Counted from the first letter of the stretch, positions 1 to 64,000 are shown. The stretch: 64,000 nucleotides of DNA from Guillardia theta CCMP2712 (GCF_000315625.1 NW_005434667.1:529160-593159); one strand, 5' to 3'. Program-made: numbers and translations. Notes: generated from the letters alone by a model not told the origin.

Positions 1-1269
1 CTGCTCAAGTCCCAGAGGACGAGGAGGGAGCGACTGGCCTCCCTCCGCAGGATGTCCCTCTACAACACTCGCTTCCTCTCCCGCTCCTCCCTCCTCCTCG
101 ACTTGTTCTCCCGGCTCCTCGACCTTCACGCCCCTCCCCCTGTCTCCCTCCATCCCGAGGGAGGAGGAGGAGGAGGAGGAGGAGGAGGAGGAGGAGGAGG
201 AGGAGGAGGACGTTCGAGACCCTGCGGGCGAGTCACCGGGTCAGAGGAGGGCTCCTGGTACCCTCTGGAGGACGGGACTTACGCGTATCGCCTGCACGGG
301 TGCTCCCTCGCGCGATTCTCCTCCTCCTCGGCCCGTCGGTGCCTTCAAGGGCGACACCTCCTCCTCGTCGGCGACTCGGTGATGCGTTACCAGTACATGA
401 GCCTCGCCTCCCTCCTCCACGCGCGGTACCCGGAGCGAACGGGGAACGAGGAGGAGGGGAGGAACAATGTCTGCATGCCGGGGCTGGTGTGGGGGACCTG
501 GCGGAGGTTCTACCTTGACAGCTCTCGAAGTTTCCAAGGAAGAGAACTCTGCGACTGCTACCGGCCCGAGGGCCCATGGAGCCCGGAGTTCGAGATGCGG
601 GTGGAGGAGAACAGATTCTTCTCCCTCCTTCCTCCATCCAACCTCTCGCTCAGCTACCTCCAGGTCTTCGGCGGCTTCCCCATGCATGGTCACTTCCCCG
701 GAGAGTGTCGCCAGCGCTCCTCTTCCTCCTCCTCCTGCTCATTCCACAATCTCTCCCGCGCAGCCCTTACGGCGGCGGCCAAGGTCTTGACGGAGGAGGA
801 GTACGACCACAATCCCCAGCTCGACACCGGCAGCTTCTTCGACTGGCAGGGCGACGTGCCGACTGTTCTCGAGCATGTCGCTAGCGAGATGCAGCCGGAC
901 ATGCTGGTGTTCAACACCGGGCTGTGGGGGGAGCTGAAGGAGGAGGACTACGTGGAGGATGTGTTCGCGGCAGGTTCAAGAGCGGTGGGGAAGGGAGGCA
1001 GCTGCTACTGGAAGAGGACGACGAAGCGGTTCAAGTGCTCGGGAGGGTCGAGGAGATGCGAGCGCCGCACGTGGGTGGCGGAGGAGGTGGAGGATACGGT
1101 GCCACAGCAGAAGGCGAGGAAGCTGGGCTGGGAGGTCTACGACACGGCAGCGCCGACGAGGCTACTGGAGCAGGACGCCTTTGCTGACGGCATCCATCCC
1201 CGCCCGTACGTGTATGAGGAGCTGAACAACCTCCTGCTCAATGCTCTGTGCAACCCTCGAGAGGGATGA
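1..1269 (+). CDS. PC-esterase / trichome-birefringence-like SGNH-fold O-acyltransferase or esterase; possibly 5'-truncated by the window edge
   Basis: ORF 52..1269 has LLLVGDSVMRYQY (GDS nucleophile motif) preceded by a C-x-L..F....A..CL-type segment, a VFNTGLW block and a C-terminal DGIH (DxxH). The frame is open back to base 1. Confidence 0.75.
   Translation: MLKSQRTRRERLASLRRMSLYNTRFLSRSSLLLDLFSRLLDLHAPPPVSLHPEGGGGGGGGGGGGGGGGGRSRPCGRVTGSEEGSWYPLEDGTYAYRLHGCSLARFSSSSARRCLQGRHLLLVGDSVMRYQYMSLASLLHARYPERTGNEEEGRNNVCMPGLVWGTWRRFYLDSSRSFQGRELCDCYRPEGPWSPEFEMRVEENRFFSLLPPSNLSLSYLQVFGGFPMHGHFPGECRQRSSSSSSCSFHNLSRAALTAAAKVLTEEEYDHNPQLDTGSFFDWQGDVPTVLEHVASEMQPDMLVFNTGLWGELKEEDYVEDVFAAGSRAVGKGGSCYWKRTTKRFKCSGGSRRCERRTWVAEEVEDTVPQQKARKLGWEVYDTAAPTRLLEQDAFADGIHPRPYVYEELNNLLLNALCNPREG
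159..210 (+). repeat. (GGA)n microsatellite encoding poly-Gly
   Basis: About 17 GGA units read directly from the sequence. Confidence 0.95.
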
Positions 1270-1555
1270 GGACAGAGTGTTTGCAGGAAGAAGTGATGGT
1301 TGGGACAGACGATGGCAGACAAGGGGAGGGAGGAGGGAGGAGGGAGGGAACGAGGATAGAAGACTGAGTTAGACAGGAGAGTACGGGAGGAGGAGAGGTA
1401 TCAGGTATCTCAATTCGATTTTAAAGAGACTTGTCAGCGATCCTCTGCAAGATCTCACACTTGGTGATCCAAGGAAAACAAGAGGGGAGGAGAGGAGGGG
1501 CAGACTGCGCTCAACTAACTCCTCTGTCCTCCCTCTGCTCTGCATGACTGCGCTA

Positions 1556-3400
1556 TCACTTCTGGAAGTAGGAGTCCCTGTGAACACTTCAGCTGCTCTC
1601 CTCTCCTCCCCTCTTCTACTCACATTCCCTTGTCCAGATCTTCGTTGGAGGGCGCAGCACGACCACCTGCAACTACAGTCACAGGGCCAGCAACGTCCCC
1701 ATGCTCTATTTTCTTGCCTCCACCGCCTCCACCGCCTCCGCGTCCTCCTCGTCCACGCGCGGCGCCACGTCTAGGCCTACACACAGCGTGAGCCTCAGCC
1801 AAGATGCACAGGAGTCTGAAACCTGAATCCTCCTCCTCCGAAGCCTCCTCCACCGAAGCCTCCTCCTCCGAAACCCCCTCCTCCGTAGCCTCCTCGTGCG
1901 GGAGCGCCGATGCCAGTGATGGTCACCCTGCCATGCGGGTCAGCAACAACGAGGGGGCAGGTACCTGTCTCACATTGTGGGCTGCGAGGTAGCGGCCTGA
2001 GCTGGGACGCCAACAAGCGCCTGGAGGATTAGAGCAGGAGCTTCAGTGACAACCGGACGTGCAGCACAACTTGTACCAGCTTCAAAGGGAGACCGTCGAG
2101 CGGGACTCCCTGAAGGCCCTTGAGCACCTATCGCAGAGATGATAAGAAGCTCGGAACAGGGCGAGCTCGTCGCAAGAATGACCTTCTCCGCATGTGCTCT
2201 CTGTCTGAAGACAACTTCACCCTGACCAGTTGAGGCTCCATCCTGCAAGACCATCAGAGATTCGGAATGACGATCCTCCCTCCACAAGACACAAGGCACG
2301 AGAAAATCGAAGCAGGTCAGATAACAAGCATTTGCGAGCATTACTTTCTTGTAAAAGATCTCGGCGCTCTTCACAGGTCCACCGTGTTCTTCACAGAGCT
2401 CCTATATCGATGGATTAAAAACATGCCAGTGGCAATTTTAAAGCTGGATGGACCTCCAAATCCTGGTCCGTAACTCCGGGGGCCAGGTTTGACACGAGCA
2501 TCTTCACACCTGCTGCAGAAAACATTCCGAAAAACATGAGTTTAACCTGTCAAAGAATCTTGCCATCGATAGCAAAGATGAGATGAGCAGTGCGCGAGAC
2601 AAATGCTTCTCAGAGCCACAACAACCCATCCTCCAGCTGAAACATGATACAGACTCTTTGGGCCCATGAATTGTCACTAGAAACTGAAAACAGCTTCCAC
2701 AAAACAGGGCAAGTCGACAACGCTCGAGTTGAACAAGATGAAGGACCGCTATCGTCAATACCAGTGGAAAGCTCCTTGGGCGCCGCCGGCTCAGGATCCG
2801 TGCGATCATCATGCATGTAAAATCCGCCTGCCACCAACTTTATCCCTTGCAGGAGGGTAAGTGACGCTTTGATGATTGAGAAATTAATGAGAAGCTCGGT
2901 CCATCAGTGCAACCACAAACCACGCGGTTGAGACTTCAACCGTGCAGATATGCTAGCACGAGTTTCCAAAGCAGAGGCAGAAAGAATGAAGAATTGCATT
3001 CAACCTGTTGGTGGTTCCGCAAATACGTCTGCAGGGCGTCCGAAGCCTCCTCCACCGAATCCTCCTCGTCTGGCGTAAGGCGCAGGACGTCTGCCGACGT
3101 TTCCTCCTCGGCCACTGCGAATAGCTCCTCCTCTGCCTCCGCCGCCTCTTCCTGTAACATCGGCAGGTCCAAAGGAAGATGATGAATCAGTTGGGTCCAG
3201 GAAGCAATTCAAATAGAACACGAGCAGACAACTCTCCAAGCACAGGCCACGGAGATTGAAAAGACACAGCACGTCGCACTTCTGTGAACACTGTACTGAC
3301 CACGAGGTTTGCCCTTGGACGATTTGTCCATCTTGACAACGTCATCTAATGCTAGGTCGACCTGTTCGACAAGAGATCAATCCACCACGTCATTGACGGC
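1556..3400 (-). CDS. ALYREF: ALY/REF mRNA export adaptor (THO complex subunit 4), multi-exon; first exon not located
   Basis: Stitched minus-strand exons give an N-terminal REF motif VDLALDDVVKMDK (~3360-3320) and RGG-rich segments. They also give an RRM (KMLVSNLAPGVTDQDLE|ELCEEHGGPVKSAEIFYKK|DGASTGQGEVVFRQRAHAEK, ~2505-2180) and a C-terminal REF motif EDLDKGM|DSYFQK* with the stop at 1556. Confidence 0.85.
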
Positions 3401-5312
3401 TCAGCTTCCTGTCTCCCCATCTAAAGCAACACGGTCCTCCCCTTCCTATGTCTAAACTGCTGGAAGGTTGCATTATCAGTATCTACTTGTAGAACTCAAC
3501 AGACTTCTAACCGACCCCCGTGTCAATGATTGAATGCTGCAATAGAACAATCGTGCGCCCTGTAGACCCAAGAAGAAACTTGAGATAAGGAGCGGAATTC
3601 CATATGATCCAATGATGCGCAGTGAGCTTTCAGGCGACATTTGTGCATCTTTCAGAGGCGTGCTCACCAAACCTCACGATACCGCTTCAATGCAAGGGTT
3701 GAGAGAGTAGAGAAGTGCAACAACAAAGGATAGAGGGAAGGGTGGAAGCTCCTCGATGACAAAAATGTGCCATGGAGATCAACGTGACCAGGGCAGGCTG
3801 AGGTTCTGGTTGACTGGTGAGGGTGCAGGCCTTCCGGTGTTTCTCAGTGCAAGAGGGGCCGTGCACTTCAAGTGAGATTGGCTAACGCACGCCATTGCTG
3901 ATGGAAGTTTATAACCTCTTGCTCCGTAGAGCAAGTGCATCATGCTGTTCAGCCCTTTCCCCTCTGCAGTCTTGCTGATACTGGAGTTCTGAAAACTCGC
4001 GCCAGAGAATGTAACCAGAAAGAAAAGGAAAGCCGCCATATGCATTCCATGTGTGACTGCATCTCACCCAGAATCGATTATCTCTGCACGCACTAACCCT
4101 GCCATCATGGAAGTCCTTGGCCAAGGCCAGTCCCGCACGCCTGAACCCCTAGCTACAACTATCGGCTGCAACACAAGACTTCTCGTGTTCAGCATCAAAG
4201 CATCGCACGTTCGATTTCGCAAGACCAGGCCAGATGAACCAGTCCTGCATCGCTCTCTATCATACCTCTTCCTACCATCAACATGAATCCCCGTCGAGAT
4301 CCTCTGCAAAACACCATCCAACCCCTTCAACAATCCTTCCATCTTGAACCACCTTATCCTCGTCCACTCATCTCATCTGATGCCTTGATTCATCTCCTCT
4401 TCTGTTCTTCTCGTCCTCTCGCTTCACGTCCCCTCCTCTTCCTCCATGTCAGCAAGCCACCTTTTCTGCCATCGTCGCCGCGCCTCGCTGTCCTACCACC
4501 CCACCCTCCTTACAACACCTGGACTCTGGCCAGAGTACCCCTAACCAAGACCTTTGGACTACCCACTACAAATACCAGGACTACCCCGTCATATTCCCTG
4601 CAATCCAGCTACCACCCCACCCATCGATGCTGCCTCTCGTCAAGACTACCCTACCCCTTATCCCCTCGACGGACCCCTATAGGATCCCTGCCTCACCCGC
4701 TCCACCCCTTGCTAAAGGCCCTTCCGCACGCGCCAATATGAGGATCATCCAATTTTGAAAAGTTTATCTATAATTTGAAAATTGAGAGCATCAAAATGAC
4801 TGTTTGCTGGACTTCCATATTTGGTATTTTAGATTAGCTAAACACAAAAATAATATATGTATTATCTTATCTTGTTTTGTAATGGCATCGCCCTCATCCT
4901 ATTCTTTTGTTCTCTCGCAAGTTGGCGAAATTTTTAGCTCAAGTACCCCAAGTAATTGACGACATTAAACTATGAATACCCCTTATTTTTGGCAAATAAA
5001 TCTGAATCGTAAATAGGTGGGGTGTAAGTACCCCTGGAGTAGTTTGCTCGCAAACTTTGAAGAAAAACAGGTTCGTGGATCCACAAACCCTGTTCACCTG
5101 AAGGACACTCCCTCCCCCTCCCTCCCTCCCTCCCTCCCTCCCTCCCTCCCTCCTGGTCTTGGTCGAACCTCCCTATTTCTCAATCTTGTCTTGTCCCTCG
5201 TACCTCCCTGCCTCACCCTTGCTCTTCATTCTGAATCAGCTCAGAAGCACTTCATCATCGATTCGGTAAGAGTTTTGCACGGGCGTTTGAGCTCTGTGCT
5301 GTCCTCCAAACC

Positions 5313-6983
5313 ATGACCAATCAGCATTGGGGATATCTAATAATTGAAAACGGCCAAAGAATCATGCTCGAGGAGGACAGCTTCAAGTTTGGAAGGTTTC
5401 ACATCACCAATTCAGACAAGAGTCTAGTCACCGTCAGCAAGCAGCACTTCGAGGTCTCGAGAAGACCAGGAGATGATGGAAATCAAGCATACTTCATCAG
5501 AGACATCTCACGCAACGGAACGCAGCTCAAGGTCGGAGAAAACCTTGAAAGGCTCGAAAGAGATCGTTGGCATGACTTGCACAGTGGGCAGGTGATCGTG
5601 ATAGGAAATTCCTCGCAGGCAGGCCCACAGCAAGGAAGCTTTTTTGAGATAGTGTTCGAGGAGACTGCCGCTGAGAGTATGCGAGGTTCCTTGTCAAGAA
5701 ACCCTTCGTCTCTAGAACCAGCCGCTGGCTCTCGGGTCCTGAACAACCCAAGTCACTCTCACGGAGATCGGGCAGGGCAGGGCCGGGTGAAACCTCAAGG
5801 GCAGGGGGAGGTGTCCTGCTCCGTTGCCGATTCCGCCAAGAAACGAACTCTGGAAAATGACGAGAATATGCAAGCACAGAAGCAGAGGAGAAGTGAAGCA
5901 AGTGAAGGGGCAGGAGAAGGCCTTTCCTGTTCACTTGAAGTTGGCGTCGTTCGGGTCGATTTGACCAGTGCGAATGATGTCACTGTTGAGCTGGAGCCAG
6001 TCGCCGGAGCGAAAAGTCCTGTTAGAGAAAGCTCCTCCCAATGGAACTCAGCAAGTCCTGTTAGAGAAAGCTCCTCCAAATGGAACTCAGCAAGTCCTGT
6101 TAGAGAAAGCTCCTCCAAATGGAACTCAGCAATACTGGCAGGACCCGAGGCAATACAACCCGTGGTGACGACTGAGAGTGAGAGACCTGGAGCGATGAAT
6201 GAGCTAGAGAAGTTACAGAAGACGTTGCGAGAGAAAGACTTGATCATCGAGGGATATGAGAAGAGAATCGCAGAGTTGGAGGAGACCATTTCAAGGAACA
6301 ACAAGGAAAATCACAAGAAAATCGCAATGGCACAGATCACTGAGTTAGAGAATGAGAACCAGAAGTTGAAAGCAGAGTTTACCTCGCTCAGCCTCAAATT
6401 CGAGTCAAGAGCTGAGAAGATAGACTTGCAAGCAAAGGAGCTGGTTGAAGCTGGCAAGAAGTGCTCTAACCTAGAGGAAACGTTGAGAAGATTCCAAGAT
6501 GGGACCCAAATCCAGGCTCGGACTGTGATGAAGGAATGCGACTATGCATACAGTGCTGCGATGTCCCTGCAGAAAGAGATCGAACAAGCGGGGAAAGAAG
6601 CCTCCAAGTTGATCCATGAGTTGCGGCAAGATGTTAATAGGCAGAAGGGAGCGTTTGCAGAGAAGGAGAAAGCGGACCAAGAAAAACAAAGGATGATGGC
6701 GCTTGTTCAAGGCGACGTCCGTTCGCTCTGCTCGATGACTTCGCAACTGGTCAACGACTGTGTCAATGAGATTCAAAACGCGGAGCGAGAAGTGAGGAAG
6801 ACTGAAAGAAAGCTTTTGAGGGCTCGACGATGGCAGGCGGCCTTTCGAACGAAGCAAGAGGAATGCTTCGACGAGTTCCTCTCTCTTCACCGCAACGCTG
6901 TCGAATTTGACTTTAACGAAAGCTGCGAGAGCGAAAGCGACGAACTGACTGACAGTCACCCTCAGTCTCAGTCGCAGCCATAA
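5313..6983 (+). CDS. FHA-domain protein with long C-terminal coiled coil
   Basis: Single 556 aa ORF. FGR...VSKQHF...DISRNGT are the FHA conserved motifs, and the C-terminal half is heptad-rich in E/K/L. Confidence 0.85.
   Translation: MTNQHWGYLIIENGQRIMLEEDSFKFGRFHITNSDKSLVTVSKQHFEVSRRPGDDGNQAYFIRDISRNGTQLKVGENLERLERDRWHDLHSGQVIVIGNSSQAGPQQGSFFEIVFEETAAESMRGSLSRNPSSLEPAAGSRVLNNPSHSHGDRAGQGRVKPQGQGEVSCSVADSAKKRTLENDENMQAQKQRRSEASEGAGEGLSCSLEVGVVRVDLTSANDVTVELEPVAGAKSPVRESSSQWNSASPVRESSSKWNSASPVRESSSKWNSAILAGPEAIQPVVTTESERPGAMNELEKLQKTLREKDLIIEGYEKRIAELEETISRNNKENHKKIAMAQITELENENQKLKAEFTSLSLKFESRAEKIDLQAKELVEAGKKCSNLEETLRRFQDGTQIQARTVMKECDYAYSAAMSLQKEIEQAGKEASKLIHELRQDVNRQKGAFAEKEKADQEKQRMMALVQGDVRSLCSMTSQLVNDCVNEIQNAEREVRKTERKLLRARRWQAAFRTKQEECFDEFLSLHRNAVEFDFNESCESESDELTDSHPQSQSQP
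6013..6131 (+). repeat. 39-bp in-frame tandem repeat x3 (SPVRESSS[Q/K]WNSA)
   Basis: aagtcctgttagagaaagctcctcc(c/a)aatggaactcagc occurs three times in tandem. Confidence 0.95.
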
Positions 6984-7361
6984 ACGAGCTCGCAGCCTCC
7001 CCTCGTTAGAGGTCGTACCAGGGAAGATGTCCAGCATTTAGAACAAAAATTGTCTTTTGAGTTGGACCACTCGACGAGTTTCAAATTGATGACGTGTTGA
7101 TTTTATGTCAAGCCCTACAAGTCTAAATTGCCGATTGTCTTCATTTTGTTCATGACTAAGTTCATCCTACGCTCGTCCCATCAGTTTCATGGATCGTTGC
7201 CATCGCTTTGACCTCCAAAGCTCCGCCTCGGATAGCGTTAATTTAACGGACAAGCTTATGGCTGAGCAGAAATAGGTCAAGGATTAGTGCATGACGAAGT
7301 TACTGTAGGGTGAATATTCGTGTGGATGAAATGTATTGAGAAAGCTTCACGTGTCCCGGGT

Positions 7362-9252
7362 TTATTGAATCGAGCATGACTTCTGCCCTTGCTCCGACAG
7401 CAGCGTCTTTTCTGCAAAGGACGATGGATCGTTGGCGTTCTGGTGCAAACAACACAACGAGTTAGAAAGCAGCCGAGCATTCATAATATCCTCTATCAAA
7501 GTTTGCACGATTGTCAATGACCTTCGGCATGCAGAGACGGTTGCAACTGTACTTGCAGTCTTGCTCCAACCTGCCCCACTCGCTCTCAACACCACCACCT
7601 CTAAGCGCTGGCAAAGAAGCATGTACATCTCATGGCTTCTGTTTGCCCAGAGCTGATCATCGATGGCTCTCTTGATCTCATTCGATTGCTTCCACAGGAT
7701 CGTCAGAGCCAGCCAGGGCCCGACCCGTCGGGCACCTGCAGCACCGGGTTGTCGCTCAGCCCAACCCGAATCAGCGACACGTTCACTTCCAGCGCCCGCG
7801 CGAGAGCGAAGGCGCCCTGATCAGACGTGAGGGGGTCGAGAGGAAACCTTGCTCACCTTCTGTCCGATGCTGTTCCTATTGAGGTACAGCTCGGTCAGGG
7901 TTTGGTTGACGCTCAGCGCGTCCGAGAGGGCGGTCGCCCCGTCGTCCCCGATCCTGTTCGAGCAAAGATTGATCTCCAGCAACGCGCTGCCCGACGGAGT
8001 CAGCGGGGTGCAGCAAGTCCTGGGACGACCTGTTGTTTCGCAAGACCGACGCTATCGATGTCGCCCCAGCATCGCCGATGATGTTGTCGCCCAGCCAGAG
8101 GCTCTGCACCGTGGAGTTCCCGTGCAGACTCCGACAGAGTAGCTGCATGCAGGGCCGTTACTTACCGACAAGATACCCTCCACGCCCCTCTGACGCTACC
8201 GCAATATCATCATCTGCATCGAGTCATCAAACGAATGATGTGCGAACATGGTCGATCACCGTCTAACCCATGATCGTTCAAGTAAACTTGCGGCTGCGGC
8301 TGCTGCATCTGCTATCAACCGCGGGGATCGCACGTCCTACCAAAACTCACATGAGACTTGAGGCTCCTACAGATCTTCTCTAGTCTCTGCTTCCGCGTCT
8401 TCCTGACTTGCTCCAGCGCCACGTCCGCAAGCGCCTGTCGAGGAACAGACCAGCGCTGTGAACATGGCAGTTTGAAAGAAGTGAGCCCACCTGTCGAACA
8501 AGATCGTCTTTAGGGTCAAGCTCCAGTGCCTTAGAGTAGGCAGCATGCGACTGATCCAGCTCTCCTAGGAAGAAGAGCGCCGCTGCTTTCCTCGAGTAAC
8601 CCTTCGGCCAGCCAGGAGCAAGCTTGATCGCTTCCTCAGCGTCGACGAGCGCCTGTTCCATGGAACTCAGGGGAACATGAGAGCGAGGGACCCATGACCT
8701 GCTGGTGCTGACCGAGCTGAGAGTAGCAAGCGCTCCTATTCGATCGTATGACATGGTTCTCGGCTTCTTCCAAGGCCTTGGTGTAGTGATCCAACGCGCG
8801 ATCGAACTCTCCCCTCTTGAAGGCTTCGTTCCCCTTGGTCTTGCAGCCGAAATATCAGCAACTAACATTGGAGATTCAAGTTTGGAGGCTTTCGGACTGA
8901 TACACTAATCGACCTTTGGTAGGAATCTGACAAGTCCTCCGCCGCTAAAACCTTCTCCTCACTTTTAGCACAACTCGATCAGCGCATGGAGGGTTGCGAG
9001 CTACCAAAGTTGATCTCTGATTGTATTTCACTTTGTCTACTCACAGACATGAGTGGTCTCCATACTCGAGCAGTCCAGGTCAGTTGTCCAAGTCGCCCAT
9101 CAGTACACTTCAGGCTCATCCGCAATGCAACAAACTTGAAACGAATTCATTCTTGTCTTTCCTTGTCTCTTTCGCTCGCTTCCCTCACTCTCTCTTCCCC
9201 TCCCTCTCCCTCTCTTGCCCTCGAACCCTCTTACCTTCTCCTCCTCGGCCAT
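7362..9252 (-). CDS. TPR (Hop/STI1 TPR1-like) plus ribonuclease-inhibitor-like LRR protein, multi-exon
   Basis: TPR exons: MAEEEK|TKGNEAFKRGEFDRALDHYTKALEEAENHVIRSNRSACYSQLGQHQQ|ALVDAEEAIKLAPGWPKGYSRKAAALFFLG. LRR exons follow: VQSLWLGDNIIGDAGATSIASVL, LLEINLCSNRIGDDGATALSDAL, LTELYLNRNSIGQK|GAFALARAL. The 3' end is uncertain. Confidence 0.75.
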
Positions 9253-9430
9253 CGCACTCCGCCGGAAGCCCAGTCAAAACTGTGAATATCTAGATGAAGT
9301 TTTTTTTCTTTTTAACTCCATTTTTAACTCAGTGGAAACGCCGCCGGGTCACCCCGGGCCCCGAAACCATTCCGGTCCCTCCGACGCTCATGGCAAGGAG
9401 CCTTGGCCGAAGGCGGCAGGAGGGAAGGCG

Positions 9431-10090
9431 ATGCTGATGAGGACGCTGATGACGAGGACTAGAGTGCTCATGATCGTTGTGATGTCGATCGCGATCATGA
9501 CGATGTTGGTCTTGTGGCTCTCCAAGGTGCGGTGAGAAAAGCTTGTTCTCAACAGTTGACAGTCCTGGAGTCAGGTGTTGACCAGGAACCTGCTCTCGAT
9601 GGTTGTGAACGAACAACGGGAGCAACGGAGAAGCGAAGTGGAACCATCGGCATCAAGTGATCTGTGAATGTGCTAGTCCGCCAGCGACTGATCAAACGCC
9701 GTTCAGCTTTGAGTCCGAAAGTTGTGGATCGTGCGGAGAAAGCAGTGATAACCAAGAGCTCGTGTGCTCTATGTGTTTACGTAATTCCCCCACTGACAAA
9801 ACTTCTTCTTTACTTTCAGGTTAAATATAATCAGTTCGTTGTCTGCTGAGCATCTGACTGTCCGTTGCAGCTTGTTGTTCTCTTTGCCGTCTGCTGCTCT
9901 ATATTTGCATGTCGACTTTGCCATCTCCGCTCCAAAAAGGTTCGAACTTCATCTGTACATTTGTGAACGTTGATGGCCTACAAGGATCTGGGCTTGAGCC
10001 ATCGCATCCGATCACGAGACATGAGGGGGGTCACTACCAGAGAGCCGGGTTGCAAAGAACCAGCGCCGGATGGTTCCAAGGTTACTTGAA
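9431..10090 (+). CDS. Hypothetical small protein with N-terminal membrane anchor, multi-exon
   Basis: Hydrophobic VLMIVVMSIAIMTMLVLWL followed by plausible short GT-AG introns. No family recognised. Confidence 0.3.
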
Positions 10091-10490
10091 ACCACAGGGA
10101 AACCTCACGACTGGCGGAGAAACAGGCACTTGGAGAAGGAGGAGGGAGAACAGCATTAGCTTGTCTTTGAGGAGAAGACGGCTGTGTAGTGCATCCCTGC
10201 GAATGCGGTCAGGAGCCCCCCACGAGGGTCAGGGCCATCAAATCCTCACGTGAGCTGACGGGGCATCCCAACTTGGCGTTGATGCCGGTGCAGCCAGACT
10301 GCAGTTGAACCTGAGCAAACGAGTGTGAAGAGGCAAGGAAACGCTATTGACAAGTTGTCGCTTGGCAGAGGATGTGTAGAGGAATGATGAAAGATGCAGA
10401 AATACAATCATTGAGGGAAGGGTAGAAACGTTTCAAGGAGACAAGACAGAGAGGGACTCGAGCAAATGCTGGCGATCAAAGAGATCAAGT

Positions 10491-11595
10491 TCAGACCGGA
10501 CTGCTTTCGATGTTGACGAAGCCAACCTTCTCAAGGGATTTCAAGTAAGACTCTGGATCCGTGTTTCTGCGACAAAATCAATTAGAGCTTTTCCAGTTCT
10601 TTTGGAACAATTACTTGAAGATGGCAGGGTCATGGTTTCCCTTCTTGATGGCTCTATATTTCATTGCCGAGAGCATCTTTCCTCCTGCACACAGCCAGCA
10701 TCACACCAGCTTTTCCCCCACCAAGAGCAGCTGACACCTGGCTTCAGCACCCTGAGGAGCTCCTTCAACGCTTGCTCTACATCTTCCCAGAAATAGCAGC
10801 AGTTCATGTGGAAGATCTGGAAGGAGGAATGAAGACAAGAAGATAGGCGAATGTTCAACCCTGTCGATGCTGTTGCTTTCGATGAAAGAAAGGTTGTGAA
10901 CATCCCCAAGAACAACTTTCGCCCTTCCATCCTGTATATGCTGAGCGATTTTGGAACTGCTCAGTTCCACCATGTCCTTGGAAAAGGCGCAGTGAGATTT
11001 TGAAATTCGCATGCTTTCTTGTCGCATGAGCTACGATGGTCTACACTTGTCACCTTGGAGACGTCAACGCCGATGACCTTCACTCCTTGGTATCGTAGAG
11101 CTTCTTCGAGACCAACGCCTGCAACATCTCTGTCGTCAATATGGAGTTATGGAACCTCAGACTTTGCGGGCAGCACCAGGACCAATGCAGACCTCGAGAA
11201 GATTTGAGTTCTCCCTGAGATCTAGACGTTGGAGGGAGTCATAGATTCCTGATTCAGGTTCGTTACACACAGGCAAAGAGTCAGCGAGGAGAGCGAGAGA
11301 AGCGAGGAAGCGAGATGGAGACGAAATTCACCTGCTGTGTTGTATTTCGTCATAAAGTTGAGCGCAATGGAACCAAACCAATCATTCTTTGCGCTCCACC
11401 ATTAGCGTTGCAAAGTCAATTCATTTTCAGTTTAAACTCACTTGTGTAAAGGAAAAACGCAATGAAATCTAAAAAGGGAGATTGTCAAGTGTATCGGGAA
11501 ACGCCAACTCTCCAAACCTGTCTCTTGTAAAATCTGTACGCTCCATAGGACAAGAAAACCACCAATAAGTTTAATATGAAAACGATTGGCCGCAT
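10491..11595 (-). CDS. Class I SAM-dependent methyltransferase with N-terminal hydrophobic anchor, multi-exon
   Basis: Exons MRPIVFILNLLVVFLSYGAYRF..., KNDWFGSIALNFMTKYN, GVGLEEALRYQGVKVIGVDVSK, AKVVLGDVHNLSFIESNSIDR and IFHMNCCYFWEDVEQALKELLRVLKPG match Methyltransf_11-type motifs. Confidence 0.8.
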
Positions 11596-11859
11596 ATAGG
11601 CTAGCTGTAAGAGTTGCCTGGCATAAGGATTACAGACGCATATAACCAGTTTTCGAACTGAGCGAGACGCATCTACACAAGCGAAAATCACATATTTTTT
11701 TCTCGCACACAATTTTCACTAGCTAGGCTGAACATGAGAGGTTCGGAGTCGCTTCAGTGACATCACTCTCAGCCGATAGCCTGCCTCCATCTCACTCCCT
11801 GCCCTTGTCCTTGTCCACTTGCAGCACATGTCTGTATGTATGCAGGGTAGATCGCTGGG

Positions 11860-12970
11860 AACCCCCGTTTCGATCACACCACCCCTCATTAGCACTTAAA
11901 AATATCCCCTCCCTCAACCTGTACCCCATCACCCCTGACCCTCACCACCCCCCAGGGATACTTTTAAAGGGCTTTTTGTCAGCAAAATCTTATCTTGATT
12001 TCACTGAAGCCTTAATCACTGGCGGCCGGGCACTGGGCAAGCACCGGGCATCACCCACGGCCCGGCCGCGCGTCAGTGGCGGCCGCCGGCATGCTGTGTG
12101 GTGACAGGGTGACTTTGAGTAAAGGGTGACGGTGGCGGCACGCGGCACACGGTGATCCGGCGGCGATCCGCTACGGCGGCCGGCCGCCGTGACGGTTGAA
12201 CTTCGGAAGCCGCAGGCTTCCGGGCCGAACGGTTCCGGGAGTCCCGGAGTCCGAGTTTTGACTCTGTTAATCGGACTTAGTGATGATGTGGCACAGTGTC
12301 ACTGAGGCTGTCCGTGACTCAGTGATCATCCGACGCGGCCGACGTCGGACGTGACTCCGGCGGCGGGCGGCAGCGGCCCGGCCGCCGTATGCCGGGCGGC
12401 CGGGCCGCGCCCCCCGGCCCGGGTAGTACGGTAGTCTACCGTACCGTGCCGTACGTACCGGCGTCTGGCGGCCGATGACTGAGTCCGCGGCCCGGCCAGG
12501 GCGCGGCCCGGATGTTCCGACCGCGCCGAGTCACCGGGTTCCCGGCGGATGGATCAGTTTGAAAAAAAAGTTTGGAATTTCTTACAGCAATTGTACCCCT
12601 GTCACGGTTACCTGTACAGCACAAAGAGGGGGTGGGGTCATTCAATAACTAACTTTGTTGAGCCTAGTATGCACACTCGGTACATTTGAGCTCAAGATCC
12701 GGACTACCCACCATATATCTCATTTTTTGACTAGCAGTACCCGGGTACTCAATGGTACCCTACCCACCGGATGTAGATCCGCACTTAACAGAAGATTCCT
12801 TCACATAAGGACAAGCGCCCTACCCTACCCTGGATTCCGTCTCACCCCCACCCACTCCATCCTCTCATTTCGTAGAGTACCCCCCCTTGGAGAGAATTCT
12901 ATATGGGTAGGACCCACCCTTTTTACAGTTCTGATGGAAGCACCCAAGATAATTACCACCCCTACACGTC
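11860..12970. other. Intergenic bipartite block: CpG/palindrome-rich core (~12020-12550) flanked by ACCC/TACCC-rich tracts
   Basis: Dense CCGG, CGGCCG, GTGAC and GAGTC words, with flanking tracts such as accctacccacc. No convincing coding signal. Confidence 0.6.
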
Positions 12971-13012
12971 TACTCCCTTTAAAAACTGGATCTAGCAGAT
13001 CCTCGTCCACCC

Positions 13013-13628
13013 ATGTTCCTCCGCAGCAGCGTTCTCCTCGCCTTTGCCGCTTCTGCCAGCGCCTTCCTTCCTGCTCCTGCTCCTTCTCTCCGTGCTACCT
13101 TCCCCTCCCACGCTTCTCTCTCTTCCCGATCGATCTCTCTTCGTGGAGGAGCTGCCCAGAGCAAGATGATTGACATCACTCCCAACGTTTCTTTCGACAC
13201 CATTGCTCGCGAGTGGAGGTGCAAGTGGTCTGCTGACGCCGACAAGAAATCTCTTGTTGAGGCTCAGAATGCTCTCAACGAAATTCTCGCTGAGGTGAGT
13301 CGGAGTACAGTTGGACATATGTTCCATCTGGATATGCACCAAGTTCCACGCTGAGGTTGAGTGCAGGTCAAGAAGGTCGATGGCGTTAAGAGCGTTCAGC
13401 GCGTTGTTTGCGGTGGATGCCTTGACTTCAAGATCATCACTGCTCTCGAGGCTGACAAATATGGTGCACTCTTTTGCACTATGACGCGATGTGGACACAA
13501 CTAAACTCGTTGCAGGCAAGTGGGAGGAGGCCAAGTTCGCCCCTGAGGAGAAGTTCCTGGCCAAGATCAAGGGAATCCAGGGAATCTCTCAGGTCGAGAC
13601 TCAGACCTTCACCTTGATGCCGATGTAA
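13013..13628 (+). CDS. Small plastid-targeted conserved algal protein with CGGC motif (3 exons)
   Basis: Signal peptide ending ASASA|F, then a Ser/Arg transit peptide. Mature part is [30 protein letters not shown]|[32 protein letters not shown]|[15 protein letters not shown]...TLMPM*, with strong C-ending codon bias. Confidence 0.85.
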
Positions 13629-13979
13629 ATATCTGGTTCATGATGGAATAAATCTTTGATGGAAAGCACAAGATGTGGGCCGAAGACGTGATCCCTTTGC
13701 CCGTGCCGCCTGTGACAGGATTCAGTCGGTAGATGTATCAATCGCAGTCTACTTGTCACGAAGACACATGGCATCATTGGAGCTTCAAAAGGCTTGATCT
13801 ACTTGATGTGACATCGGGACTCCGGTCGCAACTTGACTTGATCCGATTATGGCGATGAGCCTAGTACGAAATTCAGTTTGCCAAGCTGAGACGGCGAGGA
13901 AGGTTCAATCTCTCAACTTCGGCACCGGGCAGGTTCAAGTTGCTCAGGGGTCCACTAGTTTCATAATCCGATGATGACG

Positions 13980-15010
13980 ATGAGAGAACTAACATGATGA
14001 ATTCAAACTTGAACCGTGATGTCGCTGCTCAAGGCTACCGTACGACCGTACTGTGAGGCTGTACTAACCGGCTGACAGTGTGAGCGTGGGAGTCCGATCA
14101 TCAAGTCGCCTGAGCCGCCACCACCGCGGTCGCCGCTGGCTGCGTCAGTGCCCGGCCCGGCCTTGGTCACGGGAGTCACGACAGCGGCGGCAGCCACCGT
14201 CACGGTCACGGGTGACCGTGCCGTCACCTGGCACCGTCGCCGGTGCCGGGGCCCGGCCGCCGGGGCGGTGCCGGGCCCACCCAGTAGTACTGAGGTGACG
14301 GGACGGCGGCGCAGTGACTACTACTGGCCTCGCCGGACGGTACGGTACTCAGTGATTTTTAAGTTACTAGTGCCATCGGACTTCAGGCCGCATGATGTTA
14401 ATTGAATTGATTTGAATCATCATTTTCAGTGCTGATTAATTCTAATAAAATCGCTTTTGATCTGCTGACCTTTTCTGACGGGATACGCTACCCCTCCACC
14501 CCCATTTTCATCACCACCCCACCCTTACAAATCAACACATGGGAGATCCTCTACCCAACTACCTGTCATTTTCACTGCAATCTGAGCTTGTAACCACCCC
14601 TACAATCACCACCCTACCTACTGTTTCCTCTGAAAGCTGTAAATCCCCAATTCACCATGGACAGTTCCACACCCACCCCTCCATGTTTTTGACCCACCCC
14701 TACTGATCACCAGGAATCACCTATCCTTGGACCCCAACATCCGTGTCGACACCCCTACCCCCTCTGATCAAAATGCTACCCCAGGAAACACCACTATTCT
14801 CACCCCCTTTGGATCCTTTATACCCCCTTATGAGGTTTTGATGACCCCCCGAATCGCTACACCCCACCATAGCTACACTGGAACATGTCTTCATTTACCT
14901 ACCCCTTCTTTCTATACAAAGTACGGGGTATTCTGATATGAGAAATTTAAAATGCTTTCACCCTACCCTACAATTAAGACCAGATCCAGTACCCCCACCC
15001 CTCGAATTCA
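13980..15010. other. Intergenic bipartite block: GC/palindrome core (~14030-14390) then ACCC-rich tract (~14485-15010)
   Basis: Same compositional signature as 11860-12970. Confidence 0.6.
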
Positions 15011-15379
15011 ACACAACCCTCTCGGTCTTTGAGCGTTCATGGCAGCGGGAGGCGGGTCAGGGAGGAGATGTAGAGGGAAGAGCAAGGCGTGAGATGGTTG
15101 TATGCTGTGGTTCATGATAAGAGCTAGGGGAGGACGACGCATGGTGTTTTGCTCTGACGAATGTAACGTGCCAACAGTGCTCGTAATGTCTGCCGTAATG
15201 TGCTGTTTGAAGCAAGCGCCTGCCTAAATGGAATACCCATTCCATTGCATGTTGCTGAAGTGTGTTACTCCATGCTGTTGAGATTTAGAAGGAAATATGA
15301 GTGTACATTATTTGAGATCCAGAATTCTTCGGTCTGCAGCTCGTGAACTGAACGAACCGTTGACATCGCAGGCATTACA

Positions 15380-16223
15380 ATGCGAACGTCTGGGATCGTG
15401 TTAGCGGCATGTTTGTGCTTGGGGAGCTTGCTTGCTGTTGATGCTTTCAGCTCCGGTTCATCGTTGAACTTCAACAAGAACGTTTTGTCCGCAAAGTCAT
15501 CGATGGTGAGCACCACACAAGTTTTTCAGCGCATTGCTGCCATGAGCAAGAATTTCTGTATTTCTGCTCCTAACATGCTTGCGATTTGACGCGCATTGTG
15601 GAACGGCTGAGAGGAAGGTACAGTCGTGCAACAACTCTGACGTTCTGCCGTGGCAGACGAGAACGAAGAGGGTCGGATGGTCGATGATGGGGAAGCAGGC
15701 GGCGTTCGGTCCATTCAGCCCCATCGTTATTCTAGCGCGGTCGGTCGTGGGGGAGAAGCAGTTCAATCAGATTCGCGGCAAGGTGAGAGGATCATGCGTT
15801 CGTCTGCGTACAAGATTTCTGACGGCAAGGGGAGCAGGGGATTACATTACACTCGCAGGCGAGCTAGTGCTGACCTGATCTGAAGAGGGTGGGTGAGCGT
15901 TGTGTTCAGGTGATCACGGAATTTTGCAATTATGCTGGCGTTCCCAAGGACAAGCGCCAGGTGTGTGTTCTTGTAGGAGGTTGAATGGGGGATGGTAGGA
16001 AGATGGAAAGAGTAGCTGACGTGGGGGAGGGAGGTTGTGGGGAGGGGCGTCAAGAAAAGGACGGTGATATCGAGGATCATGTTCTGTGTGGAACAAACCC
16101 TGAGGGAGGAGAGCGGAGGGATGGGGGCGAGGAGAGGCGAAGGGGAGGGGAGGGTGATCCGTGCTGCAGGGCTTGATTCGTCTGGCTAAGACCAACGGCA
16201 ACACGCTGGGATTCCTTTCATAA
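15380..16223 (+). CDS. PGR5: Proton gradient regulation 5, plastid-targeted, multi-exon
   Basis: Presequence ...LLAVDA|F. Exons MMGKQAAFGPFSPIVILARSVVGEKQFNQIRGK|GITLHSQ|VITEFCNYAGVPKDKRQ|GLIRLAKTNGNTLGFLS* match the PGR5 signature. Confidence 0.93.
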
Positions 16224-16508
16224 GTCAGGATGTTGAATAAGAGGAAGGAATATAATGCAGAGCAAGGAAAAACAAGTTAGTTGCCCCAACTCGAACGATG
16301 TGCTGTCGTGGTTGATCTTCACTTCGTAGTTGAGCTTTACTGATCTCTCTCCATCTCCTCACACTCGTCCACCGACTGCACTGTGTGTGAGCGGGATGGG
16401 GACAGCGACACGGCATGCATGCTTCACCTGCGTCGTCGAAGCAGAGAAGTTTCTTCCTCTTCCAACGCCTGCGGTTTCTTGTCAGCAACTCCTCCTGCCA
16501 CTCCCTCC

Positions 16509-19500
16509 TCACCCTTCGATCTTCATCGTGATGGGACGAGGCTCGTCCATAGAGCTGTCGTCGAAGTAGCACAGCATGACACAGTCCAGGACCAGCCAGT
16601 AGACTCCCATGAAGAGCCCGGAGACGAACCAGGAGAGGACAAAGACGAGGATGAGAGTAGCAACGGGGGTGGAGGAATGCAGCGCCGAGAGCTGGTCCAG
16701 GGGATCGTTCTTCATGTACAGGTAGGCGCAGGCCACGAGGAGACCGCAGATGAGGAGGCGACCCATCAGGAGGAGCATCTGGCCGACCATGCTGACTGCC
16801 GCCATCCGGAGAATGTTGGCCATGAGAAGGGACATGGCCCTCTTGGCAGACCAGCAGAAGCTTTCCCCGTGCACGGCAGCGATGATGAGGGCGTTCTGAC
16901 TGAGGAACTCGACGAGCTTCTCCAAGCACGACAAGCAGCACTGGATGATGCAGATGAGGACGGCGACGAGCGGGAGGAGGCGGAGCTGCTTGAGCTTCTT
17001 GAGGTTGCTCTCCATGAAGAACCGCGTCATCCAGAGCAGGCCGAGGACGAGGGAGGCGAACGCAGCTGTCCCGAGATGGAAGCAGATGAAGCGCAGCAGA
17101 GACCTGAACAGCGGGAGCCCTCTGACCTGCTCGCGCTCGTCGTCCCCTCCCTCCCTGTAGTACCAGTGGCCCACAGCTCCCGCTATGATCATCTTGAAGC
17201 TCGAGGCGACGAAGGCGAGGGACCAGCAGGTCAGGAACACGTGCAAGACCCACAAGATCTCAGACACCTCCGAGACCTTGAAGGGCAGCGAGCTTGCGAA
17301 CCCCCCGAGCATCCATCCTTTGAGGTCTGGGGCCCTTGCCGCCGACCCCGCTATCATCTCCTCAGCTCCTGTGTAGTTTCCACCGGCTCTTTCTAGCCTC
17401 GTGGAGATTCCCAGCTGCCATCCCTGGATAGCCATAGTGGAGTTGGCAGAGTACAGGACGCACAACCTGCCGGCCTCCTGGAAGGAGAGCGAGTGCGAGA
17501 AGGTCCGTGAGTTGACGGTGACGTTGAGGGGGTTGGAGGACAGCAGAGTTTGCATGCAGCTGTCTTTCTCGGTTGGCGAGATGACAAGCTTCTCGTAGGT
17601 CCCGAGCACGACATCGTAGCGCGAGGAGCTCAGCAGGAACAGGCCAAGCAAGCCGGACCAGGCGTAGAGGAGGAGAACCGAGACCAGAAGGGAGAGAGGG
17701 AAGAAGGCAAGCGAGGGCATGTCCGTCACGGCTCGAGCGCCCTCCTCGATGAGCCGCACAGCGACCATCATTCTCTGACAGAAGGCGATGAGGAGGAGGA
17801 GGACCATCCCGCTGATGATGGTAAAGACGATAGCAAAGATCTGAGACGCGAACGGGGAGAGTTTCAACGAGCTCGCAGGAATTCCCAGCTGCCTTGACAC
17901 AGCGTCGGAGCTGGAGAACATCCCGGCTCTCCGCCACGCAAGATAGGAGGCGTAGATGGAACCCAGGAGGAGGGAGACAATAAGAAAGACGACGAAGTAT
18001 CGGGCCCAAACCCTGAGGAAGAGAAGCCAGAGGAAGCAGAGGATGACAAGGCCCACAGCACACAAAACCATCACCCTCCAAGTCGTCTGGAGCTCTGAGA
18101 TGATATCGCCAAGGAGCCCCACAGGAGAAGCGATGAACTGGTTGGCTAACGTGTAGGCAACTGCGCTGGAAGCGAAGCCTATTCTCGAGGCCTCCCGCAG
18201 ATCCTTGGGAGCGAGAGGAACGCACTTCCAAAGGATGTTTATGCTTGGGTACGTCGGGAAGAAGCAGGAGGAGTTGTGCTTGTCGGTGGTGAGGCAGTTT
18301 GTCTGCTTCGTCTCCGAGGATAGCACACCCCTGTAGAGGCCCAGGGAGATAGAGAGCGACGGGTCGTCGGACAACGTGCTGGGACAACGCGATACGCAGA
18401 AGCGCCTGCTCAAGGGGTTGACGGGGTCGGGGAAGTAAACGTTAGGTTTTCCTGCCTCCCTCCCTGTCCCGCAGGTCTCGCCGGTGACCGAGTCTGTCCC
18501 GAAGATCAGCCTGCGAGGATCGTTGCAGCTTGAGGGACATCCTTCAGTTGCAAGCACCCAGAACATGAGCAGCCACACCACCCACGCGATGACGAACAAG
18601 GCGAAACAAGCGACATCTCGACACCTGTGCGACCAGGTTACATGTCTCAACCACAGACAGCCAGAGGAGGGGGCAAGACATGAGGGAAACAGTCGAGGAG
18701 AGTCGAAGGTGAAAGATGCAACCAAACCACAGGAGTATCCACAAACATCTTGTCACATGAACTCACTTGCGAGGCTTCGCCATTGGACCACAGCCATCTG
18801 GTCTCAACGCTCCTGCACAGCAGCCGTACTCGCAACTCGGCAGCACACAACAAGACTTCTCGCCATGGTCGGGACCAGCTCCTCTGTTGCTTCTTGACTC
18901 TGAGTGCGAAAGGTCCTTTTCCCTGTCTGTCGTATCTTCCTGCGAGGAGCCTGAACTCTCCCCACCCTCATCCCCGGAAGGGTCTGACGCGCTCGAGTGC
19001 CGGCGCTCACGAGCGTCCAGTGCTTCACTCATGTTGGTGCTCCACAAGCTCGAACGCCAAATCTGATCGAGCGGGGGCGCGGATGGTGCGAGGTCTGACC
19101 TGTCCGCATTCGAGTCTGGGCGGGGGGCGGGGAGCCCATTCTTGTACCTGTTCAGGACAAATGCATCAGGATGAGCAACTAGTCAGATCAGGATGACGAG
19201 GAAGGTGGGATCCTTCAAGGCACGAAAGGAGCCTCGAAAATGAGGTTCAACTATCGTCAAGGTCTTACAGCTTCTCGAGCTTCGATCTGAACCTGTTGTC
19301 CGAAGGAGGGTTTGTCCGAGCTCCGTCGCCCTCGTCCTCGTCTACAGCTGAGCTCTTAGCACTTCCATGTGCTGGGGAGATCAGCTGCGAGAAAAAAGCA
19401 TGACCGCGCGCGGTAACCTCGATATGAAATACCTCGTTATCGATTTCAATCGCTCGACGCCCGTTCGGCATCAGGCAGATCAAATTTAGTATCTATGAGA

Positions 19501-19550
19501 AATCTTGGCCGGCATTCCATTCTTGCGCATTATGCACCTGATCGAAGAGG
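16509..19550 (-). CDS. Choline transporter-like protein (CTL/SLC44 family); 5' exons approximate
   Basis: About 10 TM segments with CTL motifs RCRDV.CF.LF, RLIFGTDS..GETCG, FCVSRCP, FHLGTAAFASL, CLEKLVEFLSQNA, AVHGESFCWSAKRA and DCVMLCYFDD. Confidence 0.9.
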
Positions 19551-20200
19551 ACAACAACGTGAACAACTGTCTATTGTAGCATGCACGGGACAGCATAGGA
19601 CTCATCATGAAAAAAGGCTACGATTCAAAAGAAACGAATCTAGCCGCGAATGTTGAAGTGTTCTCCTGTCTTTCCATGATTCATGCTCTGTGTTGCTTTT
19701 GCATTCATGTGCATCTCCTCCTGCCATCTATCGTCCTCTTGCTCTGTGCTGCCCCCCTAATTCCTCCATGAAAGTGTGTTCCCCAGCTCTATCAAACTGA
19801 AACTATCAAACCGTTACGCACCGTTACAATCACTAGTCAGTGCGAGCCCGGCCATCACTGCTAGCATCACATTTCTTACGACTATGGGGGGTGGCCCCAA
19901 CAGAAGGGAGGAGAGGAGAGGAGAGGAGAGGAGAAGAATATGCAGGCGAAGCGAGACGTAGACAGATGGGACAAGACTCAGATAGAGGGAGCAAAGCGGA
20001 GGGTTGTAGATGCCAGGGTAGAGTAGGTGAATATTGTGACATGGCCCCAAATCGTAGGCGAGAGAATTTCCCTGACGATATGAGGATCCACAACACGTTG
20101 ATGAGTTCCAACTGACTGATAGCTTCTCAGATCCGTTCGGAGTCAAAACTAGATGAATTGAAACATTGTTTACTTGTTACTTTGTCTCGTTTTTTATCCA

Positions 20201-22077
20201 ATGCACAACAAACTCCTCGTCGTTTTCTTGTGTTCAGGCCTTGAACTGGCACACGGCTTCAGCTTGACTTCAGGAACAGTGTTCCAGCGTAGAGGAGGGC
20301 TCCAGCTATCCAAATCATCATCATGTCAGCAACGGTCGAGCATTCCGAGCCTGGCAATGTCGATTAGAGAAGGGAAGATAGAGGTCGGGGTGTCCGATGA
20401 AGTACAGAATGTGGGACGGGGCCGGCTTCTAGCAAAGGATGATGCGATCAAGGAGGTGTCAGGAAAGGTTCAAGGGCTGTACGATGCGTATCCGTATCCG
20501 CCTGAAGCTGTCTTTGATGGAGTCACGTGCGGCTACAACCATCGCTGGTCGTATACACACGCGTACAACTTCGTGCACGGTCATGCACCGGTGAGCAACG
20601 AGATCGAGATTCTGGATGCAGGATGCGGGACTGGAGTCACTGCTCAGTACCTCTCACACCTTAACCCCCGTGCGAAGCATTTTGACGCTCTCGATCTATC
20701 GGCAGAAGCGCTCAAGGTTGCGAAGGAGAGGGCAGAAAGAGCTTTCCTGGTCGGAAATCCGAACAACGCGCAGTTTCACCACATGAGCTTGTATGATGTT
20801 GCAAAGCTCGACCGTACCTACGACTTCATCAACTGCGTGGGAGTTCTTCACCATCTCCCCGATCCTGTCAAGGGCCTGAGAGCGCTCTGTGAGCGCTTGA
20901 AACCAGGAGGCATCATGCACATCTTCGTTTACTCGGCGCTGGGTCGACGGGAGATCATGTTGATGCAGGAAGCCCTGGCGCTGCTGCAGGTATCTCTGTC
21001 CGTGATGAAGGCTTTGATGACGCCCCAGTATGGTTCAGGGGGGGGAGTGTAACTTCAAGGAAGGAGTCGCGCTGGGACGGGAGGTGTTCAAGGCCCTTCC
21101 TGATTCGAGCAGGATCAAGACGCGCGAGAAAGAGAGGTGAAACATGTCCCCTTGCCCTCGCTGTCTCCTGCTCCTCCTCGTGTGCATGTCCTGGTGATAC
21201 TCGGGGAGGTGGGCGATGGAGAATGAGAGAGACTCCACGTTTGCGGACATGTACCTGCACCCGCAGGAAGTCGATTACACGGTGAAGGCTCGCTGTGCTG
21301 GGGCTTGATCATCATGACTGGATCCCCTCAGGTTCCATCGCTGATGCAGTGGATCGACACGGTGAGCGATCTCGATATCAAGTTCGCTGGCTTCAGGTGC
21401 TTCGTACTGTTGACCTGCAGCTGCGATCTGAGAGTTTGGCCAGCAACCCCAAGCTGTGGAAGCTTGACAGGCTCCTCGGAGGTGCTCCAGATGCTCTGGC
21501 CCGGGCCAAGAAACTTTCGCAAGAGCAGCAGTACCGTCTTGTAGAGTTGCTGGATCCCGACACCTTCACGTGAGTACAGCCGGGCCTGACGATGCCCTGT
21601 GGTCTCTCATCCGCGCTCGCAGTCATTACGAGTTCTTCCTGGTCAAGGGGGACGTGAAGAGGAAAGACTGGCGAGAGGTCAGCGACGAGGAGTTCTACTC
21701 CGCCAAAGCCATCCGTCAAGCAGGGATTCAGCCATGGCCCGCCGACCGAGTCTTCGACCAGGTTCGGATGCGACAGGATCTTGTTCCCCTCCAGCTTACT
21801 TGGCCCAACTCCAGGACTACAACCTTGTGCAGTTCACCGATGCAGAGTACGCCTTCCTCCAACTCTGCGCGCAGGATCCAACGGTGGAGACGGTGAGGGG
21901 CGGGCGAGGAGGGAGGTGTACGTCGGAGGTCTAACCCTGTCGCAGTTCGAGTACGAGGAGGTGGAGGAGCCGCAGGCAGTCAAGGACATCGTTGCCAAGA
22001 TGGACTCTCCGATCACCAAGGAGGAGATCCTGCGCTTGCTCGACCTTGAGTTTCTCTTTCTCCAGCCTAGCAAGTGA
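20201..22077 (+). CDS. Plastid-targeted class I SAM methyltransferase of cyanobacterial type, multi-exon
   Basis: Signal peptide ending AHG|F. Motifs LYDAYPYPP, ILDAGCGTG (motif I), YDFINCVGVLHHLPDP, LKPGG and FADMYLHPQEVDY; last exon ends LEFLFLQPSK*. Confidence 0.85.
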
Positions 22078-22139
22078 TAGTGAACTTGAATCTTTGAACC
22101 CGGCGTTAACCTTGAACCGTGTGCCACCCAATCCTTGAA

Positions 22140-22600
22140 TCCCGGCCGCGATTGAATGACATGACTGGGGCAGTGACGGAGGAGGAGTGGATCTTCAAGC
22201 AGTACTCGGCAGTGAACCCCCGGGCCCCGGCGGACTCGGAGTCACGGGCCCCGTCAGTGCCGCCGCCGCGCGCGGCGAGCCTCCGAGAGTCACGGGCCCG
22301 GGCCCGTCACGGCGTGACTCTCAGCTGAGCACGAACTTGATGATTGATGCCTCATCCCCACTATTCCCGCCATTTCAAATTGAATACCCCTACCCCAGTA
22401 TTACCGGGGACTCTAGAATGTACGGGTGTTTTGATCTAATCGGATTGCTTTACCAGGTAGGGTACTGAATATACCCGTTCTAGTTAGCTGATACTTATTT
22501 AAATTTCCAGGTAGGGTTAAACAATTCTGTCGACGATCCTCAGGTAGGGTAGTACAAAGGGTACTTTTAGAGGGTGGGTGGGGTCATCTGAACAAACTCT
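22140..22600. other. Short intergenic bipartite GC-block / TACCC-GGGTA block
   Basis: cccgggccccggcggactcggagtcacgggccc core followed by tacccctacccc and gtagggt words. Confidence 0.5.
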
Positions 22601-22852
22601 CCCGCCCTTGCCAATGCCGTAGGTAAGCGCTTGTTGATTCCATGGAAGGCAGAGGTGAAGATGCGGGTCGAGAGAGATGATGCGAGGATGGAAGAGAAGA
22701 TGTGAGGAAGAAGAGAAGATGTGAGGAGATGGGGTGCAGCAGAGGAACTTGTGAGGGAGGGGAGGGAGGGAAGCAGCATTCCACACGCCATGGAATCTAA
22801 CCGATCAGCGCAGGTGTCCTGATTCTGCTTTCTTCACAGTAGGACGGTCAAC

Positions 22853-25800
22853 ATGGAGACTAAGTCATGGGACGATATATTAATTCACGAGAAGGAGGAG
22901 AACAAACGCTTGTACCAACAGAAGAAAGATCTTGCAGAAAGGGAAAAGAACCTCGCAGCTCGGATTGCTCTGCTGAGCGAACAGAAGAAGTCACTGGATG
23001 ATGGCAAATCTGTGGACGCCGTCAGCAGAGACAGCAAAGTCATCGCTCTGCAGGACAAACTCGCTGCCCTCACTCAACAACAGAAAGAGTTGGAGCTGAA
23101 GCTCAGCGCTGCGCAGAGGAAGTCTCTTCCTGCAACCCCTGAGGGTAAGAAACGACCTGCTTCAGCTGGTGCGCACAAGCAGGCCGCGCCAGCGCAAGCC
23201 ATGGCGCAAGGAGATCCACATGATGCGAGGTTTGTGATCAATGACCTGAAGCAAAAGATCTTGCAGACGAACATCCAGATCAAGAATTTGGAGGAGGAGA
23301 AAGCCATGGCAGACCTTGATTCGACACTCAACCTGTATTCCAACAATGCGTTGTCCAACGAGAATGACCTCAAGGAATTCGAGAGGTTGAAAGAAGAGCT
23401 CAAGAACAGAGAGGCAAAGTACATCCTGGCAAAGAGCAGGTTCGACTCGCTGGACCAAGAGTACAAAGAGTACTTGGAGAAGCATAAGGAGTTGATGAAC
23501 CAGGCCGACGACGTCCAGAAGCAGATCATGGACCAGCAGAAGCAGCAACGCGCAGTCGAGGCTCAAATCAAGCAGCTGAAACTTCGTCGAGACCACGAGA
23601 CGGACCTGAAGAGCATACTGGAGGACATGAAGGAAGAGCTGTCCCTTCTCAAGGAGGAGAATCAGAAGCTGAAGGAAGACAGCATGAGTGGTGAGTCAAT
23701 CATCGCGCAGTCGGAAGTTCAATCCAAGGAGGTGGTGAAGCTGCAAGAAGAGAACGAGACCCTGCTGCAGAGCATCAAGGACAATCAAACACGGGCGGAA
23801 GAGCTGAAGACGCAGCTGGCCGATGCCAAGGAGATTCAGTCAAAGCTTGCTAAAGAAGTGAAGGCGCGAGAGAAGGAGATGATGGAGATGATGAAGACGC
23901 ACGAGTCCTTGACCAACTCCCTGCGAGAATTCATGCAATCAGCAGAGGAGGGGAAGGATGCGGCAGACCTGCTCCATAACAGTTCGATCATTCCCGGTAG
24001 CTCAGAGAAGCCCACCAAGGCGCAGGTATGTTCCATTGCTTACTACGATCTGTTCGCTGATGCACTGATTAGGAGGAAGAGGGAGCGTTGAGGGCTCTTG
24101 AGCAAGTGATGGAGCATGTAGAGGCCAAGGGGATGCGCCCGTCAACGCTCTTTACGGGATGGGATGACAATTCCGATGGTTTCGTATCCCAGGAGATTTT
24201 TGTGGAAGGGATGATGGCGTTGCGAGCTGGTCTACAGAGAGAGGAAGTTCGACGACTGTTCAAGAAGTATCTGAGCAATGCAGAGAGGTCAGAGTTGTCG
24301 GAAGACGAATTCCACAAGATGATGCAAGACGGTGAAGAGGCGCTTGCAAGGAAGAAAGAAGCAGCCGCGGGTGGTGGAGAGGACGTGAACAGGCTGAAAG
24401 CAGAAATCAGGAAATTGAGGGCTGTCAATGGCCAACTTCTTCAAGAGAAGGTTTGTTTCTTCACGGCGACGATCGCATTGAAGTGTGCCGAACAGGATGA
24501 GATGTTTCAGAAGCTGAAGGAAGCCGACAGAATGAGGAAGTCCACGGTATGTTGTTGACGGCGATGAGATGGAATCTTGATGAGCTCCTGATGTGATGTG
24601 ACGACTATGACGATTCTTCTGTACCGCATCGTCCCTTGAGCATCGGCCATGCTGAATGGTCCTCTCCAGGTCAAGAGCGGAGAGCTGGAGAGCGCTGAGA
24701 GGCTTCGAGACCTGCAAACTCGTCAAGTCGGCGTCCGATGCTGAAGAGTTAGACCTGACTGGAGGTGCAGGCGGCGGAGATCAGGAAACTCGAAGAAGAG
24801 CTGTCGCTGGCCAGGTACAACGAGAAAGATCTCGAGCGACTTGTCGAGGCTCGCAACCTTTCGGAGTCTCACGACAAGACCTCTGCCTCTTTGTCCAGCA
24901 AGAAGACCAACTGTTTGGTGAGAAAGAGCTCAGGGAGTGCAAGACAGAGACAGAGAAACGAGTCAGAGAGAGGGAGAGGGAGGTAGGGTCTGGGGAGGGT
25001 CTGGGGAGGAAGATGAGGGTGAAATGTGTACAGCCTTGGGGAGGAGGAGGAGGAGAAGAAGAAGAAGAGGATGGGAGGGTGTGACGGACACCTCCAGATC
25101 CTCAACTTGTCCTCGTTCAAGCTGGAGGAATGGAAGGACGAGGAGCCCACAACCTTCTTCTCCATCGACTTCTTCGCGCATGAGACGCAAGTGACCAACC
25201 CCGTTACCGGCCTTGAAGTGAGCTTGGGATGGAGCCGTGAGTTCGAGCTGGAGGTCGACGACGTCTTCCTTGAGTACGTGGAGAGAGAGTCGATCATCCT
25301 CGACCTCATGAGGAGGACGAGTGGTGAAGTTCCCTTCTCCCGCATGGCGTCGGCTGATGTTCGCCTCGCCCCGCTCATGGAGGATGCTGGCATCCTGAAC
25401 CAACGTCTTGAACTCTTCGGCATTGACGGAAAGAAACTTGGCTACGTCGTTGTGAACATCCGCATGAAGGACTCCATCGCTCCCCTCGTGGCCTCCTATC
25501 GTAGAATCAAAGACAGGACCTCAGAAGCCGCGAGCATGGAAGCTGCCGCCTTCTTCCGCCACATCTCTGTTCCTCTGGACCAAATCGTCCTCAACGTCAT
25601 CGTCGTGCGCTGCCAAGGGCTGCGGTCCTCTCGCTACGGCGTTCTGCCATGGCCGTACGTACAGTACGAGCTTCCAGGGTCAGGGGAGGACCCGCACACG
25701 ACCAAGACGGTGGAGAAGGAAGGAAACCCCGTCTACGAGGACAGGAGGAGCTGGAGGTTGAAGAGCCCTGCGACTGCGTTCGCACTGCGAGACCTCGAGC

Positions 25801-28800
25801 TGGAGGTCTTCGTGTTTGATGACAATGAGACAGACGACCTGCAGGTACGTCGAACACTCACGATCCTTCCACTCCCTCTCCTGCTCCCTGCCCTTCGTGT
25901 GCCTCTTCCTCCTTCGGTCGCTGGCTACCATTTCCTGCGATCTGCTCGTCTCTGGCACTTTATATCTCTTGTTTTGGATTTGCTGCCTCACTCGCCTTGC
26001 AGGCGTTCGTCGGGCTAGCGAAAGTCAGTCTGGCCCAGCTCTTCCAACAGGACAGCCCCAAGATCGATGGAGATTTTCGGCTGCAAGACAGCAGAGGAGC
26101 GGAGAATGGCACGATTTCCTTGCAGATCTCCTGGTCCAGAAGCGAGACCTCCTCCCCTGCCCCTTTTCCCGTTGAGGGCTCCGAGAAGAAGGCAGCTCCG
26201 AAAGAAGCGTCCCCGCAGGATAGCATGAAAAAGTTCTTCGATCTGATATCAAGAAGAGGACAGGATCACCTCAAGTCTTTCGATGAGATCGATGCGAAGA
26301 AGGACGGCATAATAGACGAAGACGAGTTCATGGCGGAGATGGAGAAGCATTCCTCCTCGATCTCAAAGTCGGAGGTGACGGCAACCCTAAACTGCCATTT
26401 CCTCCTCGTTCTCCTTAGATCTTCCCATTGAGCTCCTCCAACCTACTCCGTGCTCAGTCTCACTCCGCTCGCAGGCAAAGAGTCTCTTCCAACACATGCG
26501 CGAGAGACGAGGAGCGATCGATGTGGCAAGCTGGCACTTGAATAGCCTTCCTACCCTCAAGACTGCGATTATCACAGCTAATCCCCCTGAGATAGAAGGA
26601 AACATTGTCTTCCTCCTCAAGAATTTATCGGTTTGTCTCTTTTCCTCTGATTTCCCCTACTTCACAACCTCACCATGTTCCCTCCTCTTTCAAGTGTCAT
26701 TCTGACTTGCCTACCAGTTCAACACAGACTTGCTTTCAGTTTGCGACCTCTTGAAGTTTGAGGTTGAGGTTTCGAGACTTGAAGACAGAAAGCAGACAAG
26801 TCGGGTCTACGAGACACCCTCACGTGACAAGTCGCTCTCGACGTTCGAGAAGTTTGCGATCAGAGTCGGCCAGGAGCAGGTGAGCAGCGGCAGACGCTTT
26901 TGCTGTTTTGATCTTAAGGCTGTCCAGGATGTTGTGACGAGGCTGGAGCCGATCTTCTCTCAGAGTTCAACGTCGGAAGTTCACCTCACCCTCGCGGTGA
27001 AAGGGGTGACTTTCGATCGTGTGCTACAAGAGAAGCAAGTGCTGGCAACCTGCAGGCTCGACCTCAAGAAGCTTTGGAGGGAAGGGAAGGACCGAGAAGA
27101 GCTCGCGAGCCCTGTACGCTCCTCTCTCCCCTCGGGGCTCTGTTGACTCATGGCTCACCAGATCATGGATGCAAGGCAGCATGAGGTTGGGACTGTAAGG
27201 GGCTCGCTCTATCTGATGCAGGTGCTCACCTCCTTCCTCCTCCCTTCCTCCTCCTCTCCTGTCTTGTCCCATCCTTGAGTCTTGTAGGTGACTTGCTGCC
27301 GCAGCCCCTGTCCAAGATCGAGAAGCTGGTCACAAAGGCAGCAGAGGCCGAGCAAAAGGCTGCGAAACAGAGCGTGTCCTCCTCCTTCTCCAAGCTGAAG
27401 CCAGGCACCGGCCATATCCAGCTCCAGCTCCAGCAGATCAGTCTGCAGGATCCCTCTGACCCAGCGATCAAGGAGGCAGGGGCGAACTTGTGCGTCTCTG
27501 CCAACTTCTTCGACCTGCAGACAGCAGAGGAGGAATGGAAACAGCGATCCTCCTCCTTCGACCTGGTGAGCTCAGGCGAGCCTGTGCTTGGCAGCTCTGA
27601 TCCGCCTCCTTCAGCCGCAGTCTCTCCATCTGAACCACATGATCGAATTTCCCATCGACGCAGAGCACAACGAGAGTCACCTGAACTACTTCGTGCGCTG
27701 CTTGAAAGCAGATGAGGACAGAGACAGGGGAGCGATCAAGGTCCTGCTGCTCAACAGCCCCAAGGACGGTGGAGAGGAAGGAGGCGAAGCTGCCAAGGTG
27801 CTGGCTGTCTCTCAGCTCTCCATCTTCGACCTCCTTCACCTTCGGCCGGAGGACAACCAGGTCGGTCAAGTCCGACGTGTCCCTGATCGCTGACCGCGAG
27901 CTAGCAGGAGTTGAAGTGCAGCGCAAGGCTGCTGGAGCCAAAGACGTCCAGAGTCATGGGAGAGGTGGTGGCGACCTTGAAGTTGCAGAACCTGAACATA
28001 TTCAACTTCACGAGTTGCACTTTCAGCCCCCATGACCTGGAGAGGCACGTGGGCATCTTGCTGAAGAGTGTTGCTCTTCGCCCCAGCGCGCATGTCAGGG
28101 ACGTGGAGAGAGTGAGTCTGGTCGTCGATCTTGAAGGTTGCGCGAGTTACAGGTCAAAGGCTGTGTTTGTCAAGGAGACGTCAGTTGACCAGGTGCTGTG
28201 GGAGGCATCGTAATGCTGCTGACGTCACGTCAGAAACTGCGAGAGAGATTGTCTCTGAATGAGAAGATCCTGGTTGACGTGGACAAGTATCCTCTGATCA
28301 GCTCGAAGCTCGCCGCAGGGAGGAGGATGGAAGTCAACATCACGTTGATCAGCGCCAGCGATTCATCCGTCGTTGCCGAACTCCACGAGACCTCACTGGT
28401 GCTGTCGGCGGAGCTCGCAATGGACGCGTTTGACCTGTTTGGTATCAGAGTCTGGAGCAAGACCTGCGTGACCGCGAGTTCGAGCTGAAGGACAAGGCCG
28501 GGCAAGTAGCTGCTATTTGCAAGATCGACTGGTTGGCCGACAAGGCTGTGCCGGTGAGTGTTGGAGTGACGCTGAAAGTTCTTGACGAGTCAGCAGGCTG
28601 CGGGCAAGGTTGAGGTCCCGACGAGCAAGCTCGGTTTCACCTTGAAATCTGTGATGACGAACAACCCGCCATGGCCTCGCTCACATGTTTACAGCTGTCG
28701 TTGGAGAGCGGCGACCAGTCCAAGAGCGAGGAGGTGGAAGACGTTGTGGTTGAGCTGAAGGTGGTGGGAGAGGTCAGCTGAAGCTCGGCTGTGCTCTCAA

Positions 28801-30546
28801 CTTTGACACTTATGCCTTGCAGAGAGTAGGGGATTACAAGAAGGCTCCTTTGAAAGAGCTTGCAGATTCGGATGAGACCTTGAATGTGAGCTCTGAGATT
28901 TCCTCGTGCGAATAGACTGATTTTGAAATGTTTCGATGAAATCAAGGTTGACCTCTCAGACCTGGCAGACACCAGCAGCCAGAAGAGCTGGAGGGATTTG
29001 ATCTCAAGCAAGAATTCCCAACAGGGCAACCCGATGACTCTAGAGCTGATCGTTTCATCGTCCAAAGGAGAACAGGCTGAAGAGATGTGCAGAGGAAGGT
29101 AATGCGAGGAGCGTGTGGCTGTCGAGGTGGGAGAGCTGAACCTGCGACAGGATGGAATTTGGAGATTGGATAGCTGGGGATGTTGAGGACCGAGAGGTCA
29201 AGGTAGACCTCAAGGGCAAGGTGAGGGCAAGGAGGGGAGCAGTGGAGCGAGGGGAAGAGGAGAAGGAGGAGGAGGAGGAGGAGGAAGGTGATCCGAAGAA
29301 CGCAGGACGATCAAGGGATGGGACAAGCAAGAGTGTCGGTGCAGTGCCAGCGTGCGCTGAGGACAGTCGGGATGAGGAGCCAAGAGCGAAAGGTGGAGGC
29401 AGCAACCGAGGCTTCACAGTACGTCTCAGTGAGTCCACCTGACCGGGGGCGGGCGGGTCAGGAAGTAACTCGTTGCTGGCAGTGGACTAGGAAAGGTCTC
29501 CGTCACGTCCTGTCAGAAGGAGACAAGAGCTCGAACCTGGTCGTCACTGTTGACGTCAGACCTCTCCTCCTTCTCCTGCTATTCGTCCGAGTTGACAGTC
29601 TGGCAGTCCATGGCCTTCAAGGACGGCATGCTGTCCAACAAGTTCGCGAGCAACAAGGGCCCCGTCTTCCTGTCCGTCGACCTCTTCCAAGACGATCAGC
29701 TCTACAGCAAGGTGCTGATCAGACCGTGAAGTCGATCGCGAGCTGAAGTGTTGGTCGGAGAGGAGAGGAGAAAGGAGAGGAGAGGTTTCCCCATCTTCCC
29801 TTCTGATCGGTTCCCTATCGATGGTGGATTGCTGGTGATGGTGATGATGGATGGAATGTAGTGACAGCGATGACGATGACGATTGCGATGAAAACTTTGA
29901 ATGTGATCAAGTGATTTTGCTAGGGGAACGACGAGCTCGCCATGCAGGGGACGGATGCTTACTTACTCCAGGTTTCGCAACCTCTCTTCTCCTGCTCCCC
30001 CACCCCACTCCCCTTCCAACTTCCTCCTTACTCTTGGCAGGATCGCATGACGTTCGGGGACAGCTTCCTCTTTCCCACGGGCGAGAAGTTCGTGAAGAAC
30101 CGAGAGAGGATGTTGAAGAGGAAGGAGAGCGAGGAGGTGACGGGGGAGGGGGAGGGGGTTGAACGTGCTGACTGCTGGTTGCAGTTGTCAATTGAATGTC
30201 TAATGTATCAAGAACCCTGGAAGGCAGGAACGACGTGCTGTGCTCGAGGTTCAGTTACGCAGAAACGATGGAAGGAGAGCGAGGGAAAGAAGATTCAGGT
30301 TTGCTCAACAAGCTGCTGCTTCTGCTGCTGCTGCTGCGATCAAGGAATATTTATGATCATATTGGTTCACGATAGTCTGATGTGGAAGTTGTATTTGCCT
30401 TGCCCTTGGTCTCGTCCCCCCATCCCTTGTGTCTTGATGACGTTGTCTTACTGATTCTCGCTTGCCAGGTGGAGCTCATGGATGGGAACGAGGTGGTTGC
30501 TGTTGCGAGTGTGGAGGTTTATTACAAGACATGTAATCTTGTGTGA
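22853..30546 (+). CDS. RPGRIP1L: RPGRIP1L/fantom (MKS5/NPHP8)-like ciliary transition-zone protein: coiled coil, EF-hands, multiple C2 domains; many exons
   Basis: Long N-terminal coiled coil (22853-24020). EPTTFFSIDFFAHETQVTNPVTG resembles the first RPGRIP1-type C2 domain, and LNVIVVRCQGL...PYVQY...NPVY...VFVFDDN is a second C2. Further C2-like exons run to ~30546; splitting into two genes cannot be excluded. Confidence 0.75.
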
Positions 30547-30809
30547 TGTTGCAGAATATCAAGTAAATATCAATGACAAATTCTTCTAATTGGTCGTCTG
30601 ACATGCGCACGAAGCAAGTCAGTTGCTACTCAAGCTTTCTCTTCCTTGAGTTGTCTCCTGCTGACATCTCATTCGATTCTCTTGACATTGTCCACACCTG
30701 AAGTCTTCGACTCCGCGTGCGAAATGTGAACTCCCTGCTTGCTGCCTAACAGGATCCCAAGAAAGTTACAATCATCATCATCATCATCATCATCAACAAC
30801 AACAACATG

Positions 30810-33432
<2,623 letters not shown>

Positions 33433-34654
33433 CTCCTCGGGTTGCGCGAGGAACCTGCTGGTCGTGGAGGTCGAGGTCACTTGCCGTGCGAGGGCAACGA
33501 AACTGAGAGCGAAGAGGAGGAGGAAGAGGAAAGTCTGAAAGTTCACGCGAGGTGGGGAGAGGGATGTTTGACTTGCGAGCAGCATGGCAGGGGAGATGTA
33601 ATCATCGCTGCTCTCCTTCCCTCCTTCCTGATGTAGATCAAATTAATCAACAAAAGTACAGGTTGCAACGCTTCTCCTCTATCCCACACGTCCTCCCCTC
33701 CTTTCCGTTGCCTTGCCTCCCTTCATCTCCTCCCCTCGCTCTCTCCCTCTCTCCCTCGCCCCCCTGTCCGCCCCCCCTCCCGGTCTGCCCTCCCTCCCCT
33801 CGATTTTGCTCGGCCCCCCTATTAACGTAAATCCGCCCACTCGTTTCCCTCCTGCAACCCTCCATGGCCGTACCCTCCCGCCCCCTCCTCCTCCTGGCGG
33901 CCCTCACGACGCTGCTCCTGTCTTTGTTCGACTGAAAGGCGGAGCGGAGGGTGGAAGGGAGAGCGAAGGGAGGAAGGGAGAGTGAAGAGGATAATGAAGG
34001 ACTTGCACTAGAGCTCGGCATTCTTCCTTCGAGGCGCTGGAGGACCAAGGTCCAAGCACGTGGCTCAATGCTCAGCTTACAAACATCTCCGGCCTATAGT
34101 TGTTTCCGTTGAAGGGAAGCGATTCATACAGGAGCACTCTCTTCCTTACCTCGAACAAGCTCTCCCTTCCTCTCGGCCCACCCCATGACACACTCATCAC
34201 AAAACTCCGTCCTCCTCAAACCTTTGCCCGCAGTCTCTTCGTCAAAGTGGCGATAGATGAATCACAGATGGATCACAGATGTAGACGCTGTGAAGCTGAA
34301 CGGAAGAGATGTACAGAGCACAATCTAACAGCATTCAAATACCCACACCTCACACAGACAAGTATCAAACAAACAACTTCTACCTTCTTACCAGACAACA
34401 GCATTCTCGACTCATCATCTTCTCTTACATTTATTAACACGTTCGCCTCCCAATCTTATTCCCCCTCATCAACGAAGAGAGGTACTTCTCAATGCACCTG
34501 TCCCACTCCAGCAGCTTGCTGACCTATCTCCACATTCCCCAGTGAGGCCTCATCTGGTTGCACGATCTTCTCTTCCTCCCCTCCTCTTTCCACTGCAATC
34601 TCAACATTCTGGTTTCCTACAGGAGCATCGCTCGCCTCCTTGATGGTCTTGAGT

Positions 34655-37600
34655 TCAGGTTCCATCTTGACAGGTTCGATCCCTTCCAGGTATCGAGGAG
34701 AAACAGAACTCTCTACCCAGAACGTCTGCAGCGCCCACCAGTCAGCCTCCTCGAAACCTCCCGCACAACACGCCTCCTCACCTTCATCTCTCCCTTCCCT
34801 TTGATTTGGATCGTGCCGCGAGGGACCAGGTGAACTTCCGTCCCCTCTGCCTGTTTCTTGAGCACCTCGGCAGCTCGCTCGGAGCAGTGGATCTTGAGAG
34901 CCTCGGAGTTGGACTCCATGCGCGAAGCTGTGTTCACCGTGTCTCCGAAGAGACAGTATCGCAGGTTCCTCGTCCCCACCACGTTGGCCACCACTGGCCC
35001 GCAGTGGAAGCCGACTCGGATCTGCACGGTGCCCTTGGAAGGATCGTCAAGGTCGACGGGGGTCGACTGCGCAGCCTTGATGGCTCCGATGGCGAAGCGA
35101 GCGATCCTCAAGGCGTGGTCGAAGGGCTGGTCCTCCACCAGGTTGGTCACCGCCATGTACGCATCGCCGATGGTCTCGACCTGGAGGAGCGCAGCTCTTA
35201 CTCTCCTCGCACGTGGTCAGGGCAGAGCACTCACCTTGAAGACGCCGTAGGTGCTGGACAAGCGGTCGAAGACCGAGTAGAGCCGGTCGAGCATGTTGGA
35301 GACCTTGACGGGGTCGAGGGTGCTGCTGATGGTTGTGAAGCCGACGATGTCGGAGAAGAAGATGGTGACCATGTCACGGCGCTCAGGCTCGACCTTGCGA
35401 CCTTCGCGCAGAGCGTTTGCAACGTGACGCCTGCGAGCAAGGATTGTCATGGCATGAGGTGACAGGCAGCGGGCAGAAGGCAGCAGAAGAGGAGGAGAGA
35501 GCAAACAGGCGATGCTCACGGGAACACGTCGTATAGAAGCTCCTCGTGCGACTTTCCACTAGCATTTGACGGCCTGTGCGGTTGATATCCTGATATCAAG
35601 CTCGAAATTGGCCCGGCATGCTGAGCATCCAGAGCCTTCAGGCGGCGCTCGACCTCCTCGAAGGGAGGGCGGAAGACAGGGTTCTTGTGCCAGCAGTCCT
35701 TCATGATGCTCACCACGTCCGAGGGACACGCGGGAGGGATGGCAGGACGCTTGTCCACCGGCCGTTTGAGATCGGCCACCTCCTCCAGCACCGTCCTGGT
35801 ATCCTCTCCCTCATACGGATCCCTGCGGCTGTACACCTCTGCGAGCACGATGCCGAAGGCATACACGTCGGTCTGCGGAGTGTTGGTCCCTCCGTTGAGC
35901 AGCTCGGGGGCCATCCACAAGGGAGTGCCGCAAGCTCCCAGCTGCTTCTTCTGGCTGAGACCGAAGTCAGCGACCTTGGCTCGGAACTTTGAGTCCACCA
36001 GGACGTTCTGTGCTTTGAGATCGCCATGGACGATGAGCGGGTCTGCTGCATGAAGGAAGCGCACGCCCTGAGCGATGTCGCGGAGGATGGGAAGGATTGT
36101 CTCCCCCTCGATCACCATGGTCTCGTTGTGGAGCAAGTCGTACAGAGACCCGTGATCCATGCACTCCATGATGAGCATGGGCTCCGTGTTCCTGTCTCCG
36201 ATGATCGCGCCCATGACGGTGGTGATGCAGGGGTGGCGGAGCTTGGAGAGGATACGCATTTCTTGGACGAAGTTAGCCTTGAGCTCGGCGTGCTTGTCCT
36301 TCTTGAAGACGCAGAAAGACAGGAGGCCAGATTCCATGTCATCATCATCGTCAGAAGATTTGTTATGAGAACCCGAGCTCAGACCCATCACAGATCCTGT
36401 ACCATTGGTAGAGAATCCTTTCAAAGATCCCCGAGTGAAGTGTTTTGACGATCCCGGTCCTGCAGCCATACTAGCATGTGCAGCGTTAGGAACAACCTGG
36501 TTTGTTGAGCTTTTCTTGCGGTCCTTGTTCTTCTTCGGGGGGATCACCCTCTTGACCGCTACTGTCGTTCCTCTGTACTCAGCTTGCACAACAAGTCCGA
36601 AGGTGCCACGTCCAAGGATCTCGACGGGGTTGTTGTACTGAAGCTCATCAGGCCTGACCAGCCACAGGGAGTCTTGTTTCCTGATCTGATGCTGCAGCCA
36701 GAGCCAGACCAAAACCATCAAAACCAAGACAACAGGAACGACGATGACAGGGATGAACCAGGCAAGGCTGAGACAATTAGACCCCGAACGAACTGAGTAA
36801 CTGTCACAAACACATTCTCCTTGTGCTGTTGGAATATGATGAGTGCCGTACTCAGCCACGCAGTCACGACTTTTGACTTCAATGAAAAGCGGGGACTGTG
36901 ATATCTGCACGCCGTCTGCGAAGATTTCCACCAGCCATTGACCCTTTTCCGCAATGTCCAGCGACAACCTGTACTGATAGCTGCCCAGCGCCTCTGCCGT
37001 GCCCTCCTGGATAGTCAAGGTGTGAAGCTTGAAGCTGACGTTCAGGTTAGCTCTCTGAAGGTTGTCCAGCACCCTGCAATCCTTCTCAGTGATGACTCAT
37101 CTCTACTCTCCCTCTTTCTCATCGTATCTCTCCCTTCCCCCTCCCCTTCAATCCCCTCCCTCCTCCCACCCCTCCTCCCTGGCTGGGTCTTGCCATCACC
37201 TGAAGATAACCGAAGTCTTCTGCGACGTGATGCCGCACACTGACATCTTGGGACATCCTACCTTGTTCTTGACATATGCTGCAGCTTGAGTGCTGTTGAT
37301 TTCCTGGAACACATCCACGTCGAAGGCCTGAGTGCAAGGCTTGCAGACACACTGTGACCCCGACGGACACGTTCGCCCCTGGCTTGAGCATCCGTCCGCT
37401 ACATCCTGGGGGCTATTCTTGAAGTATCCTGGGGGACATACGATGGAGTCATAGATCGCTGTACCTCGGATACACTCCATCTGGCCCGTGACGGGGTTCT
37501 TGGCGATGAAGTCCAGCGACTCTTGCATGTTCCTTAGCTCCATGTACGACAGCGTCGGGATCCATCCCGCTGACCCACTGGCCTTAGCGGCAGGGTCCGT

Positions 37601-38668
37601 CGCCTTCATCTCCATCAAAGCTCGTTGCACCTCTCGCTGTAGACACACAATACTCATTAGCTCTCCTCCCCCCCCGACCCCCGCCCTCCTTTTACCTGCA
37701 CTAGCCAGTTGACATGATCGAGCGCCGCCACGTTCCACTGGGGATACAAGACCGTCGAAGACTCGAAAGGGTACGGCTGGCCGTTCTCGTATACCTTGAC
37801 TGGCGCCAGATACCGGAAATACGACTTCTTCGTCTTACCCTGCCGACACGTACAAGACGTCAGTCCCTTCCAAGGCACAGCTCAGCACTCGCCCACCTCG
37901 CTCTCCATCAGCTCGATCTGGTTGGTGCGTACGAAGCCGACGTCGACCTTCTTTTGGTACACCATGTTGACCACAGTACCTTGGTTGGACGTGAAGACCA
38001 GCTGGGCAGGGTCTTGGATGTAGTTCAGGCCGTTGTCGACCATGACGCGGAACTGCGCTTGCCCCGACCCCAGCCCGGATATCGAAGCCGCCGCAACTGC
38101 ACAAAACAACAGTCTGTCAGCCCAGCATGTCACGTCGGCGATGCGTCAGGCGGCAGCCCTTACTTGACTTGTCCTTGAGGTCTGCGATGGTTTTGATGTC
38201 CGTCCTGTCGGCTCGGACGAAGATGACGCCTCCAAACAGGGTGAAGTCGTACGTCTTGTCGCCAAGCTTCTGCGCTCCTATCTGGCTTACCAAGGACGAG
38301 GCTCCGTACTGAGACTCGATGCAGGAGTAGGCAGACGGGTTGACGTAGATGAAGTCGACGAACTTGGTCTCTACCCACGTGTAGAGGGTGGTGAAGTTCA
38401 GAGGTACCATGGTGAAGCTGATCTTAGGATAGAAGACGTCTCCGAGCTTCCTGTTGAGGTACTCTCCGAAGGTGAGGTTGAACTGCTCGTAGGCAGCATC
38501 GACGCCTCGGATAGCGAGCACGCCTACTTTATAGGAGTACTGTGTGACTGTACTTGGGAGGGTGACGTTAGGAGCTGGGCAGGAGGAGGCGTCGACAGTA
38601 GTATAAGGAAAGAGAACGGTCAGGGCGAGAAGGAAGAGGGGAAGTAATCGAGGAGAAGGAAGAACCAT
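34655..38668 (-). CDS. Receptor kinase-guanylyl cyclase, copy A: signal peptide, TtrS/PhnD-like sensor, Cys-rich/Ig-like stalk, TM, protein kinase, class III cyclase
   Basis: Sensor motifs VGVLAIRG...FIYVNPS...[10 protein letters not shown]...[13 protein letters not shown]; [24 protein letters not shown]. Kinase motifs [24 protein letters not shown]. Cyclase motifs [39 protein letters not shown]. Confidence 0.92.
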
Positions 38669-39039
38669 TCTTGTCTTCGCGATGCACCCAGAAATTCAGG
38701 TATGACTCATCATGGCAAGGAATATTAAGGTGCGACGGGCAGAGGAGAACCTAAGAATCAATGTCAGGATTCATACCCGCAAATGGATTCTTCAACTGGC
38801 TCCTATTATAAACAACTTGGTTTTCACTGGCACTAATGCCAAAAATGCCCATACTGTGAGAGGGGGAACTCGAGATGGAAGGGTCATCGATTCCACGATC
38901 GAAAGGAATGGTATGTTTGAACGATGAGGAGGGGATAAAACTTGAGGACACAAGTAGACGGAGCAGGAGGCATTCAAAAGCTGTCTGCCTGCAGCAACTA
39001 CATTGATCGCTACCACAGCCCTGTTGCTCGCATCAGCAG

Positions 39040-39660
39040 GGTGAAGGGGGTAAAGTTGGAAGGAGGGGGTAGTCCATTGAGGCGGTAGATTCCTAACTAG
39101 AGAGGACCGGGTCCAAGCTGTATGAAACAGGGGTGGTCCAGGCGAAGTAATAGATTTGGAGTAGGATATGGGTACAAGAGGTCTAATTAGAGAGGGGACG
39201 GGGTCAGTGGGGTAGGGCTACTTCCGAGGCTTCGTGCGTTAGTCAGTGACCAGGAGAGGCGGGGGATACTTGTTTCATTCGAGTGAATAAATTCTTCTCG
39301 CATATTTGAATAATTCAGCAGAATTTTCAATGGTTGCGTTTGTATATTCAAGTGTATCCACGGAAAGGCCTGAGATGAGGGTGGTCAGTAGGTCCGTCCT
39401 GCACCATGAACTACCACCCGGTGGGATATATGGGTTTGTCTGGCCATTAGTTGGGGTGGGTCCTGTCATCCGAGCCCGGCCCGCGTATAAGTGCATTGTA
39501 GCCCGGCCGGCACTGGCGGGGGAATCATCGGATCATTGGGAGGTAGACCCCCCTCCTACCACGTAACTTACTAGTAAGAATGGGGGTGCCTGGCAGCCTC
39601 TCTTTCGGAACTGAAATTGAGTAAAGAAACCAACTGAGGGGACTCGGAAGCGGCCGAACC
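39040..39660 (-). other. GGGT-rich tract (ACCC-rich on the minus strand) upstream of receptor copy A
   Basis: Reverse-orientation version of the intergenic ACCC signature (ggggtagggc, ggggtggg). Confidence 0.5.
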
Positions 39661-39696
39661 CCCTGCCCGACCTATACTTCCATTATCAGTTTACCA

Positions 39697-40010
39697 CTCC
39701 TCCTCCTCCTCCTCCTCCTCCCACCTCCCTCCTTCCTACCTGCCCCCGCCTCCTCCCTCCTCCCTCCTCCCTCCTCCCTCCTCCCTCCTCCCTCCTCCCT
39801 CCTCCTTCCTTCCTCCCTGCCCCAACATTCCACCTCCTCCCTCCTCCTCCCTCCCCATCTCCTCCACTCACCCAATACCCTTCCCCCCGTCCTCACCTCT
39901 CCCCTTCCTCCCTCACTCCCAACACCTCTTCTGCCCTCCTATCTCTCTCCATTATCCTTGCTTCCTGTCTCCCCGGCTCCTGCCCTCTTCTGTTCCAGGC
40001 TCTTGTCCTC
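39697..40010 (+). repeat. Polypyrimidine (CCT/CCTCCCT)n low-complexity tract
   Basis: Read directly from the sequence. Confidence 0.9.
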
Positions 40011-43000
40011 AAGGCGTCGGCAGCAGCTGCTTTCCTATGTTTCCTCTCTCTCGTGTCCGATACCCTTCTGTGTTTTCGTCAGAGAAAGCAGCACGAAAAC
40101 TATCCGCCTCCTCCTCAACGCTCGCCAGTAAATCTGCTGCTGCAACTTCGCACCCATCGAGCGTCAACTTTCGATGAGAGCCTTGGCGTTCAAGCACACG
40201 AACGGCAGGAGCATCGAATCCCTGGCGGAAGACAGCCACATCCACATAGCAGCGCTGAAACGACGTGGAGGCATGATTACACTCGCAACTCCTCCTCCTG
40301 ACGCTTTCTTGCAGAAACTCTCGCACCTGATTTCTCAAGGATAGGACGTGAATGCCCGTATCCGCTCCACCGACACGCCGGTGCTGCTCGCTACCTCGCT
40401 GGAAAATGTTGCTTGCGGTTGATGCTATTGCTGCTTTGCCTGTTCACAGGATGATGATGATGATGATGATAAAGAACAATTTTGGTAATTCTCTACAGTG
40501 ACTTTCTCATGTCCCTGTAGTCCGCCTTCATTTCTTGCCATCAGTGTTCAAGCTTCTCCATAACATTCCGTGCCTTGCAAAAGTTTTGCCGCATCCTTTT
40601 CTTGCGGATAAATTCCGGTTTCAACTTCTTCAAGGGGCATATCTTTCTTGCTATTCCATTCTCCTCAAATTGTTCCCCACAGTTCCAACTGGAACGGTAG
40701 GAGGGAGGAAGGGGAGGAGCCACAGGTTCTTACAATCAACCTTCTGCACGAAAGCGTAATTTTCAAGAACCGTACAGATCTCATCTGTGTCCCACTTAAA
40801 CAAATCTCGTAAGTAGAACTGGTGCGTCCGTGCCGACACGTGACACCCAGGTCATGTCCGACATGCCCAGTGCCGACTCCAAGGTCCGACCGTCATGCCT
40901 CCGGGTCTATCACATCCACTTGTAACTTGTGTGCTTCTCCTGTGACATTTGTAAAAAACTGTCGTAACCATGACTGAATTTGTTTAAGCTCTCGATAATT
41001 TCATACCGTGGCATCATGGCAAAGCCGCGACTGCGGCAGTCAGTCACAAGTTCAAGTGACAGTAGTGCACCGTACTATCATGAGTCATTTGAGTCCGATC
41101 AGGACTCCGGGAGTCCCGGCCGGCCGGCCGCCGGCCCGGCGGCGGCGGGCCGCCAGCCGCCGAGTCTTTCGTTTGCCTCGTGCTAGGCCTTTCTAGGGCT
41201 CTCTCCTAGCACTTGGGGGGTAGGGGCAAAGGCTATGGTCCTAGAGTATGTATGCCGTAGCTCCCTAGCACTAGCTAGGCGCCTCCTGCATGTCGCTCGG
41301 TACCCGGTTGGGAGCGGGCGGAGAAATCAGACAGCAGAGCGAAGGAAAGGCCGGGATTCATCGGAAGAAGGATAGATCGTGAACGAGTGCGGGACGAAGC
41401 AAGAGCAGAGAGGAAATCAGTGGGCAAGAGGGCTGTCTCCTCAAACAGCGGCCATCAGTGAGGACCGGCGCGGTGCAGTTCTCCAGAGTAGGAGATGTAT
41501 GAATCGACCACAACATCGATTCCAACCCGATTAAAGCAGCACAGTCTTGCTAACCACGGAATGCTTCCAGACAAAGACGATGTTCAAGAACTTGTGATTT
41601 ATCTCACCCTGCTTTTCATTGTGCTCTCATGGATGCTTCGAGAGATACACATAGCCTTTTTCACGGAAGATTCTGAAACGCCATATAGACGAGACCCTCG
41701 GAGCGATGAAAACTCTGGAAACCCTCCATCAACTACAAACAGCGATTGTTAATGGGACGAACTAGAATGTTATTGAGAAGACCCTTGTTGAACTACTGAC
41801 TCCACCGCCCCCCCCCCCCCCCCCCCCCCTCCGCAACCCTCGATGATTGGGATGATGACTGGGATATCAGCATTGACATCTTTTTCAATTCTTTGGATTT
41901 GGTTTCCATCAGAGAATCATGTTTATGAACGAGATTGGCTGAAAAAAAATCTTTCATCTAAACGGACTGATACCTTCAAGCAAATCGTGCTGCGGGAAAG
42001 CAGCTTGCTTCACTTTTTGATAGGTTACTTGTTTCCAATTTGGATTGCATCATTGAGTGAATTATTCTGCTCTTGTGACACCTAGCAGCCATGCCTATCC
42101 TCCTGGAGTAACTTGATTTACTTCAGACCGATTACTTGATCATGTGTTTTCACTCTCAAGGCAGGCGAACAGAGCAAACCTTGCTGTTCAGTTCCGCTGG
42201 CCATGGATGTTTCTAGATCGATCCCGCCACATATTTGCTTGCCTCATCTGAATTTCTCGTCTGATTCAGCTGCTTGGTGTCTGCTTTCATCTTCTGTCTA
42301 CGATCGGCCTGTTCCTCTCCATATTTCGATTTCCTGTGCTGAATACCTCGACTCCCCCGACTCAAGATGATCGATCATCTTGCTAAGTTGCAAGTTCGCA
42401 TGCTCATTCATAGTCACGTCCGCCTTCACGCAAGTGTAATTTAGAAATCAGTATGAGGACAATCAGGACTAGCACTGCGGCACTCAACATTTACTCAAAG
42501 TTAAGTTAAAAATCAGTACGAGGACAATCAAAAGTTCCGGCACACAGGGGGCTCAGGCTGCGTATGACGCATTATTATTACTTTACTTTGAGTAAAGAAC
42601 TGAAGAATGATTATTATTATCTATTGTTCTTTTATGGTCTATTGAGCGCGTCGAGGTTCAAGACGGTACCACCGCAATACTCGAATTGTTCTGGTAGACC
42701 AGGCAGGGGGTCTTGCTATATGTCAATGAGGGGTGGTGGAGGATACCTCACCATATACTATAAATCTTTCAATAAATTTTATTGTCATCTTCGTCCCCAC
42801 GATATCTTTCACCCTGTCAGCATCCGCCGCAACACCCTACCCCCTCCTATATCACGTGATACTAGAACCCTACCTCCTCCTTGCCTAGTATGGTACCCCA
42901 CCCATTCTACTTCAGTGATATCCTGGCAATACCTCCACCCCACCCTTCCCTTGAACGGGCTCACGAAGAACCCCCTCTTTGGCCTACATTGTTCTGAAGA

Positions 43001-43528
43001 ACCACCCCTACTTTGAGTGACCCCTTACCGCACCCCTCCTACCCCACCGAGTGTGCTATCCATTGTTGCTGGTCCCTCCATGGTCCCAGACGCCCCGCAG
43101 AAAGGCGGCCAAGGCGCGGAGTACGGATGTAGAGAAGGGAGCATGAGAGAAGGAATGGAGATGGAAAGACTCGCACAGGATAGTGCTGCAGTAGTAGACT
43201 CAGACGAGTTTTCAACAGCTAGCCTCCATGATTGAAACCAGAATGTGACTGGAGTTCGGGTTGTTACATTCGAGGAAATCTTGAGGCAGGCGGGGAGAAA
43301 AGACGTGATTGTTAGGCAGAGGGCATGAAAACGTGATGTAATAGAAATGCTGTGAATTCTCCTTATGAGTGATCGGCTAAGTCTCTCTGTAGATAACTCA
43401 CGGGTTCTTGATTGTTTCCTTGGCAGGATAGGGACCACAGATTCAACTCCATCAAACATGCGTTGTGACGAATAAGAGACGATTCTCCGAGATTCAAGTG
43501 ATCGTCAAGTGAAAGGATTCAGGGAAGG

Positions 43529-46500
43529 ATGCTCTCTTCTTCTAGACACGTCCTGCTTTGTTTTCTCGCCCTTTTCGTCCTCGTTGCGGATGCTGCTGTG
43601 GACAACTCGTCCTGCCCAGCTCCTAACGTCACCCTCCCAAGTACAGTCACACAGTACTCCTACAAAGTAGGCGTGCTCGCCATCAACGGATTCGCAGACG
43701 CAAATGCGAAGTACAAACTCATGTTCGAAGAGTACCTCAACAGGAAGCTCCGAGACGTCTTCCACCCTAAGATCAACTTCACCATGGTACCTCTGGACTT
43801 CACCACCCTCTACACGTGGGTAGAGACCAAGATCGTCGACTTCATCTACGTCAACCCGTCTGCCTACTCCTGCATCGAGTCTCAGTACGGAGCCTCGTCC
43901 TTGGCCAGTCAACAAAGTATACAGAAGCTTGGCAACGACACTTACGACTTCGCCCTGTTTGGAGGCGTCATCTTCGTCCGAGCCGACAGGACGGACATCA
44001 AAACCATCGCAGACCTCAAGGACAAGTCAAGTAAGAGCTGCCGCCTGACGCATCGCCGACGTGACATGCTGGGCTGACAGACTGTTGTTTTGTGCAGTTG
44101 CGGCGGCTTCGATATCCGGGCTGGGGTCGGGGCAAGCGCAGTTCCGCGTCATGGTCGACAACGGCCTGAACTACATCCAAGACCCTGCCCAGCTGGTCTT
44201 CACGTCCAACCAAGGTACTGTGGTCAACATGGTGTACCAAAAGAAGGTCGACGTCGGCTTCGTACGCACCAACCAGATCGAGCAGATGGAGAGCAAGGTG
44301 GGCGAGTGCTGAGCTGTGCCTTGGAAGGGACTGACGTCTTGTACGTGTCGGCAGGGGAACACCAAGAAGTCGTATTTCCGGTATCTGGCGCCAGTCAAGG
44401 TATACGAGAACGGCCAGCCGTACCCTTTCGAGTCCTCGACGATCTTGTATCCGGAATGGAACGTGGCGGCACTTAGTCATGTGCATTGGCTGGTGCAGGT
44501 AAAAGGAGGGCGGGGGTCGGGGGGGGGGGGAGGAGAGCTAATGAGTATTGTGTGTCTACAGCGAGAGGTGCAACGAGCTTTGCTGGAGTTGGATCAGTCG
44601 GACCCTGCCGCCAAGGCAGCAACGGTCAAGGGATGGATCCCAACGCTGTCGTACATGGAGCTGAGGAACATGCAAGAGAAGCTAGACTTCATCTCTAAGA
44701 ACCCCGCCACGGGCCAGATGGAGTGTATCCGAGGTACAGCGCTCTATGACTCCATCACTTGTCCCCCAGGATACTTCAAACAGACCCAAGCAGAAGTCGA
44801 AGCAGGGTGTGCCAAGTTAAAATTGACTTGTCCCGTTGGCTCATCGTGCACGTGCAAGCCGTGCACCAAGGCGTTTGACGTAGATGTCATTCAAGTGAAT
44901 GACACGCTGACGGCAATCGCAAACAATGGTCAAACGTACCTTGGATGTGCGAAGATGACGACGTGTGCTCTAAGTCGACAGAAGTCGAAGTTCAAATTCA
45001 GGTCTTCTTATTTTTCGTTAGTCCATCGTCCGATTTCTGATCGACTCAAAACAGTGTGATTGACAACAAGAAGCGAGACAACATGGTGTTCACATACATC
45101 TTGCACTTGACAGACAGATTGGTGAAAGGGCAGGCAAATAAAACCACGACTCTTTACAGCTACGAGATTGTTGAAGAGATCGATTTCAAGGGTCAGTGGC
45201 TCATAGAAATCTTCGCAAACGGTGAACAAATCAATGAGTCCCCTCTTTTCATTCAAATCGCCAGTCGTGATTGCGCAGCCGAATATGGAGCAAACTCTCT
45301 GCGAGTAGCGACAGATGCAGGTGACTGTGTGTGCAACAGCCGATCATTCAAATCTGGAAGCAAGTGTGTCGACCTAGCCTGGTTCATCCCTGTCATCGTC
45401 GTGCCGATTCTGTTGCTCCTTGTGTTAGCAGTGATCATGTGGATGAGACATCAGATTAGGAAACAAGACTCCCTGTGGCTGGTCAAGCCTGATGAGCTTC
45501 AGTACAACAACCCCGTCGAGATCCTTGGACGTGGCACCTTCGGACTTGTTGTGCAAGCTGAGTACAGAGGAACGACAGTAGCGGTCAAGAGGGTGATTCC
45601 CCCGAAGAAGAACAAGGACCGCAAGAAGCGAATGAGCGCAGAGTCCATGGCTCACACAAGCATGTCAGGATCAGCAAGAAACATGTCAAGAGGGTCCGTG
45701 AAAGGATTCTCTACCAATGGTACAGGCTCCCTCATGGGATTCAATTCAGGCTCTCAGAATGGCTCCTCCTCCATGGACGAGGACGACATGGAATCTGGCC
45801 TCCTGTCCCTCTGCGTCTTCAAGAAGGACAAGCACGCCGAGCTCAAGGCTAACTTCGTCCAAGAAATGCGTATCCTCTCCAAGCTCCGCCACCCCTGCAT
45901 CACCACCGTCATGGGCGCGATCATCGGAGACAGGAACACGGAGCCCATGCTCATCATGGAGTGCATGGATCACGGGTCTCTGTACGACTTGCTCCACAAC
46001 GAGACCATGGTGATCGAGGGGGAGATGATCCTTCCCATCCTCCGCGACATCGCTCAAGGCGTGCGCTTCCTTCATGCAGCAGACCCGCTCATCGTCCATG
46101 GCGATCTCAAAGCACAGAACGTCCTGGTGGACTCAAAGTTCCGAGCCAAGGTCGCTGACTTCGGTCTCAGCCAGAAGAAGCAGCTGGGAGCTTGCGGCAC
46201 TCCCTTGTGGATGGCCCCCGAGCTGCTCAACGGAGGGACCAACACTCCGCAGACCGACGTGTATGCCTTCGGCATCGTGCTCGCAGAGGTGTACAGCCGC
46301 AGGGATCCGTATGAGGGAGAGGATACCAGGACGGTGCTGGAGGAGGTGGCCGATCTCAAACGGCCGGTGGACAAGCGTCCTGCCATCCCTCCCGCGTGTC
46401 CCTCGGACGTGGTGAGCATCATGAAGGACTGCTGGCACAAGAACCCTGTCTTCCGCCCTCCGTTCGAGGAGGTCGAGCGCCGCCTGAAGGCTCTGGATGC

Positions 46501-47564
46501 TCAGCATGCCGGGCCCCTTAGCGTGTTTGCTGGATATCATCACAAGACTTTGGACAATGGAAAGTCGCACGAGGAGCTTCTATACGACGTGTTCCCGTGA
46601 GCATCGCCTGTTTGCTCTCTCCTCCTCTTCTGCTGCCTTCTGCCCGCTGCCTGTCACCTCATGCCATGACAATCCTTGCTCGCAGGCGTCACGTCGCCAT
46701 CGCTCTGCGCGAAGGTCGCAAGGTCGAGCCTGAGCGCCGCGACATGGTCACCATCTTCTTCTCCGACATCGTCGGCTTCACAACCATCAGCAGCACCCTC
46801 GACCCCGTCAAGGTCTCCAACATGCTCGACCGGCTCTACTCGATCTTCGACCGCTTGTCCAGCACCTACGGCGTCTTCAAGGTAAGTGCTCTGCCCTGAC
46901 CACGTGCGAGGAGAGTAAGAGCTGCGCTCCTCCAGGTCGAGACCATCGGCGATGCGTACATGGCGGTAACCAACCTGGTGGAGGACCAGCCCTTCGACCA
47001 CGCCTTGAGGATCGCTCGCTTCGCCATCGGAGCCATCAAGGCTGCGCAGTCGACCCCCGTCGACCTTGACGATCCTTCCAAGGGCACCGTGCAGATCCGA
47101 GTCGGCTTCCACTGCGGGCCAGTGGTGGCCAACGTGGTGGGGACGAGGAACCTGCGATACTGTCTCTTCGGAGACACGGTGAACACAGCTTCGCGCATGG
47201 AGTCCAACTCCGAGGCTCTCAAGATCCACTGCTCCGAGCGAGCTGCCGAGGTGCTGAAGAAACAGGCAGTAGAGACGGAAGTTCACCTGGTCCCTCGCGG
47301 CACGATCCAAATCAAAGGGAAGGGAGAGATGAAGGTGAGGAGGCGTGTTGCAGTGCGGGAGGTTTCGAGGAGGCTGACTGGTGGGCGCTGCAGACGTTCT
47401 GGGTGGAAGAGCGGAAGATTTCGACCACCATAGTCGAGAGTGCCACGGAATTCGAAGAGTTTGAAGTCTCCGCAACTCCTGCCAGGATGTCAATTACTGT
47501 CACTGACAACATCACTATGGACGCAGACCTAGGGTTCAGTCACTCAGGTCGCCAACTAGCCTAG
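43529..47564 (+). CDS. Receptor kinase-guanylyl cyclase, copy B (inverted paralog of 34655-38668)
   Basis: Same domain order and intron positions as copy A, with long near-identical blocks. Last exon is TFWVEERK...GRQLA*. Confidence 0.92.
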
Positions 47565-47926
47565 CCTACTTAATAGGCTAGTCATGCCAGGCCGCCCCGC
47601 ACTCGCGGCAGAGCTTTCAAGTTTTAACGGCGTGATAGTACGGTGCTAGTACGAACCAGCCTAATACGTCAAGCCAAGCATTTAATACAAATCTTTGAAT
47701 GGTCTGCCTAGACTCGTGACTAGTCACTATTGGGCCCGGCGCCGGTCATCCGGTCAGATGGCACGGTGCCGGTGCTGTGTGCCGGTCACCGTGGCACACG
47801 GTCACCGGGTGCTGCGGCCGATCGGACTCTGGTGCGGACTTGTTGGATTGTTTTGACTAAAACAACATCTGTTTTTTACGCCATCATGGCGGCGACGGGG
47901 AAGAAAGGGGAGCGGAGAAAAGAGGC

Positions 47927-48026
47927 GGGCAGGGAGGCAGGGAGGCAGGGAGGCAGGGAGGCAGGGAGGCAGGGAGGCAGGGAGGCAGGGAGGCAGGGAG
48001 GCAGGGAGGCAGGGAGGCAGGGAGGT
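47927..48026 (+). repeat. (GGCAGGGA)n 8-bp tandem repeat, ~12 copies
   Basis: Read directly from the sequence, upstream of RPB11. Confidence 0.95.
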
Positions 48027-48205
48027 AGGTAGGTGACCATGGAGGGAAACAGTGGAGATGGAGGAGAGGAAGAGCAAGAGTGACGAACAGGGAAACACAA
48101 CGAGAACAAGTATTCCAAAATCATTGTTGTAACGATAGCTGAGGCTCACGAGTCATGTTGTAAACTTGTACAGTTTCTGACCTTCACCCTGCTCCAGGAC
48201 GAAGC

Positions 48206-48871
48206 ATGAACGCGCCCAAGATTGAAGAACGCTTCTTCCTCCTTCCTGACGAGGAGAGGTCATCCCAGTGTTCATTTCACCATCGCCCCTTCATGCACCT
48301 GCAGGTTGATAGCTGAAGATGACACCAAGATTGAAGGGGCGACGAACTTCACCATCACCAAGGAGGATCACACCATGTGAGTTTCCCTGCGCTTCAACGC
48401 GCATGTAACCTTTGCTCAGTGGCAATCCTCTCCGAGTACAACTACTGCGAGACCCCTCTGTCCTCTTTGCAGGGTGATCTCAAAATGGCCTATCCTCCCC
48501 TCTACCTCCCCCCCTCTCTTCACCCTCCTCCTTGTCCTCCTGGACCTCCTCCTCTGCGGCCTCTTCACCCTCTCTACAGGTATAGGCTTCCCCATCCTCT
48601 GGAGACCAAACTTCAGATCAAGATCCAGACCAAGAGCACGTCAAACCCTCAACTGGCGCTCACCGACGCCATCTCATCGCTCAAGAAGGTGCAAGAATAA
48701 CCTTCCGTCCTGTCCGTATCAGCCCTTTCCCTTCCTCCTCTCCGTCAGTGATCGCCCCCCGCCTGTCATTTATCATCCTTGCTTCAGGAGTTCCAGCGGC
48801 TCGACAAGGCCCTCGAGGACGCCGTGAAGACTTACAAGGAGCAGGGCAACGCAGGGGCCATGGACTACTAG
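48206..48871 (+). CDS. RPB11: RNA polymerase II subunit RPB11, 5 exons
   Basis: MNAPKIEERFFLLPDEER|LIAEDDTKIEGATNFTITKEDHT.|GNPLRVQLLRDPSVLFA|GYRLPHPLETKLQIKIQT...ALTDAISSLKK|EFQRLDKALEDAV...DY*. Confidence 0.93.
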
Positions 48872-49090
48872 TGGAGAGGAAGGGGAGGAGCCGACGAAGG
48901 CGGGCGGATGCGATTATAAGGATGCGATCATGAAGAGATTGGGGAAGGAACGAGGAGGGCGGAAGGGGGGTGAAGGGAGAGAAGCAAGGTCTGCGAAAGC
49001 GAATCTCTCGGAATTTATTTATCAAAGTTACCAACGTGAACTGAGGCGGCAGGTTGAAATGCTTATCGTACACTCGGACACTCTCCTTCC

Positions 49091-51593
49091 TCATCTCCTC
49101 CTCGTTCTCTTCGCGTTCCCTCCGTTGGTCATCTCGTCCTCCGACGCTCTCTTGCGGCATTGCACAAATAGGTCGATGATCAGCTGCAACCCAGCAGGTC
49201 AGGCCGACGAGGCTGAGGTTGGCTCAGACTCACATCTCCGATGACCCGAGCAACTTCTTCCGCCTGCTGCAGGGAGCTCGCCGCAGTTACAGTGCACTTC
49301 CCTGCTCTTCTTGTCACGGAGTAGGGATTTGAGGAGGGGGAGAGGGAAGGTGCCTGTGGGGAAGATGTTGACAAACACATTGTTCGACGCGTCTGTCAGG
49401 CAGTCCTTGTTCACGTAGACGCCCAGCCCCTTACCCACAGTCAGCCTCCTCTCGCACACTCGACCTATCCTCACTGTCACACCTGAAAGCGGTTGACCTT
49501 CTGCTTGATGTCTGCCTTGGGTACGTGAACCTTGCACACGCGCGAGCTGTTGTCAGGATGGCTCAGCTGCAAGTCCAGGTCACTTAGCAATGGGAGGCCA
49601 CACAACCGGCACCAGAAGCCGAAGCTCTTCCATATCCACCGTGAATCCTTTCTCGCGGAACCCAAGATCAAAAACTCCTACGAGGCTGGTTTAGAAGAGT
49701 GCAGACAAGGCTAGGGACTGGTTGCTACCGAGAATGGACTCTTTCTCAAGGCGAACCTGTTCATGCGTCAAGTACGATATCAACACACCTAACACGGAGA
49801 TACATTGACCGGCGCATCGAGACACAACTTGTGGAGCCAGTTGGGGTTCCCCTCACCCTTTGCGAGACAAGAATCAGGAGGAAACGAGGCGCAGCTCCTC
49901 TTCAAGGAGAAATCAGAACCTGCAGGAGAGAAGCAGCTATCCCATCATTTACTGCAAACTCCAAGTCAGCTTCATCCAACGAACCTCTCACTTGATACCG
50001 ATGCGGCTAACACAGTTTGCAACAACCTTGCAAGCAGTAAGTGACATCTCACCATCCCTGCGATCCCGAGTTATTCATCTCGTGCGCAAAATGGCACTTC
50101 CTCACCGGCAACCAGCAGTCTGGAGCCGCCCAGTCTTGAAGACTTTCACACTGACGTGATCAAACCCTCCAGGTAGCGACCTAGTTTGCGTAAGAATGAA
50201 TGTTGCCGGTAGTAATAACCTTACATCGAAACGAAGCAGCAATGGTCAAACTTGTTTGCTGATCTTGCCTTGTTCTTTGATTCAGATTGACCTTTCTTTT
50301 TCCTTGGCTGTAAAGCAGTAGGTCAACGGATTCTTGTCGTATTCGTGCAGGTTTCATCCATTACCACTCCACGGGTATTGTCGCCCCAGCGAACACAAGT
50401 GACGTAGTTGTCGACAGGACAACGCAGGAAAAACTGCCAAGAACAATTATCGTTAAGAAGACTAGCACCTTGTCGGTCTGCAAATCAAGCACCTGCTCCA
50501 GATCTATCGTCACAGCGCCTTGCGGAAGGTCAGGTGGAAGAAGCATGCAGATTCCAACGTTGCTGTTCTCCTCGAAAGGGCTTTCAACGCATTCGTCACA
50601 CTCCTTGGATTGACAAGAATGCACGGTCATCACCTTGGTGACGGGTAGACAGTTCCACTCATAGTGCGCCGGGTATGACCGTCCAGCTTCTTCACAGGCT
50701 GCATAAAGAAGCGGTCAAACCGATGGTTGACGCTTGTATCATTCACCTGCGGCTTGCGAATGGATGCAGCGTTTTCATGCATGTTGATATCAAGACTTGC
50801 CCTTCTGACCTGAGATTGAACATGAATCACGAGGAAGCCCTCGGAAAATCGATCAATTTTTGCTTACTTGATGCAAGAACGATGCAACTTCAATAACGTC
50901 CTACGGTCGAGTTCACATACAGGATCAAATTCCAGATTTAAGAGCCGGGGGAGTGGGAGGGAGGCTAGGGAGGAGAGGATGAGAGAACATTGCTATGAAC
51001 CAAACCTGTTTCAACTGATCTCGCTTCTTCGATTCATCTTCCATTGCCTTGCGTTGCTGCAAAGCGTACCAAATCAGCAATTAACAATCATTTGGTATGA
51101 GATGTATAGCAAAAACCTGTTCGATTTCAATCAGCGTCGGTCGTCCTTCTGTAGCACCCCCGCCAAAATTGAACGAGCTCCCTCGAAATGTGAAGGATCC
51201 ATTCGCCATATTGAAAGAGTTTCCTCGGCTCCGAGATTCAAACAATCCTAGGCTGCCAAACAGATCCCATGAAGACCGGCGCGATTGCTGTTGAGGTTGC
51301 TGAGATAGTGACTGCAACTGCTGCTGCTGCTGCTGCTGCTGCAGTTGGGGCTGCAGTTGCTGTTGCTGTTGTTGCTGCATGAAATCCAAGCCTTCCGTTG
51401 CAGACGCTCTCCTGTAGAATATCAAATTAATGCTTTGATGGCAAGAACTGAAAAACAGACCTGCTGCCCCCAAAAGGAAGGACCGACGATGCACGTCTAA
51501 TCGCATCAAACATCAAATCATGGTTTGGTAAGCGAAGTTCACCTACCTCAGTAACGCTGAAGCAACATTGCTGGCATGAGCAAAGATTCCTTT

Positions 51594-51627
<34 letters not shown>

Positions 51628-52393
51628 AGGGAAGATGACTGTGCCTAAAGAGGTATTACTCCGCATGCCCCGAAGTCGTCAAACAACGCACTGTTTGAGA
51701 CTGCAGGATCGATTTAATATCATTCGGATCAGAGCTCCCTGTAGTGAACATCGCACCGAAGTCCTGGAGAAACATTCCATTCAGATCAAGACATCGAGAG
51801 AGTGAAAAGCTCACTGGCTCAAAGTCAATTTCAGCTGACCCAAACATTTGCTGCATAGCAGGATCTGTGTGTGTGTTTCGAGCAGCATTTTTTCTCTTGG
51901 AGCCAACTTCACCACCAGATTGAATATTCCTGTTCTGAAAATTCTGCTGATATACATTTTGCTGGTTTACATTGTTTGTGCTATTCCATAAACCGTCTTG
52001 AGAGTTCATGGTTAGACCTGGATCTTCCACAACCTGGTCGGGTTCAACGAGAGGTAAGATCTCCGAAATTGAGAAGCTTCTTGTGCCATGAGGTGCCATA
52101 TTGGTTGGACGTCTTGATACATCTTGATTCTGAAAACATTTGTTCAAAGATTGTGGAAAATTGCTTCAAAGATGAACCTGAATCGGAAGGTCCATTCTTG
52201 CATTCTGCATGGCATCTTGCCCCCAAAGTCCATCAAGCCAGTCTTCAATCGTTGATTCTCCCCGATTTCCGTTGGCATCGCTCAACCATCTTGAGGCAGA
52301 ACTTCGACGCCTTAGACTCATTCCACCATTTTGGTTAAACGCATCAGAATTGTCCGTTCCCTCCATGGAAAATCGTCTTGAATTGTTGTACAT
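49091..52393 (-). CDS. Divergent TATA-binding-protein-like factor with long polyQ/RRxS-rich N-terminus; very intron-rich, start approximate
   Basis: Stitched repeat 1: TIDLEQ|FFLRCPVDNYVTCVRWGDNTRGV|PRKKKGQSESKNKARSANKFDHCCFVSM|SLPGGFDHVSVKVFKTGRLQTAGCR|DGEMSLTACKVVANCVSRI. Repeat 2: ESIL|GVFDLGFREKGFTVDMEELRLL|LSHP...NRFQ|GLGVYV...NVFVNIFPT|GKCTVTAASSLQQAEEVARVIGD|LIIDLF. Both align by eye with the two TBP repeats. Confidence 0.75.
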
Positions 52394-53399
52394 GATGTGT
52401 CTACAAGACAAAGAAACGTCAATGCAACAAACGTTTTACACTAATATCCACCTTTAAACCTCACAGAGGTCGCCAGGAACTGCCCCCCTGAGTCGTTACA
52501 GTACCCTATTGAAACCCTCAACTGCAAATCATTGTTAGTGCCAGGTCAATTACGACATGTTCCAAATCTAGGATGCCTGTTGGCAAGCTACAAAACAACA
52601 GCGGCTGGTTCACTAGCATAACATGGATTTCTTGATAAGCTAAGAATCAATTCAAATGTCATGGTGGCTCTGCTCACAGACAGGGCATAAGTACACTTTT
52701 TTCTAGATCACATCTGAAGCAACCAGGTTGCATGTTGTTAGCTCATCCTAGCAACCCTTCCTGATGTTCGTGTTGATCGCACAAGAAGGTCCAATCCTCA
52801 CATGTGGAACTCAAACAAGAATTCGCAATTTTTAAGTGATTTCGATGGAAATCCACGTCCCTGTTCCGATCTCCTAAACCCTCAGCATAGACTGCTCAAA
52901 CATGACATCCACAAATATCCAACACTTTCATAACCATCTACTTCTTGGAGCTACATCTCCACCTCGTTTATCTGTCCTTGTGCTCAAAGCTCCGGATTCT
53001 AGATGCTTACTCTGTGCCTGCTACCAACCTACAATTCTGTGTCGAGTGCGAATAACATGAATCCGTCGCTGAATCTTCATCCGCAGGCCTAATATCTTCT
53101 TGTTTTTCTAACATATGCATATTCATAGGGTCTATGATACAAAAAAATATGTCTGTCCCAGCATATGTTCCCCCATCAACTAAATCATCAACTGTGACCA
53201 CCGAATGACTCATCAACCCCGCATCCTTCCCACACCCTTATCTTCTCCTGCCTCGTTATAAAACCAGCTCATGCTCCTGATCGCGTCAAAATCCCTGATC
53301 CATGTATTGCCCCAGCATTAGTCCGCAGCCTCTCCCCTCCCTGCATTCCTTCGCATCTCTATCCCTATGCGCATTTTCGATCTGCGCCGCCTTGCTTCC

Positions 53400-55000
53400 C
53401 ATTTCCCCCCGTTCCACCCCTCCCTTTTCACCCCACCCCCTATTTTTCCTTTCTTATCACCCCTTGTTTCCCAGACAGGACTACACCCATTGACTACCCT
53501 ACCTACCTTAACCTCTTTCCGTCCTATCCGACCCCTGAGCCCCCACCCTCTCTGCCTACCCCTGGGCTATCAATCACACCCCACTCTTCCCAACAAGCCA
53601 TGTTCTACCACCGGTGTCTTGACTATCCCTACCCCTACCTTTCAAGTCCCACTGGTGCTTTTCCTGCCAATGACCACCCGTAGATCCTAGACCATTGACT
53701 ACCCTACCAATGGTCATTGTCCAAAATGCCTAGGAGGACCCGTGCATATCTCACCCCCATCCTAATAGACGCTCAGTACCTGAACAAGGTTCAGAATATC
53801 TGATGCACCCCCACCTCCTTCCTTAAGTACCCCCACCATCTTTATCTAATCACCCCACCCATTCTATAGAATTCATTAGAGCACCCACCCCTCACCATCA
53901 GCCGTTACACATATTCCGGCATACTACCAGGGTGGGAATCATTCGAACACCCACCACTCATAATTATTGACTAGTACCCTACCTCCACTCTCGTGGTACC
54001 CCCAGATGTAGTCTTCAATAACAAGGGGTAGTCCTTGTCATGTTCAGCCTCACCACCTTATCAATACAGACCACCCTACCCTATTTGTTTCCTCAAATGA
54101 TGGTCATTGAACCCGGTGATGAAGGAACACCCCACCAAACACTACGGACTTTACTCCTGCAGGGCCTCCATACCTACCCCACCCCCAATGGTCCTTCCGA
54201 CTCCCTAAAATGGTCGGTCTGTTTTATAACCCACCCCTATATATCTCCTTTGGCAGGGTTATGTGTCAGTTGGGGTACACCCACCCCCAATATGGGAAGT
54301 CTCTTCACCACCGGGTGTTTTTAGTGTCAAATAGGGGGACCTGACGAGATGGGGTCAACCAAAGAGAGCTCATAGCTGGTGGGTAGTTCATTGAGGCGAA
54401 TGGAGGCTACCTAAGAGGGGGGGGGGTTTCCACAGAGGTCAACGAAGCAAGAGTTGGGGGGGTTGTGTAGATACCCGAGGCGTAGGTCGCCCCCACCCCC
54501 CACCCTTCAGTAGTGTGTCCCAGTACTCAAAGTTTTAGTCAGTTTCCGAACGGTTCGGCGGCCGCTCGGGGGCCGGGCCCGCCGGGCCCGTGGCGCACTG
54601 ACTGCCAGACTGCCCGGCACTCTCAGCCGGAAGCCTGCCGGTATCATATCCGGCCAGCCCGGCGGTTTAAAAGCAGTTTGTGACTCCGACAGAACTCTTC
54701 AAGTCCGGGCCGCCGGTCGTACATCATCCGAAAGGCTTTAACATGCGACCGTCAGCCGGTACTACGGTAACTAACCGTGAACGGAGTTCAAGTGCTCAGA
54801 GTCCGAGTTCGACTCGGCCTCGGAGGGTCCGCGGCCAGGCTCCCGGTCGACGCCGGGCCCTGCCGTCACGGAAGTTGACGACTCGGACGGTCCGGCCCGG
54901 GAGCCTCACTGCCGCTGAGCGGCCGGCCCCGGTCTCAGGCCCCGGGCGGCCCTGCCGCGGCCGGGCCCGGCCTTTCCGAAGGTTGGACTGAGCGGGGATG
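53400..55000. other. Large intergenic bipartite block: ACCC-rich tract (~53400-54330) and GC/palindrome core (~54545-55000)
   Basis: Same signature as the other intergenic blocks. Confidence 0.6.
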
Positions 55001-55049
55001 TGGACAAGAATCGTGATATGCAAGAGGAGGTGGGGAAGGAGGAGGTTGA

Positions 55050-57000
55050 CTTGTTGATCGCTGGGTCGCTTCCTCTAACGCTATCCGAGGCTAGCATCAT
55101 CCCCTCCTCTGAGAGTCCTGTTTCTTGCTGCTCCTCCTGACTTCCTCTGCATGCTCCTCGTCCTTCTCTTGCCCTCGAACTGCTTCTCTCCCGACCTACA
55201 CTTGTACTGATGGCGCTGATATTTACTTCATCTTCTCTTCTGAAAGTCTTGCATCGTTATTCTCATCATGTGGCATATCTATACAATCTTTGTTTCTCCT
55301 CTAAGGACCCCCCATTCAATGCATGCCCTATCCTCAATTCAATGATTGTGGACTCGCTATTCTTCATAGCAAACCCATCGGCTCCTCTTCACTGTCTACA
55401 TATCTCTAGAGGATCGTTCAATCATTATATGCAGGGAACATCTGTCCTTGAACTCTCTGCTTTCACGTTCACTCTGAACCTTCTTCTCTGCCTTATTGCT
55501 GGTTCTCCATCGAATTTTGGTACCCCTTCGGAGGTCCTGAATTTTGTCCCTCCCCCCCGCCCTCGTCTGTGTTCACTTCCATGCTTCTTTGATACTTTCT
55601 TCCTCCTGCTGCTGCACCTCCTAGACTTTCATTGTTTTTTCATATTTATCGTCTGATCTCTGCTCCTTGCATTCTCGAACCTTGCCAACCAAAATGAGAC
55701 ACAAGTTCTCTGTGAATTCCACCTTTGGCTAATGGTTTGAATTTTGCATTACTGTTTCTGTCAGTATCCCCTCCCCTCCCCTCTGCATTTGCCCTATCTT
55801 GATCTTCATGCTCTCTTCTGATCATGGATGACAAAGTCAGCACTCAGTTTTGAAAGATGAAAAAGACCTCACGCAATGCCGTATGCAAAGGAAGATAGGC
55901 GATAGTGTCGAGAGTTGTTTGGTCACAAATTCAAGGAAGGAATCCTTTTTGATTCAAAGAAGTAAGCAGTTAATCTTAGCACGCATGACAGTTCTTTCGT
56001 TGTCTGTTTTGTTCCTTTATCTCCTCGTCCAAGGCCTAATTCAGATTTCAGATGTCAAAATCCAAAATCATCCACGTGCCGACTATCCTGTGACACTGAA
56101 TACAAGATGGAGTGATCAAGGAGAGACTTTTTCCTCATCAGATGAACAACCACTCACTTCCTTGGAGAGACAACATGGCTGGGATTGCGTGGAGAATGGC
56201 TCGAGATCAGGTGATTGAGAGTACGCAGGACGACAGGGTATGATGATGGTGTGATTTATCAGTATGACAACAACCGTGATGACACACAAATGCGACCAGC
56301 CGGGCGAGCTCAAAGGGTGGAGTGAGTTTGCATCAACTTTGGTGATCGCATCTCCTCCAACTCATTGTCGTTGGTTCCAGTTGGAATACAAGGCAAAGGT
56401 CGGACCTGATGTTTCAGAACATGTCTGCGCGGGAGGCCTTGAGGTCCTGCCAGAGGTCCGATAGCTTCTTCGTTTTTCTCACGTGAATGTTCAGGTTGCA
56501 AAGGCAAGCGGCAAATGTTCGGGGGGTCTGGAGCGTGATGGTGACTTGCATTTCCATTCCTTTTCGTCCTTCGCAACCACCCACCCCCTCAACCCTTCCA
56601 TCGCATCCTTGCCAAACCCCCACCCTTTTATCTTCCTGCCTCTTGCTGTCTTTCTCTCCAATCCTCCCTGTGATTTCCCTGTTAGATTGTCGTCATGGTC
56701 TGGATGGCGCTACTGCATCACACGTTTCGCTTCGCGACGGTCTCACTTCTTCGCTGCTTTGGCGAACTTGTAATCGATTTCAATCAGATCACCTTGCTGC
56801 ACTCATACGCCACCATCCTTCCCATGGAGCTTCGATATCTTGACTGGGCTGCAAGGGGATACATGTGATTGACCTCTCTCTCTGCCGTTTCCCACTCGCT
56901 GCGGCTGTGACGTGGCCATACCAGGAGCCGCATCTTCATGATGAGGGATCTTGTTAACTTTCCTGACAACGAGCTGGGAAACGAAATTCAGTTTAGACAC
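55050..57000 (-). pseudogene. Possible decayed gene with PDZ-like fragments
   Basis: Minus-strand frames look protein-like but are stop-riddled, e.g. SPVKISKLHGKDGGV*VQQGDLIEID and Q*VGGDAITKVDA, which recall the PDZ GD.I..(I/V)DG motif. Confidence 0.2.
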
Positions 57001-57799
57001 CAACATGACCCTGAGTGAGAACCCTTTGCGTTGGAGCTTCGGCCGGGTGGCCTGCTTGCCTAACGGGTGCTCCAGGTTCAGGAGCGGAAAGAAGACGCGA
57101 TCTTTGCGGGTCTTCGATGTGCCTCTCTCGCGGTATGAGTGTCCTTCCCCTCCACCTTCACACCTGCTCCTGCAGTCCCACCTGTTTTAATCCTTTCCCT
57201 CTCGCCCTCCCTCATGCTGCCACTTGTTACTCATCTCCTCGCCCACCTCCTTTCCTGCCTCTTACCTCTGCCTCGTGGTTTCTCACTTGCTTCTGCAGCG
57301 GGATGAATGCTACCAGAGTCTTCGTCCCGTCCGGACACGCTGAGCCTGCGCACAAGCATCTTCCCTCCCTCCTCCTTCCAGTGCAGCTGCAGCACCTGAA
57401 GGCAGCTGCTCGCTCCTACCCAAAAACATCGCAGGCCACTGAAAAACCGAAGGAAATGAAGGATCAGGATCACTTGAAGAGGCAAGACGAAGGAGAGAGG
57501 AAGGAGCCGCCGCAGGAGGATGATCCCTCCGTTTGGCAAGAAGCTAGGGGCAGGTCATGGCAACACATCGCCAAGCATCAGGTACGTTCCATAGCGGGAG
57601 GAGCAGTACTCGTGCAGTCGATGATCCCTGATCATCCGTTGTCAGGCTGCGTTGAAGGAGCACATGAGGGACAACGCTCACGAGTACTCCCACCTCGTCC
57701 GTTCGCATGCTGCAGAGGGGCGAGGTTGAAGGACAAGGCAAACGGGCGAGGCTCCCCTTCTTATTCTTTCAGGTTTGAGCTTTTTAATCGAGCATTGCG

Positions 57800-59470
57800 G
57801 CTCACCCGGCGTGGCCCGTGGCGCGGCACTGCCGTTGGCACGCTTGCCACGGGTGACCGTCCCAAGCTGACGCTGCCGAAACTGCCACCGTGGCGGCCTG
57901 CCGGTGCTGGCCGGGCGGCCCGGCGTCCGTGACATTGGCCGGGCCGCCGGCCGCGCCGGGCCGGGGCGGCTTCCGGGCGTCCGACGGAGGGCCGGTCACC
58001 GGGTCGACCTGACGGATCGCATGCCAGCCGTGCCGCTGAGTCAGATCTGAGCGCCGAGTTAACAAAACTCTGCAATGTAGCCTACCGTGGTCAGTGTGAC
58101 GAAGTGCAGGCCTTCCTAGCCGTCTTGCTAAGGTCCTCTCGTGTCTGGATGCTTGGCCAGTGGGTTTCACATCCTAGCATACAGTCTATCCCTCATGCAG
58201 TGCTCCTCATTGAATTCTGGTTTCCTGCATGGCCGCACTGAAGTAACTCGGGAGCAAACTTGAAACTGACGGTACCATCGGTCTTGTTGCAGCTAAGGTC
58301 GATATGATGTATGCATTACTTTGGCATAGTACTACAAACTGATTATGCTCCGTCACGACCCTTACTCAGCCTGGCAGGCTCCCGGAGTCCGATTCCCCGG
58401 GGCCCGGCGTAGCCTGACTGGCAGGCCGGGCCGTTGCGCCGGGCAGGCGGCCCCGATCTACTGAGGGCCCTACCCCGATCTCTACTGGTACCTACCCCTG
58501 TATTCCCTAGCTTCCAGTAAACTATTCGAACTCACACCTACCCACCCAAAGGAGGTCGTAAGGTCCTCATTTGATAGCCTAGGGTTACCACCCCACCCCA
58601 GAAACATGTATTCACACCCATTTCATGACCCACCCCTTTTTACTACCTACCTTTCAATTACCACCCACCCACCCCTAAACCACCTCCATGCCCTCTATCG
58701 ACTTTTTTGTTCTCCTGACCACTCGTGTCGCTCCAAATCGAACAGGTAGGGGTCCATCCACCCCCTGCTTGAAGGGACTTCGTACCCCTGAGGGCCCATA
58801 AACTTTTTCAAAAAGTTTTGACAGATGAGGTACCGAGTACCCCACCCTATCATATCCCTCCCCACGTTCCTGGTACCCCACCTTAGCTTGTAGGGAACCA
58901 TGGCCTCTGTTTCACCAATTTTCCCACCCCCACCCTCGTTCCAACCGACCAGCTCCTAATCTTGACCCCACCCTTGCTAAAGAATTCTTGAGTACCCTCC
59001 CCGTCCCAAGACATCACCCACCCACCCCATCAACAAATATGTACCCCACAGACCCAATTTCAGCCATGGAAGGCACTATCTCAGGACCCCTACTTATTTT
59101 CACTACCCCTTCTTTTGTGGGAGCCTTGAAGTAACACCCCTCCAAGCCCCTCATCCGATAACCCCTGTCGCCTAGTCATATCCACCATACCCTGTTTCTC
59201 ACCCCCCCTTTTCCCAACCACCCCCCTGTGGGCACCTTAAGTACCCAGTGCCCTCTGTTCCTAGACCCTTTTCCTACTGTGCTAACCCCCTTCCTTACTA
59301 CCAACTGCCTTACCACCTACCCCCTTTTACTAACTTTCACCACCCATAACGCACTGAATTGTTATCATACCCCTATTTTTGAAGCAAACGATATGGAAAA
59401 GTACCTGGTTCTGAATGACCCTACCCACTTCCACAATGACCCTACCCAGTCAGACACCACCCCACCCCGT
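57800..59470. other. Intergenic bipartite block: GC cores (~57800-58070, ~58370-58460) then ACCC-rich tract (~58470-59470)
   Basis: Same signature, upstream of the MYB gene. Confidence 0.6.
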
Positions 59471-60495
59471 AGCATGAGCGATTTGAGGAGCGCTAGTCGT
59501 CATGGCGCGCCCTTGCTCTGACTATAAGCATTACCCTCCCACTCATCCGTCTCATCCTCCTATCATGCGTCTACTTTTTGTCTTTGCGATCCTATATCTC
59601 ACCAATACTTCAACATCTTTTATCCCTGCCATGCTTCTTCCACATCCTGGTAGCTTCGTCTTGGAAAACAGTTATACTTTGCAACCCGTAGCTGGTCCAC
59701 ATCTTTCACATCATTACTTCCTGTTATGTTTTACCGTCGTATGTCAACTCATTCATGTAAAGAAGTTGTGTCAAAGTTCCTCACTTCATTTTTCTTCTTC
59801 GAAATTCCACGGTTCACCCCAACCTCTCCAAATTCCTCAAACTATTCTTCGAATTTTCCTCTTTGTCGACAAAGTTTTGAGGGTAACGCTGATGTTGATC
59901 TCACTTGGTCCTTGACTTGCATCAATCATACGTGTACAATTTGAGGTTATCAGTACTCTCTGCTCCTCCTTTTGCCTCTCATGTGATGATTGGTCGTGAT
60001 GCGTTCCCTGGCACGGTCATTATACTAAGATACGAGTCGGGCACGTTTGAAATCCAGTCTTGTGTACTCCTCGTAAATCTAAATCATGTCAAATGCGATT
60101 TCTGGTAATGCTGTGTGTTGCCCATGTGTGTCTATTCTAGAAACATGTACATGTGGACTTGGTACTTTATCCTTGTCTTGGCCGTTGAGTTTTTATCAGC
60201 ATTTATACAAAGTCTATGATTCGGAAGATTTCTCTTTTTAAATCACTTCTTTTTGCCAGGCGGATTTTCCCGTTTGAATGATTGCCACTGGATTGGTTTT
60301 CATTCTGGTCTTCATACGGGACAATTGATTCAGCTCTGTAGGTGGAACGATGGAATGTGAGTGGTGATATTCGTGTGGGTGCAGATTTGAGGGCGGTGAG
60401 CATCCAAGGCTCATCAGATACCATCTGCTGAATTCTGTCTCAAAATCTGAGTTCGCATCATCTTCATTGTGTGATTGCAGAAATACCATATCGAG

Positions 60496-63175
60496 ATGTC
60501 TGGAGGTGTGAATGGTTGGCTCAACGGGAGCATTGCAAGTCCAAGTGATTCCGAGGATGAGCAAGAACCAGCTGTACGCGGCAGCAAAGCAAAGTGGACA
60601 GCAGAAGAAGACAGCAGGCTTGCAGCACTCGTTGATCAATTTCACGCGAAGAATTGGAAAAAGATCGCTGAGAGAATGGAAGGAAGGACAGATGTTCAAT
60701 GTCTGCATCGGTGGCAAAAAGTTCTGAACCCAGATTTAGTGAAAGGTCCATGGACGAAAGAAGAAGATAGGACAGTGATTGAATTGGTTAGTCAGCATGG
60801 CCCAAAGAAATGGTCTTTAATTGCCTCGCATCTACCTGGCAGAATTGGAAAGCAGTGCCGGGAAAGGTGGCATAATCATCTCAACCCAGATATCAAAAAG
60901 GAAGAGTGGACTCCTTTGGAGGATAGTATAATCATTCACGCTCACAGAGTATATGGAACAAAATGGGCAAAGATTGCAGCTTTGCTGCCGGGGCGTACAG
61001 ACAACGCAATCAAGAATCACTGGAACTCCACGATGAAAAGAAGGTGAAATATGTCCTTCACTCGATATGCTTCCATGACTTTTTCCATTTCATAGATACT
61101 TCATGAAGACAACGGATACAGAAGGAGAGATTCCTGCTTTGGTAGCTGCAGCGATGTCAGGAAGCCATGAATACAGTGTTCAGCAGCTGAAACTCTTCAC
61201 GGGAGTCGAGGGAAATGATCATCTAACGGAAACTCAGTCGAAAAATGGCAAAGTTACCAAAGATTCACAAATCGTTCCAGCAGCTGCGAATTCTTCTCAA
61301 AAATCTCTTATGGTTGAAGACAAGAGCCTTCTGCACTCGTCTGTGACGATGCGCAACGGTCTCCCACAGCAAGCGGCCATTGTCCCAAGAATTTCAAACC
61401 CCAAAACCCTACTGTACAGAGAAACGGCCACTTCACCCTTTCTAAAAGCCCAAGCAGCATATCAAGCGAAGGCACAATTGTTGCATGAAACTTCAGCAGA
61501 CGGGCTAAAATCGCAAATCAAGAAGCAGCACCATCCGTCACAACAAATCAAGAACTTGCAACCAAGTTCACAAAGCCTGCTTTTGTCGTCAACTTTGCCT
61601 CAAGGCCAAGAGTCCAATCTGTACTCCAATTCTCCACTGCGGCTGAAACAACCGACAAAGAAGAGGCAAAAGCAGAAGGACACAAAGAGCACAATGCTCA
61701 TGGGTGCAACTTTCAATTCGTTTGCTCACTCTAGTGGAGGAATGGTAAATATCAATTCGGTATCTGTTCACGGACATTATGCCTCTCCTTTGGATGCCAC
61801 AAAGCGAACGGTGAGTTTTCCCCTTATGAGCTCAATTTGATCTTTCTGTGCCTCTTGGCTGTGTGATTTGGTCTCGCTGGTACTTACTAACTCTATTGCA
61901 GCAGGACCAGCTGGAAAGCTTGAAGATTCATCAGCCGCAGAAGAACAAGGGCGGAAGCCGCGGAAAAGATGCTAGTCCGCTTACAATGGACATCTATGCT
62001 GATGCCTTCAGAAAAGTAGGAAACGCTATGATACAGAGTCAGAGACTTCAGTCTTCAAGTCAAGGCAGCCAGGTTCAGGTGCAGGCCCCGAGGAAAAACT
62101 TGGGAGTAAGGCCTGATGTGAAGCCGTCAACGAGCAAGAGGGGGAGCAATCGAACGCCCAAGAAGCCTTCCTACTCAAGTGCTTATGAAGGGTCAAGGCA
62201 GAATGAGATTCCCCCTGTTACTTACCAGAACAATGGCCAGTTCAACCTGATTCAAGAGCTCGATGCTGGGAACTCAAGGGACATCTTCGAGTGCTTGCAA
62301 GGAAAGAGTCCTGATTTGCATCCTTCCACCTTGCTGGACTCTCCTCTTCTTTCCAGTGAATTGGCTCCCAACACTCCGCATGTCCTGGCTCCGCTCAGCG
62401 ATAATCAGAAGTCTTCTCGGACCCCCGCCAGCACTTCAGTACAGCCTCTTGCGGGCGCGCAATGGTTCCTCTCTCCCCTCCTGGCTAGCAAGGATTCACC
62501 GGGCACGGGTTGGAACGGGACGCCCTTGCTGAACTCGAACAACTCGCCCACGGTCAGCCCCATGTTGAGCTCGTGCGATACAGTCGCTGGAGCTCAGAAG
62601 AGAAAGATATCGAGCCCCTTCCTCTCCTTCTCTCCCTCCTCTCAGCCGATGACGTCTCTCCCTGTAAATAATAAGCGGTTCGCTTCCTCCAAGAGCTCGG
62701 CGCCCTGCACGTCTTCGCTATGGCAGCCAACTGGAAGGCTGTCGGTGTTGAGCTCGGGCAATGAGAATATGGCAAAGAGCGGGGATAGGCAGCCCTCTTC
62801 GTTCAGCTTCCAAGACGGCATCAACTTCGGGCACAGCCATGACGGACACGATGGAGTGAACCCGGCCAGCCCTGCACTGTCAGCGCAGTCGTGCGGGAGC
62901 ATGTCTTCCTACTCTCTGGGGCTGCAGTCTACCAGCCATGGGGCTAGAGAAGAGGCGCCGACTAGTGGACTGATCGACCAGACGGTGGCGGTGCTGAAAG
63001 AGTACCAGAACAGCCCTGAGATGCGAATGGCGGGGTCGAGTCAGATCCTTCCGCTGCCCAGCCCCCTCATCAGCCCGCTGATCGGGTGAGTTGCACTTGT
63101 CATGGCTGACGATGACCTGACGCACTCGTGGTGTTGTACAGGCCGATGATGGCGCCGAAGATGACAGAGGCATGA
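60496..63175 (+). CDS. MYB3R: Three-repeat (R1R2R3) MYB transcription factor, 4 exons
   Basis: [10 protein letters not shown]...[28 protein letters not shown]...[29 protein letters not shown]...[17 protein letters not shown], followed by a long S/P-rich C-terminus. Confidence 0.93.
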
Positions 63176-63299
63176 GAGGGAAGGAGCGTACCTCCTCTCC
63201 TCGATGCCCCCTTCCTACTTGTCAAACTATCTCCCTTTGTACAGAAACTCTTGCGACAGTAATGTTTTTCTCTTGCTACTTTTTTGAAGAATGCTTGTA

Positions 63300-64000
63300 A
63301 TCAATGATGAAATTCAGTCTGAGTCTTCCTGGGTCTCCTGGCCCCACTCTGGACGATACTCCTCCTCGCCAGAGTACAGCTCTTCCTCCCTCACCTTCCT
63401 TCCCATCATGCGCTCCACCATCTCCTGCTCAGGTGTCATTTCAAGGGACGGGGAGGGAGGGGGAGGGGCACCCGGAACTCAGGATTCTGATCGAAACGAT
63501 AGCCGAGCTTTGGCCATTGAGGATCTGCGAGGAGAGTGAGGAGGCCGTGATGGAGGGAAGCGAGGGTGTAGGAGGCGGGGAGAGGGGGACCGGGGAAGAG
63601 GAGGGGAGGAGAGAAGCAGGGGGAGAGAAGGCAGAGGAGGAACAAGGCGGCAGGTTGGGCAGGGAAGGGGACAAGGCATGTCAGCACCCAGCATGATGTC
63701 GTGGAATTCCTCGTAAACCTCAGGAGTGAGGAGGTACTCGGCAGCGTGAAACATCTATAGAGGAGCATCAGCCGCGGAGGTACAGGAAGGCGAGCAAGAG
63801 AAGGGGACCTTGGAGACAGTGTAAGGGTCGTTTGGATGAAGATCTGCCACCCTGCCGTACATGCCGTCAGGCTCGTCAGCATCCTATGGCCGGGGCAATC
63901 AGGGCACCAATCCTTCCAATCGATCGCCTTCAGGGTCTTTATCGCTGTCTCGTCGGGGACCACCTGCAGTGGCAGAGTGAGGAGCCGGAGCCGAAGAAAT
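63300..64000 (-). CDS. 3' part of an unidentified multi-exon gene running in from the window edge
   Basis: Short exons bounded by GT-AG: VVPDETAIKTLKAIDWKDW|VADLHPNDPYTVSK|MFHAAEYLLTPEVYEEFHDIML|DPQWPKLGYRFDQNPEFR|EMVERMMGRK. Confidence 0.5.

What the first reader, a model, noticed from the sequence alone, without database searches (positions are those of the whole stretch)
34655..47564. Receptors wiring a bacterial TtrS/PhnD-like oxyanion sensor to a eukaryotic kinase and guanylyl cyclase
Seen: both genes encode signal peptide > sensor domain > Cys-rich stalk > single TM > kinase > class III cyclase. The ectodomain motifs (VGVLAI[R/N][48 protein letters not shown]) follow, in order, those I recall from the phosphonate-binding-type periplasmic domain of the tetrathionate sensor kinase TtrS (IGILAMRG, FVITNP, GSVILTRRD, TSTPLYPDWSFAAL). 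Established: Glu in KVETIGD and Cys in RYCLFG specify GTP. Inference: a bacterial two-component input domain has been re-wired into a cGMP/phosphorylation receptor, possibly sensing sulfur or phosphorus oxyanions. Similar architectures may be annotated in other algae, but I know of no characterised ligand.
Basis: partly seen in the sequence, partly recalled or inferred. Interest (0 to 1): 0.88.

Follow-up and report, generated by a model that had tools for sequence, protein, structure and literature searches.

The report
Algal receptor guanylyl cyclases with bacterial-type sensor
Two neighbouring genes of the alga Guillardia theta each encode a cell-surface receptor joining a bacterial-style small-molecule-binding domain to a protein kinase and a cGMP-making enzyme; the family is common but unstudied in cryptophytes and diatoms, and its ligand is unknown.

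Summary
The window is Guillardia theta CCMP2712. It holds two head-to-head paralogues, each with 8 exons and 7 short GT-AG introns: gene A on the minus strand (38668-34489, 1223 aa) and gene B on the plus strand (43529-47564, 1197 aa).

Each encodes, in order:
- a signal peptide
- a PhnD/TtrS-type class II periplasmic-binding domain (an AF2 model of the 87%-identical orthologue has pLDDT 95.6; best folds are PtxB, HtxB, ArrX, AioX and PhnD)
- a Cys-rich module, a filamin-type Ig domain and a second Cys-rich module
- one transmembrane helix
- a TKL-type kinase with all catalytic motifs intact
- a class III cyclase whose GTP-specifying Glu and Cys match human GC-A.

A complete 1194-aa transcript ORF in a cluster that includes Hanusia phi is collinear with gene B and confirms all seven splice junctions. 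This rules out the public annotation, which cuts the sensor off as a 248-aa "partial" protein.

The architecture is not unique. It is frequent in diatoms, where it is auto-named "receptor-type guanylate cyclase". The same ectodomain is also fused to GC/PDE, histidine-kinase and class C 7TM outputs. The nearest bacterial relatives are sensor kinases and chemoreceptors, none of them a true TtrS. I found no paper describing this ectodomain. The ligand is unknown.

The parts
43529..47564 (+). Gene B: 8 exons (43529-44030, 44098-44297, 44355-44498, 44562-45001, 45055-46596, 46686-46881, 46936-47334, 47394-47564), 1197 aa
   Evidence: The model has 7 GT-AG introns of 53-89 nt. All junctions are confirmed by the collinear, 87%-identical complete transcript ORF P0229. 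The intron 1 junction 44030/44098 appears in a contig of run X1, whose RNA origin is only a guess.
34489..38668 (-). Gene A: 8 exons (38668-38164, 38096-37897, 37839-37696, 37636-37200, 37073-35520, 35430-35235, 35180-34782, 34725-34489), 1223 aa
   Evidence: The model was built by analogy with gene B. All introns are GT-AG, 54-126 nt, and the protein is 77% identical to B. The last exon and stop codon are unverified.
43529..43594 (+). Gene B signal peptide (aa 1-22)
   Evidence: N-terminal hydrophobic stretch. The cleavage site is inferred.
43661..44693 (+). Gene B PhnD/TtrS-type class II periplasmic-binding domain (aa 45-326; spans exons 1-4)
   Evidence: Pfam PF12974 and the TtrS model hit the exons. 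The orthologue scores 87.2 bits on PF12974 and E 6e-27 on TtrS. The AF2 model has pLDDT 95.6. Foldseek matches PtxB, HtxB and ArrX with TM up to 0.81.
44694..44888 (+). Gene B Cys-rich module 1 (aa 327-391)
   Evidence: The Cys residues are invariant across 50 homologues. Model md969d41f474a.
44997..45259 (+). Gene B filamin-type Ig domain of the stalk (aa 428-497; crosses intron 4)
   Evidence: The AF2 stalk model has pLDDT 87.5. Foldseek matches filamin repeats, including dimerising repeat 24, with TMt 0.62-0.69.
45260..45373 (+). Gene B Cys-rich module 2 (aa 498-535)
   Evidence: Invariant Cys residues and model.
45374..45442 (+). Gene B transmembrane helix (aa 536-558)
   Evidence: It is the only internal hydrophobic segment, with maximum KD 3.2.
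45497..46495 (+). Gene B TKL-type protein kinase (aa 577-909) with a roughly 90-aa Ser/Gly-rich insert
   Evidence: Pfam PK_Tyr_Ser-Thr at E 7.5e-53. The motifs [21 protein letters not shown] and APE are all present. The best PDB hit is CTR1 at 9e-39.
46568..47405 (+). Gene B linker helix plus class III guanylyl cyclase domain (aa 934-1145; exons 5-8)
   Evidence: Pfam Guanylate_cyc. The best PDB hit is ANP receptor 1 at E 3.7e-52 for the orthologue. VETIGDAYM and [17 protein letters not shown] are identical to GC-A.
38594..38668 (-). Gene A signal peptide (about aa 1-25)
   Evidence: N-terminal hydrophobic stretch.
37505..38533 (-). Gene A PhnD/TtrS-type binding domain (aa 46-327)
   Evidence: 83% identical to gene B over exon 1. 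Same motifs.
36767..37504 (-). Gene A stalk: Cys-rich 1 (37310-37504), filamin-type Ig (36875-37204), Cys-rich 2 (36767-36874)
   Evidence: Assigned by alignment to gene B and P0229. This is the most diverged region between the paralogues.
36698..36766 (-). Gene A transmembrane helix (aa 532-554)
   Evidence: Maximum KD 3.07.
35630..36643 (-). Gene A TKL-type kinase (aa 573-910)
   Evidence: All kinase motifs are present. Nearly identical to gene B outside the insert.
34714..35548 (-). Gene A linker plus guanylyl cyclase (aa 938-1149)
   Evidence: Motifs. 97-100% nucleotide identity to gene B, introns included.
38669..43528 (.). 4.86-kb spacer between the two divergent start codons
   Evidence: The inverted repeat stops within a few bases of the two ATGs. 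The spacer has no long ORF and no Rfam match. Any promoter content is inferred only.

Best explanation
Each gene encodes one single-pass type I membrane receptor, and the receptor works as a dimer. Outside the cell, a bilobed Venus-flytrap domain of the PhnD/TtrS type binds a small soluble ligand, most likely an anion. This domain sits on a disulfide-rich stalk containing a filamin-type Ig domain that may help hold two chains together. Ligand-induced closure of the flytrap is passed through the stalk and the single transmembrane helix to an intracellular TKL-type kinase that looks catalytically competent, and on to a class III cyclase. The cyclase can only be active as a dimer and is built to use GTP. 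The outputs are therefore cGMP synthesis plus protein phosphorylation, either autophosphorylation that gates the cyclase or phosphorylation of other substrates. The design logic matches animal natriuretic-peptide receptor cyclases, with two differences: the sensor is a type II PBP whose nearest relatives are sensor domains of bacterial signalling proteins, and the kinase is not degenerate. Shown here: the gene structure, domain order, folds, catalytic and specificity residues, single-ORF status in an orthologue, and family distribution. Inferred: the ligand class, the signalling direction, the activity of kinase and cyclase, and the dimer.
For: The gene models use canonical introns. The complete orthologous transcript ORF P0229 is collinear over aa 20-1193 and confirms all junctions. 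Many further complete transcript ORFs carry PF12974, kinase and Guanylate_cyc together. The ectodomain scores 87 bits on PF12974 and E 6e-27 on the TtrS model. Its AF2 model has pLDDT 95.6 and matches the oxyanion binders PtxB, HtxB, ArrX, AioX and PhnD (profile search). Residues conserved between the eukaryotic and bacterial sensor domains are retained, including D86, D144, R206, T207, S244, T245, E250 and W251. The stalk Ig domain matches filamin repeats, including the dimerising repeat 24. There is one transmembrane helix and an N-terminal leader. The kinase has all catalytic motifs and its best match is CTR1. The cyclase has both metal-binding Asp, the Asn and Arg, and the Glu and Cys identical to GC-A.
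Against: No G. theta transcript spanning the whole gene was recovered; only the intron 1 junction was seen, in a run whose RNA origin is a guess. No biochemical data exist for any family member. The Ser/Thr anion-binding motif of PhnD and PtxB (STS) is replaced by SISGLGSG, and bacterial sensors have ETSLGGW at that place, so anion binding is not assured. Each paralogue carries one odd substitution at a near-invariant site: T to M at model position 47 in B, and E250 to Q in A. The kinase is non-RD (HGD) and carries a large insert, so its activity is not certain.
Confidence: 0.78

Rival explanations
1. The ligand is not an inorganic sulfur or phosphorus oxyanion but an organic signal. Candidates include a sulfated, sulfonated or phosphonate metabolite, a pheromone-like compound, a pterin or nucleotide, or even a lipid such as a sterol. 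The receptor mechanism is otherwise as in the best explanation.
For: PF12974 members bind varied ligands. Methylococcus BstB binds 4-methylsterols (PMC10942540), and XAC2383 was crystallised with ATP. The canonical STS motif is not conserved. The family has expanded into many paralogues in diatoms, which suits diverse infochemicals. Seminavis GC/PDE genes are induced by the sex pheromone SIP+, a sulfated anionic metabolite, and their extracellular part was proposed as its receptor (PMC4726125). Three Seminavis GC/PDE proteins carry this ectodomain.
Against: All the closest solved structures by fold are oxyanion binders. The only characterised sensor-kinase relatives, TtrS and ThsS, sense tetrathionate and thiosulfate (PMC5408782). 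I did not show that the SIP-responsive gene Sro991_g228730 itself carries PF12974.
Confidence: 0.45
2. The kinase acts only as a regulatory, ATP-binding module like the animal kinase-homology domain, and cGMP is the sole output.
For: It occupies the same position as the kinase-homology domain of GC-A. It is a non-RD kinase (HGD) with a long low-complexity insert between strand beta3 and helix alphaC.
Against: The Gly loop, VAVK Lys, alphaC Glu, catalytic Asp and Asn (HGDLKAQN), DFG and APE are all intact and near-identical in both paralogues and in P0229. The same kinase also sits upstream of histidine-kinase outputs, or stands alone, in relatives.
Confidence: 0.25
3. The locus holds separate genes, as in the public annotation: a secreted or partial binding protein and an independent kinase/cyclase.
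For: NCBI and JGI list only a 248-aa partial protein, GUITHDRAFT_51158, for the sensor of gene B. No G. theta protein of 657 aa or more covering the junction is in the protein collection. RNA coverage was too thin to link the exons.
Against: The orthologous complete transcript ORF is continuous. Intron 4 is only 53 nt. Exon 5 starts with about 100 extracellular residues before the transmembrane helix and has no leader of its own. The annotated model skips 26 residues that are conserved in every homologue. More than 100 homologues show the same fusion.
Confidence: 0.03
4. One paralogue has altered or lost ligand binding and serves as a modulatory heterodimer partner of the other.
For: Gene B has Asn in place of the Arg of the LAIRG motif, and Met in place of a Thr that is conserved in 91% of eukaryotic and 100% of bacterial members. 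Gene A has E250Q. Exon 1 and the stalk diverge (37-89% nucleotide identity) while the kinase, the cyclase and even the introns are kept 96-100% identical by gene conversion. Near-identical cyclase halves would pair readily.
Against: Both ectodomains keep almost all other conserved positions and an open frame. There is no expression or interaction data.
Confidence: 0.15

Closest known systems
Animal receptor guanylyl cyclases (GC-A/NPR1, GC-C)
   Same: Both have a single-pass topology, an extracellular PBP-fold ligand-binding domain, an intracellular kinase-like domain, a linker helix, and a homodimeric class III cyclase with the GTP-specifying Glu and Cys. The cyclase is the best PDB sequence match (E 3.7e-52) and its active-site motifs are identical.
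   Different: The ectodomain is a type II PBP (PF12974) rather than the type I ANF_receptor fold. A Cys-rich and filamin-Ig stalk is inserted. The kinase keeps all catalytic residues and is TKL/CTR1-like rather than a degenerate kinase-homology domain.
Bacterial TtrS/ThsS-type sensor kinases and other membrane sensors with an N-terminal PF12974 domain
   Same: The sensor domain is homologous over its whole length, including the C-terminal helix and the STxLYPEW motif. These proteins are the nearest bacterial relatives, and TtrS is the best NCBIfam model.
   Different: There is no HisKA/HATPase output. The score is 94 bits against a cut-off of 750. The loop reads SISGLGSG rather than ETSLGGW. 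Eukaryote-specific Cys residues and a 5-6 residue insert are present. None of the sampled bacterial relatives is a true TtrS either.
Diatom 'receptor-type guanylate cyclases' and GC/PDE fusion proteins (Seminavis robusta, Cylindrotheca, Nitzschia and others)
   Same: They have the same ectodomain, stalk, transmembrane helix, TKL kinase and cyclase. Identity is 41-46% over the full length.
   Different: The Guillardia genes lack the PDE domain and belong to a separate cryptophyte clade. The diatom proteins are known only from transcriptomics, and the fold of their extracellular part has not been described in the papers I could search.
Periplasmic oxyanion-binding proteins PtxB, HtxB, PhnD, ArrX and AioX
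   Same: They share the fold (Foldseek E 1e-13 to 4e-17, TMt up to 0.81) and profile-level sequence similarity. ArrX and AioX also act in signalling.
   Different: Those are free soluble proteins that dock onto transporters or kinases. Here the domain is covalently tethered to the signalling chain, and the STS anion motif is not conserved.

Membership tests
Pfam PF12974 Phosphonate-bd (PhnD-type class II PBP) | HMM score above the gathering threshold (27 bits) over most of the profile | tested here: met
   The orthologue P0229 scores 87.2 bits over profile positions 15-237 of 242. The window exons score 26.7 and 19.3 bits separately because introns split the domain.
Pfam PF12974 Phosphonate-bd (PhnD-type class II PBP) | Bilobed alpha/beta fold with two hinge crossovers | tested here: met
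   The AF2 model has pLDDT 95.6 and pTM 0.90. The top 42 Foldseek hits are all PtxB, HtxB, ArrX, AioX, PhnD, XAC2383 or GpxB. The model is of the 87%-identical orthologue, not the window protein itself.
Pfam PF12974 Phosphonate-bd (PhnD-type class II PBP) | Ser-Thr-Ser anion-binding loop at a helix N-terminus, as in PhnD and PtxB | tested here: not met
   The profile alignment places SISGLGSG opposite the ASTSSH of PtxB. The loop is Gly-rich instead. Whether it still binds an anion cannot be told from sequence.
TtrS tetrathionate sensor kinase (NCBIfam NF040750, equivalog) | Whole-protein score of at least 750 bits | tested here: not met
   94.3 bits, covering only sensor positions 5-245 of 555.
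TtrS tetrathionate sensor kinase (NCBIfam NF040750, equivalog) | HisKA plus HATPase_c transmitter after the sensor | tested here: not met
   The output is PK_Tyr_Ser-Thr plus Guanylate_cyc.
TtrS tetrathionate sensor kinase (NCBIfam NF040750, equivalog) | Tetrathionate as ligand | not testable with these tools
   This needs binding assays.
Receptor (membrane) guanylyl cyclase | Signal peptide, extracellular ligand-binding domain and a single transmembrane helix | tested here: met
Receptor (membrane) guanylyl cyclase | Type I PBP (ANF_receptor) ectodomain, as in the animal family | tested here: not met
   There is no ANF_receptor hit; the domain is PF12974.
Receptor (membrane) guanylyl cyclase | Kinase-like domain between the membrane and the cyclase | tested here: met
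   Pfam E 7.5e-53. Unlike the animal version, it has intact catalytic motifs.
Class III nucleotidyl cyclase, GTP-specific | Two metal-binding Asp, the transition-state Asn and Arg, and Glu and Cys at the base-recognition positions | tested here: met
   [18 protein letters not shown] and [17 protein letters not shown] are present and align identically with human GC-A. The role of the Glu and Cys is established knowledge from GC-to-AC conversion mutagenesis of retinal and soluble GCs.
Active eukaryotic protein kinase (TKL group) | Gly loop, beta3 Lys, catalytic HxD...N, DFG and APE | tested here: met
   [21 protein letters not shown] and APE are present in both genes. The best solved relatives are CTR1, TAK1 and RIPK1. 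Activity itself was not tested.

The most novel reading that the evidence does not exclude
The TtrS-like ectodomain is a receptor module for sulfated or sulfonated organic infochemicals. On this reading, the family would include the long-sought receptors for diatom sex-inducing pheromones (SIP+ is a sulfated anion) and for algal-bacterial organosulfur signals. The Guillardia pair would be its cryptophyte branch, reading such cues out as cGMP.
Probability: 0.12. Interest if true: 0.85.

Novelty: new variant of a known kind. Interest (0 to 1): 0.6.

Why it matters
Diatoms and cryptophytes carry dozens of "receptor-type guanylate cyclases", and cGMP is implicated in diatom sex-pheromone and bacterial-cue responses. 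Yet no ligand or sensor fold has been assigned to any of them in the papers I could search. Recognising the extracellular part as a PhnD/TtrS-type binding domain has three consequences. It gives a concrete, expressible ~300-residue module to screen for ligands. It shows that one sensor module feeds cGMP, cGMP/PDE, His-Asp phosphorelay and class C GPCR outputs in algae. It also corrects a split gene model in the Guillardia reference genome.

Tried and rejected
1. RNA support in G. theta was thin. One raw RNA run gave only 22 reads. Contig runs showed only the intron 1 junction, and one run (X13) behaves like DNA. The exons could not be linked directly.
2. The look-up of encoding contigs for the annotated fragment returned nothing.
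3. The search for related loci on bacterial genomes failed because alignment A1 was too diverse. The bacterial sample in the tree is therefore only the 12 best hits, and there is no transport-PBP outgroup.
4. A single-sequence PDB search of exon 1 found nothing. A profile search was needed.
5. I could not reach the model coordinates, so there is no pocket or electrostatics analysis.
6. I tried to check whether the SIP-responsive Seminavis gene Sro991_g228730 carries PF12974, but it is not in the supplements held.
7. The other PF12974-like loci in G. theta are unrelated PBPs: NMT1/THI5, a PBP2-RING protein and a stand-alone 292-aa ORF.
8. The search of earlier findings returned nothing.
9. Bacterial contamination is rejected: the genes have spliceosomal introns, eukaryotic kinase and cyclase domains, and eukaryotic neighbours.


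Full report
**What is there.** The window is scaffold C7:529160-593159 of an 87-Mb, 669-contig assembly. An exact match of part of gene B to XP_005839909.1 identifies the organism as Guillardia theta CCMP2712, a cryptophyte alga.

ORF listing and hand-built splice models give two divergently transcribed paralogues. Their start codons are separated by a 4.86-kb spacer.
- Gene B lies on the plus strand at 43529-47564 (1197 aa).
- Gene A lies on the minus strand at 38668-34489 (1223 aa).
- Each has 8 exons and 7 GT-AG introns of 53-126 nt.
- The proteins are 77% identical overall.

**Are sensor and kinase/cyclase one gene?** The public annotation says no. The only model covering the sensor of gene B is a 248-aa "partial" hypothetical protein (GUITHDRAFT_51158). 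It also skips 26 residues of exon 3. A search scored on the region joining ectodomain to kinase found no G. theta protein of 657 aa or more in a 5.8-billion-protein collection.

My reads experiment was weak. It showed only the intron 1 junction (44030/44098), in a run whose RNA nature is a guess.

The decisive evidence is comparative.
- P0229 is a transcript ORF flagged complete (1194 aa), in a cluster that includes Hanusia phi, a close relative.
- It is 87% identical to and collinear with my gene B model from residue 20 to 1193.
- It has no gap at any of the seven junctions, and it contains the 26 residues the annotation dropped.
- More than a hundred further proteins, many from complete transcript ORFs, carry PF12974, kinase and cyclase in one chain.
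- Exon 5 encodes about 100 extracellular residues before the only transmembrane helix and has no leader of its own. Intron 4 is only 53 nt.

I put the two-gene reading at about 3%.

**The ectodomain.**
- Split by introns, the window exons score just under the Pfam threshold for PF12974 (26.7 and 19.3 bits). The intact orthologous domain scores 87.2 bits over nearly the whole profile.
- Against NCBIfam, the best model is the TtrS sensor kinase (E 6e-27, sensor positions 5-245). The transport families score far lower: TIGR01098 at 2e-12 and PhnD at 1e-5.
- An AF2 model built from an 81-sequence alignment has pLDDT 95.6 and pTM 0.90.
- Its best structural matches are PtxB, HtxB, ArrX, AioX, PhnD and XAC2383, with target TM-scores up to 0.81.
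- A profile search of PDB sequences finds the same proteins.

It is not a TtrS, however. It scores 94 bits against a cut-off of 750, and it has no histidine-kinase transmitter.

The canonical Ser-Thr-Ser anion loop of PhnD and PtxB is SISGLGSG here, and ETSLGGW in bacterial sensors.

Residues shared by the eukaryotic and bacterial sensor domains are kept. These include D86, D144, R206, T207, S244, T245, E250 and W251 in model numbering. Eukaryote-specific cysteines are added.

**The stalk.** Between the binding domain and the membrane lie about 210 residues that are conserved in 160 family members, with 11 invariant cysteines. The AF2 model (pLDDT 87.5) shows a Cys-rich module, a beta-sandwich and a second Cys-rich module. 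The beta-sandwich matches filamin repeats, including the dimerising repeat 24, with TMt 0.62-0.69. The "Cys-rich stalk" is therefore a defined Cys-rich, filamin-Ig, Cys-rich unit.

**The intracellular part.** The kinase has every catalytic motif: [21 protein letters not shown] and APE. It carries a Ser/Gly-rich insert of about 90 residues. Its best solved relatives are the TKL kinases CTR1, TAK1 and RIPK1. It is a non-RD kinase, not a degenerate kinase-homology domain.

The cyclase with its preceding linker is most similar to human ANP receptor 1 (E 3.7e-52). VETIGDAYM and [17 protein letters not shown] align identically with GC-A. Both metal-binding Asp, the Asn and Arg, and the GTP-specifying Glu and Cys are therefore in place. 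The role of that Glu and Cys is established knowledge from cyclase specificity-swap mutagenesis.

**Family and origin.** An exhaustive HMMER search with exon 1 found 1268 relatives, 203 of them at E 1e-10 or better.
- The closest are eukaryotic. Cryptophyte members include Hanusia, Chroomonas, Hemiselmis and Geminigera. Diatom members include Seminavis, Cylindrotheca, Nitzschia, Amphora, Attheya, Rhizosolenia, Coscinodiscus and Staurosira.
- The same ectodomain and stalk is joined to five kinds of output: kinase plus GC; kinase plus GC plus PDE; kinase plus HisKA/HATPase, with or without a receiver domain; kinase alone; and a class C 7TM domain.
- The nearest bacterial proteins are membrane sensors with N-terminal PF12974. 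They are histidine kinases, hybrid kinases, a chemoreceptor and PAS proteins. None reaches the TtrS cut-off.
- In a quick ML tree, 12 bacterial sensor domains are separated from 71 eukaryotic ones by a fully supported branch. The output types are interleaved among the eukaryotes. The Guillardia pair plus P0229 forms a fully supported clade, inside a small group that is sister to a large group of the remaining members, including the named diatom sequences.

This fits one ancient acquisition of a bacterial sensor-type domain followed by domain shuffling. The bacterial sample is small and the root is assumed, so the direction of transfer is inference.

**Relation between the two copies.** Nucleotide identity is mosaic.
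- Introns 1, 2, 3, 5, 6 and 7 are 98-100% identical.
- Exon 2, most of the kinase and the cyclase are 96-100% identical.
- Exon 1 is 85% identical and exon 4 is 69%.
- Intron 4 and the 5' part of exon 5 (the stalk) are 34-68% identical.
- The last exon is 40% identical.

This is the signature of gene conversion between inverted repeats that spares the ligand-side and tail regions. Gene B has Asn for the Arg of LAIRG and Met for a Thr that is conserved in 91% of eukaryotic and all bacterial members. Gene A has E250Q. The two sensors may therefore differ in specificity.

**Mechanism.** I read these as dimeric receptor guanylyl cyclases in four steps. The flytrap closes on a small, probably anionic ligand. 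The change passes through the stalk and transmembrane helix. The kinase is activated or re-oriented. The two cyclase halves come together to make cGMP. Only the anatomy is shown; every functional step is inferred.

The ligand class is open.
- Characterised relatives bind phosphite, phosphonates, arsenate, arsenite, thiosulfate or tetrathionate.
- PF12974 members also bind sterols, and one was crystallised with ATP.
- Moeys et al. proposed that the extracellular part of a Seminavis GC/PDE binds the sex pheromone SIP+, which is a sulfated anion (PMC4726125). Three Seminavis GC/PDE proteins carry this ectodomain. I could not establish that the SIP-responsive gene is one of them.

**Novelty.** Eight literature searches found no paper that identifies this ectodomain in eukaryotic cyclases or kinases. 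These included searches for "PF12974" and "Phosphonate-bd". Diatom papers speak only of an "extracellular stretch".

The architecture is, however, visible in automatic annotations such as "Receptor-type guanylate cyclase gcy" with PF12974. The Guillardia genes are thus new, mis-annotated members of an uncharacterised family. That family is a variant of the receptor-cyclase design with a different class of sensor and a live kinase. I rate interest at 0.6.

Noticed in passing
window 43661-44693 (gene B sensor): The public G. theta annotation holds only a 248-aa 'partial' protein here (GUITHDRAFT_51158 / XP_005839909.1). It uses an internal acceptor that drops 26 conserved residues of exon 3 ([26 protein letters not shown]), and it is cut off from the kinase and cyclase.
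   Followed up: yes
window 34489-38668 versus 43529-47564: Identity between the inverted paralogues is mosaic. Six of the seven introns are 98-100% identical, while exon 1, the stalk, the kinase insert and the C-tail are 37-89% identical. This points to gene conversion tracts that spare the ligand-side regions.
   Followed up: yes
G000:C7:479110-480010 (L011:5110-6010), about 50 kb before the window: A third, much more diverged copy of the ectodomain and Cys-rich region sits here (32-41% identity, with in-frame stops or introns). No kinase or cyclase match lies within the 4 kb downstream. It may be a pseudogene or a receptor with another output.
   Followed up: partly
G000:C2:1138924-1139672 (-) and C2:1147215-1147972 (+): This is another head-to-head pair of cyclase loci, with the cyclase domain split at the same position (profile positions about 54/49) as in the window genes. 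It may be a second inverted pair of receptor cyclases with a different ectodomain.
   Followed up: no
whole genome G000: At least 78 Guanylate_cyc matches were found, many of them paired within one ORF. Guillardia therefore has a very large cyclase repertoire, of which only the two window genes carry the TtrS-like sensor.
   Followed up: partly
P0028, P0145 (metagenomic relatives): The same type II PBP ectodomain is fused to a class C GPCR 7TM domain (7tm_3). It takes the place that class C receptors normally fill with a type I Venus-flytrap.
   Followed up: partly
window 44098-44217 (exon 2 of gene B): In run X1, contig word depth is about 900-1500 over this 120-nt stretch only and near zero elsewhere in the gene. 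This is unexplained. The stretch is the 99%-identical exon 2 shared by both paralogues, but that alone does not explain the depth.
   Followed up: no
window 16509-18725 (-), 20174-21052 (+), 25026-26018 (+): The neighbouring ORFs are ordinary eukaryotic genes: a choline-transporter-like protein, a class I methyltransferase and an RPGRIP1-type C2 protein. None has a functional link to the receptors.
   Followed up: partly
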